This document shows, piece after piece, positions 1 to 64,000 of a DNA stretch of 64,000 nucleotides (the stretch's first letter is position 1; each line of letters opens with the position of its first letter). The stretch covers positions 9,939,061-10,003,060 of the forward strand of contig CM082584.2 in NCBI GenBank assembly GCA_040954595.2. Reading direction: 5' to 3'. This DNA is from Balanoglossus misakiensis (Eukaryota > Animalia > Hemichordata). Under the pieces are notes generated by a model that was given only the letters and a program-made list of their open reading frames with translations, ran no database searches and had not been told where the DNA came from. The position numbers and the translations under genes are program-made.

Positions 1-186
1 TTTTGTGTATTCGTTGCCGGCTAGTTGCTTGGCCTCAAAACATTGTTGTCGTTGTTCAACTCTGTGTACACCCGGAATTCTGAAATCCGTTCAACCATCC
101 TTACGGAACGGAAATAAAGACTGTTTATTTCATTATAGCGATTTCTTCTTTTCTTCCCCATTAATTTCATACAATCTGTGTTACAG

Positions 187-3100
187 AGCAATGCGACGAC
201 GGACTTTTCACGTGCGCTAACGGCAGATGTATCCCGGAGACATGGTTATGTGACGAAGATGACGATTGTCGTGATAACTCTGATGAGGAAAACTGCCGTA
301 AGTAAAATCAGAAAATGTAATCATTGAAATCTGCCGCGAAACTAGGTACAAAGGTAACTTCGATTGGGGAGTTGGTTTCATTGGAATCTCGAACCATATT
401 TCCGACCACGCCACGCCGGCAGCCATTGGTTTTTTTTTATACGGGCGTGTACCCAGATTGTCTGTTTTACAACAAGCGTTTTAGCCGGCTTGTTTCATAC
501 AATAGACTAGACAGTAAGGTCGGTGTTTTGTATTATTATATCTCGTAGTGAAAATGGACCTATCCTAAGTCATAATTCGCAAATACACTGGAAATCTTAA
601 TTTGCCGGTCTGACTATTATTAGTCGCGTAGTTGACCTTAGATGAGAATTTGTCCATCTGAAATATGTACCATTTCGTTTCTGTGAATATGTGAGATTTT
701 TCTGTAGATTTCAAAGTTCAAATACCGTGTGTTCATGTGGTTAAATTGGATGCTGCTTTGCCCCTCCAATATTTACCAGCTTTGTTTGGGTTGGGCCGCG
801 CCGATACCGACCGGCGAAATAATTACCGGCGAAATTTGTGAAAGTATTTTTGTTCTGATCGGGAAAAGCGTGGCGAGATAATTTTTTCCCTACTATGTAT
901 TGATGAAACTACTGGATAGTATTTTATTTACGAAACTTCTTTTACGGGTCGCTATCTGTGAATTTTTGACGATTTTTTGAAAAAAACTGTACTTTGTAGA
1001 GTATAGATTTTAGTGTCACGTTGTGACGCGGCAAGCCCAATGTTTTGGTTGTGCAGCCATAGCCAACCATGATTGACAACTGGTGTATTGACGTCAGTCC
1101 CTTTGAGTGAGTTGATTGGCTGATCGACCTCGCCAGACGTCACACACCCTCTTGCTTGTACGTCAGAAATGATTGATAACGTGCTTCCAGATTCCTCTAC
1201 TTCCATTGGCTGTTTCGAAACACACCAGCCAACACATGATTATTTTCAACGAATGACAACAACATTGTATGCATAATTAATTTATGAGGCAAAACAAATC
1301 GACACGCCCATTCATAATGAAAACAAACGTTCCTGAGTCCCGATAGCGGAGCACTGAGCGATATAACGGCTACAGAATAATTTGCAAAACGTCTGAATAA
1401 AAAAAAAATAACTTGCACGGTTGATCGGTCGGTATTATTTTAAAGAGAATTCGAGTTGGATGAAGTGATGTTTGTGTGGGGAATTTTTAAGAACACGGGA
1501 AGATGGGGTGAAAATGGTGGTGTGTCATTCTTCCTGGCACACAGCCAAGATCTTATACACATAAAGGTCGATCATAGGCCAGGCAGGGAAATATACATTT
1601 TTGCAAGGGGAGGGGGAGGGGGTTACATACTAGTGGAGAAATGGAATGTTATCCCTATTTTCTGTACAAAAAATATAATGAACAGACGAAAAAGTTGGTT
1701 ATTAATTGCTACAAAAAGGGATTATTGATACACATTGAAAATGTTGGGGTGGGGTTCAGACTTCAGGGACATTTCTGGCAATTTTTTGTGTTTGTGTGTT
1801 GGCAAATGCTGGTACATGCAATATTGAATAGAAATGCAGCATTCCAAATGTTATTGTTGTTACTTGTTTGTAAACAATTGTACAAATTCCTTTCTAAATG
1901 AGTCACCCTGTATCCACTGGGGATAGCGGAGTTGTCTTTTCAGAAAATGGAGAAGGTGCAGTTGCATATTTCTTCGGTCAAGGGCACTCAAGTTTTGGTG
2001 GCCTACTTTGGCAAAGTTGGTAGATAAATTCCAACACCAGATACCGGTGTTATATCTACAGGTATATCCTGTGTGTTCTGGGCATTAGCTGTTCAACAAG
2101 ATGATTAGTGATTATGGAAGATTTCATGGCGGCCCAGTTTACTCAAAGTTTCGATCACCGCAAACCACATCCTGTTCTTTGAAATGCAAGTACATTTTGT
2201 GTACGTGTATTTCAGCAATTGGTTTGGTTTGCCTGTGTGTTTAGTAAAATCTCATGTTTACCCCAGAAAGGTGTTTCTAAGAGAGAAGTGAAGAAAAATT
2301 CTAGTTACTTATTTTCTCCAGTAAAGTGTGGCAATTGGTTTGTTTCCTCCAGTAATGAGCATTGTGTGAACTTTGAACCCCAGGATTCCGACAGGACAGG
2401 AAGAACACTCCTTCAAAACTGAGTGCGTGGAGTTTCGAGGAATTTCCCCCACCACTGACTGGTCTGGACAGGGTGTTTGGTTCCAGGAAGTCTCGAGGTG
2501 TAGACTCACGATAGTGGACATGCCAAAATACACGTTCATGGTGTGTGTCGTGCTGGCTTTGCTGTCTGACTCCTCTCGAGGTGTGTTGAGTACATGTAAG
2601 CACAAAAGTTTCTGCGCCGCCATTACCGATGCAAACAGTCGCACAAAAGGGATTCATGCACTTTATTCATGCATTCAGAAGTTGCTCTGTGAGGCTGTGA
2701 GACGCACACATTCAACTCTCCCGTGTAGTCAGGCACTGTAGGCCGTTTTTCCCTAAGTCTGGCCTTGTTGTAAATTCAGGTCAAGGTAGTAAGTTGATTT
2801 GGCGTTTTGACAGAAACCCTAAGATATGCATGTTACATGAATAAGGTTCATGAGAAGCCCTGGTGTCAAGGTCATTTAACCCTGCCATGCCATCTTTGAT
2901 GTATATTCAACACGATCTTTGGCAGCAAATGGGTTGTATATTATGTCAAGTAGTATGCTAGACATTCTTAATCCATGGTGCAGCAGAATTTGAAAGGCCA
3001 GTCAAAGTACAAACAGTGAGCTGCTCCTTTTGGAGTGACTAAACCAGTTTTCCCCCTCAGAACAGGAACTCAAAGCTGGGGCATGACCGGGAAAAGCACC

Positions 3101-6100
3101 CCCTGGAAGCATTTTCCTTGTTTCTGTTTCCTCATTCATAAAAACCGTGGGAATTCTTCATTTCGTGGTAATGCTTCCCGGATACCAGGAATCACCACAT
3201 GTTGCAGAGTATTACATTTTTCCCAAACCAAAACTTCACTTACATATTCAATTGAAGTTTTGCTCGGGTCATGGAACTTCCTCTCACAGAATGAGATAAA
3301 GTTTAAGACTTTTTTTTTCCATTAGAGGTTATATATCTTTAGAGGGAGTCAAAGCTTGACCTGAAAAAGGTTTGTGCAAAGAGTATCAAATAAAAGAATT
3401 CTAAAAGCCAGACAAAATGCTCGCAACTGACCAAAATGTTTAAGCTATCTGATTCAATTCGCTACCTGCCCCGAGCAAAAGTATTTACGCTTTTCTCCCC
3501 TAACGCTGAGAAAATGAGCACATGACTTCTAAAGAGTAAAAAGGCCGTCTTTGGGTAACAGATATCACATCAGCTGATTGTGCAGCCGAGACTGTCAAGA
3601 ACTGAAAATATGAGCCAAAAATAAAGTTCTTCAGAAAAAGTGGGACGAGCAAAATGTTCTTTTCAATGAAATCAGGGCCACACCGGCTATTTTTGTGATA
3701 TTGTCAATTGACTCGTAGTGCCTCTCCAGGTTGGCTTCGGAGTGGTTTCAAATTGATTATTTGTCCATTCAACAACATGAAATGCTCTAAATTTCCAACT
3801 TGATCAATATTTAGGGAAAAAACAAGTCTTTGATTCTCTTCCTATAATACAAAATGCAAATTTTCGTCAAGTCTGGATTTGTGCACAGTTTGACTTCATG
3901 AAAATTGTATCATGAAAGAAATTGTGCTGTATATTTGAAATACAACTTTGGTAAAATGTCATGAAATGCACTGCATTTTTTTTAATTAGCTCAGTTGCTC
4001 AGAATTGTAAGTTTTATTTGAGTTTATTTTTCCCCCATGAAGAAACTTCTAAGTTTATTTTTTTCCCATGAAGAAACTACTATGTAAGCTGATTGGCACA
4101 TTCTGGCAGACAAATCTTTGTTATTTTCTCTCATGAAAAATTTGGCCTTATTAACACCTTCTGTGTTGGCTAATTACCAAGGCAATTATTTATGTCTGGT
4201 GAAAATGCAAAACAAGGCCAGATTTATAGGCTATGTAGACACAAGGCAAACATGACAAGTTCGTCACCCAGCATTTCCAGAGTTTTTTGTAAGGGGGGCA
4301 TAGAAGTTGCCCCCAATTGCAGGTCCCTACTCTGAAAATTTCAAAATTATGGCACAAGGCGTGTACATTCCAGACAAGATCCCCATCCCGTCCACGGTAC
4401 ACGGAATCAGCATATGGGACTACCCCCCAAAAATTCTCTCAAGGTTTCCGATCGTGCAAGAAACTGCTGATGTTATTCTGATTGGCTGGCCAGCCATCAG
4501 GCCACATTCATGAGAAGGGGTGTTTTTTTCATGGGCCCGTCTCAAGGGTGATTGTGTAGAACTGTAAAACATGAGCTGATAAGAATATAGATTCTGAAAT
4601 ATTTTCATTGTTTTTTATGACATTTCTGTCATCAACAAATCTTTTTTTATTCATGAGGGGTTATCGCAACTTATCGAAGAGGTTCATGTAATCAGGCGAC
4701 ATAAATTATCGTCGTGTCAGACAACCCAAAAGTTTGTGGTCTGTTTTTAAAAAATTATACAATTTCAAACTTGTGATTCATGAAATAATTACATTTTGTT
4801 ATCCAGAGATTTGATAAAAATGTTTTTGGGGAATCATTTTAAGTTTCATACACGTGCATTTATGATATTTTTATAGATTGTGTGTCACTTAGAGATGAGG
4901 TTGTCAGATGTCAGTTGTGAAAGATCAATATTTAATTTTATGTGAGTCAACATCAAAATATCGTACGATGCTATTAAAAACCAGAATGCTTAGTAAGGGG
5001 CCCAGCAAAAAATGTATACAAGTGGGGTTGAAAAGCCCAGAGCAAATTTGTGATGTCCAGTTTTGGTTTGGCTGGGGTGTGGACATAAAAGTCTCGCATG
5101 AATTGGCACTGTGCCAGAATTTCAACTTTCATAGGTTTTGTCGCTCGGCCGAGAAAGTGGAATGGCCCTGGGTTTTTAATGTGATGATGTCTGTGGTCAG
5201 TCGATCTGGTTTGTCATAAAGTGGTGTGATGTTAATTAGAATATGCCAATCCAATGTCAGCGCTTTCAATTAGGTACACGGCACTGTGTTGTTGTTGTTT
5301 TTTGTCTTGCTCCGCGGTATGGCGTGATCGAATGGGAGGCGTAGTTTGTCATATTTGTAGGGTGACTTGATGTGTATTGATGAGCGTGACATGCATAAAC
5401 AGCGTGACTTGGTGCATTGCAGTTTACTTTTCCCTGTCCAACGCCCGTTTATTTTTTGGGGAAAATCTCGCTTGCTTTGAGAAGCATTGCAGTCTTTGTT
5501 CTACTTTGTTCTGTTGACTTTGAACATTTCTTGGAATTTCTAAAGCGAAAGTATTGATTGATGGTTGGTGTGGGATTAACGTTGTGTAACAATGCGTCAG
5601 TTTTAGGGGTAAAAGTGCCTTGCGTGTTTAGCTTGGTGTGCTTGGATTATCTTATCTGTCTCAGGATTTGGCTTAATTTTAATGCCTGCCAAATGTTGGG
5701 CCACCCAGGAGGAGTAAACAACAACAAAAATAACTAATATAATGTAAATAAAATTAAAAATGTAAATATCCCAAATCTGAGACTGAATCGAGATATGGGA
5801 AGAGGCGAACTGAAAGGGGAAATGATGGTCACAACAAAAATACCAGTATTTGCATGCAGACATAGGAATGTGATGTTAATACTCTCTGATCAGACTAACA
5901 TTTTACAGGTGCTGCTAAATAAGGACTTTCCAAATAAATTACGAAGTACTTATGTACTTTTCATCTCCCCTTGAGGGCGCAGGTGACTGACAAATTTTTC
6001 TTTTCTTTTTGAAACCCCAACAGGGAAGAGAACATGCAGCCAGACAGAATTCAAGTGTAATAACAACCAGTGCATTCCGAACAGGTGGATGTGCGACGGT

Positions 6101-9100
6101 GATGCTGACTGCGAAGATGGGTCGGATGAAGAAGAAATGCTTTGTCGTAAGTGTCGAAATTCATCGCATACGTATGCGTATTTTTTAGTGTGCGTAGTGT
6201 TTAGTTGCGTGGTTTGACACCGGTGCTTTTCCAGATTGGTTGGGCGATCTACAGTCTGTAGTGATAAAATACAGATCTGTAGTCTACCCCCCAAAATGCC
6301 ATACTGACAAAAGTCAGTCTTTTAAAAAGGACTCTTTTGCAATATACAGTATGGCGTTTGGTGACAGATGTCGCACATTGATTACGCTAACATAATGGTC
6401 ATGAAAGCCGAGAATTTGTATTCCGCACATTTTCTTTAGACAGGAAGTGGTGATTACAATATTGACTCTTTCAGACAAGTTTGGTTAAAAAAAATTAACT
6501 TACATAAGCTGGAAAAAGTAAAAAGAAGGGAAATAGGCTAATCCGTGTACGGGACACGTTTCGGGTCGTTGAACCGGTCATTGTGGACAAGTGGTATGAT
6601 GCCTGACGTCATTACGTCAAAGCTTTTGTGAAAATGATATTGAAAATTACCATTGCGTAATGAATGGCTTAATTATGCGGGAAGCCATAGTGTTTTGAAT
6701 TTTCAGGATGTGGTCTGATTTCTTTGTTCATGACGGCCGTAGAACTTGTTCAAGGTGGTCATGGAAACGATGCAGGGAGAAAAATCAGGTTGTGGAGGCT
6801 GACATTAAAAAAAAGACCAGGAAATACATGAATGAAAGATGTAAATGAATTGTGTAACACCAATCTCAAAGGTTATTGTATGTACAATCTTTGTAATCCC
6901 TGCGATAATACATGTATTTTGACTAGCCAGGGGCAAATGACGCCGACTGATAACATATTTTAGATCAAGGGTCGACAATAGCTTGAAGTCAGACAGATAT
7001 GAAATAATTGTAAAAATGCATCAGGACTGTACATGAATGAAATTAGTGTTTACAAATCAAACTTCTTGTATTAATTGGTGGACGTTGAAAATAAATCACT
7101 GAGTGGGATTCTTCAAAAATGGGGCGATTGAACTGTAATGAGTGTAAAGCCCAGACATTTTTTGAACGGAACGTGGGTAGCCCCTGGTATATTCAAGGGG
7201 CATTGTTTGAGGTAGCACATCACCAGAGCGATAGAGGAGTTTTTTTTTTGTGTGTGTACTGTCCACGGGGAAGGTGGTTGAATAGGCCCGAAAAAAGGCC
7301 CCCATTGTAGAAGGAGTAAGTTCCACCCTCTCTCTTGTGTGTGTGTCACTGTGTACAGGGCAGAGGCCCGGCCTCACTATCGAACTGAACCGAGCCATTG
7401 TCCCCTCAAAATTCCTATGCAAAGTAGCCGTGTTCAGAGCGTGAACGAAATTCTCACGGTCTGCAAGTTTTCCTTTCAAGAAGAGGGTGGCCACCAAAAC
7501 TGGTCGCACAGGAGTTCTGATTTTCTGGGAAAGTGAACATAGATTTTATTCCACCCATCAGTGTTATCAATCTTGCATAATGTTAAGCAAAAAATAGCGA
7601 TACCCTATGCAGCTAAACACCCTCACCCAACAAGACGCCTGTTCATTTGCCGAACGCAGACCGTTCATGAAAAGGCATTCTTGTCTAAGGTTGCCAGGAG
7701 GCGGTTCCTGTGAAGTGGGGTTGCACAGTGTGATGGTTTTATGGTCCAGCAGTATATAATGTCTGTGTGGTGATTGATAATGCCCTATAACACAGTGACA
7801 CCTTGTCTGTCTCCGGCCGAAAGTGATTCATTTCCACAACCATTACAACAGTCTCCTTGTTATGTAACCTGCTCAAATAACAAAAATGAAGATTTTTTCC
7901 TGTTTTTTTTTTTTTTTTCATATTCCCAACACAAATTTAATATTTAGTACACCACTCTAGAATCTCTGTAGGCACTTAATTTGGCAGGACTGTAGTAAGC
8001 GTGACATTGAAAATGGCAGTTAAAATCAATACCAGCACAATGGTAAATAACACAGCGTGGCTGTTGGTTTATTCTTATTAGGTAACAGCTGCTCTAAAAA
8101 AAGAAGGAAGCCATGTTAATTATGTGCCTGGTGGTTTAGCTGATCATGGATCACCTTTGAAAATTTAATAATATTCATTTCATCATCATCCTGTGATAAG
8201 CGTTGGTGCTCTCTTGTAATCACCAGAGATCAATTTGTACGTAGGTGATATGATTGACTTTTACAAGGTGGTACAAATAGAAGCAACCCATTTTATGGCC
8301 ATCATCTAGGCAAATGTCCAACCAACCAATGGTTCCCCCTCTCATAGAAAAGTGGTGTTGTCCTTGTGTGTGTGTGGATGAGTTTTTTGGTCATGGGAAA
8401 ACTAATAATTAGAGTCCTATTAGGTGTGTGCCAGTCTGGAGGAAATGGGGATTGTTTAGTCTGGCAACCATTGGGGTGTGGGTGTCGGTGACAGAATGGC
8501 TGGGCTGTTGCTTGAGGTGGCTTTCTGGCCGGTGTCAGGTTGTGAGAGGACATGGGTCATTACAGTTCTCGAACTCGATCCGTGGACATTTGAGTTTGCT
8601 TTGCGTCGTGATTTCAAGATAGTGTGTGTGGTCTGTGCCATGTTAGTGTTCTCACCTGCAATCCTGTTTTTTCCCCATCAAATTGTTAATTGACCTGTGT
8701 TTTTATTTTTTTATTTTTTTTAGGCGAACGCACATGTGGAGCTGACCATTTCAGCTGCGGAGAAGGATCAATCTGTATTCCAGCATCCTGGAGGTGTGAC
8801 AGAGAAAACGATTGCGACAATGGAGCAGACGAGCGTGACTGCAGTAAGTGACCTGCAAAGATTTCTACGCACTTTTGTGCAGTCTCTATCGATTAAAAAA
8901 AAGAAGTTTTCTGTCACATTTTTGATTTCGACGGCATCCTAATGTGTATCCTGACTTTCTTTCCTTCGCAGGTGAAGTGACATGCAAGTCGGACGAATTT
9001 TCCTGCGACAACGGCAAGTGCATCTCGGCCAGATGGGTGTGTGACCAGGACGACGACTGCGGCGACAATTCGGACGAGTTCAACTGCCCGGTGCCCACGT

Positions 9101-12100
9101 GCGACGCCTCCGAGTACATGTGCAACAACAGCTACTGTATCCCCGACCGGTGGCTGTGTGACGGCGATGTCGACTGCACGGACAGTTCCGACGAATCGGA
9201 GGAGGTGTGTGGTTCGGAGTCGCCACCGTCGCCGTGCTCATCTAGAGAGTTCACTTGCTCCAACCAGGAGTGTATTCACATTTCGTGGCACTGTGACGGC
9301 GACGTCGACTGCACCGATGGATCAGATGAATACAACTGTCGTAAGTATTTAGGTTTCTGAGAATTCTAAAAAAAAATTGTTGCGAGTTTGAGATCATGAA
9401 AAGAGTGCTAATGTTGAGTGTCTGTAGGCAACAGGGACTTACCGACCTGCCCTTTCCCCTTACAGCACGCGAACAGACCTGCGACGAAGATCAGTTCACC
9501 TGCGCCTCTGGCGACTGCATCATGGGCGTGCTGCAGTGCAACGGCGACCGCGACTGCATGGACGGCTCGGACGAATGGGAGTGCACCACCACGCCGGCGC
9601 CGTGCGACTCCACGACGAAGTTCCAGTGCGGCAACGGCAAGTGCATCGACTTGAGCAAGGTCTGCGATCACCGGAACGACTGCGACGACTGGTCAGACGA
9701 ACCGGAGGATGGCAAATGCAGTAAGTTTTACATTATGATGCAAAAAAAATTCAGTTGCAGACTGTACACTTTACAGATATTGCATGTTTTTTTTCTCTCT
9801 CACTCGTTGTAATGCATAATATTTTTTGTCACTATTTCAGATGTAGACGAGTGTGCGGAGGATAACGGCGGGTGCGCACAGCTGTGCCACGATCTGAAAA
9901 TTGGATATTATTGCATGTGCAACGACGGCTACGAACTGTTGGAGGACGGCAAGACGTGCGAGGATATCAACGAGTGTGCGATTCCGGGCACCTGCAGCCA
10001 GGACTGCGAGAACACAAAGGGTGGATTCAAGTGTAGCTGCATCGACGGTTACGAATTGGATCACGACCACACCCGGTGCAAGCCGGTGGGCGGCGGCGAC
10101 GCCCTCCTGTTGTTTGCCAACAGGATGGACATCCGCGAGATCAACCCGGTCCTGAATGAGTACAGAGAGATTGTCAAAGACCTGCGCTCTGCTGTGGCCC
10201 TGGATTACGACTACCAGAGGGGATTTCTGTACTGGACCGACGTCGGCACTGAGCAGATCCTCAGGTGAGTGTTCATTAAAAATGCAGCTGGCGTCTCTGT
10301 CGATTTCTGTGATAATCCTGTCAACAACAAAAATCGCCCAGTGATGCAGTCAGTTGCCAACTAACACACCTTTCTTGTCTGTGCAGGATACCCATTGATG
10401 GTCAGGGCGAGACTCAAGTGATCATCGAAAATGACGTACACACTCCGGACGGCGTGGCCATCGACTGGATCTACCAGAACCTCTACTGGACAGACACTGG
10501 CACCGATTCCATCGAAGTGGCCCATCTGGATGACGAAGGCAATGTGACACACAGGACTGTTCTCATAAACGAGGATTTGGATGAACCCAGAGCCATTGTC
10601 GTGGATCCAATCGAAGGGTATGTGTCTCTTGCGTGTGTTTTTTTGCATGAATGAGAGAAATCAGTTTTTAATGTCAGTAAATTTAGCCACAACCTGTATC
10701 TCTCTCATCTGCCCGAGGACGATCTTTTCTAACTTCTAATTTGTCTACGTTGCATCGTCAACAGGTTTATGTATTGGAGTGACTGGGGCGAACCTGCCAA
10801 GATTGAGAGAGCGGGTCTGAACGGAATGGACCGAGCCATCCTTGTGAACACCGAAATCCTGTGGCCCAACGGACTGACCATCGACTATGTGTCGCGGCGA
10901 ATCTTCTGGGCGGACGCCAAGCTGCACTTGCTGGGCAGCTGCAACTTGGTGGGCGGCGACCGGGTGAACATCATCTCCTCGGAGTCGACGCTCCCTCACC
11001 CGTTCTCCATCACCGTCTTCGGCGACGACATGTACTGGACCGACTGGGAGACGGAGCAGATTCACAAAGCGAACAAGTTCACCGGCGGCGGACACGTGAC
11101 GCTGACGGAGAAGCTGTACTCGCCCATGGGAATCCACGTCTATCACCCAGTCAGGCAACAAAGCGGTGAGTAAACCTAGTGGTACTCTTTTAACCGGGGC
11201 AGTTCAGATGAAGGGTGTAGAGGAAATAATGGGACTGACTTTGTTTTTCTGATGAGTTACTTATGAGGTACCTTATAGAAGAATGGGGTTTGCATAAATT
11301 GACAAGTGTTTTTAGCATTTGTGTGTATAATATATATTTGCCAGTGACCTCGTTGAATGAAACAGCCACTGACTTGGTTTTTCCTGATCTCTGTTCCTCT
11401 TTCTCCAGGAATCAACCACTGCGGGGTCAACAACGGCCGATGCTCGCACTTGTGCGTGGCGGCACCACAGATCACAGCCCGCTCGGCCAAGTACTCATGC
11501 CTGTGCCCGGTCGGCTTCTCATTGCTGGAAGACGGCCACACGTGCAACGTGAACGGCGCCACCCCGAAACCGGGACTCGCCCCACCAGGTGAAGCCACCC
11601 ACCCGACCACCCTCCCCCCTTCGGTCACGGTGACCGGACCCAGGGCGCCGTTTACCACCAAGAAGGGTCCCGCCGCCCACGAGGCATCCTCGGCCATTGC
11701 CGCCGGCGAGCTGGCCGGAATCATTATTGGAGCGGTGTTCGCAATTGTTATCATCGTAGGCATCATTGCGCTGTTCCTTTGGAGGTAGGGCTCTCCACAT
11801 TCATAGAATTGTGTATTTCTTAATTATGTCTGACTTGGAAGAAAATGTCTGAATGATGTCATTAGTCTTTTGTGGGTCAGGATTTTAAGGGTTAATTTTT
11901 TAAGTGTAGCTCGCTTTTACTGTTTATATTTTCCAGACTTCTGACCATTTTCTCCTTTCTTAACCCCTGCAGGAACTATGTAAATAGAAGTAAAAGATCA
12001 ATGAACTTTGATAATCCTGTATATAGAAAAACTACTGAAGACCAATTTTGTCTAGAAAAATATCAACATAATCCTGGCAGAACATATCCACCGGTAAGTG

Positions 12101-12394
12101 TGAATTTAGCATGATGTTTGTCCTTATTGGGGGTACACGTTGGGGAGGGTGGTTGAGGTATGGGGGTATAGGGGTATAACATGACTTAGGAACACTGTCC
12201 ATGTGACACCAATCTCTACCAATGATCTGAAACCCATGAACATTCCAGTGTTGTGTCTCCCCCTGTTGCCATGAAATTGTTACTGACATAGCCTTGTATG
12301 TACGCCCACATTCCACACATTCTAACCATTGCTTTTTCTTCTGTCTCTCTCTCTCCAACAGCTAACTGGTGTGAGCACAGATGAGAATGTTTAA
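187..12394 (+). CDS. VLDLR: VLDLR / lipophorin-receptor-like LDL receptor family member; 5'-partial (signal-peptide exon upstream of window)
   Basis: Phase-consistent GT-AG exons: 187-297 (LA1 [36 protein letters not shown]), 6024-6146 (LA2), 8724-8843 (LA3), 8972-9340 (LA4-6), 9466-9720 (LA7-8), 9841-10264 (Ca-type EGF-A DVDEC, EGF-B DINEC, start of propeller), 10387-10617 and 10765-11165 (YWTD propeller), 11409-11784 (EGF-C, Pro/Thr stalk, [26 protein letters not shown]), 11973-12093 ([16 protein letters not shown]), 12362-12394 ([10 protein letters not shown]). 2564 nt in window. The symbol denotes architecture; one-to-one orthology to vertebrate VLDLR versus LDLR/LRP8 is not established. 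Confidence 0.95.
1010..1215. promoter_or_regulatory. Intronic promoter/enhancer-like motif cluster (CRE + CCAAT boxes)
   Basis: Full CRE TGACGTCA 1089-1096, further ACGTCA half-sites at ~1137 and ~1160, CCAAT/ATTGG at ~1037, ~1115 and ~1205, in a CpG-containing patch upstream of the candidate alternative exon. Confidence 0.4.
2520..2595 (+). CDS. Candidate alternative first coding exon (signal peptide) of the VLDLR-like gene
   Basis: ATG at 2520 (gacATG) reads [25 protein letters not shown], then a phase-1 donor T|GTAAGC. Phase matches the LA2 exon at 6024 (T+GG = Trp, then KRTCSQTEF). Confidence 0.6.
6604..6661. promoter_or_regulatory. bZIP site cluster in intron (CRE, CRE variant, C/EBP-like)
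   Basis: TGACGTCA 6604-6611 abutting TTACGTCA 6612-6619; ATTGCGTAAT at 6652-6661. Confidence 0.3.
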
Positions 12395-15323
12395 CGTTAG
12401 TCCAACCGTAGAAGAAACTAGTGTTTTCTTTAAGAAGTAAATACAGTTTTTTTTAAAGAAAGGAAAGGGCCCTGGGATGGCAGTTCAAAGTACTTCATTT
12501 ATGTTTATTGTTTATGATTGCTCAAGGCACAAGTTTCCGCAAACGAGTTTTTTGTTCAATTGATATTTTTGCTGTTTACTGTTTGTTTTTGATGAAATGA
12601 TTTGTGATAAATATATGGAGTACATTTCTAGATGCAATGTAATTGTGTTTAAGACACGGACCAAGCATCGCTTGGTTTTCATGTAGAGCTTTAGACCGTG
12701 TGAAATCTCTCCCCTTTTTTGCTGTTTCCATGGAATATTTATATAAGTTGAATGGAAAGTTTATTCTGGTGGCCAGCCAAGAGAAATATTTGGTAGGGGT
12801 TGGGGAGGGAGGAAGTGGGTTGGGAAGGGGAGGGGGAGAATATTTTGATCTGCCATCCCAGCGGTAGGGGTAGAAACATTGGTGAATATACTGTGTGTGG
12901 ATGAACTGAAAGAAACCCGCAAGGATCTGCCTTGAACACGGTGGGCATTACAGGAGTATTTATGTTTACTCGGAGACTGTCAATCATTGGGCCAAGTGAA
13001 AGATCGGTCAGATTGAAGCTGGACCCATGTGTTGGGAGTTTCAGGAGAGAGAGAAAAAGAAGAAGTCGCCCCTCCAAGAAAACAAAAACAAAACAGGGTG
13101 GACTTATTGCTTAATGTTGATAAAAGAATGTAGAATACATCGCAAATCATAAACGAATTTGGATTGCTTTCCTTTGAGAGGAAAAACAAAACAAAGGTAC
13201 TCACAAAGGTGTTATTTCTGCTTGCTTTTTAAGCATCAATTCTGTAAATATGACATTTATGTTTATTACAAAAACCACACTAATGGAACGTCTTCTGCTG
13301 TGGGAGTGTGAGAGAGTTGATTATATGGAGTCTCCACAATCTCTGTCTCGCTATCTTTCTTTGCGTTGTAAATACCTTCAAAATATATTCCGGAGCTCCT
13401 AGATAATATTTATATATTTGTGTTACTGGACTAGCTGTAGATGGGATTGGTTGGTTTGGCAAAAAAAAGGTCAAAAAAATCTTTAAAAAAAACTTACAAC
13501 TCAACAGATGCTAATATTGTAGATATTAGGACTAATTCAATACAAACAAGGTATTTTTTTTTATTAAAGATTTATTTATGCAAAAAAAAATTCATTTTGG
13601 GGGAAATCAGGTTCTAGAGACTTTCTCACACGTCCACAGCAGAAATTCCAACAAAAAGTTGAATTAGTGAAGAAAAAAGTGTAAAAAATGACTAAAAACA
13701 ATTCTGCCAGTGTTGTGTTGTAGTAATAGGCCAGAAACCAAAAACTGTAGTAGTGTTGCTGTATTTCCCAGTACATGGACAGGTAATGCACTTTCATTTT
13801 TCGAAAAGATAACTTACTAGATAAAATGAAAGCTGTTGCACTTATCCATGACATTAGAGTTGGTGTTCTCGTATTGGGTGTTCTTATGCTGTTGAATAAT
13901 AATTGCATTTTTCACAAAAAAAGAATTTTTGGGAAATCCTGTAATCCAGGAGTATACCAACAATTCAGTGGAGGGGGGGGGACAGCATAGACCAATTTTT
14001 ACAACATCTGTTGCCCACTTCATGTAGAAATAGTAGTTTACCTCAGAAAAAAGTTGAGCTTTTTGTGTTTTCATTACCAGAACTACTGTGTAAGGCGTTA
14101 TTACATGTATAGGAAAATCAGTTTGCCAACTTTTTGTTGTTCTTTCTTTGTCAATGTATAAAGTATAAATAGTGTGTTTACTGCTAGTAATTTCATGTGC
14201 TCTGTCTTAACTTCAGTGATCTAGAGAAAAAACAACACAAAGTTGTCAATTTTCCATTTTTGATTGATAAATCAGAGTTTTCCCGATCTCTAGCGCACCC
14301 CCTCACCCCTTCGGACAATAATGGTATAACCTAATTACATATACATGGTGCAGGGGTGACTAGTGGTGATGTGTGCACATGAGACAAAGGGGAAAATACT
14401 ACCAAAAAAAAAAATTCTTGTGACAATTTGTGAATTAGAAATTTTGATTGCAGTGCTGTAATACTGTGTCATTGTACATTTTTTTTCTGGAAATGTTACA
14501 TAGATAGATGCCATTTTTTTCTGTAACTTTGTTCTGACATTTTCAGAACGCAACCAAAACTTTCAGGAAATCCCATTTTGGTTGGACACGCACTCAAAAA
14601 ATTTACTTGAAGCAAAGAGTTTCTCGTTGTGTAGTGTTTTAATTTTACTAGGCGCAGATTCTACCCGTGCTTTTGCATTTCACAGTGTTGGCAGTGATAT
14701 GTCAAAAATCTTAATACAGTTTTGACTTCAGTGATGTAATGGAGGAATAATTCCTAATTAGTGTTCATTTTTTCCTTTTCCCGTGTTTAATGTTTTTTTG
14801 TTTTTTTCATGTCAATGGATTTCAGTCTGTGGACATGACACTTCTCATGGTGCCATTGCCGGGGCTAAAGGGCTGCTCCATTGATCGATTATACATATAT
14901 TTGGACATATGGACCATATTTATTTATAACATGCCATCTGAAGTTTAAAAAAATGGTGAAAAAAAATCATGAAAAAAACTTTTCCTCTCTGTGAGGGAAA
15001 TTATTGTATTTTCTTTGTAAAAAGGAAGTATTCCTTGGCCCTGAAATAATTTCAAAAGAAAACGGTCCCTGTGTCACTTCTCAAGTGTGTGATTTTTCTC
15101 GGGTCAGTCCAGGATTTGGGTTTTTATAAAAACTGCAATGGCATTTGGGAGAAGTGAGACAGGGGCCCCAGGAGGGCAGACACACACGCTTGTGTTCCTT
15201 GTGTAGTTTATTTATCATACTACTAGCAATATAGGACAATTTTGTTGTTTTATGTTCACATTATAGATGCCCTTGCTTTGTAATTAGTGAGAGTGGTGTG
15301 TGATTACTGGAGAGAGAGAGAGA

Positions 15324-15357
<34 letters not shown>

Positions 15358-16100
15358 CGAGTGTGTTTGTGTAATAGATGCAAGTATGGTTGTGTGTGTG
15401 CGTGCGTGCGCGAGAGAGAGAGATTGAGACTTCAGTGTAGAGTTAGGACAGTTGAGAAGCCTTTGCGAAAATATCAGTTGAAGAATTCTTTGTGTGTCCA
15501 CTCTATAATGTATTGGGTTAAATATTTAATTATATTAAAAAGAATATTTGTGTTATAAATAATTTCTTTGTCCTGTGTTATTGCTTGTTACAACCCCCTG
15601 TTGTTGGCCAATGACCTGAATTCGGATCGATGGGACCAGAATTGGATGCTTCTACTGGTTGCCCAGTTCAATTTGCCGTGTAAAGATTTTGTAGACCACA
15701 TAGACTGTAGTTCATACACACACACAGTTGATCAAGTTTGCATTCTCTAGATGGGTGGTGTCCGCCTATGCGGTTTGGCTAATCTGATTTTCTACATTCC
15801 CCACTGTCTGGCATGCAGTTTGAAAAACGTGCTTAGAAATTGGCTTTTTTGGTGCCATATCTTCCGGGGGGCTTGCATTCTTTATTGGGCGGGATCAAAG
15901 CAATGTAACACCCTGTGAAAAACGACAAGCTTTGACCTCTGGGCAGGCAACTGTAAAATAGCAACGCTGCTGTGGTCTACCTGTGCCATAAAAATCGCAC
16001 CAGATTGACCTATTCCCCTCCATTTCATGTTCCCTGTGAAAATTGGAACATTACATGTAGAACATTCCAGTTTATTAAATGCATATAGGATGTGACTGGT
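12395..16100 (+). other. Probable long AT-rich 3' UTR of the VLDLR-like gene (3' end uncertain)
   Basis: U-rich non-coding sequence after the TAA at 12392-12394; candidate ATTAAA signals at ~13563, ~15534 and 16074-16079. Confidence 0.4.
15310..15425. repeat. Compound (GA)n/(GT)n microsatellite
   Basis: gagagagagagagagtgtgtgtgtgtgtgtgtgtgagagagagagag... read directly. Confidence 0.9.
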
Positions 16101-19100
16101 CACTGAAACCAGATCTCTGCTGCACATGACTCGACATTGTTACCAGACATGGGCTTCCATGGCTTCCTTCAAAACACTGCCCTTCTAAATCCAGTGTTTC
16201 AAAACTATTTGAACACAAGGGCAACCCATGCACGTCCAACATGCCCCCAAGAAGTGTACCCAATCTGTTTTGGCAGTCAATTACTCTAGTGTCCTGTTTG
16301 GGTGTCGCTTATTTCAACAAATACTCTGGGAATACCAAACATTCACTGAGAAGGTGTTCCAGGCCAGTTGGTGCGTTGAATTGAATGTTATGTAACATTG
16401 TGCATATTCAAGCAAATACCTGGCAAAAATGTAAGAAAAAGATGAAAGTAGGTGTCTTAGCTGCACGCTTACGAATTACTCTTCGTTGCTTAGATGACAT
16501 GACATCAATTGAGACAAATCTAATCGTACCCATGCAACATGGAAGAAGGATATTTTGGGGGTTTGGCTACCAACACTCAGTTTAACGAGCGCAGAGAACG
16601 ATGGGTTGCAGACAGACACATTAAACATGTTAAACGTGTTTAACCCGGACTGTCTGAACTTCTGGTGAACTTTTCAACACATGGTGTGAAAGAAAGGGCA
16701 GCCGTTGGCTATGAGGCGATTGGTGCAGTTATCATCAATGTCTTTTAGGCGTCCGACAGCTAGTATCGGCTCCCCCCCCCCCCCCGGTCGAATATATTCT
16801 GCACTGTCATGTCAGGCTGCTTAATTTTTGCCACCGTTTTATCGATTATTACTGCCCTTTTCCGTCCCTGAAATTTGAACTTGATTATCCAGAATTTTGT
16901 ATAACTAAAGTAAAGACCCTTGTCTAGGATTTTAAAATCCTGCAAAATACTTTCTGTCGGTCTTTCTGTGCATTTTTAGTCGTGACTGAACACAGGTGTA
17001 CGTGGCCGTTTTATTGGTGAAATTGTGTCATGCACGGACCTTGCGCTTTGACGGGGGCGCTTTGAACCGGAACATTCTATCGATTTAAACTCTCGTGGAA
17101 CTATTTTTGCCCATGAGAAAACCAGGTTTATGAAACATTAATACCGAACAGGTGAGACTGTTGTTCGTCCCTTCTGTTTACAAACATTCGGCTGCCAAGG
17201 GAAAAGGGAAGACATGGCAGTTTGCCAAGCGCCTTTTATTCACCGATCTATACGGAATGCAAATGCAAATTAGTGTTTGATTATTGGACATCTGCCATGC
17301 TAACCCAATGCGTCACATGACGTGTACCGCGTGGTCGCCACGACTGCGCCCACTTTAGCACACTGTCCATGTGGTTTAATGACCCTGCTCCACCGACCTT
17401 TTTTCTTCTTCGACCAGTGGCGAACGGTGTTAAAACTGGACAGAGTTGTAGAAATAAATACCGTTGAAAAGACCGATTGGAATATAACAAGCTCAAAACA
17501 ACGACACTGAAATCAATCGATCGAGGCAGTGTTGTGTAATTTGTAATATTGATCGTACTTCCAAGTAAAGGCTGTAACCGTTATATGCTATTAATGTCGG
17601 TTTCATGGACCCCGCCACCAGTGGCGTTCTCTTGATCTTGAGCCGGGGTTTGGGGGGGGGGGGAGGTGAATTTTCCATTTCTGCAAGTCTGCAACTTGTA
17701 ACTCTAACACGACCTGTTGAGGCTGTTCTAAAGGTTAATTTGACGGAGACTTTCTACAAATTTATGCTGCTATAGCGAAATCAAAAATTATAAGAAGAGT
17801 TCACCTGTCGGTTTTTTCGAATGCTTGTTTTTTAAAATGACGCCATCCTAGAAAATCTCAACTCTACGTACGAATGCCCACATGTTCCAGTGTTTTTCCC
17901 CACTTACACTAACTCTAGAGGGCGCACGACAAATAGATCATGCAGCATCACTCCGTGTCATTCAGGCCCGTCCGTGTGGGGATGTTGATATTTACCGGAT
18001 TTTTCTGCAAAAGGCCCATGCTTAGCCAAGAAAACCCCTGGCGATTTTTTTTAAATTGCGGTTTTATTCTGTCAAAGGAACGAGACTTATTTTCATCCAG
18101 AGATGAGACTTACACTGGCACGAAGCTGCATTTCCACACAGATGCCTTTAAAATTGTTTTGCCTTACATTGACGTTTTGTAACTTTGGCAGCTGAAAAGC
18201 AGATAATATATATACGAAGTAGTTTCCTGCCACGCTGCACGTTTCACTCCAGAAACAAGAAAGTATCCGCGGAGAAAGTCACAGAACGCGTGTTATCATC
18301 TTGTCACGTGACCTGGGCGTGTCCGTGCCAGGTGCACTGGTGTCGTCTGCATGGATGTCGTCTACAGAATCTGCGTGCGTAAATCGAGCTTCAGGAGAAA
18401 ATAACAAAATGTTGCCGTCCGATATTCGTGTGATGGAGAACTTCAGGACACTTGACGACGACAACAATTAAGGTAACGCTACGTACAAGCATGTTCAGGC
18501 TGTCGGATGCACCTACTTCGTTTCAACTGTGCATGTGAGTGATCGTTCGCACGTCGATCGCGACCTCTCCATTTTGAAACTTTCTTCGTAGGAATCGTTT
18601 TAGCAAGAGAGTACGACGCGTGTGATGCTAAAACGACCTACCGGCTGATCTGTATTCGGACTGTAGCACATATTACCCGTAGTGGATGTGAACAAGCAGA
18701 GTGAAAAATATATTATGTAGGTCCCTTGGCACGGGACTCGAGAGAAAGTCAGAAAGCACGCGTTTCTGGTATCAGGCTAACCACGGACATCGGCAAGGGA
18801 AACTCACGGTCTGGAAGCCATGCAAGCAATGTGTGTTCAATATGGAATGGGCAAGGAAACTTTAATCTAGTGCATCATGCGTGCAACGGGGATGTAAACT
18901 TGTACAAGAAATCTTCAACATAATGCGAAGGTAGGTTTTCATGTAAAAACTTTATTAACCACCTAGTCAGACTTTATCCAAGGACATTTGCAGTAAGTGT
19001 TATCACGACTGAAGGGGGTCACTCAATCAGCTCATTTGAATACTAAACCACAACCCCTGGCACAGAAAAAATATGCAAAAACATTTTGGCCCGCCCGACT

Positions 19101-19820
19101 ATAAATAGCCCTGCATTCATTCGCCGTAATGTTTAACCAGGTGGTTGACCGAAGAGAATGGCTCATACATGTACCACCAGAAATAAACGTTGTTGCAACG
19201 CAGTAAAAGGCTGTATCATTTGTGGCACACTTCAGAAAATATCTAGGGAATTTAGAAATTTAGCAAAGCAATATAGGCACATGATGAAGCTGACGTGTTC
19301 GCCCGCAGCTATTTCGCCATGCAGCTTTGCTTTGCTGGTCTTGGACGTTGAGGGCGCACACTTAATCAGAGAAGCCTGGGGGCTGGCCTGGGGGAGGGGA
19401 AGGGGTCATCTTCGCCCGCCAACCCGTGTGAGCGGACGTTGGGAAGGGATGTGAGAGTCTATAGTTCCCGGTTGCACACAAGGCAGATTCAGCTATAAAT
19501 GGAGACCTCTTGTCTCCGATAAGCATGTCTGGGTCGGCCCAACAGTATGCAAAATACAAGTATCCGAACATTATCTGGCAAAATGACGCCCTCAAGTAGC
19601 ACTTATACACTCAACTTTTGTTTTTATTGGCCTGATGGCGTACCACGCGCACACAACAAAGCGCATGGACCTCCGCCAATCAAGTTGTGATGGAATGTTA
19701 ACAATGGTGGTGAAGGGCTAAACCTGTTACAAAGACAATATAAGAACCTGGATTAGGTCAACCAGACTTTGTGTCAACAAAAACACAGACACGACAAGAT
19801 TCATTTATGTTCACGTGTTA

Positions 19821-19826
19821 TTTATT
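19821..19826 (-). terminator. Candidate OvoA polyadenylation signal AATAAA
   Basis: TTTATT on + strand, about 870 nt downstream of the OvoA stop, near the end of the AT-rich UTR-like tract. Confidence 0.4.
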
Positions 19827-20291
19827 ATGCTATGCAGAGTAATTATTGCACAGTTGTTATTGATTACCATCTTTTTTGCGTAGAAGAAAGGGATGACTTT
19901 CATATGCCATATAATCAGCAATAATCAGCATATACCCACAGCTGCCCCTGGAGAATATACAAACTATACCTTACAACTATATGACCTTTTAAGAACGTAG
20001 TAAATAAATTCACATTAAGAATGGCAATTTAATAAACACTGACTGATAGACAGACAGGCTCTTGTAATTATGATTGGATACACGATCAAGTGAGATACAT
20101 TTCTTTGTTACTCAGAGTCACACACATCATTAGAACACAATATATTGTGAAACCGAAAAGCGAACCAGTTATGTCTGAAAAATCGAATAGAGATCTTAAT
20201 ATTAATTAAAACCTTGTACTTATATATTTATATATTAAAGGGCTACTCTATGAAAGGGAACATTTTTGTAAAAATCCTGAAAAGATCCTTG

Positions 20292-20696
20292 GAATAGAAA
20301 ACATAAAAGTAAATGCTAAAAATAACAGTTAAATGGTTACATGAAAAATTTCAAATAACACCTATATAACACAACTAAATACATCTTCCTGTGTTAACAC
20401 AAGTTATGCATATAATGGCACTTATTAGAATAAGGACAGGAAGTATAGAGGGATTGAAGGTAACATTTTACTATATCTCTGTTTCAAGCAGACACAGTAA
20501 CTCGTGAGAATAGAAAACATGAAAGTAAATGCTAAAAATTACAGTTAAAATGGTAACATGAAAACTTTTAACAAACACCTATGTAAAGCAACCAATCTTC
20601 CTTTGTTCACATAAGTTGCAGCGTGTAATGGCACTTATAGAGAAATTCGAGTTCGTGTTTTACCATATCCGTTTGGTACAAGCAAACATGGTAACT
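20292..20696. repeat. Two-copy ~200 bp tandem duplication in the OvoA 3' UTR
   Basis: Copies begin GAATAGAAAACAT(a/g)AAAGTAAATGCTAAAAAT at ~20292 and ~20508. They share AACACCTAT, ATCTTCCT, TAATGGCACTTAT and CAAGCA..CA..GTAACT in order. Confidence 0.85.
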
Positions 20697-23600
20697 ATTT
20701 TCGTTTCCAGACGGTCACAGTTGCCTGTCTCTTTGCTCCCTTGTCGTCAGAATACTTGAAAGACAGCATCTCAAGGAAATCAAGTCTGTTGGGAAGTAGA
20801 AAAAAACATTCATACTAAGTTTCATGAATGAAAGTTTAAGGGAACAGCCTAAGATTGCTGTATAAATTCCAAAAGCTATTCTTGTGGGTGGAAATCACAT
20901 TTTTTTAATATTTACCTTCTCCCAATGATGGGCTCCAGCTTATCCTTGTTCCAGTCTCTGCTGGTCACTATAGCAACCACTCCAGTAGGCTGGGTGATCT
21001 CCCACAGGCGAGCTAGCCAAGCTGCAAAGCCAAGATAGATTCAAGTCAGTGAGTTGCCTGAACTCCAATCCCAGACGTTGCAGGTTATACGACGACAGGG
21101 TTTCTTTAGCCAGGAACACCCACCATCAGCTGCCTTCAAAGTCATGGCAATCAATTGCTCGCTGACACTCTCAAAGTGGGAAGTCCAGGTAGCTTTATGT
21201 CACAACATATCTGTAACATGCTGGGATCAGCCCATGTTACAGATCATGTGGAATACAATGAAAATGGACTGATCTGCACAGAAGGAATGACCATCAAGAC
21301 TACAATTGTCAAAATAGTTTTACTGCTTAAAGTGGAACGTTACGCACAACTTTGGGTTTCAGAGTACAATAGAAATGTCAAAATATTTGGATGTCCATAG
21401 CTCTGTGAACAAAACCAATGTTTTTCATAGCACTTTTTGAAGAATAAGATCTAAAACAGAATGCAACGTTCCACTTTAATAAAAATGAGCAGTGAACATG
21501 GGGAAAGAAAATGATGAGCTGAAAAAAAATGTCAAAAAATGGGCCACTCAAGTAGAATGTACCATAAATACCTACCTATGACCAGACAGAAAATATAGTT
21601 ATTAAGAGGATTATGTCTAGGGTTAAATATTCTTTACTTCAGAGCCTTCAATCATTCCTGACTAACTACATGTACATGTGTGCTGAATATTTACAAAATC
21701 AAAAGATTTGAGTGAGATTCCCTAATGGCTGTACAGAAATGTGTTTATATAGAACATGTATTTTCTATTAACATTAATGAAACATGCACTTTTTGAAATG
21801 GCCAGTGATGTTCCAAGTTATTGAGACTTACCCTCACCCTACACAGTCATGATGCTGTCATAATACTTACATGCTTTAAGCTCAAATCACAGAAACTTTT
21901 GGCTTTGTTATCAGTATTTTTTCGCAGTGTATCAATTATGGTTTCGTGGTCAGATTCCTAAAGAATGATGAATTCTTGTGTTTGGACTTGAATTCATTCA
22001 TCAACAATGATTTTTAAAAACTCGGGCTACATTTAGCATCATATAGGGAGTAGAAACTCTAGTTGATACACCAAAATACTAAAAAAATATTTAACAATCA
22101 CAGCTAAAGGAGTTTACCCGTATATAGGTTGTAATGAGAGGAACTGTAATGACTAGTATTAGTATTTGCAGTAGGCAAGAGCATGCAGAATATAAGTATG
22201 CCTGCGGGATCTAGTCCCATTTGCAGATTCCTTTTATCAACATATACATATAAAGCAATGAGAAGTAAAGCGCTTTGCTCAAAAGCTTAGGCACAACATT
22301 GCGGCCATGTAGTCCCCATCCTCCGATAGAAAGTCCATGGCAACAATCCTCCGACAAGCATGATTTAGCTGATGTTTTTTAACTCCACAAACCGTAACAT
22401 TTAATATTCATGAGATTCCTACCTGTTCTTGTAAAAATCAGAGTTCCCTAGCCTGTTTAAATTCTAAGATTAACACTCGTTTGCTTGCTATGACAATTTA
22501 TGTATGAAATGTTTAGACTTGCAGGGAAGACAGCAACTTGATACCTAACTACCAGGGAAGGAAAGCAAAAATTAGTTTTTAGTTTACTGTTTTATTTAGG
22601 GTGTCATGGGATCTAGTTGTGAGTCCAGGTTACTTTCAAGTCCCAAAGACCTGCCAGATATTGATCACCATTGTAAATGTATACACCGTATTTGTTTGGT
22701 CATTTCTAAAAGCAAGATGGAAAATCTGCCCATATTTATACTTTGAGAATATTTTGGTGGCACATGTATATTCCAATGTCCAGTATCAAAGTATAAGCCA
22801 TGGGGCAGACTTGGCCGTTCACGGGTGATTATTAGAGCTTGCTAAACAGTTTAAACTTGCAGGGAAGAGATCAGGCTACATACATTTATATTCCTGTAAA
22901 GAAGACAAGAAAGATGAAAACACGTTGTGGTGAAAGATAGACGCATGTATCTGAACAACTGAAGAGGAGAGAATGGCTGAAATTATCAGTCATGTGTTGA
23001 CATGCACACATGATAAATTACAGTAAAACCTGCATGTCTAAACCGAACACCAAAGGGACTGAAGAAATTGTTCAGTTTGCAAAGGTGTCTGGTTTATAGA
23101 GGTTCTTCTAACATGTCTTTCTACGTCAAAGGGACTGGAAAAGGTGTTCGGTCGAGTCATGTTTCCAGATTAGACAGGGTTCGGTTTAGACATGTTTTTA
23201 TAAAAAGTGAAAAAATTCCATGTGTCGAACAAAAACAACGCAACATGTTGTTATGGTTACAGTGTTCTCCCCAGAGTAATTAATGCATAGAGGCTTCTTC
23301 TCTTGCATATTAGCAAAACAATGCAAATTAATTCCGAGTCATTTGTGTACCTACCTTTGGCATTCAGGAGTCTGTCAGTCATGTCCATCAGAGTAAAATC
23401 ATAGCCGTATAACTCGTTTGGAATCCAGGTCAGCTGTGGTCAAAAGAAAGAAAGAAATTGAAATATTCATGTTGTGAAAAGGGAAGGGGATTATAAAAAA
23501 GAAAAGAATCATTTCCATGTGTTTTCGTTTGGTTCAGACAACTGGGATGATTTTGACATTTCAGACCCAAACCACACCTGTTTGAAGACAACTTTCTCTC

Positions 23601-26600
23601 TGTTAGTACTGTCATCCAACGTCACTTCCACTCTGGTTTCTGCCTTGGCTTTCTTTGCGTCCTGTTGCGTTGGAAATGGTTTCTCATATGTCATGGCACC
23701 TGTGGCTTGCAGCTTCATGGCAGCATCGATGAACAGACCACTGTAGTCCACGGCTAGGATCTGTCATGCAATATGGTGATGTATTTTAGGTGCTGTATTA
23801 CCAAGGGACTTGGGCAAACTATGGAACAGCGGGACGGGACAATGAACTTGACATCGATCCTCACCTCGTCAAATGTTCTCGACAGCTGGAAGGCCAAGCG
23901 ACCTGGTCCACATCCAAAGTGGACGGCCGATTTCTTGTTGGTGTTATACTTCTTGACCAGATGTTCACAGGTCTCTCTCAGCTTGGCGACGTAATTGTCA
24001 GTTTCGGCAAACTGCAGCGCGGTGATATCATTCAAATGTTGTTGACTGTCGTAAAAGTACTGTGTGTTTGTGCTGGGCACGAATGCCTTCTCGATATTGT
24101 CGTGCTTGATGTTAAGTTGGTGCTCTGAAGAGAAATGAATTTAGCGAGAAAGAAACTATTGGGGTGGTGTTTGGGGAGGGCTTTGTGAGATTGAAGCAGG
24201 ACAAGAAACACTGGGACATAACAGCATTGTGAGAACGTCAGGTTGGAGTCGTGGGAACAAGTGAAAATCTTACCTGTCATGCCGAGTCCAAATACAAACA
24301 CTGGTGTACCAACCAGTCTTACTGGGAGAGGCTCATTTGCACTGACAGACCTGGCCATACGGAAACCAAGGTGTTGAAAGAAATGCCGACGGAACGAAAA
24401 CCTGGCATAGCGCGAGGCTTCGTCTCCAGTGGAGACCCATGATCCACCCTGAAACGTTTCAATTAATAACTCGTCAATATATACACAGCCGAAATAAGTT
24501 TGCACTTAGGATACCTGTACATAGAAAAGAACAACTTCCTATTCACATTCCCTCTGTACAACTCAAAGAATTCTCATTGTACAACTTGCCTGCATCATGG
24601 TGTGTTTCCCATCAAAACATGGGGATGAGAAATCATCGTACAGGTATGATGTCTTGAACCCTGGCAGGCCGTTAAAGCTATCCTCTACCCACTCCCAGAC
24701 ATTCCCATGGACATCATGGAAACCTCTCTCAGTGGGTTGGTACATGTTGACAGGCTGAAACAAACAAACAATAAACGTATAATAAAGGCAAGCTGGGTAA
24801 AAAATTTACTGGTATAAACAGAGTGTCAACACTTAAGAAATACAAATGATACAAATGAGTATTTTTGAAGCTCTCAAAATCTTTGTCAATGAAAATTGCA
24901 CGCACACTGGTAAAGACTTGAAAACTGTAACACATACGAAAAAGACTTGAACTACAGTTTACTCACAGTGGATGAGCCATAGACTAAGTTCAAATTAGCC
25001 TCTATATCATCGTTATAGATGATATCTGCCTCCACGCCGAGACTTGACGCTTTCTGCAATAAGAGTAGGAATTGATCAACAGTGATGAAAAATGAAATTC
25101 CGCACAGGTAAAGATCTCCTTATGTCCTGAAATTTGGCGTGTTCAAACAAAGTCAACATACCAGGGGTGACTGTGAAGTCATACTGACATGATCCTATTT
25201 CAAAACTTTCCTGGTGTAGTTTCAAATCCAGGGGCTCTCCAGAATTTTCTTGGAGCGTACAAACCCTTATATGATCGAGATTTAAATGTGAAGTAAAAAA
25301 CATCATAAGTACCTGTGGACCTCTCATTGCGTGATGCTCAGCTTCCGTTGGCAGTCTATACTCAGGGCCCTTCCAGGCACAGTACGCTCTGGCCTCGTGA
25401 TAGTTGACGTCCACTGGCCAGTCCCATGGCATGTTCATCACACTAAATATGGCACGGTATCTGAAAATGTCACGATCGAGGAGGGTTAAAGCGTTAGAGT
25501 GCAGCTACTGCTTAAAGAATTGGCCAATATTGTTTTTCCCGGTATCTTCATTTTATGAAGTTTATACAATTCACATACCAACCTTCGGAGACATGTTTTA
25601 GCCCAACTATAAACAACACTCGCTGTGTCTTCAAACAGTGGATTCTAAAAGTGATTGCATATCACGTCAACTTACTTATACTCTGTATTCTCCATGCCAT
25701 TGCCCACGCCATTGCTACCGTTCACTCCATTGCTACCGTTCACTCCATTCTGACTGGTCAAGTTGTCACCACCATTGAAGACTTCCAATCTACAGGGTGT
25801 GTAGCCACCGAGCACCCCACCACAGCCCCCTTTGCATTCTGTCAGAGAAAGTCAAATTGAAGATAGCAGACACGCCGACTTATAACAGAGCAATCAACAT
25901 GTAAAAATGCACAAAACACGATCCCTTCCTTTATTTTCATGGTAAAAAAAAGTGGGCTTAGTGTTATATGTTGGCCATCATCCAGTCAACAATACACGTG
26001 TCGTGAATATTAGGTTTAGTGAATTGATCTGTAATAATATGCAATGCTTATTTTAATGCATGTAAATGATGCAAATTAATTTAAGGATGTTTGATATCAT
26101 TTTGTTTTCCTATTCCTGCAATATATTGACTGCTCGAGTCCTAAAGAAGGAATGTGAAAATCTAACTCTAGGTGACGCTTATCATGAACCTCAAGTTTGA
26201 ACAGAACTAGGAATTATCAATATGTATGATGCATTTAATTCATACCTTGTGTGCAAACCCAGAAAGATGGATGGTTAGCTTGTCTGTACTCCTTCCATTC
26301 CCAGCCTTCTGCTGACCAATATTCTTTATTGGTGTAACCGCCAGCTTTGACAAAGTCGTAGAATTCTCTGTTTGTTATCAGATACTTGGTAGCTTCAAAA
26401 GGAGGAACGCTGTAAAAAATAATAATCACTTTACGAACGTTGATCAATTTGGAATGTTTTTAAGAGTTATTCTCAAAAACGATATGGATTAGTCAGACGA
26501 GTCCATTTCAGATGAAGCCTGTTAAGGACAGTCATGATCTACAGGTAGAATACACCCACTTTGAAGCTGCAGTGAATACAGTATCCACTGCACATCAACT

Positions 26601-29600
26601 TACCTTGTCTCCAACTCAGGATATTCATTGTCCCATCCATAGGAGGGAAAGTCAAAGGGTTTGCCGACAGTCACGTTGCACTTTTCAACACGGATCAATG
26701 TGTTCTTTGGAACCCCATTACCTGTCAGTTGACAAACAATAAACTTGGGTGACACATGGAATTGAACACGGGGCTTTATAACAATGAACTGATTGTCCGA
26801 TAGGTTTAACGGAGGTTAAGATGTCACTGATATCTCAACCTTGACCATGGCAGCACACCAAGAATATGTCGAATAATATGGTTGGCCTACGCAGTCAACC
26901 ATGGTCTATCTAAGTATACACATACAAGACTATTATTGTTCACCTGGTCCATATCTGATTGACTATGGTCAACCATGGTAGGGATGATGGTATTGTCATC
27001 ATAAACCTTGCATTTTAGACCAAGGTCAATCATGGACATAATAGCCGCCTGCTGGGAAGACCATGATTGTGGCATCGTCACAAACCACGACCTTGATCTT
27101 TACGGCAATAGTTTCAGAGTTGCCTTAAGTGGACTCTGGCTCGCGAGAATTGGGTTGTGGACCATGGTCGGCAACCTGACTATGGTCTGGATATGTAACT
27201 GGCTTGCAACAGCGGTTTTAATGTAAAATATTCTCAGTGGGTAACATCAAAGCTCAAGCAAACAAAATAATATTTCAACGATCGACGGACGTGACAAAAG
27301 TACAGTATTTGCGTTGGATGACACTTGGATATTGTGCATGTTTGCCATAACGACAGAGAATATTAACAAAGAACTATACATTTGTAGCGATGACTCGGCA
27401 AAATCGTTTTATATACATCAGCAAAGTCTTTTTTTACTACACCATAATGATTCAGCATGTCTTGATCCTTCATACATGTATGTACAAGTGTAGTTTCTGT
27501 TTGGTATGTGTCACTTGCATATTGTGTATGTTTGCCATTTTGACAGAGAATAAACAGAGAACTTATAATAATGGTGAGCGGAGGATTAGATTACAAAGCA
27601 CATATTGGTGACTCAAACTCTGGTTTTATTCTGCATAAATGATTCAGCAGTCTTGATACTTCTTCATATGTAAAGTGTTTATTCTTCTGTTGGGTACATG
27701 TGCATGTTTGCAAAAATATGACACAGACTTGCAATGGTGACTCAGCAAAATCTTGTTTTAATAATTTACCCAGACCAATTTGTGCAGTAGTGTAGTTTCT
27801 GTTTGGCATTGTGTGTCACTTGCATACTGTGTCCGTTTGCTATTACAACAATTGATCTGTGTGGCCAGTGACTCGGCAAATTCTTGAATGAAGACTTGAG
27901 CACAATAACTCAGCTGATTTGATCCTTCGTATGTAAAGCACACAATAACATTCTCAATAGGTGATATGACCTGGGGCACCTGGTACCGATTTCAACTGCA
28001 CATAAACAAAGAATGCTGGGTGTGGTTTTGTAGTGAATCCAGATGACAGCTGCCAATACTTAGACAAACATGGCAACTGCTATTTCATTGCATAAACACC
28101 AGATTTCAATGGTTCACAAGTTGGTATGCAGGGCCTGTCAGGGCTGTTTGTGTGTTTTTTAAGATGTCACGTATGTAAGATAGAGCACGTACCTACACAT
28201 ATTTCGTTAGACCAGATCTTCAGGGAGCTTAAAGGATGCTCACTCAAAATGCCAAAAGCAAAAGTCAAATTACTTGGGACCGAGGAATGCCCTGCTGTGA
28301 TGCCAATTAACCTTTGTGTTTTTTTTTATTCATCGTGAATATTTTTCTTTTACCGATTGTGATCGTACTGCCTAAAATGCCAATTAACCTTTGTTTTTTC
28401 TTTATATTCATCGTGAATATTTTTTCTCTTTCTGATTGTTATTGTATCGTCTAAACCAATGAAAAATGCTCACCTGAAGACAGCGGTGCATACTTCCAGT
28501 TTCTGGGCGGCTTGACCAGTTCAACCGGGAGCTGTCTGATGAGAACTGAGGAGGTTTCAATGTGTATTCGTTCGTGTTCAATTCCCATGAACACAGCCCA
28601 CTGTAATGCAGCATGAATGCACTGTGAGTTAAAATGTCTACAACCATCTTTAGAGGTCAAGGCTTAGGAAAACAATGGGTTTAGACTTGACCATGATGGT
28701 GAAAGGGTTAAAAGGGATAAGTCTGTCTGCATGTGTGCAGTACTACTTAGAGTCTCAGCCACCATTGTTTTATGTGCACTTTCTCGTATTTGTCACAAAC
28801 CTACATAAACCCATGTTTCATTAATTTGAAACGTATGAAAGCCAATCACAAGACAGCCAGGGTTCTATACCTACCCACGGGCTTTCTTGATTGATTGGCA
28901 ATTGCAGGGGTGTGTCTTCGATAACTTTCAGAACAAGATTTTTCACTTTTCTTCGGTACTCTGTCACTTCTTTGATGCTGGGCCACTTGAAACTTCCACC
29001 CATACGGTAGTTTTCCTACACCAAGACACAAAATTAATGTAGACAAGTTTAATTTATAGAAAAAATCTGTACATTCACATTCCCATTGACTATATCAATT
29101 AACACTTTTCATTACTTCTATCACAAACGGTCTATAGTTCTATAACTTACATATTGTTGTTGGTATGAATGAATCCATCATCTTGATATTTAACTCTACA
29201 AAAAAGTCTGTATTACTGCAGTTGCATTAACCAAAGCCTGCACTCAATCGCCACTGTAACTCATATTCCAGTAAGGTTTTCCATAATGTTTTTCGTGCTA
29301 GAATTTTGATTTTTGATGACTATTACTAGAAATACCAGAATGCACAGTCGTGTATGGATCATGAAAATGACCGGTTGTTGTTGTCACAGTGAGGAGTGTA
29401 CAAAATCGCAAACCACGCATTTTTTACAAAAATACTTGTTTTTCCATGACTACTGTATTAATAACTCACCGTGTCATCCCAAGACATCTCATCAACACCA
29501 GTTTCAAAGAGTGTCTCAAACTCAAAGTTCACACGTTCCTAAACAATGGCACAAAAAAGCATTATTCAACAATAGGCAGTCTCAAATTAAATCCTTATAA

Positions 29601-31831
29601 AGATCACAAAGAAATAATGAAGGTGAGATACCGATTTCACCTCATCCGTTCCCCCCCCCCCCCACACACAAATTAAAACTGAAATTACACAAAAAAATCA
29701 TCAAATACTGAAGAAAAAAAACAGCAGATATACCTGTACTGATGATAATGATGATTGATGACAATAAATTTACAAATCAAAGAAAACACCGAACTTTCAT
29801 CACGTTGTCTTACCTCTATAAGCCCAGCTAAAAGAAGCTTATTCACATAAACTGTGGCTGTGTGGGCATAGTAGAATATTAATGGTAGTCGCAGCCTATC
29901 GGGACATTTGTAGAATACTGAATCATCTGGTGCATAGAAATAACAAAACAAAATTAATTGAAAGACTCAAGAAATCAATGCTGGCACAGCAATGTATAGC
30001 TTTGTGGGACAGACTTATTTTCAAGTCCAAATTGCATGTTGTGTTTCTTGTGTCACTAGTTCACAAGGGCATTAGGACCAAAACCAGCCTGCCAAAATCC
30101 AGTAATCTCAAAAAGGGTTTTAATTCCATCAATTGAATGATGTTGCCCAATACTAGTATATCAAGATAGCACAAACTATGACAATTATCCCAAAAGTTGC
30201 AGCTCATGGAGAATTAAACATCAGAAACGAGAAAACGTACACGTAGATCGATGAATAAAGATATTATTTTGAGGCACAGATCGTTGTGTAAAAAATATTT
30301 TCGTAACTCTGTAATATCCTGCAGCAGTACATGTACAAAATTGTACGTTCATGTCTGAACATGTTGTGTGTATGGTTACACAGAATATGGCAGAATTACA
30401 TTGAAATTGATATTTCTGAGACAGGTCAGGGCTTCCAACATGCCTGATTCTTGCCCAAGACATGCAGCCTTGCCCAGGCTTGATTGGATCAGTAGCACAG
30501 ACGAGGTCAAAGTGCATTGTATACTGTACGCTACAGTAATCGAAAGTACTGGGTAATAACTTTTACAGCTATGCTGGGCTGGGCACTCGACTGAGCATGC
30601 GTGGTGATGCAGTGAAATGTGGTACATACATGTACTAAGAGCTGAATTTGATTATTTTTGTGCGATTTGGTAGGCCCAGAAAGCAGTACTATATGTACTA
30701 AAGAGAAAGTGGACCAGTCGAGCACCACTTAGAGGTATACAGCCACCTTTAATTTACATATGCCTATATATGGCCAAAAGGGCGTGTCCAAGTTGCAAAC
30801 GACCACGTGGTGTCGCACTGAAAATCTGTAATTGGCTGTATAATTCTCCATGGGAACAGTGGTTAAATTAGTGGTTTAACATTCACATAGTTGTACAGAG
30901 AAGAATTTGGGTTGTGTTTTGTTCAGGGTGATGCATTCTTTATCACTGAAGCATATTCCAACAAAACCAGCCTTGTCCACACATTGAACAATGATTACAC
31001 TGTGTTAAGTGATAGCATCAGGTCATTCAGTTGTGGAGACGATCCCTCTTAACCTTGGGATAGGTCACTGTGTTCTAATTCTGTTGCTGCCACCTCTCAT
31101 ACATCTGACCAGCTACATGTACCAACTTTCAAAACTTGCACTTAGGCCAGGACAACCGACCAATCGGACAACATCTTACAAGGAATATTATATTAAATTT
31201 GTAGACCGTCAATATGAGTTTGTGTGCAATATAACTGATACTCATCTTACGAAGGTTGGTGAAGTACAGCAATGAAACGCGCATCATGCACATATATAGA
31301 ATTGTGCGCAACTGTGCTCTGAAGTTGAAATTGTAAATTAACAAGGTGTGAACAGATGGCAGCTTGGCATGGCCACCATACACATAAATTGTGTGTGACG
31401 TATTTGTTTACAACCCAATCTAATTGGCAACTGAGAAACAGGAATCTGTGGTAGCTGGTCAGGTACTGGAAATGGCAAAACAAAAACAGCAAATACTTAA
31501 AATTGGTTTAAATACTGCATATCTGCTTTCGAAGACAAATGGCCAACGCTTGCTTACCTTTCAGACCTGTGTACAAGCTCTCATTGAGTTCATAGGAGTT
31601 TTCAAAGTATGCCCTGATCTCACTGAAATGTGACAAAAGGATAACAAAATGTGATGGTGGAACAGAACATGAAGAGACTCAGTCTCTCCTGGGACATTCA
31701 CAATTAAATGGTATTGGCGATACCCTTGAACTTTAAAATTGCTGATTTACTCACTCTTTGGTGGTGTTGGACAAATCCACAGGTTTCATCGATGTCAGGC
31801 AGTATTTTCCCGTTAGTAGCAGTTCCTCCAT
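20695..31831 (-). CDS. ovoA: OvoA, 5-histidylcysteine sulfoxide synthase / ovothiol synthase (DinB-like + FGE-sulfatase + SAM methyltransferase domains), 776 aa
   Basis: 18 phase-consistent coding exons on the minus strand: 31831-31755, 31622-31558, 29926-29814, 29538-29470, 29015-28875, 28600-28474, 26721-26604, 26409-26246, 25838-25676, 25460-25313, 25053-24967, 24754-24590, 24448-24274, 24124-23865, 23760-23578, 23433-23355, 21021-20916, 20785-20695. Total 2331 nt = 776 aa + TAG. Hallmarks: YFENSYELNE, PDRLRLPLIFYYAHTA, FETGVDEMSWDD, iron motif HERIHIE (HX3HXE), YGWDNEY, WPVDVNYHEA, RLPTEAE, GNVWEW, YDDFS, GGSWVSTG, FRRHFFQHLGFR, MT motif FGCGPGR. Confidence 0.97.
21327..21479. mobile_element. 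153-bp MITE with perfect terminal inverted repeats and TTAA ends (Kolobok-like)
   Basis: TTAAAGTGGAACGTT at 21327-21341 and its exact reverse complement AACGTTCCACTTTAA at 21465-21479. TTAA flanks with AG...CT termini fit Kolobok better than piggyBac (CC...GG). Confidence 0.7.
23019..23200. mobile_element. MITE-like remnant with inverted repeats (Tc1/mariner-type TA-CAGT start)
   Basis: Starts TACAGTAAAACC. Perfect 16-bp inverted repeat CATGTCTAAACCGAAC (23033-23048) / GTTCGGTTTAGACATG (23179-23194); internal direct repeat CAAAGGGACTG. Confidence 0.55.
26835..27190. repeat. Degenerate repeat built on palindromic GACCATGGTC-like units (OvoA intron)
   Basis: Variants gaccatgg, caaccatggtc, gactatggtcaaccatgg, gaccaaggtc, gaccatgatt, gaccatggtc, gactatggtc within about 350 bp. 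Confidence 0.55.
27310..27940. repeat. Degenerate tandem repeat (about 150-200 bp unit, 3-4 copies) in OvoA intron
   Basis: Recurring blocks atattgtg(c/t)atgtttgcc, gacagagaata, tgactc(g/a)gcaaa, atgattcagca.gtcttgat and tgtagtttctgtttgg...gtgtcacttgcata. Confidence 0.7.
28301..28455. repeat. Two-copy ~77 bp tandem duplication in OvoA intron
   Basis: TGCCAATTAACCTTTG...TATTCATCGTGAATATTTTT at 28301 and 28378. Confidence 0.85.
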
Positions 31832-34800
31832 GATGTTCTTCAATCAGTAACGATTTCTATGAAAATAACAAAACCAATATTGTCATTTCTGCTAATTCAA
31901 GGAAACAACTTCTGTTTAAACTCTTCTAGGTAGATGATAGCGTGGGCCATTTATTGATTTGCAAAACAATCATCTATAAATCTAATTACTGCCATGGTAT
32001 TATTTTTGTAACATGACATTTTATAAACATTAATACCATCAATCTAGCTGTCACTAAAGCCAATTAATTTTAGTAATTAAATTTCGTGCAATTTCATGTC
32101 AGAACATGTTCCCAGGGGCAAGTTGCCCCAGGTTTGTATAGAAAAAAATGATAAATATCATACAAAAGCTGAGCTAATGGTGGTTTCATGCACAGACCTT
32201 CTTGTTGTTTATTAATTGGTGCAGTATAGGTCAGAGTTTGATGGAAAACAACTTGGTTGACTACATTTAACTAATGACCTAAGGCACAATGACACTGCAG
32301 TTTTTCCATCAGAAGCCCAAGTATGCTCAATAATTAGGGTACGCACAACTATCTGACATTAATGACAGTACCATACTCTTTGAATGAAGTCTGATGAAGT
32401 CTTAGTATCTCAGAGCTTTGACCAACGTCTAACTTTATCTCATTTGCTCAGTACAAAGGTAATGGATGATTATCACATCCATGGTTCAAAAGGTAAATGA
32501 TGTCCTTGTATTTTTAGTTTGGGATGGCAATCAGTGGTGCAGCTGGACCACAGATGCAATTTTCATGGGGGCTAAAAAAAGTTCTGAAATTGGGAACCTG
32601 TCTTTACAGGCATTTCAAACCTTAAAACATGTTCTAGTTCTTGTGTTCCAATTTTTGTTTTGTTTTGGCGCCCTAGTTTGTTTTTGAAGCTGTTACTCCA
32701 GTAATGATTCATGACTTTTGGCCGAGATGGCAGCTTGGACTTTGGAAACAGAAGTTAATAGTAACCAAATGTGAAGTGTGAAATGACTATTTTGAGCATA
32801 AAATATGCATTTTCCGTCACTGAAGAATTATAAACAAGGTCAGGTCAAGGACTGTTTTTTGTTTGTATGGCACACATCAACACGTGAGTGCACGATTCCA
32901 CAGGTCAACCAGTACGTATTGGGATTGGTACGAGTGTCGATACAAGACCAATCTTGCCTACAACTACTGCTTCTGATTGACCTTTGACATTTGCCCTTCC
33001 ACGGATGACTGAATGAATGAATGATGAATGAATGAATGGAATTTCACACACCAGTAACACTGTTCCGACCCCATTCAATGAATGGTTGTAATTAGAAATA
33101 TGAAATAAAATATTAACGATGATTGCCAATTTAATTTTAATACAAGAATATGGGCTAATACCAGTAAAATATATTGCAAAGCTGACAGGATTGTTTCTTG
33201 CGGTATTAAGCGCCAGTGGCTTATTCCAACCAATTACAGTCTTGTCAATTTTGATCATTTGCATGGAAGGGGGGTACGAATTTTACCATTTTTGAAATAA
33301 CCTAGAAGTCCGGCTACTTTCACTTTCCCTTTTGAAACAAAACCTTGGAGACAGTTTCACTTTCATTTCTTGTTCGGTTCCTTCCTCGTAAGGACGAATG
33401 TCAACAAAACTTACCATGGAAACAAATTGACCATACAAAGTTGAGTGGGGGGAATTTTTGTAAAAGTCTTTTATTTCACCTTTTGATAAATACATGCTCA
33501 ACCATGCAGGTACAAAGGAGTTAATTGCAATTATTAAGTCACGACTCACTGCTGATTACCATTATAACTCTGAGGATGTTGTTATTATTACATGGTACAC
33601 GTACACCAGAGTTTCGTATTTGTAGGTGAACCTCTTTGAATTGTTTTTAATACACTAATATTAAACCAACTCTCATTTTATTGGTGTAAATTATTCATCT
33701 CTGTGATCTAGGCATTGAAAAATTCTGTGAGTTGTCTGGTCTGATACTAGAACCCATACAGAAGAATACCATACTGCAAACGCCCATCCTGGAAGTCGGA
33801 CAGCTCAATAGATAGTTGACAGAGGAAGCATATGACAACATCACTTTCCTCTACTTTGGGATAGTAGTATATGTGTGCAGCAGTAGCATACCTCCATCAT
33901 TGCTCTGATATAAAAATATGTTTGTCCTTAATTGATATTTAAACTGCAATTATATCCTCTGCAGTTCCATCTGTTTTGGCAGAGAATTTATGCTATATAT
34001 ATATGTCAAAGTCTGGTCTAGGCACTTAATATATATCAGATTTCTACCCTCATTTTTTTAAAATTAATACATCTTTCTATATTTTTGGATGTTGTTGTAA
34101 AAGGTGGCTACGACTGAAAAGTGTTTTTATTATAATGAAGTACCGATTTCAACCTCTAGCTCTGTCTGAATATTGGGGAGACACATTGCATTCATTCACC
34201 TCAGAGCATCTTTGTCTTTTTTAACTATTCATTCAGTTGTACACAATTAGGTTTTTTACTCTTTAACTCAGTCTTGTATTGTGTGCACATCACATAATAG
34301 CGTAGTGTTCTTTCACGTATAAAAGCTGTCTGAGTGGGCCAGGCTACTGCCTTGACAAAGTTTGAAAAGTTTCCACAGACATGTGGTAATCAATGATCAG
34401 AGTCGTTACATAACACAAAGGATGAGTTTACACTGTTATGACACTCCAAACATGACCCCTGACCTTGGAAATGCAGGGGGGGGTCATAATAAACAACTAT
34501 AAAAGGGCAATCTGCACACCTCTTTTATCAGCTGTATCTGACATGAACAGATTAACTTGATAAAGATTTCAATGGAAAACAGAGATTTGCAGCTTCATAA
34601 TTATTCAATGTCAACGTAACCTTCAGCAAAAACCAGATAGAGATTGAAATTTGCCCCTTATAATGAATGTGTTTGTATTATCTCACTCAGCCATGCCCGG
34701 GCCAAGGCACCACACTACTGGTGACTGTCAATAATGGCTTATAGCCTTTTCATGGAGATGAAAATTTACTGCTCCCAGAATGTGTATGAATGCAAAAGTA

Positions 34801-37303
34801 CAGCCGTGGAAAGATTTCCATTGAGAAGTCTGCACCTGTGGTCTGCTATCATAGTACAAGCATAAATTATTATTTCATTGGATTTTCACACTAAACAGAA
34901 ACACTTGCAAAGTGCTAAGATTAAAAGCAAACAAGTCAATACCTTGTGTACCTTTTAACACTGGACACTAATGGATCAATTGTTTACAAATGAACCAGGC
35001 CAGCAATTAAGAAAACAAAAATAGGGCTTCTCAGGAAAGAATCACCACTTTTAAAATTTTAAAATCACCACTTTTAAAATAGATTTTTAAATGCCACATT
35101 TCTTAGTTTTGTCAGCCATGGAGCTTTTTTAATCTGTTCAAATTAAGGGCTTGATCTGTGACATGTTTTTTTCATGATAAAGTGAATGAATCTGTAGAAA
35201 ACAGAACTTTCTGTTTGCTGCTATTTGATTGCACTAACTTGGAATTTCACTGGGTTTTTCCTTGCTACACTAAAATATGGGAACATGGTTTTTGCCCACA
35301 AAACATACTTTTGTGAAGACACGCACACATGCAAAAAACATGTAGTATACTGTATAGAGCCTAGACTACACTGCTATACATGCGTGCACATGCTGTCATA
35401 TTTGTCTAAGTCAGTTTTTGGTTGGGTTAAACCTAGGTGTACGTGTTCTGGAAAATTGTTGGCATGCTGCCCCTTTCCGTGACCGACAGCTGTACTTGTT
35501 TTGTCATGATTGACGGCGAGGGAACAACTTAACGAGGCTTTTTTGTAGGGAAACAACTGTTTTGCTGCTGCGGCCAGAATCGAAAGAGTCCCCCCCCCCC
35601 CCTCCCTCCGGTCCTACACTATGGTCCTTCATACGCAACATGACGCATGAAATGAACACTTGTGCAAAAAAAAAAAAAAAAAAAACGTATTACGTTTTTT
35701 TTGCGCAAGTGCAAGTAACGTTTTTGTGCGGTCGGCACTTTGTGCAGTAGTGTTACTATAGTTAGAAGATGCGATAATTCATAGGACACTCAGCTCCGTG
35801 TAAAGGTACGGAGAAAAGCGGACACTACACGACTAAATACTGCGCTGAAATGGGCTCTCCGAAACGGAAAATGCGGACGATGATGGGGCAACGTGTATTA
35901 CATAACATTTTATTTGAGTGTGCAGCACGTTAAAACGGTACGTAACTTGTGACGTCGTGGGAGTTCGCCTTATTTGTACAAAAATCTTCTCGCCCCAAAC
36001 GCTATTTTTTGCATTTGGCAAGCGGGCAGCGGAAACATACACCATGACATGCAACCGATTTATGTTCGATTTCTGGACGGAGATGTTTGGCTCCGGACCG
36101 TAGCAAATTTCAGCCAAATATCGCAGAATGTAGACGTCTCTTGTAAGTTGTTACGTGTTGTATGGGAGGTACATGTACTTTACAGACGACCTGTTCTGGT
36201 TCTCAAAGAAGCTCACATTTCAATAACAAAGCTAAGCGTACGCACGCACCGCTATACACGTACTACGCTTTCCCAAATTTTGTCACGGAAGGGATCCTCG
36301 CACGTCGCAAAAATAAGATATTGATATTGGTGTATGGATCATTGTCAACACAGGACTTGGGTAGCAGAAGTGTCCCCCACCCCCACCCCACCCACCCCTG
36401 CTGGAGTATGCGGCAATGTGGGTCAGGTCAGCATGCATATTTAGTTGACGGGGGAGGGGCGTGTCTTATGGCAGGACTTAACAGACTGACTGACTTGAGT
36501 CTCAACTCTAAAAATGGATTACACAACTAATCCACACTAGAATCACACATTTCGAAATTTACTTTATTCCACACAAATTATTCAATTTAAAACGAGAGAA
36601 AGTCATGCCAATTTCAAATTTGTATGGTACTTGAATAAAACACTAAACTCAACCACAGAGACTAAAGCACTTTTTATTTGAAACCGTTGTTCTTCTACAG
36701 ACTTGAAAACTGCTGACATCATGCTTACACAGCGCTGGTCCATGTATTGATCCTTTAGCCATCGGTTATGCAAGAGTTTGCCCTTAGCTGTAATATTTGC
36801 ATTGCTGGTAAAAGGTTTGGGCCAAGGCAGTTATCACACAGCTGAGATGATAAGTAGTGCATATAAGCATTAACAGTACAGTGTGTACTAGTAGCACTCG
36901 TTTGTCCATCCTTCGAGTTACATATCATACCACACAGGTGCAGATGGACTATGGCTTACAGCAAAGTCAATGTGCTTGTCTGAGGTGATATAATTACAAC
37001 GAAATACTAAATACTTAACAATAGCATAATAATGACGAGCACGATTGTTTGGTCGTAACTATGGATGTCCCGGCCACAGATAAATGAATGATTATAACAT
37101 TGCTGAATAATTCATAATCATGATCAGATAACCATCCTTCACCGGCCGGACCGGCTACAGTAGTGTGACGACCCCCACTTAGGGAGGGGTCTGCTCGGGG
37201 TCCCCGACCGGCCTGCTGACAGCATTCCAGTCGATTCGCTAAAAACCATGTTAAACACACATGTCTAGAAAAGAAACGTCGAAACTTAAACGCATCTGGG
37301 TAT

Positions 37304-37340
37304 CAATAATAATAACAATAATAATAATAATAACAATAAT
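37304..37340. repeat. (AAT)n microsatellite
   Basis: aataataataacaataataataataataacaataat read directly. Confidence 0.85.
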
Positions 37341-39277
37341 ACGTACCTTCTATGCTGTACTAGATGAAACAAAGTCAAAATCGGCAAATTCCCTCTAGCA
37401 AATAAGTCAATGATCCAACTTATTCTGGAAACCTTCCCTGTTTTGTCCGTAATGTCAGACGGAGCTTCTTGGAGATCAGTGCAGTGCAAATCCTGTAACA
37501 TTAACAAAGTCATGGACGCGGATGTAGCACAGATTACAGGGGGGCTCGTGATATAAGTGATTTTTTTAAATAGTGAAAGAAAGATTCTAACCCACTGTAT
37601 ACAGGGCATGTTGATTAATGAGGTCGAGGTAACTCATCCCCATTCGCCCGCTCAATATGATGATTTTACATGAATGCAGGGATGTTTCACACACATAACC
37701 CTGAAACATACATACATAACCCTAATATTACAGACATCACGCAAGGGAGGGGGGAATGAGGTCTATCTGCATCTTTAACCTCTCCCTGGATTGGCACTGA
37801 ATGAGTACTAGTATACCGATTTCCCACCTGATATTTGTCTGCTGGGGAAAACCACGGCTGTGACTTACCTGACAGACTGAATATAATAATGCCAGTGAGT
37901 CCAGGCGGGTTCGTCAGTCTAGTCTTGGAGTTCAACCACGCCTGATGCTTCCTCTGTGCAAAATGACCCATTTCCCTCTTGAATGAGCAACTCAGCCCGG
38001 TTTGTTTCGACCATTCCATTTTTACCAAAGGGGTGGCATATGCTATACTTAGAAGAGGGGCAAGCATCGTCAGATCCGGGAGTCAAGCCCTTGTCGAATT
38101 GTCCCCACGCCTGTCCACGCAGTAAAATATAAATGTTCTGCGCAACTTTATTTATCAATTATTAGATTTCTGTAAAATAATTACCCATGGAGCTACCACC
38201 TGACCGAAAGTTCAAAAACCAGTGGGCGTACCCAATGACAAAGCTAATATAAGATTATTTGCCAATACCAAACGAATTTTAAGACAAAAGATTATCGGCT
38301 GTATCTTGTCCTGGCATTGTTCCAAGACAAAAGACATAAATTAAAATCGGGAGAATAAATGAAACACAAAAGGACCGTAAAAAAACAGAAAAACAGAACA
38401 AAAGTAGAAGCTCAGAATTATTACAGATTCGTCAAAAACGTTCCCACATAAAAATTAACAGCATTAAACCAAGTGTAAAAGTACGCGGAAAAAAATAGTC
38501 GAGGAAACAAGCTCGGTGCGTTGATTCAATATATACATCTCATATCCGCGTTGATGATGTGGAGCTTTTCCGCCAAACAGTCAGAGATGCAATCTCATCC
38601 CGGAAGGAGTGAGGAGATCAGATATATACGAAGTCTACTTTCTAGACTACCAGCACATTTACTATCTGAAAGGATGGTCAACTCATCAACCCGAAATATG
38701 TCGCCGAGGGGGACGTTTTATTCTACAGGTAGTCAATTTCGAACGATGGGTTTACTACCAGTAAATTAAACTTTAAAGTTTAGATTTCGATGTACCTTAA
38801 GTCAATTCTAATTAAGCTTTCTAAATTAAAACAACCCTCCATGTATTGAATACAAAATGCAGTCTTTATCACCGTGACGAATTTTTTTTCTCGATCCCTT
38901 TATACATCATTTTTTCACAACAGTCCAATTCATTTTCCCGTAAGACTAGTAGGCCTTTATAAAATAAGCAAATACAATCTGCAATGCAGGGCAAGTTAAA
39001 CAGAAGGCTTTCTTCAGTTTGTCGACGTTTCGTCAGACATAGCCATCCTTTGTTAGTTTCTAGGGATTCTTTCGTTTTTACTTCTGCTTTACTTTTTGTT
39101 GTGTTCAGTTCATTTAGATTATTGTTTCTCCTGTGCGGCGTTGTTGACTTTGTCGAAACTGCATTTACGAGAAAGTAATTTCTTGGATGTATCTCGTTCG
39201 GTATTTCGTATATCTTTGTTGCTAATTTACCGTTATGTGTTATGATACGTTTTATGATATTATCATAAACCACACGG

Positions 39278-39410
39278 TATCCTTTTTTTTCACATTTCAG
39301 TGAGATCAGGACAGGCTTTGAAAACTCCTATGAACTCAATGAGAGCTTGTACACAGGTCTTAAAGGTAAGCGTGGGCCATTCGTCTTTGAAAGCACACAT
39401 GGAGCATCAT
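39278..39410 (+). pseudogene. Inverted duplicate of OvoA coding exon 2 with both splice sites and flanking intron
   Basis: 39301-39365 matches the reverse complement of 31558-31622 at 61/65 nt (EIRTGFENSYELNESLYTGLK vs EIRAYFENSYELNESLYTGLK). The acceptor cacatttcag, donor gtaagc and about 45 nt of downstream intron also match. Confidence 0.9.
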
Positions 39411-42249
39411 CGCTGCTGTTTAGAATCGACGGAAAACGAAGGCACTAGAGGTAAGCTGTCTGAAAGATTCGTCGCTTGGAGGCGCTGACCCTGTCTCTTC
39501 AGTTGGCCGCCTATATTGTCCCCACCGCTAGTGTACAAAAAAAATCCGTCTGTCATGGGTATCATGGTATTTCAGACCTTATTATGAGACTTAAGGTCGC
39601 TGTTTGTACGACAGCAGGAGATGGCCTTTGATGAAGCCGTTATTGGCAGACAGTGCAGCCGTGTGTCACCAGATATTACGGTCAAGAACACGATATGGGC
39701 GGCGATCACAAGCAACGCGTTCACCTCACTGGGTATATGCTCCTTATTTTGTCCTTGTGGGAATGCCTGTGTGTCCAAGAGGCATACGTGAATCTTAAAG
39801 AAACACACGCGCGCCTGTGTCCGTGCAAAAGCGCGCATAAAACGCCCGACCTCATAAACTCCGACCTCATAAAAAACGTCAAACGGCAATGGTTTCATTC
39901 TTCTGTCTGACTCGACACCTGCCCTCTCGCGGGAAGACCAGGTAATCGTGCACGTCCTGGTCGTAGTTGACGCAGGTTCTAATCAATGTCAGTTAAGCTG
40001 AGGACAGTTACACATCGTCAGGCATGGTCATATAAAGTGGACCCATGCATGGTGTAGCATGCATTCCTTCCTATGGCTGTTAGCCTTAGGACATCCCATA
40101 GCTGTTAGCGTGAGTCACCCTATATAGTTTTACTGCACTTTTGTTGGCGACGGAATGGGCACACAGAGAGAAGCGATTACGATTCATTGGTCTGGTTTGA
40201 TGGAGGCGGCCATTTTTGGGGTTGCAACCACTTAATTGTTTGCTTTTGTTTCCTCGGCTGCAGGTGCTCGCCCCGGGTTGCGCACGTTGTCGTGAGATAA
40301 ACTCTAGTTTGAATTTCACACCATGCAATAAAAGCAAAACTTTTCGTACCATGGGGCTTTAAGTCCACGGCAAATGCAATGTTAACGATGTCCGCGGCGA
40401 CAAACAGACGGCGGGCAACGTCACCATGGTGATGTAACCCAGACACAAGTATGTATGCACATGTGTACACGAAACAGTTGGGACATACTTGAGCAGTGGG
40501 GCAATACACATTAGGTCACCCAACCACACTTAACAAAAATACTTGGCCAGTATCAGCATTGCCCATTTAATACACTAAGTAATTCTGCCATGGGCAATTT
40601 TCGGTCCAACGGTAGCTTAAGTAACATCAACATGACATTTGATATTTTAAGATAATCAGCGCCCATTATCCAGTTTGCTTGTAATGTCATTAAATTACAA
40701 GCTATTAGGTTACTGTTGACTCTTGAGAGAAGAAAGGGATTCCAAAATATTATCTGAAAACAAATAAACAAATAACAAGACAAGCCACGGAACTGCCTAA
40801 TCGAAATCCCTGTCAAAGTTGTTTTTTCAACTGAATGTGCCACGCATACAGTTCGCGACGAGGTAGAGCACGTATATACGTACTTCCCGGCGGGAGAGAC
40901 CAAAGACGCGCGGGCGGATGAAACGATAGAGGCGGAGAATGTGGTGGTGGTTGTTGCGTTAGGAGGTAGTTTGTCAACACGTGGAATTGAGGGGGGGCGA
41001 TAACTGCAGTGATAGGGAGAAAGTTGAGCAGGGAATACGGCAAGATAGGTGTTGTAAGAGGTATGAAAGACGGTTCAAGTAACGACGGGTTAGAACTTGA
41101 CGGGAAAGATAACACTCTAAAACTAGTAGAATTCGTCTTTTGTGCCAAAAGTGCGAGTACCATGTATCGCCTGCCATTTGCAAGCACCGAATTCATGTAA
41201 CATGGTTTGAATTTCAGTTTTGCAACCTTCGCCGTAATCTTGGTCGCAGTTCAAGATTCATTGACATGTATCTATAATTAAACCCTCTTCTTGTTGGAGA
41301 GGGCCCTGGATTTGATACATCTTTGTTTTACTATGGGAAATCGCCCGGGGCACGGCCCGCAACTTTAGACAAACCTGTGGTCTGGAATCCCATCAGAGCT
41401 CAACTCCAGATAGTTTTGTTATTTAGATTCATCGGCAGCTTAACATTCCCTCTGGCCGAAATACTGGAAGGCATTTCGCCCGGGTTGTTTTTTTACTTAT
41501 ACAAGCTTTAAACTTTTGGCTCTCACATTTGAAATCCTTCTGCCTAGGAACTTTGTCACCCGAAACTGGTAAGACGTCCGGTTTATTTAAAAACTAAATG
41601 CAGACTTCACCTCATACAGCTGCCGGGGGCGAACACACTTTTTCACTTGACGCGATTTTATGCGGCGGAGACCACTGCCACCTTTTCTGGACGTGTGAGC
41701 CTCAACGCTTTCTTTTGTAGAGTCTGTCAAGTTCAATAACAAGTAACCATAGCCGGAATATGTCCCAGACAAAATCAAACAGTTGCCCCATGTTGTCTGA
41801 AGGACAGCGACAAAAAAGTCCACACTTTTTGCGCCGTGTAGTATAGTACAAGCCCCGTATTTCTTTTGCCTGGAAACCTCACTGACAACGCCCTCAGGGG
41901 GTTCACATATTGTATATTTTCGCTCTTTTGTTTGCATGGTCATGGAATGTGGTCGTCGAGTAAACTATTTACTTGATTAAACATTCCATACAGTTCTACA
42001 AATTGAATGTCTGTGTTTAAAGGCAATTGAAAAAGCCCATGTGTCAGCTGGATGGCAGCGTGTAAGTAGACCATTGTTGCACGTCGTTAGTATTGTTGCA
42101 CTGTGACAACTTTACTCTTTTTCTCCTCTTCTGTTGATGTTTACGACAAATACAGCCGGTGGTGGTGTGTTCAAATAGAAACCGGAAGGCGGAAGGCGTA
42201 CCGAGACGACGAACACTAGTCCGGCTCTGCTGCACGACTCAGCCACACG

Positions 42250-42320
42250 CGCTTCAATTGGCTTGCCCGTGACGCACAACCGAATCAAACTTTGCAATTA
42301 TAAATATCGCCCAATCAGGG
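42250..42320 (+). promoter_or_regulatory. Candidate promoter of the second LDLR-family gene
   Basis: ATTGG 42257-42261, TGACGCA ~42270, TATAAATA 42299-42306 and CCAAT 42311-42315, about 200-260 nt upstream of the ATG at 42516. Confidence 0.4.
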
Positions 42321-42515
42321 AAACGCTCGGATCAAGTGTATACTGTCCTGGACTTAACAACTTTTGCGCGACGACTGTCTGTTTCGCCGGCGAGGGGTAC
42401 CAAGTATCGTCAGGGCCTGGGTAGGTCATGAAGGAATTGAACGACGTTTCTTCGTTATTTCGTGTACCGATATTAGTGCCCTAAATTTTCGACCTTGTCG
42501 TTTGGGCCAAGGGTC

Positions 42516-45500
42516 ATGAAGATCATCGCCTGTTTAATAATATTACTAGCGCTTCTAAGTGTGACCCCAACAGGAGTGGTGGGAGGTAAGTTACTGTTTA
42601 TTTATCTTAAAACCCACACAACACCATAATTCACTAATTGAGAGAAGGTCCCTTCGCCACACACACATGTGGGCCTCATGGGCGAAAAAAATTACTCTTC
42701 TTCTGAAACCTCAACCTTCGGTCAAAAAGCGAGACGACATGTGCTATTATTTTTACAAACTTTTTTTGAGTGGGGGTTTTCATCTGTCTCACCCGACATG
42801 AGGTTCGCGCGGGTGAGTCAAGAAACGTGTAATGTCGAAGAGATTGAAATTTTTGGAGCAGAAAGAAAAAAAAATGCTAGCCTGCTACTTCGCCACTCCA
42901 TCATGCATGCGTAGTGCTTGGCGGGAAGCAGGGCCCGAGGCCATCTACTGTTTCAACTCACAGAGATCCCCGTAGTAGAAGCTATTAACAAGCCTAACCC
43001 TTAACCAGCGGGATATGCTTACATTACAAGTCAACGACTCCAAAACGAGCGAAGGGGAAAAAAGCAAAACGCAAGAGCCGCAGCAATCTTGATGTTTCTG
43101 GTTTCAGCCAAGTAGTAATTAGAAGCCATAACTGCGCACGCTCCACTTGGTTTTTTCGCCTGATCACTGAGCGCCGGGGGTTTTGGATGGCACCAGACCA
43201 TGGGGGCCGGGGGTTTGGTGAACGCCCCCAAGTTGGCGTGAACAATATTCGGGAGTGTAAACTTGATATATAACACACTGACTAATAAAATGGAGAATGC
43301 TACACGCTACGTTTATTTACAGGATGTACTTTTGGCGCTTTTTCAGCCGCAGTCACATAAAGATACTATCGTGTTACGACTCGCATTACGCGGCTTCGAC
43401 CTCCTTGAGGCTAATTGCAGCGAGACGCTTTTTATTTCATTTTCGCGAAGACGACGCGACGTCCCTTGGGATCGGCATCTACTGATGCACATTCTTATGA
43501 ATTTATTGTCACGCGACACGGGCAAACGTCGTCCGATTTGCATAGCCGTAAATCGCAATTTAAATACATTTGCTTGTTCTCACGTAATATGCGTTTGTAC
43601 CAGTAAAAAATGCTTATGCAACAACGATCGTGCTTGCTCTCTCCTCAGTCGACACGCTATTTGAGATGAAGATTCCGTTTTGTTCGCATTTGCCTTGTCA
43701 AGAATCTCCCTCTGGGGCAGTCGAAGCATTTAATGCTTTTATTAAAAGTGCACGGTACCTACAGAGCTCAGATGCCATCCATCCCCGGACCACCAGTAGT
43801 TCCATGCCCCCCCCCCCCCGCCGTCCAGCTAGGCCACGCGACGGAGCAGTGACCAAACGCGAGCATGGCGAGGCATAGCGTGACCTAAACCCGGCAGCAA
43901 CCTGATAAAATCAAGTTCACTTGAAGTTATTTTATGCTAACGATTAAACATCTGACAGTGATAGTTTATTCTGGAATGGTTCCAAGGTGCGCAAGACACA
44001 AATGAATGGGGCCACGCGGTTTCCAGACACGGTCCTAAGGGCTCAATCTAAACGACGCGGCAAACCCGCCACCGATAAAGATTCAACTTCAAAATTTTCG
44101 CGTCTGACAACCTGTAACGGTTCGAGAGAGAGGCTGGAAGTGTCAACACCGTTTGGAAACCCATAACAGAACAGTCGGGTGAACCTTGTGAACTGTCAGC
44201 GTCTGACAACAATATTTTCTTGACTTCTGCGACCGGGATTGCGGTTCGTTCTCAGGCGATGTGTTTCCGTGAGGTCTCCCAGAAAGATTATATTATTGTA
44301 TCATTCTTACAGCTGTTTATTCGCCGTGAGAAAAGTTGAAAGAATTTGACACTACCAGCGAAACGCGGTTAACACCTCGCCGAGCGAACATTGCGATGTC
44401 GTCTGTATTTACTACACCACGACGAAAGCCAGCGTCGTACCTGGCCCTTTTACGTGATGCAAAGTATAAATTATGGCATTAGAACTTGGCTCTCTCTCTC
44501 TCTCTGTCTCTCCAAACTGATCGATGTAAAGTGTAATCTGTCTTATATCTGTGTTTTTCTTGGCGATCACAGGTGAATGCAAAGCTGGAATGTTCACCTG
44601 CGCAAATCTGAAATGTGTTCCGGACAAGTGGAGATGCGATTCCGAAAACGATTGCGAGGACAACTCCGATGAAGACGGCTGCCGTACGTAGGCCTTACTG
44701 ACCAGCTCCTGCGCACTTGCACGCTAAGTAGCAGACGACGTTTAAATTGCGGCTCCCCTACCCCCTAAAATCGCCAAATAAAAGTCATTCTGCAGCAGCT
44801 TACGAGAACAAATGCCCTCTACTTCTTGTTTCTAGCAGGCGGCAGCTTTTTGCGGAGACCACGCTGTTAATTAGACTGGCACAGAAATCAATAGAGCGAG
44901 CTGCAGGTGTCTTACTAGCACACTTTTAGTGGCGTGCATACTAAAATTTTATAGTTTTGGGCCCCCGAGCGTTGTATGTCAGGTTCTTGTTTGCTACTTG
45001 AATTGTCGATTCTGTCCCTACAGGTGCGAGCTCGTGTAACAGCGATCAATTCACGTGTGCCACCGACGAAGACGGCGCTTTCTGCATCCCAGGTGAATGG
45101 AGATGCGATGGTGAAGACGATTGCAGAAATGCGCTGGACGAGCAAGGATGTGGTGCGTATCAATTACTGCTACCTTAAATAGTGTTGTTGTTTTTTGCAT
45201 CGTGCTAGTGGGTCTGGTCTCATTATAATAGTTGCATTGTGGGTAAAAAGGTCGAAAACTCATGCAGTACTGGTAAGAGTTTGAAGGAATGATATCTTTA
45301 ACTGCACATGTATTTCGACTTCCTTTTGGTCAGAAATGTCTGTCTTTGTTAGAGTATACTCGTTCGAATTTTGTCACGTTTTCAATTTGAGTTAATGTGG
45401 CTACTTCATTCAAAAGTTTTCGGGTGACTCCCAACTTTATTGTCTATTTTGAGAGAGAATAATCTAAAGTTGCCTCTAGCAAAATATGAGAAAAAGATGG

Positions 45501-48500
45501 ATTTTGATTAATGTTACATTAAATTACATAGTGGTGTTCCCATCCTGTGTAAGGATTGCCTGTAAGTAGGGATCGATAAACTCGCCGTATAAAATCCAGT
45601 GTTTGACAATTTGTCTTGGCAACCACAGCGGAGGGCAAAGTACGTGTATTTCGCACAAAAATACCGATTGTACTTTTTGGTGGGTTGACCAGATAGGATT
45701 TTCGATGGAGTGGTCGCCTTTGAAATGCGCTGTCACTGGAATGACCTAAGCCGACATTTTGCCTCGGGCAGTAATCGTTTCCACAGAACAAAAATAATAC
45801 CTGTCAAATCGATTGGACATCTTCCTTTCACCTCGTTAAAACCCCCCTAAACCTATTGACTAGTGAAAGCTTTCCCGCCCAGATTTGCTCATCACATATC
45901 GTCGTTTGTTTTGCTCAAACGTGGACCAGTGCAAAACAGGTCCATGTGAGGGGTGTGAATCTCACGCGAGAAGTGCTGCCTTCCCAAAGCTTTTTAAGAA
46001 GGAAAACATTTCTCTTTGTTAGCTAACATTCCCTCCAAATATTTAGGGGATCGTCTGCTAACGTGTCAGTACTTTTTATAGTCAGTAAACGACATACCTT
46101 TGTGGATGCAGATCACTGAGCTCGAGTTATTTAAGAGTCACTGCAATGGTTGCTTCGCCGAAAGGTAAAAGTTGGCACATCGCTCGTTAAAGGGACAAGC
46201 AATGGACATCATGTTTGACATTTTTCAGTTCATCTTTTCTTACTTTTTCTCCTCAAAACACATTGTTAACAAGAATGTCGGCTATGCATAGCAACCTGTC
46301 AAAGAAAGATTAATACTTGACGTTTCAACATATTTTTGACAGAAACTGCACCAGTTTTTGACAAAAACATACTTTGACATTTCAATCTAACATGGCCGCC
46401 GTTTGATAACTTTGTTATAAGAAGGCTTTTATGAACCCATTTTGTTCTAACTCGACACACTTGACTAAAAGTGTGCCACGAAATGGTCATTCGAACACTT
46501 AGACGCGCCATTTTGACCATATATACTAGTAGTCACTGTACACCTTTAATGATCTGCTGATGTATAGATGTAGTATTTGTTTTGGCGTAAACAGGGCATG
46601 GGAACAGCACATGCGCATCGAACGAGTACAGGTGCCCGGATGGGAAGTGCATCACTCACCGTTGGGTGTGTGACTTGGACCAGGACTGCAGCGACGGCTC
46701 CGATGAAGATGGCTGCCCGGAAGTGGAGTGCGACGTGTCCGAGTACCGCTGCCAGGACAGCTACTGTATCCCCAAGGTGTGGGTTTGTGACGGCGACGCT
46801 GACTGCATCGACGCGTCCGACGAGAAGAGCTGCGACGCGCCGACGGGGGCCAGGTACTGTTCGTCGAACAAGTTTGCCTGTTCGGACGGGCAGTGTATCC
46901 ATATCTCGTGGCGGTGTGATGGAGACATAGACTGTGACGATGGAACGGATGAAGTCGATTGCTGTAAGTGTGCAGGTCTTTTCGCATTTGAATGATTTGC
47001 ATAAAGGTCACCACAAAGGTCAAAACTCGCATTCCCGTCCTCCGACCCAACCATTCTGGTTGACTCCTCAAACTCATAGCACGTGGCCCGTGTGCCTGGG
47101 GAATTTGTATGCGCCGTGATTTTTTTGTCGTATCTTTCGACACTTACCATGTCTTCATAAAAAACGCTTTTGAAATAACAGAATGCTATATCGAGTACAT
47201 CACGTATGATATCCATGGAGGATATACATTTTCCGAAGAAGTATAGGAATTTCAATAAAGTATATTTTAAGACCCATGCTTACTCAGATGGTCACGTGGC
47301 AGACAGCGGGCAGAACATTTGAAACGCGATCATGTTTCAAATACTGCATGGCGATATTATCTTTAATGCATTTATTAGCATTTATCTGTCATTAAAGGGA
47401 CAGAGTCGCTCACTTTTGATGTTATTTTGGTTATGCTAGTTTCTTTCATACATGCTTTAATGCGTTTTGAGTCATGGTCAATCACCAGTGCTCTCAACTG
47501 AACTCACTTTATATAGATGTGGCCTTAAGGTAGAATGCGCCTCAAAAGTCAAAGTCTTAAACTTTCTCTCGTATTTTGCTCTTTAGATTATTCTCTCTTT
47601 ACATTGAGAATAAATATTGGGGAGAACCTTGCAAAAATGTGAATAACCGACCAAATTGTCTCGATTAGAAATTCAAAATGGCCGCCAATTTCTGTGTTAG
47701 GTCTATGGAGAAAATTTAAAGTAGCGATTTTCATGAAAACAAGACGGTGAACATCCAGCTATCACCTCATTTGTTTTCGAAATTACTCCCCATTTCAATA
47801 AGGATTTCAGTCCGATTGACATAATTCCGACAATTCAGTTTTCACAGTCTGTTGTTATTTTATTTTCATTGTTAAAGATGACGTGGTGTGTCAAGATCTG
47901 TTCAACTGCGGCGGTGGTGAATGTGTCATGAATATGCTCAGGTGCAACGGATTCAGAGATTGTAGAGACGAAACAGATGAAAGGGGCTGCCCATCTTATG
48001 CGACACCCTGCGACCCTAGAACGCAGTTTCTATGTGATAACGATCGTTGTATCGACGTGAGCAAAGTCTGCAACCATATTGACGATTGTGGGGATCGATC
48101 TGATGAACCTAGTTATGGACACTGCAGTAAGTGTGAAAAGTGTTACCTATATATGTAAGGATTATGTCGATAAACTGCACTTGTAATACAGAACATAAAA
48201 ATGTCGAAATGTAGCCAAAAATTACACATATTATCATTTCAATCTGCGTGTTTACATGTCACTTGTTTTGCTCCTTTTGCTGTAATGATGGAAGCTTCTT
48301 TCCTTGTGGGGAAGAAGAGGTAGACTGCTGTGGTCGTATTTATTTATTTTGTGGGTTATGTTTTTATTTTCAGAAGCCTGGGAGTGTAAGAAGAACAACG
48401 GAGGTTGCTCACACACGTGTCACGATTCGCCAGACGGACACCATTGTTCTTGTAACCAAGGCTACGAACTCCTCGAGGACGGCAGGACGTGTTCGGAGTT

Positions 48501-51500
48501 GAGACCCTGCGACATCCCGGGCAAATGCAGTCAGCTATGCAAGACGACCAGGAACGGACACCGATGCTCGTGCGTGGACGGCTATGAACTCGACCGAGAC
48601 CGCAGATCGTGCAACCCGGCCGGCGGCGAGCCCACCCTCCTCTTGGCCAACAGGAGGGACATCAAACGCATCAATCCATGGTCCAGGACCGTCGAGGACC
48701 TGGTGCCAGTGACGGAGTCGGCCATCGCGCTGGACTACGACTACCAGCGAGGGTATTTATACTGGAGTGACGTCAGCGAGGAGCAGATACTGAGGTATGT
48801 ATCGGCATGATAAAATATTGACAGTGCTCTCAACTGGTAAGCGCTTGCAAACACGGACGGGTCCATTGTGTGTGTGTCACCTTACTAGGTTAGCCTAGCA
48901 TACCACCATGCGGTCTGTCCGCTTTGTGTGCAAGGCCGTATGCTCGCCGCAGTCAGCGAACAAACTCGCAGTACATGAATCACTCCACACAGAGCCTAAG
49001 CCTTGAAGTGTGGCCAATCTCTTAAGTACAAAGAATGTAATGATGATAATTTCAATAAATCTAACAACATATCATTATCGTTGATATGACAAAAGGCAGA
49101 TGACATGCTGTGCCCACCCACAACCAATCAGTTGCTCATAACTTAAATTGTAGACTCTGTGACATGCGCAAACCACATTGCCGGAGACAAGGCGTAATGA
49201 CTCACACAGAACGCCGTCAAAACTCCGGCTGTGATACATGTACTCAAAAACATCTTCGCCCGAATCCATATCACGTGATTTCGACCTTCAGTCTTCCCGG
49301 CAGCCTTGGGTCCCGTAACCGGAGATCGGAAGTTTGCGCGATACTGAGCACGGGGATGAAGGATCTCCCCAGTTCCCATGGGAACCGTCTCCCTCGCATC
49401 GCGAAGGATTCACAGTAAAAGATATGGTGATAATTCTTTATTGCATAACTCTGCCGACGTTTCACCAAAGTTAAAGTTCGCATATGATAAATGTAGAAGT
49501 CGGTGCTCGAGATTAAACTACTCAGCCGAGTCATCGCCTCTTTAATTAAACATCATTGTAAGTTCACCGTTTTCACCACAGTTATTTATATCAGCGACGA
49601 ATTTAGAGAAGTACCTCTCTGGGAGTTCTTGGTGCTATTTCTGTATAAAGGTCACCGTTTGGGATTGGCGCTAAGTCCACTTTTGTTCAGCCGTGTTTGC
49701 GCAGACGAACACCTGCTGGAGAGTGATGACCGAATATACACGCGCCAACAATAGCTTTGACGTTGTTGTTCCGCCATCTTCTCTAAGGAGAGTTTGAGGT
49801 GTACCGTTCCGCGAATTTGGTCGCTTGCTTTGATCGTTTTCACAAGTTGTTTCTGTGTGTCTTTGTGCTTAAAGGAGACCAATTAACGGCAATGGAGACA
49901 CCGAAGTGCTCGTGGACGAGCGAATCCACACTCCGGACGGCGTTGCGGTGGACTGGATTTATCAGAATCTCTACTGGACGGACACGGGCGAGGACACGAT
50001 CGAAGTTGCCCATCTGGTGCCGAGACACGGCTCTATTCAGCGGACAGTACTTATCAGCGAAGGGTTGGACGAACCTCGAGAAATCGTTGTGGATCCTTCC
50101 GAGGGGTAATTAAATTAGATTAAATTTCAAGGCATTTCATATTGCACGTACACAAGCGAGAACATTCTGAAAGTATTCATTAAATGCATTTAAATCACAT
50201 TGACATGTTTGGCATGTCATTTCTAAATGCCCCCAAAAGACAGCCGACATAAACAACGTGATTGTGTCGAGTTAATTAGAAAACCACTGAAAACCACGAC
50301 TGCCTTGGCGGATCTTATTGAGAGAGAAAAAAATAGAAGGCTTATTACTAGTTTTTCTGTAGTCGTCCGACGAAGCTTTGATATGTCCCGAAAGGTTGCA
50401 TTTCCCACCCAAGACGGATCGGAATGCCGGGCCGTCTTCCCCAAATCCCGGGATAATCCCAGTCGCGAGCGGGCCGCTAATACTAGATTTTATGGAATGT
50501 TTATCCTTCAAACCGCCTGATTATCGCTTATCCCAATGACGAGCCATTGATGTCCTGCTGTATTTTAGTCCTTTGCTGGAACATTGTGAAAGTTAATATT
50601 GTTGTGAACGGCTGGCCACGATAAATCGTGTTGTTTTATCAGATATCAATTTCTCTGTGTGAGGTTATAATTTTTGCTGCTGTTTAGTTACTGGTCAACG
50701 TAAATCGTAGCAAAAAAGTTAACACTCCACTCGTAAGATAGCTTACAGGCGTCATTTTGAAATGAAATTCGGTTGAACGGGCTACAATGTTTTGATGTTG
50801 ACAAAAATATCGATTAACGACTCTCAAAACCCGGTATTGCCAAAAGGGGGGAACTACTTTGTCCACTATGCGTGTCAAATGCCCAGACAAACCCCTCCAA
50901 GCTGTCGATTGCTCACTTGGAAGATAACTATCGGGAACAAATAACTTTCACCCAATCGTTCCTCGATAATCCCTGTGCAAACACACAGTTACAACGTCAC
51001 ACGCTACAGTGTTAAGCACAAGTGTCAATAGTTTAGCGCCGATGTTTGGACAGAAAACACATCTCCGCACTCCAATGAAAACAATGTTTTACATCCAGCC
51101 TATTTTAGCCGTGTTGTTCTGGCTCTATTATTCTTAAAAATTGTACAGGCCAAAATATTGATACAAAGTGAAGTCATCCTTTCTGCCTTCCATAGGGCCA
51201 AGGGTCATAGCTTCATACATAGTAATGTCCCATACTTGTTGAAGAAAACTTTCATACTTTAATTGTTGTACCGATTACCGTTTGATGATAACGACCAATT
51301 TAATGTACTTTGTTTAATTTCGATATTGTCACCCAGCTTCATGTACTGGACAGACTGGGGCAGGGACGCTAAGATCGAGAAGGCAGGGATGAACGGTTGC
51401 GGACGCACGGCCATCGTGCACGAAAACGTCCTCTGGCCCAACGGGCTGGCCATGGACTACGTGGCGCGGCGCATCTACTGGGTCGACGGCAAACTGCAGC

Positions 51501-54500
51501 TGATGGCCAGCGCCGGCCTGAACGGCGAGGACCGGGTCAACATCATCGTGTCCAGCTTCCTGCTCAAGCACCCGTTCTCCGTCACCGTGTTCATGGACCA
51601 CGTCTACTGGAGCGACTGGGAAACGCATAAAGTCTACCGGGCCAATAAGTTCCACGGTGGGGACAAAACGTTCGTCGTGGAAAACCTCTACTCGCCAATG
51701 GGCATCATCGTTTACCACAGCTTGAAACAAATGCCAAGTAAGTACACCCACGTGATCCATTAGTTAACCAATCACGTCAGTTGAATCTGTTGCTGGGTTT
51801 GCCAGACCCAGTGTGCATGTAAAGACAATGGTCAGGTATTTGTTGTCATCCGAAAAAGGTCAGTGACCGAAGATCATGCCCAATAAACGTGTACACCCCA
51901 TCAATTAGGGATCAGCATTCTGGATCAAGTCTATCGAATTGGCAAATCTGTCGGATGATTCCTTGAAACAATACCTGTGTAATTAACCCCAACCAGAAAC
52001 TATCACGAGCTCTTAGGAGAGAACCATTTGATTTCTGGGGGTGGGTGGAGGATTTTTTAAGCCACTGTCAAAGCCATTTTCTTCTCGATTGTCAGACAAT
52101 ATTTTTCCTCAAGACATTGCAGAAAATGTTCTTTCCTCCGCCCCATATACTAACATGTGCCGACAACTAATTAGTGTTCGACTTTACAACCGCGACCATA
52201 TCTCTCGTCGAGGTGCTTTAGACAAACAAGCACTCAAGACAATAGACTGTTGACAATTCTCAGGTACGGAGTCCAATAACAAATCGGCAGACTTCAAAAA
52301 GAGTACTCGCCAAGAGAAACTCAAAATTCGGAATGTCACGTTGTCTTTCATTTCAGGCAGGAACAACTGCGGCGACAACAACGGCAAGTGCTCTCACATC
52401 TGCGTGGCTGGACCCGCAACCGACGGCTGCCCGGCCGCCTACACCTGCCTGTGTCCCAGGGGCGTCAAGATGAGGCCGGACGGCCATACCTGCAACGTGA
52501 GAGGCATCACTCCGCACCCAGATCTGATTGTGGGTAGGTGGCGTTTTTGTGTGTGCATGTCACGTTCTACACACGTGACCAGCTTGTTGCATTCGAGTGT
52601 TTATTATGTGTCTCGTTCTGCAGATATTTTCGGACCTGCACACAAATATGCCACGTGGCAGTATTAATATTTACACCGTATGTCGGAAGAACATTTTGAG
52701 ATTCATAAGTTTATCGCATTCCATATAAACAATGTTTTAGTTCAAAACCAAGCCTCGCTTGCCTCTTTTGCGCACGCGTGATCGCGTGAACACCAATCGG
52801 CGTGGCAGTATGGCACAAACAGGCATCGTCTTCCAAACACCCCGCAAAGCCACAGAGCGTCGCCGTTTCCGCTGACGAGCTACAGTTACATATATTGGTG
52901 ACGAAATGTGAAATATAACTTCAGACGAAGTGACGCTTGGTCGATAAAGTTATCGTTTGACATGTTATGTGTTTTTTGGGGTGGCTGTAACCTAGCAACT
53001 CGGGCGCTGGGGAATACCCGATTTCCACCAGCGTTAACCAACTTTAATGACCGAAGGAGAAAAGCACAAAGCCGCAAACACAATCACACTCTTGAAAGTC
53101 GATAGTTTCAGTAGCGCGCCGATCTTGGGAACTTAACTAGGCGCGGAGTTGGAACCACTTTACCTTTGTAACCGATTCAACAGAGCGTGGTAGACATGCA
53201 ATGCACAATTGTAACAAGAGTCTGTCTCTCCTTCTTCTCAAGTGTTTGGTTGTTAAAAACGTCCGGTGCGGCGTACCTCGGCATGAGGCAATTCCTCGAC
53301 TCGTATATCATCGCAGTGTCTTGAGTTTAAATAAAGTATCGTCCCGAATTAGACGGCAGCTTACCAGAAAAAAACTTGTATATTCCGGTTTTGAGTTATT
53401 AAGTTTACGCCAGCAGTGTAATCGCCTTTAGTGTGCGGATAAATTAGCCTAGGGTATCTAGGCCAATTTTACTTGGGTCGGAGAGATGTCTCTTTGCGAT
53501 TTGCATCGCTATTTCATTATAAACAATGAGGCAAATTTAACCTGAATTATTAGCCTATAGTTTCTCTGTATATATATTTAAGCTCTGATGAGACCACAAA
53601 GAACTAGTCACCATCGTCGTAAACCACAGCCTCTTTACGGCAACCGTTTCAGCTAAAATAGATGCCCCCCTCCCCGCGACACTGATACGAGTACAGCTTT
53701 TAGTCTGAAATTGATTGCCTTTGTACAACGTTTGGATGTAGTCGCCTCAGGCATGGTTGGTAATTGGTTGTGATATATTGCGAAGTACATACTTTCTTGG
53801 GTTGATAGTGTTGCCATACGGCCACAGGCAACGATTGATCAATTTTACGCACGTAGGGCAAGGTATCTTATTTTCTGTCTCGTGTGTAAAAACGTGAGTG
53901 TTGGCATATCTTTATATTAACTAAGAAACCAAACAATCATATCACACACATGATATATGTTATCTGATCTTCCCTTCTTCTGTCATTTTACCCTAGCCGA
54001 ACCCTCATACTCCATCAGCGTACACCTGGATTCACAGTTGTTTGAGGGCACAAGGAAGAAATCTGTGAGGTTCACACTCAAATGCACTGTGTCGTCAAAG
54101 GGCGATGACAAATATGAAGTGCTGTGTCGTCCAGACGACCAAGAAGAGAACTCCACCGACGCCATCTTGTTCCAGTATAAATGCAGCGGAAGCAAGAAGA
54201 AAGAACGGAAGCGGCGACAGAAACGAGATGCGTCGCAAGGTATTGAAAGGTCACTGAAATATATTGATGTATGTATGAACATGTGTGTATGCATACATAC
54301 TATGTGCGTATGTATACATGTGTGTATGTATGGATGGATGGATGGATGTGTGTACTACCCAGATACCCATTTATTCACCCACACACATCCGAGTATCTAT
54401 GTGGTTCTCTGAACACAAATTCCTTTTGTTTGTTTTTTAGGTCGGAGCAATCCCAAACTTGCCCTCAAAAAGGTCAGCACAGAGACACTCCAAACCGCCG

Positions 54501-54715
54501 CGTCGGAAGATTTGCCATTTTTCCTTCGTTGCAAGTCAAAAAAGCCCAAGTCCGGAAGTCAGGAGGACGCGGCGGAAGTGAGCGTTGGGTGTTCCCCATC
54601 CCATTTCGAACTGCCTGATGGGAAAAGAGACAAAATCAAGAAGTCGCGCAACGCTGCCAACTTCAAATGCAAGTCGCAGAGCAAGAGAAAGCGAGGGAGG
54701 AAGGCCGATAATTAG
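42516..54715 (+). CDS. LDLR/VLDLR-family paralog, predicted secreted (7 LDL-A, 2 EGF, YWTD propeller, EGF-C, unrecognised basic Cys-containing C-terminus; no TM or NPxY), 891 aa
   Basis: Exons: 42516-42585 (signal peptide [23 protein letters not shown]), 44573-44683, 45024-45152, 46595-46963, 47878-48126, 48374-48794, 49875-50105, 51337-51737, 52357-52533, 53997-54239, 54441-54715 (TAG). Total 2676 nt, open throughout, all GT-AG with matching phases. Four exons have exactly the same length as in gene 1 (111, 369, 231, 401 nt). The ectodomain call is near certain; joining of the last two exons is inferred from splice signals and frame. Confidence 0.88.
47392..47800. mobile_element. Interspersed DNA-transposon-like remnants with TTAA-purine termini
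   Basis: TTAAAGGGACAGAGTCGCTCACTTTTGATGTTATTTTGG at 47392 recurs as TTAAAGGGGCAAAGTCGCTCATTTTTGACGTTAGTTTGG at 59645. A second TTAAGGTAGAATGCGCCTC start lies at 47525. Boundaries uncertain. Confidence 0.45.
54265..54350. repeat. Simple repeat (TATG/TGTG/GGAT) in the last intron of the paralog
   Basis: gtatgtatg...gtatgtatggatggatggatggatgtgtg read directly. Confidence 0.7.
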
Positions 54716-55282
54716 AAGAGCAGCCCCGCACAAGGCAGTGTGGGATACCCGAACGCATTTGTGAAAAAAATGTTGAATCCAACTTGAACGAATATATGTT
54801 ATCTTGCAAGTTCGTGATGAGGGCTACATACTGCCTGGCGTGGCGTATATTCACAAATGGTACTAGACTCGTAGACTAAAAGTTGCGACACTATATACTA
54901 CAACGCTCACCATAAAAAAACTGCTTTCGCGAACGGTTTTATATATATTTAAATAAGTGAAAGACAAGGACGCTTTATATCGGCACTCTTTGAGCTGGAA
55001 GCTGATGACGAAAGTTGAAGTTCCTGGGCACAACGTTCCCGTTCCCATCCTCGACCAGTCCCCGACTGGCAAGGACCGAAGACATTAATAGTTTGTGTTT
55101 TAAACACATGTTCTTAACCCAGGAGGTGAAAGGTCAATCGGGAGACGATTGAAACACAAAGTTGAGTGTCTGCACCACAAGCCACAGGCGAGTCTCATCA
55201 AATTAATACTTGTGTTTGAAAACAACAAAAGATCGCAAGTATAAACTCCAGGCGCATTGTTTTCCTGGGGTAGTTAGCGAAC

Positions 55283-55288
55283 AATAAA
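55283..55288 (+). terminator. Candidate polyadenylation signal of the secreted paralog
   Basis: AATAAA about 570 nt after the TAG at 54715, with ATTAAA at ~55305. Confidence 0.45.
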
Positions 55289-55399
55289 GATTCGACACTG
55301 CCCAATTAAAATACATGGTGTACACACGTGATAGGTTTTAGTACCATGATTTCGACGGGAAAAAATTATTTTTGCTAAAGAGGGTGTTATGTATAATAG

Positions 55400-58300
55400 T
55401 CTGATGATGCGAGAGACGACTGCAACTGTATACTAGTCCGAACATTGGTAGAATGGTTTACGTATATATTGGTCTTGATAGAGAACTATATATTTTTACC
55501 CTGCGGTGTCACATTATCGACCATTGAGACGAAGGTCCATGTATAAATAGCGAAGCGGCAATCCGATATGCGCATGGACACCGACGTGGGTTTACTTCTG
55601 TTTCTGTCCTCCTTCCTCGCGCACTTGTGGTGTGTTTTGGCTACGTCATCCCCACGACCAGCCTCTCTGTTCGCCTTGAAGACGACGTCCAAGACGATTG
55701 CGGGAATTCCCTGGTTGAAAGACGGCACTTTGATCGCCTTTCATCATTGCAATCCGGGCGCTGAAAAAAAAAGCTTGCGTCAATTCACATAGCCTGTCTT
55801 TTTGTGATTATTCGTAGAACCTTATGCACATTATGACGAAAACAAATTTCATTTGATTTAGGGTTGGTCTTTAATACCAAATCATTACAGTTTGAGAGAA
55901 ACTCGTAAAAATATAACTTATTTATTGTCCAACACACAATATTGTCGAAGAAAAATACAAAATATGACCCCCAACACTGCCTGGCATTTCCCGCCAAAAC
56001 CCTATGGACAAAATAGCCGCATTAACAAACGTTCCAATCCAAGTTTACTTACTGCTCTGAAAGATGTTTTTATTTGACGAGATAATCTTACATCCTCTTT
56101 GTCCAAGATTTAGCGCGCTTAATTTCTTAAGGATTTTCGAAAACCCAGAATATTAATTAAACAAATTTTGACGGCTGGCAAATAAATTGTAACGTGAGGA
56201 CTGTTGTCTGCGTATAATTCTCGGCTAAATTTCCAATTCGATGAAGAGTGTGTTGTCGTTTGCACACCATAGGATGGTTTACGCTTGCGCATTAGTGATA
56301 GTGCTCTCCAAAACACACGGCGGTTGGATACTAAACAAGTCTTGCTTTTTTGTTCTTAGCCGCCTTTCTGCTTTTATGTTTTTATTTAAAAGGCAAATGC
56401 TGCTGGCTTTCTGAATGAGTTAAAAGTTGCGGACCCCGCCTTTAAAAATAAATAGAAAAAAATCCAGTAAGTAAAAGTAATGACATTGAAATTGTGAAGA
56501 ATCACTCCGCTTTTGTGAGACCTACAGCACACGATAATCAGAGCAATGAAAAGACACCCCCACTTAAAGCTGTCAAAAGTAGGCGAGGCAGTCGTGTTAG
56601 TATTTGCGCTTAGCGAAGCGATCGCCTGACAACATTGACGTAAAATGAGCTAAGTTTAGCTCGTTCCCTCTGGCAAAGTTCAGAGATAACTAAGAACAGA
56701 CGTGCTGTAAGAATAACGCAAGATGTGTGATTACTGAGAGTACATGACTGTCTTTAATTTTTCTTTGGAAATTGGCAATTCGGTCCGTAGGTTAGTACAT
56801 TTTAGACAAGCAAGTTTCTCCTGTGCTTAGTTTTTAAATTAACATCATTAAAGGATGATAAAGGAACACTTTTTTTCTGAGATGAAAGGTTTGATATGTT
56901 TTATGGCAGGAGTAGTTTCCCGCGATAATGTAAATGCCTGTTGTAATTTGTAATCATACCCATACATGTAAAACGTCGCATTATTGTTTTACAGCTAACA
57001 CATTTTTGTCGAGAGTGGTTGATTACGTACTTGAGAAGTTGAGGGAATGATTTCGTAGGAATTTCTCCTGTATTTCACCTGGACTGTGTCAAAGTTCTGA
57101 CGCCATTTTGAAGTGCGTTTATGTCCATACATAATGGTAAATTTCACTGTGCGGACGACAGCCTCAACTTTTGTTTTTTAATGCGAAGTCTCACGAGACT
57201 TTGGGGGGATTTCAGAAATGTGCGTGTATCTGCAGGCATGTGACCCGGTTGGATGTTTTGCGTACGTTCACTGGCTTTTTCTGACTGTCTGTAGACTATT
57301 TAGACGTTTAAAGTATGTTTGATAACATAGCAATCCGTGGGCGATCAAAATAGGAAAAAAGACATTGTTTTTGCAGTTATTCACGTACACGTAACACGTA
57401 CGCTAACACGGTCGTTTTGCGACCAACATACTTCAGATGCTAAAATGACGTGAATAAGCGTATATACATGGCGATACTATACCTCGGCTTTCATAGATTG
57501 TTTTGTCGACTAACAAGCAATCAAAATTAGATAGGAAGAAATACCGAAGGCTATATATTCCACAAAGGGTCAAAGTTCAAAAGTTCTGCTCATAGACAGC
57601 AAAATCTGTCTCTCTCTCGACTGTAAGGGTTGACACAGGAATTGACATCCATATTGTCTTGTATTTATTCGAGACGTTGGTTTCAATAAACCTTTCGAAA
57701 TTTGTACACATTTCAAACGTGTGTTATTCGTGTTATTAGCAACTTTATCGACTGAAGTCGAATAATTTTGACAATATACTCGACTCCATAGTTGGCGACG
57801 CGGGGCTAATCTGATAATTGGATTGTCCGCCATCACCTCCAGTTGTCAACCGTCAACTGTCAGCTTCTTCCCAGAAACTGCTTTGACGGTATCTGTGGAA
57901 TTTGGTATGTCGAGTTTGTGTGATAGGTGGAGTGCCCGCCGTCGTCGTCATCGGTTGTGGCAGCTTTCAACTTCTCACGAAGCGCTATTCCGTGCAGTAG
58001 CTTTGAGATTTGGTATTCATGTCTCTCCAGCGATGGCATACCAAACGTCTTCTCAAAACTCGTTTGTCCGATAGATTTGAACCACGAGGCCACACTTTCT
58101 AGTTGATGCTTAGCAGCTTTCTTGCTCTACCCCGGAATTTTGAATGTAGAAGTAAATACATGTATTAACTTACGTTGTTTGCAAAAAATACCAAGGAAAT
58201 GAAGGAATATGCAAAATATCGAAATGAATTAACGGTAACGTCAGCCCTCACACCACGGTATTTTCAATGGATGCGCCTCGTTTATAAGTCCCCATTGTAG

Positions 58301-61300
58301 TATTTTGTAGTAACGAACAACGGACCTCTGCTTAATGAGGGAGATAATTACAAACATTGTATCGCCGCTGAAATGGCCGCCATATTGGTAATAGAAAGAT
58401 GAATAGTTGTTTTGCAGACATTCGACCTTTTGAAGGCCAAACGCGATTGTTGCTCAAGACAGTCATCCATTGTTTCCTCTAATCTTGGACAAGACTTCTT
58501 GAGTAGAGTTAAATCCCTCAAAAATTCTTCTTCTTGTATCTTTCTCTGTTGAGCAAAATAGCATTGGATGTAAGCAGCTTATATATCTTGCAAAACATCT
58601 CTTCTTCAGAAATTGCAACCCGAAAAGCGAAAAAGTTCATGGCTCATCGCGAAAATCTCGCGATACTTGATTAAAAACTGCAAGAACCGGGTAAAACAAG
58701 CTAAGCTTTGTATGAAACGAGAATAGACGGAGAGAGATACCCCTGTACATTTGTGATCATTTATATTTCGCAGAAATGCGAGATATGCTTTTAATGTACA
58801 TTTGTGAAAATTGCCAAAGCTAAAATGCGTGTATCTTTCAGATTCGCGTTTAGGGGCCAATTATGGGCCAATGTGACCTATATTCAAAATATGTACAAGA
58901 CTTGTAGACTAACAGTCGAGACATGATATCACAAACCTCGCCACAGACTGGTTTCAACACGGACGGTTTAATCATGTATATTCAAATATTTGAAATTATA
59001 TGAAAGCTTTGCTTCGTGAATTTGTAACAAGAAACTGATGTCGAAAATTGATTCCTGGTTCTTGTGTTCCACTTTCCCCCGTCTAAAAAATCAGTTCCAG
59101 ATTTGGTCTCTGCCGCCTGAGTGGCACTGGAGGTGAAAGACATAGCCAGACGCTCTCTATGGACAAGTGTCTGCACCCACAGTCGCTTGTGATCTCCAAG
59201 TCAGCTCTGCGCGTAGTCAGCTTTGCGCGCATTTACGTGGGGCGCACGCGCGCGCATTGCCCTTTCGAGTCTTTAATTAATCAAATGAGAAAATTTGTCT
59301 TTCAAAGGAAATATTACAGGCGTGAATTTATAAAGTTTTGCTTTTATTGGGGTAGTAACCAACTTTGACTCATCCCGATTCGAAATACACTGAAAAAAAA
59401 TTCAAATTACAACATGGCTCGCACGTGGGAAAGTTTTAGTACATGATGTCTGCGGGAGCAATGTTTCTATATAGTGTTGATAGAGAACTATATATATTTT
59501 ACCCTGTGGTATCACATTATCGACCGCTGAGACTAAGGTCGACGTTTATAGCTCAGTGGCAATCTGATATGTGCGTGGACACTTGAGAGAATTTATTTCG
59601 CTTCTGTTCTAACTTGAAAACATGTAAATGTGTTTTGGCTACTTTTAAAGGGGCAAAGTCGCTCATTTTTGACGTTAGTTTGGGTATTTCACTTTTTTCT
59701 GGCAGACATGTGTTATGTCGTTTCATGATAACAAAATGATTCTTATCTTCGGTATAATGTCACCAAAGTATTACTCGAGAGTTCATGTCGCTTTCTGAAA
59801 GCTAATATCATCCTCATTCGAAACTTGAGCTTACCATGGACACGTATAGTTGGTATTGCGTCAACTAATTAATTGGCGGGTTTGCAAACGCGGTTTTTTG
59901 TGGCTGAAATGTTATGACCATTGTATGCGTGTTTTTTTACCCTCATTGCCAGTTCGATGGAAAGTGTATATTGTCTTTGTTCTCTCACAATGGGATGCGT
60001 TATTGGAGTTTAACCGCCACTTGTGCTGGGTGGAGAAGGCGCATGTGATGCATTAGGGAAAGTGCTCTTCAAATACTTGGTAGGGTAACAATGACAAACA
60101 AGTCTCGGTATTTGTTTTCGGGGTTCTTTTGCTTTATGTTTTTTATTTAAAAGGTAAATACTGCCGGCTTTCATACCGAACAAAAGGGTTCAGACCCCAC
60201 CTTTGGAAATAAATAGGGGAACACATAACATTCGGTAAAAAGCTAAAACGTTGAAATTTTGAAGAATCGCTCGGCCTTTGTGAGGCACACAGCACCACGG
60301 TATCGGACTAATGAAGAGATCGACCCCCACTTTAAGCGGCGAAAAGGCGGAAGTCCTGTTAGAATGTTCGCTTAGCAAGGCGATCGAATGACAGCATTGA
60401 CGTAAAGTGAGTCCTGCATTCTATACGCGGTCCGTCTCCAAAGTTAGAGCACTGTTTCAAACTGCGCATGCTTTCTCCGAATGGTAAATGTCACTAGGCA
60501 GACGACAGCGTCAACAGTAAAGCCTGCAAATGTAAACATTTGGTGTCGGCTTTTAGAGACGATTCCAGAACTGTTTGAAGAGAAACACTCCGAGCTTGGC
60601 TACAATTTCCGTACACTTAATGTTGTTTCTGGTCAGGGACACTTACTGTTGTTGTTTCTGGTCAGGTCTTTCAAATTATGTTTTGATGGCCGCAAGTTTG
60701 ACCAAACCGGCAACTTCACCCCATATTGGAGTTGAGAAGGTCTCATACAATCTGTGATAATTTTTGTCGAATATTGTATTTGGGAAAAACCTTTGATGAT
60801 GAAAATATACTGATTACCGGGTAATTTTTAACAGCTGACATTTCAAAATATCACATATAATGATTTAAGAATTGCCCTGACAAGTATAAAAATCGACATT
60901 TATGTAAGTTGGGAAGGCATTGAAGCGCCCTCAACTAGTTTCATGTGTGTTTTAGGAATACACCAACAAAGCACACAGACGGTGAAAGTGATTTATCGAA
61001 CAATTTGACAATAATAATAATAAATATTTATATTGACTTTGTGCAAAAAAGAACACGATTTTCATTATTTTCCCTGATTTTCCGCATATTCTATTTTTGA
61101 CATGTAGGCCTATATAGCTCTTTCGTGTAAAAAATGTATATTGTGGTAAAGAAATTTGCGGTTAGAATATGCTGTCAAGAACCTCACAAACTACCTCAAA
61201 ATGGGAGAGTCCATATTTGAAATCTTCATTGTTGTATTTTGTAGTAATGAATTCGATCCGAACAAGAGGCTCCCGCCTAACGAGGGAGATAATTAGCGGC

Positions 61301-61600
61301 ATTGTATCGCCGCTGAAATGGCCGGCCACATTGTCATAAAAAGGCGTGTGGTTGTTTTGCAGACATCCATTCCTTTGAAGGCCAAACGTGGATCTTGTCC
61401 AAGACAAACAGCCATTGTTTCCTTTAATCTATAACAAGACTTCTTCAGTAAACTGGATTACTCGAAAAGTTCTTCTTTATAGTAATAACTATCTGTGTTT
61501 GGTAAAAATATTTTAGAATCTCGTTTAAATATCTCTTCTACAGAAATTAGCCTAAAAAATTGAAAGTTCGTGGCAAATTAAAACGATTGGGTATTCCCGA
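55400..61600. repeat. Old non-coding tandem segmental duplication (three colinear block pairs)
   Basis: ~55470-55645 vs ~59470-59642 (TTGATAGAGAACTATATAT...CACATTATCGACC); ~56285-56650 vs ~60050-60410 (TTTATTTAAAAGG...CATTGACGTAAA); ~58290-58610 vs ~61225-61550 (GAGGGAGATAATTA...CATTGTATCGCCGCTGAAATGGCCG). Confidence 0.85.
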
Positions 61601-63149
61601 ATGCCCCAAGCAATGCCTTCGATTCAATCTGTTATTTTCGATACACACGGCGCATACAGGAAGACAACAAATCGCATGAGGGCCGCAGGACTGGAAAATA
61701 CCAGTACATGTACTTGACAATAGCGACCGAGTGCCGGATAGCACGTGACCAGTTCAAAACAAGTGAGGGGCGGGAATAGCAGACAATGACGTAAAATGCC
61801 GTTGCAGCTTGTTTTGAACAGGTGCCGATAATAATGCGATAACGTCAACTATTGTGCTATAAAAATATTGGGGTGGGGGAGGGGGTAAAGTGACTCGGAG
61901 GTAAATTGCTACTTATTTTATTAGACTAAGTGTCGACGATCAATCCCATTATATTCCACTTCGTCACTTACAATGCACTTAGGCAAAGGTCGTTTTCTTC
62001 ACCGGCACAGACGAGTTACATATAACCGTGTGTCGAATTGCAATATCTGGGGAAAAATGAGCGAAATGTGATATTATTCTTTAACGCCCCTCCACTTATA
62101 AATATGCCATTAATCACGGAACCGGGTTAGTGTATCATCCAATCGTTTAAAGTCTGACCGGCAAGTTTAGTACGGGCGAAGTTACGCCCCTTTGCGTTGG
62201 TCTGTGACAATTACGGAACCTGACAAATTGTCGATGCGTGTCGGTTTTAAACTCAGGGTATCTGAGTAACACAACGTTGTACAAATTAAAATAAAAGACC
62301 AGGGGGTCAATACATGTATTGGGTAGATATACATCTACGAAAAATGCGCATACCGACTGTTTGTACATTTGCGCACGTTTATAGGGAGAACTTGTCACTT
62401 GACCCAGATCTAATGGGATGGTGGTAGACTTTATATGTGATTCAAACGGACTTCAGACAGAACAATCTCAGCACCAATAATCAAGTTTGTTGACCCAATG
62501 TCTTCTGTTCTCTGACAAATGTATTTGAGCCGGAGTTGACTGAACTCCCAAATTCTGTCTTTGGTCCGTCGAATGTCATAATTCAACGAAAAAGGCATCT
62601 AAGATGCACATTTGGAAACGGAAGATATTTCAAACTGTATTTAAATTCGGTTTTATTAGACTTATCACAAATTTACAATAACTCGAGTCTATACAAAAAT
62701 CGAATCTAGCAGGAAAACCATTTACATTGCATTGCATGTCTTCAAATCGCGATATGAAAATATGCCGGACTAATATCGCATTCACCTTTGCGTACTAGCC
62801 CTCTGGTCAAGGTGACCGGATGAAACATTTGAATACAATTGAAAATACCAAATATCGACCTTAGCCCCATTTTAATACAAACACATCTTCGTGTCGTTCT
62901 CCTGGAAGATCTAGAACAAACTGCCCCAAAATAAGGCCAAGTGCGAGAAAACAAGGTCACCCCAGGTCAACCTGTCACTTTATCAAAACGATGAAGGACA
63001 TGTTATCGAGCGAAACATGTTATTGGTGTCGCATTTTATTACCCGAAACCTGGTAAAATGGTACACACGCACACGAGTCGTTGACACTAACGTTGCGGAC
63101 AGCGAGGACTTAGACTGGCGGAGAGAGGGAGAGAGAGAAAGAAGATCCG

Positions 63150-63225
63150 ATGATGAAGCTTTTCTGGGGGCTGACCGTCGCTTTACTTTTGTCCAACACA
63201 TTAATTGTAAGCTCTGAACCAAAAG
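63150..63225 (+). CDS. First coding exon (signal peptide) of a further secreted or membrane protein gene continuing beyond the window
   Basis: ATG ATG AAG reads MMKLFWGLTVALLLSNTLIVSSEPK, then a strong phase-1 donor AAG|GTGAGT; preceded by a purine-rich 5' UTR-like tract. Confidence 0.6.
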
Positions 63226-64000
63226 GTGAGTATTGAACACAAGGACGATTTTCTCTAAATTTACTTCAGTCAACAGAAGTATGTTTCTGTCGTTTTTGAT
63301 AATGTTTGACCGTGGTCATCCCGGGACTGTCATCTGGTGTGTAGTTTGCAGTTGTGTGGACTTCATGTTTTAACTTGCGTCGAACTGTAATGACTTTAGC
63401 TTTTTGAACCTTTTGCCATGTTCAAATATTAAGGCAGTTTTATGCAGTTTCTTTCAAATAGCTACTACCCATTAATTTGAGGCGTTCTTCCGCTAAAAGT
63501 GTATGTAATAAAACGGTGTCGCGGTTTGTGTCGGCGAAACTATGCTTCTGAGAATAAAGACGTATACCGCTAGAGTAAAACTATTAAATCTCCATTAACT
63601 GTAGCTTTTGGCTATTTCCCCCACAATTTTATTATCATGAGTCTCAACCGCAGCCTTCTTATGTTTCCCAAGGGAGTTTTCATTCATAACGAAGGGGTGG
63701 GCTAGATGAATAGAGAGAGGGTCACATTCAACGTGACTGACGGACTCCAATTTATTCCGGCTCACCCCGTCATAATAAATGAAACCTCCCTAAACCATCA
63801 TGAAGCGCCAGGTCATCAGGACTTTCTGCCTATTAAATCAACCCCAGCCCTGTAATGGTCTACTTGTCCGTAAAAAGTAATCACAGATGAGGTCAACGCC
63901 TGCACTGCACGGGAGAGTTGGGCGCACTCAGCGGGAGACGAATTGGGTCTCCGCCGGTCCGTGTCCCAGAATTCGCCGAGGGGCAGTAATAGTCACACGC

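What the first reader, a model, noticed from the sequence alone, without database searches (positions are those of the whole stretch)
42516..54715. Gene-encoded soluble lipoprotein-receptor paralog: stalk, TM and NPxY tail replaced by a new C-terminus
Seen: an intact 891-aa frame with signal peptide and full ligand-binding/EGF-precursor ectodomain, colinear with the neighbouring receptor. The EGF-C exon is cut short by a donor at 52533 (177 nt vs 376 nt in gene 1), which removes the O-linked stalk and TM. I found no hydrophobic exon or FDNPVY exon downstream; two unrelated hydrophilic exons follow in phase to a stop and poly(A) signal. Established: core LDLR-family members are type I membrane endocytic receptors, and their soluble forms usually arise by shedding or splicing. 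Inference: a dedicated secreted ligand trap, decoy or carrier (lipoprotein, vitellogenin, protease complexes or pathogens) made by tandem duplication plus exon recruitment, paired with its membrane-bound parent.
Basis: partly seen in the sequence, partly recalled or inferred. Interest (0 to 1): 0.85.

Follow-up and report, generated by a model that had tools for sequence, protein, structure and literature searches.

The report
Acorn-worm lipoprotein receptor without membrane anchor
A copy of the lipoprotein-receptor (VLDLR-type) gene in what is likely an acorn worm has lost its membrane anchor and uptake signal and ends instead in two positively charged exons matched only in a second acorn worm, so it likely makes a secreted ligand trap that sticks to mucus or matrix, a form that mammals are reported to make by cutting the ordinary receptor.

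Summary
Confirmed. An 11-exon, all GT-AG, 891-codon gene (42516-54715) encodes a hydrophobic signal, 7 LDL-A repeats, EGF-A/B, a YWTD propeller and EGF-C. Two hydrophilic exons follow, with no stalk, transmembrane helix or NPxY tail. A Ptychodera flava RefSeq model (XP_070563429.1) has the same tail, the same two junction sequences and the same last 16 residues. Exon 10 is 56/81 identical and exon 11 is 68/91, against 79-88% for the propeller and EGF-C exons, so the tail is conserved coding sequence.

New here: P. flava also has a second anchorless subtype, with another propeller in place of the tail. Both subtypes form one clade (100/99) beside the membrane-bound gene 1, so the anchor was likely lost once. 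The new tail has six conserved cysteines, two basic clusters and a furin-type R-x-K/R-R site in both species.

Best guess: a secreted ligand trap held on polyanionic mucus or matrix and tuned by convertase cleavage. No RNA, ligand or fold evidence was obtained. Gene 1 is 30 kb away, behind an ovoA-like gene. New variant of a known kind.

The parts
42516..42585 (+). Exon 1: start codon and hydrophobic signal-peptide-like segment
   Evidence: Kyte-Doolittle 2.49 over residues 3-21; GT donor; SignalP not available
44573..44683 (+). Exon 2: LDL-A repeat 1
45024..45152 (+). Exon 3: LDL-A repeat 2
46595..46963 (+). Exon 4: LDL-A repeats 3-5 (369 nt, same length as the gene 1 exon)
47878..48126 (+). 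Exon 5: LDL-A repeats 6-7
48374..48794 (+). Exon 6: EGF-A, EGF-B and start of the YWTD propeller
49875..50105 (+). Exon 7: propeller (231 nt as in gene 1); 61/77 identical to the P. flava model
51337..51737 (+). Exon 8: propeller (401 nt as in gene 1); 108/134 identical to the P. flava model
52357..52533 (+). Exon 9: EGF-C, ending at a GT donor before the stalk and TM of gene 1's 376-nt exon; 52/59 identical to the P. flava model
53997..54239 (+). Exon 10: new module A (81 aa, 3 Cys, beta-strand pattern, N-glycosylation sequon, basic cluster); 56/81 identical to the P. flava model
54215..54226 (+). Furin-type R-x-K/R-R site (residues 793-796); the P. flava model has its only such site at the matching place
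   Evidence: the consensus is recalled, cleavage untested
54441..54715 (+). Exon 11: new module B (3 Cys, basic C-terminus) and stop codon; 68/91 identical to the P. flava model, last 16 residues identical
55283..55288 (+). First AATAAA after the stop (candidate poly(A) signal)
11409..11784 (+). Gene 1 (membrane-bound VLDLR-type parent): EGF-C, Thr/Pro-rich stalk and TM exon
11973..12093 (+). Gene 1: cytoplasmic exon with FDNPVY

Best explanation
The gene encodes a VLDLR-derived ectodomain with no membrane anchor or uptake signal, whose new basic, cysteine-containing tail likely tethers it, once secreted, to polyanionic mucus or matrix, where it would trap or hold ligands away from the cell surface. 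Shown: the exon structure, the loss of stalk, TM and NPxY, the conservation of the tail in a P. flava gene model, and descent from a gene-1-like receptor through an anchorless ancestor shared with a second subtype. From family knowledge (recalled): acidic LDL-A repeats bind basic patches on ligands with calcium, and the propeller releases them at low pH. Inferred: secretion; binding of the basic clusters to sulfated or sialylated glycans; a convertase cut after residue 796 that frees or loosens the last 95 residues (net charge +12) and so shifts the protein between tightly bound and more mobile pools; disulfides pairing the two 3-cysteine modules. The ligand is not identified.
For: Intact 891-aa frame with 10 GT-AG introns. 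All 7 LA repeats have six Cys and an acidic motif; the region's net charge is -44. The P. flava model matches across both new junctions and to the last residue. Tail identity is 69% and 75%, against 79-88% for the propeller and EGF-C exons. The 6 tail Cys, the N-glycosylation sequon and an R-x-K/R-R site sit at matching places in both species. The tail has 41 K+R in 179 residues, pI 9.75. Tree: gene 2 + P. flava model 100/98; with the second anchorless subtype 100/99; with gene 1 99/97. Precedents: soluble apoE-receptor fragments keep ligand binding and block the membrane receptors (PMC1635701, passages and section 31); SOD3's basic C-terminal heparin-binding domain sets matrix distribution and is removed by furin (PMC12774472, abstract); deuterostomes sialylate glycoproteins and mucins heavily, with expanded enzyme families in hemichordates (PMC4729200, passage).
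Against: No transcript, protein or ligand evidence for this gene. The P. flava record is a predicted, N-terminally incomplete model (457 aa, covers exons 7-11 only), and its RNA support could not be seen. Only two species carry the tail. A cut after residue 796 would leave a basic cluster (net +8 in 15 residues) on the receptor part, so it would not strip the anchor the way SOD3 cleavage does. R-x-K/R-R can arise by chance in basic patches: the window protein has 3 matches, one inside EGF-B. The second subtype lacks the tail, so tethering is not general to the anchorless clade. Homology between modules A and B is weak (shuffle p about 0.008-0.1 in 4 pairs; hhalign probability under 1%).
Confidence: 0.45

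Rival explanations
1. It is a freely soluble carrier or decoy in blood or coelomic fluid. The tail is a folding or oligomerisation unit, joined by disulfides, that raises avidity rather than a matrix anchor.
For: Each module has an odd number of Cys (3 + 3), which allows inter-chain bonds. Module A has a predicted long beta-hairpin (residues 3-34, pLDDT 76-88 over residues 1-30). The sister subtype is anchorless without any basic tail.
Against: The most basic stretch, the extreme C-terminus, is identical in both species over 16 residues, which an oligomerisation role alone does not call for.
Confidence: 0.25
2. It is a structural cross-linker of an extracellular coat (mucus, egg envelope or basement membrane): acidic LA repeats at one end and a basic tail at the other let it polymerise or bridge other matrix proteins.
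For: Strong charge polarity (LA region -44, tail +17). LDL-receptor-like proteins occur in echinoderm skeletal-matrix proteomes (PMC4336488, passages; their architecture was not checked). Nidogen, which shares the propeller, is a secreted matrix protein, and sea-urchin egg-coat proteins are built from LDL-A repeats (both recalled, no call).
Against: The receptor layout is kept whole and unexpanded (7 LA, three EGFs, one propeller), which fits ligand capture better than a repetitive structural protein.
Confidence: 0.15
3. It is a two-product precursor: the convertase cut releases the last 95 residues as a cationic effector (for example antimicrobial), while the receptor part binds microbes or their products.
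For: The piece after the site has net charge +12, pI 10.0 (window) and +15, pI 10.3 (P. flava), is almost all encoded by one exon, and is 74% identical between the species.
Against: It matches no Pfam family, no solved structure and nothing but the P. flava model among 1.84 billion representatives. Its 3 Cys could keep it bound to the parent chain.
Confidence: 0.08
4. The gene model is wrong or the gene is not expressed: exon 9 is spliced elsewhere or read through, and the two last exons belong to another transcript.
For: No transcript evidence was obtained here. The P. flava model is a prediction with an intron-like N-terminus. Reading through the 52533 donor gives an open frame for 44 more codons.
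Against: Two separate predictions in two species agree on both junction sequences and the stop. The last two exons have no start codon with a signal of their own and are in phase with exon 9. No TM or NPxY exon lies before the next gene start at 63150.
Confidence: 0.07

Closest known systems
Core LDLR-family receptors (VLDLR, ApoER2/LRP8, LDLR; insect and crustacean lipophorin receptors)
   Same: Signal, LDL-A cluster, EGF-A, EGF-B, YWTD propeller, EGF-C in the same order. Four exons have the same or nearly the same length as in the neighbouring membrane-bound gene 1 (369, 421/424, 231, 401 nt). The P. flava orthologue matches solved ApoER2, VLDLR and LDLR chains at E 5e-75 to 3e-69.
   Different: Three of the five family domains listed in PMC5897026 (passages) are absent: O-linked stalk, TM, cytoplasmic tail. 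A 172-residue tail with no known relative takes their place.
Soluble ApoER2, VLDLR, LDLR and LRP1 of mammals (PMC1635701; passages and section 31 read)
   Same: A ligand-binding ectodomain free of the membrane, able in principle to bind ligand away from the cell; a furin-type site is involved in both.
   Different: Those forms come from the receptor's own gene by shedding or by a spliced-in furin exon. Here a separate gene encodes the anchorless form, and the furin-type site lies inside a new C-terminal tail.
SOD3 C-terminal heparin-binding domain (PMC12774472; abstract read)
   Same: A basic C-terminal segment on a secreted protein with a furin site, proposed to set matrix versus free distribution.
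   Different: An analogy only; no homology was tested or is claimed. The tail here is far longer, has 6 Cys, and cleavage would leave a second basic cluster on the main chain.
P. flava 'LRP4-like' models XP_070563498/499, XP_070563432/433, XP_070556167-169 (uncharacterised)
   Same: Anchorless (no TM-like window after residue 110, no NPxY). Their first propeller and EGF-C form the sister clade of this gene, and they leave gene 1's sequence at the same point after EGF-C.
   Different: They continue with EGF, a second propeller and EGF instead of the basic tail. The fullest model has 5 LA repeats.

Membership tests
Core LDLR-family endocytic receptor | N-terminal cluster of LDL-A ligand-binding repeats | tested here: met
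   7 repeats, 42 Cys in residues 24-310, acidic motif in each
Core LDLR-family endocytic receptor | EGF-precursor domain (EGF-A, EGF-B, YWTD propeller, EGF-C) | tested here: met
Core LDLR-family endocytic receptor | O-linked sugar stalk | tested here: not met
   exon 9 ends before it; no remnant of gene 1's stalk elsewhere in the window
Core LDLR-family endocytic receptor | Single transmembrane helix | tested here: not met
   best hydropathy window after the signal is 1.39; 1.26 in the P. flava model; hydropathy only, no TM predictor available
Core LDLR-family endocytic receptor | Cytoplasmic NPxY motif | tested here: not met
   none in the product or in the P. flava models; none in a plausible exon of 52300-64000
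VLDLR/ApoER2-type gene lineage (descent) | Propeller and EGF-C group with the single-propeller receptor rather than LRP4 or LRP6 | tested here: met
   clade with gene 1 at 99/97 in a 45-row tree; no VLDLR, LDLR, LRP8, LRP1 or LRP2 of other species was in the tree, so the name VLDLR-type rests on gene 1's architecture (8 LA, stalk, TM, FDNPVY)
Soluble decoy receptor | Secreted and binds the ligand of the membrane receptor | not testable with these tools
   a hydrophobic N-terminal segment is present; no expression or binding data
Furin-trimmed matrix-retention tail (SOD3 type) | Basic C-terminal segment with an R-x-K/R-R site | tested here: met
   site and basic clusters in both species; sequence only, consensus recalled
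Furin-trimmed matrix-retention tail (SOD3 type) | Cleavage removes the polyanion-binding segment | tested here: inconclusive
   a cluster of net +8 in 15 residues would remain on the main chain; binding and cleavage untested

The most novel reading that the evidence does not exclude
Ptychoderid acorn worms have built a small family of dedicated secreted lipoprotein receptors from one loss of the membrane anchor. This member caps the ectodomain with a new two-module, disulfide-linked, convertase-processed domain that parks it in mucus or matrix as an extracellular ligand or microbe trap: a hard-wired, separately regulated version of receptor shedding.
Probability: 0.35. Interest if true: 0.7.

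Novelty: new variant of a known kind. Interest (0 to 1): 0.52.

Why it matters
The review read here describes soluble LDLR-family ectodomains as shed or splice-dependent products and says that no physiological function had yet been assigned to them (PMC1635701, 2006). A separate, conserved gene for an anchorless form can be knocked down without touching the membrane receptor, so the question of what a soluble lipoprotein receptor does becomes directly testable in an animal. The locus also shows the steps of making a secreted protein from a receptor: duplication, a new donor site that drops the stalk and anchor, and different C-termini added in two sublineages. The 172-residue tail is a conserved domain with no relative found outside these two species.

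Tried and rejected
No whole genome is held, so copy number and the third gene could not be followed. RNA runs: none was listed, which is no evidence either way; read laying was therefore not used. DNA of the P. flava gene was not available, so dN/dS was not computed.

Tail relatives: the exon 10 search gave 1 hit among 10 candidates; the exon 11 HMMER search of 1.84 billion representatives gave 1 hit; both are the same P. flava protein. Exon 10 was not run through the full HMMER library. Pfam: nothing for exon 11, Ig-like_KY at E 0.1 for exon 10, rejected. PDB sequences: one hit at E 0.079 (ribosomal L6), rejected, and none for exon 11. ESM Atlas: no usable hit by features, structure hits all TM under 0.5. 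Metagenome contigs: 585 pattern matches, none confirmed. The search for full-length orthologues in other hemichordates was swamped by LRP4/LRP6 (120 of 1873 rows shown), so absence from Saccoglossus and Glandiceps is not established.

Folding: the single-sequence model of the P. flava protein failed (pLDDT 32). Module A gave only a beta-hairpin (mean pLDDT 60), and its fold search had no match under E 0.75; the top rows were long hairpins of pore stems and were rejected as generic. Module A with module B: no verdict (score 0.07). One search was a self-match and misaligned exon 10; neither was used. Off-by-one frames (gene 1; third gene) were corrected.

A recalled soluble Bombyx lipophorin-receptor isoform was not borne out by the passages read (PMC3391906) and was dropped. 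Ten paper searches showed no title or abstract start describing this gene or a gene-encoded anchorless VLDLR paralog. The library lacks most subscription papers, most hits were seen only as listings, and no supplements were read. Look-ups of earlier findings by place, sequence and words gave nothing on this locus.

Full report
Observation. I read the region and rebuilt the gene by coordinates. Eleven exons (42516-42585, 44573-44683, 45024-45152, 46595-46963, 47878-48126, 48374-48794, 49875-50105, 51337-51737, 52357-52533, 53997-54239, 54441-54715) all have AG acceptors and GT donors and join to 2676 nt: 891 residues and a stop. The product has a hydrophobic N-terminal segment (Kyte-Doolittle 2.49), seven LDL-A repeats with 42 cysteines and an acidic motif in each, EGF-A, EGF-B, a YWTD propeller and EGF-C. 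Exon 9 is 177 nt, whereas the matching exon of the membrane-bound gene 1 (11409-11784) is 376 nt and continues into a Thr/Pro stalk and TM helix, followed by an FDNPVY exon. After the signal the best hydropathy window is 1.39. A six-frame scan of 52300-64000 found 2 NPxY matches and 4 hydrophobic windows, none like gene 1's tail, and searches with gene 1's stalk-TM-tail found only gene 1. Exons 10 and 11 are the only 2 long, in-phase, acceptor-preceded open stretches in 52600-63100. An AATAAA lies at 55283.

Independent support. A search with exon 10 alone returned 1 protein among 10 candidates: Ptychodera flava XP_070563429.1, 457 aa, named LRP8-like. HMMER with exon 11 over 1.84 billion representatives returned only the same protein (E 3.5e-34). 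This model runs from the propeller through EGF-C into both new modules, matches across both junctions, and ends in the same 16 residues. Identity by exon is 61/77, 108/134, 52/59, 56/81 and 68/91 for exons 7-11. The tail is therefore nearly as conserved as the propeller, with all six cysteines and one N-glycosylation sequon kept. Limits: the record is a prediction, starts with an intron-like stretch and lacks the LA repeats, and its RNA support was not visible. No RNA run was listed for the window, and no genome is held. The organism is inferred to be an acorn worm close to Ptychodera from these matches.

A second anchorless subtype. A search with exon 9 returned 2 of 2 candidates: the same model and P. 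flava XP_070563499.1, whose cluster has four members. The fullest (1097 aa) has a hydrophobic segment near residues 89-107, five LA repeats, EGF-A/B, propeller and EGF-C, then EGF, a second propeller and EGF, and stops. None of the four has a TM-like window after residue 110 or an NPxY. They depart from gene 1's sequence at the same place after EGF-C as gene 2 does. In a 45-row tree of propeller + EGF-C units (IQ-TREE, 9 of the fetched LRP4/LRP6 proteins as outgroups), gene 2 pairs with XP_070563429.1 (100/98), these join the first propellers of the second subtype (100/99), and all join gene 1 (99/97). The simplest reading, an inference, is one duplication of the VLDLR-type gene, one loss of stalk, TM and tail, and then two different C-terminal additions. 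The tree had no VLDLR, LDLR, LRP8, LRP1 or LRP2 from other species, and the second subtype's intron positions could not be checked. The duplicate is not adjacent to its parent: 30 kb and an ovoA-like gene on the minus strand lie between.

The tail. The last 179 residues have 41 Lys+Arg, net +17, pI 9.75, against -44 for the LA region. Each of the two exons has three cysteines after short hydrophobic strands and ends in a basic cluster. The three cysteines line up in a four-way alignment, but the similarity is weak (16-190 of 2000 shuffles reach the score in the 4 pairs; hhalign probability under 1%), so an exon duplication is possible and unproven. An R-x-K/R-R site (consensus recalled) lies near the end of exon 10 in both species and is the only such site in the P. 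flava model. The window protein has 3 matches, two overlapping here and one in EGF-B. A cut there would free 95 residues of net +12 (P. flava: 96, +15) and leave a +8 cluster on the main chain. No family, solved structure or atlas match was found. AlphaFold2 gave a failed model for the whole P. flava protein and a beta-hairpin for module A with no significant fold match.

Mechanism. Shown: architecture, anchor loss, conservation, ancestry. From family knowledge: LA repeats bind ligands with calcium (recalled), and soluble ectodomains of ApoER2, VLDLR, LDLR and LRP1 keep ligand binding and can block the membrane receptors (PMC1635701; passages and section 31). Inferred: the protein is secreted and cannot endocytose. 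Its basic tail most likely holds it on polyanionic mucus or matrix, with convertase cleavage adjusting that hold, by analogy with SOD3 (PMC12774472; abstract only). Hemichordates have expanded sialic-acid enzyme families (PMC4729200; passages), which supplies a plausible partner but no evidence. I put existence as a real anchorless gene at about 0.9 and this particular mechanism at 0.45. The rivals are a free oligomeric carrier (0.25), a structural coat protein (0.15), a precursor of a cationic effector (0.08) and a wrong model (0.07).

Comparison and novelty. It descends from a core LDLR-family receptor but fails three of the five defining domains (PMC5897026; passages), so it is not filed as an endocytic receptor. 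It most resembles the shed and spliced soluble receptors of mammals, differing in having its own gene and a new tail. Ten paper searches showed no title or abstract start describing this gene or family. PMC3391906, PMC12480657 and PMC4336488 were read as passages only; no supplements were read, and hemichordate genome supplements may list these genes. Loss of a membrane anchor in a duplicated receptor is a familiar evolutionary route in other families (own knowledge), so this is a new variant of a known kind: real, conserved in two species, unstudied as far as these searches reach, with function inferred only. Interest 0.52.

Noticed in passing
window 23757-25504 (-): Exons of an ovoA-like gene (5-histidylcysteine sulfoxide synthase N-terminal and methyltransferase C-terminal models, E 2e-20 to 2e-8, single exons below the whole-protein cut-offs) lie between gene 1 and gene 2.
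   Followed up: partly
window 63150-63225 (+): A start codon and signal-peptide-like exon with a phase-1 GT donor opens a third gene. It resembles the hydrophobic N-terminal segment of the second anchorless P. flava subtype (9 of 5000 shuffles reach the score), but 1 of 123 control proteins scored higher, so the link is unproven.
   Followed up: partly
window 54840-58532 and 58873-61477: Four blocks recur in the same order about 2.9-4.0 kb apart at 68-83% identity: an old, degraded tandem duplication of the region just behind gene 2's stop. No copy of exon 11 was found in it.
   Followed up: partly
P0124-P0127 (P. flava XP_070563498/499, XP_070563432/433, XP_070556167-169): The second propeller of this anchorless subtype sits on a long branch (1.51) and groups firmly with neither gene 1 nor any LRP4/LRP6 propeller in the tree; its origin is open.
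   Followed up: no
window 48374-48794 (+), residues 384-387: A further R-x-R-R match lies inside EGF-B of gene 2; the second subtype lacks it and the P. flava orthologue model does not cover it, so it is probably chance.
   Followed up: no
window 33286-33555, 35836-36150 and 39575-39982 (-): Open stretches of 90-136 codons with no match in Pfam below E 0.02 or in NCBIfam; they may be exons of a further gene between ovoA and gene 2.
   Followed up: partly
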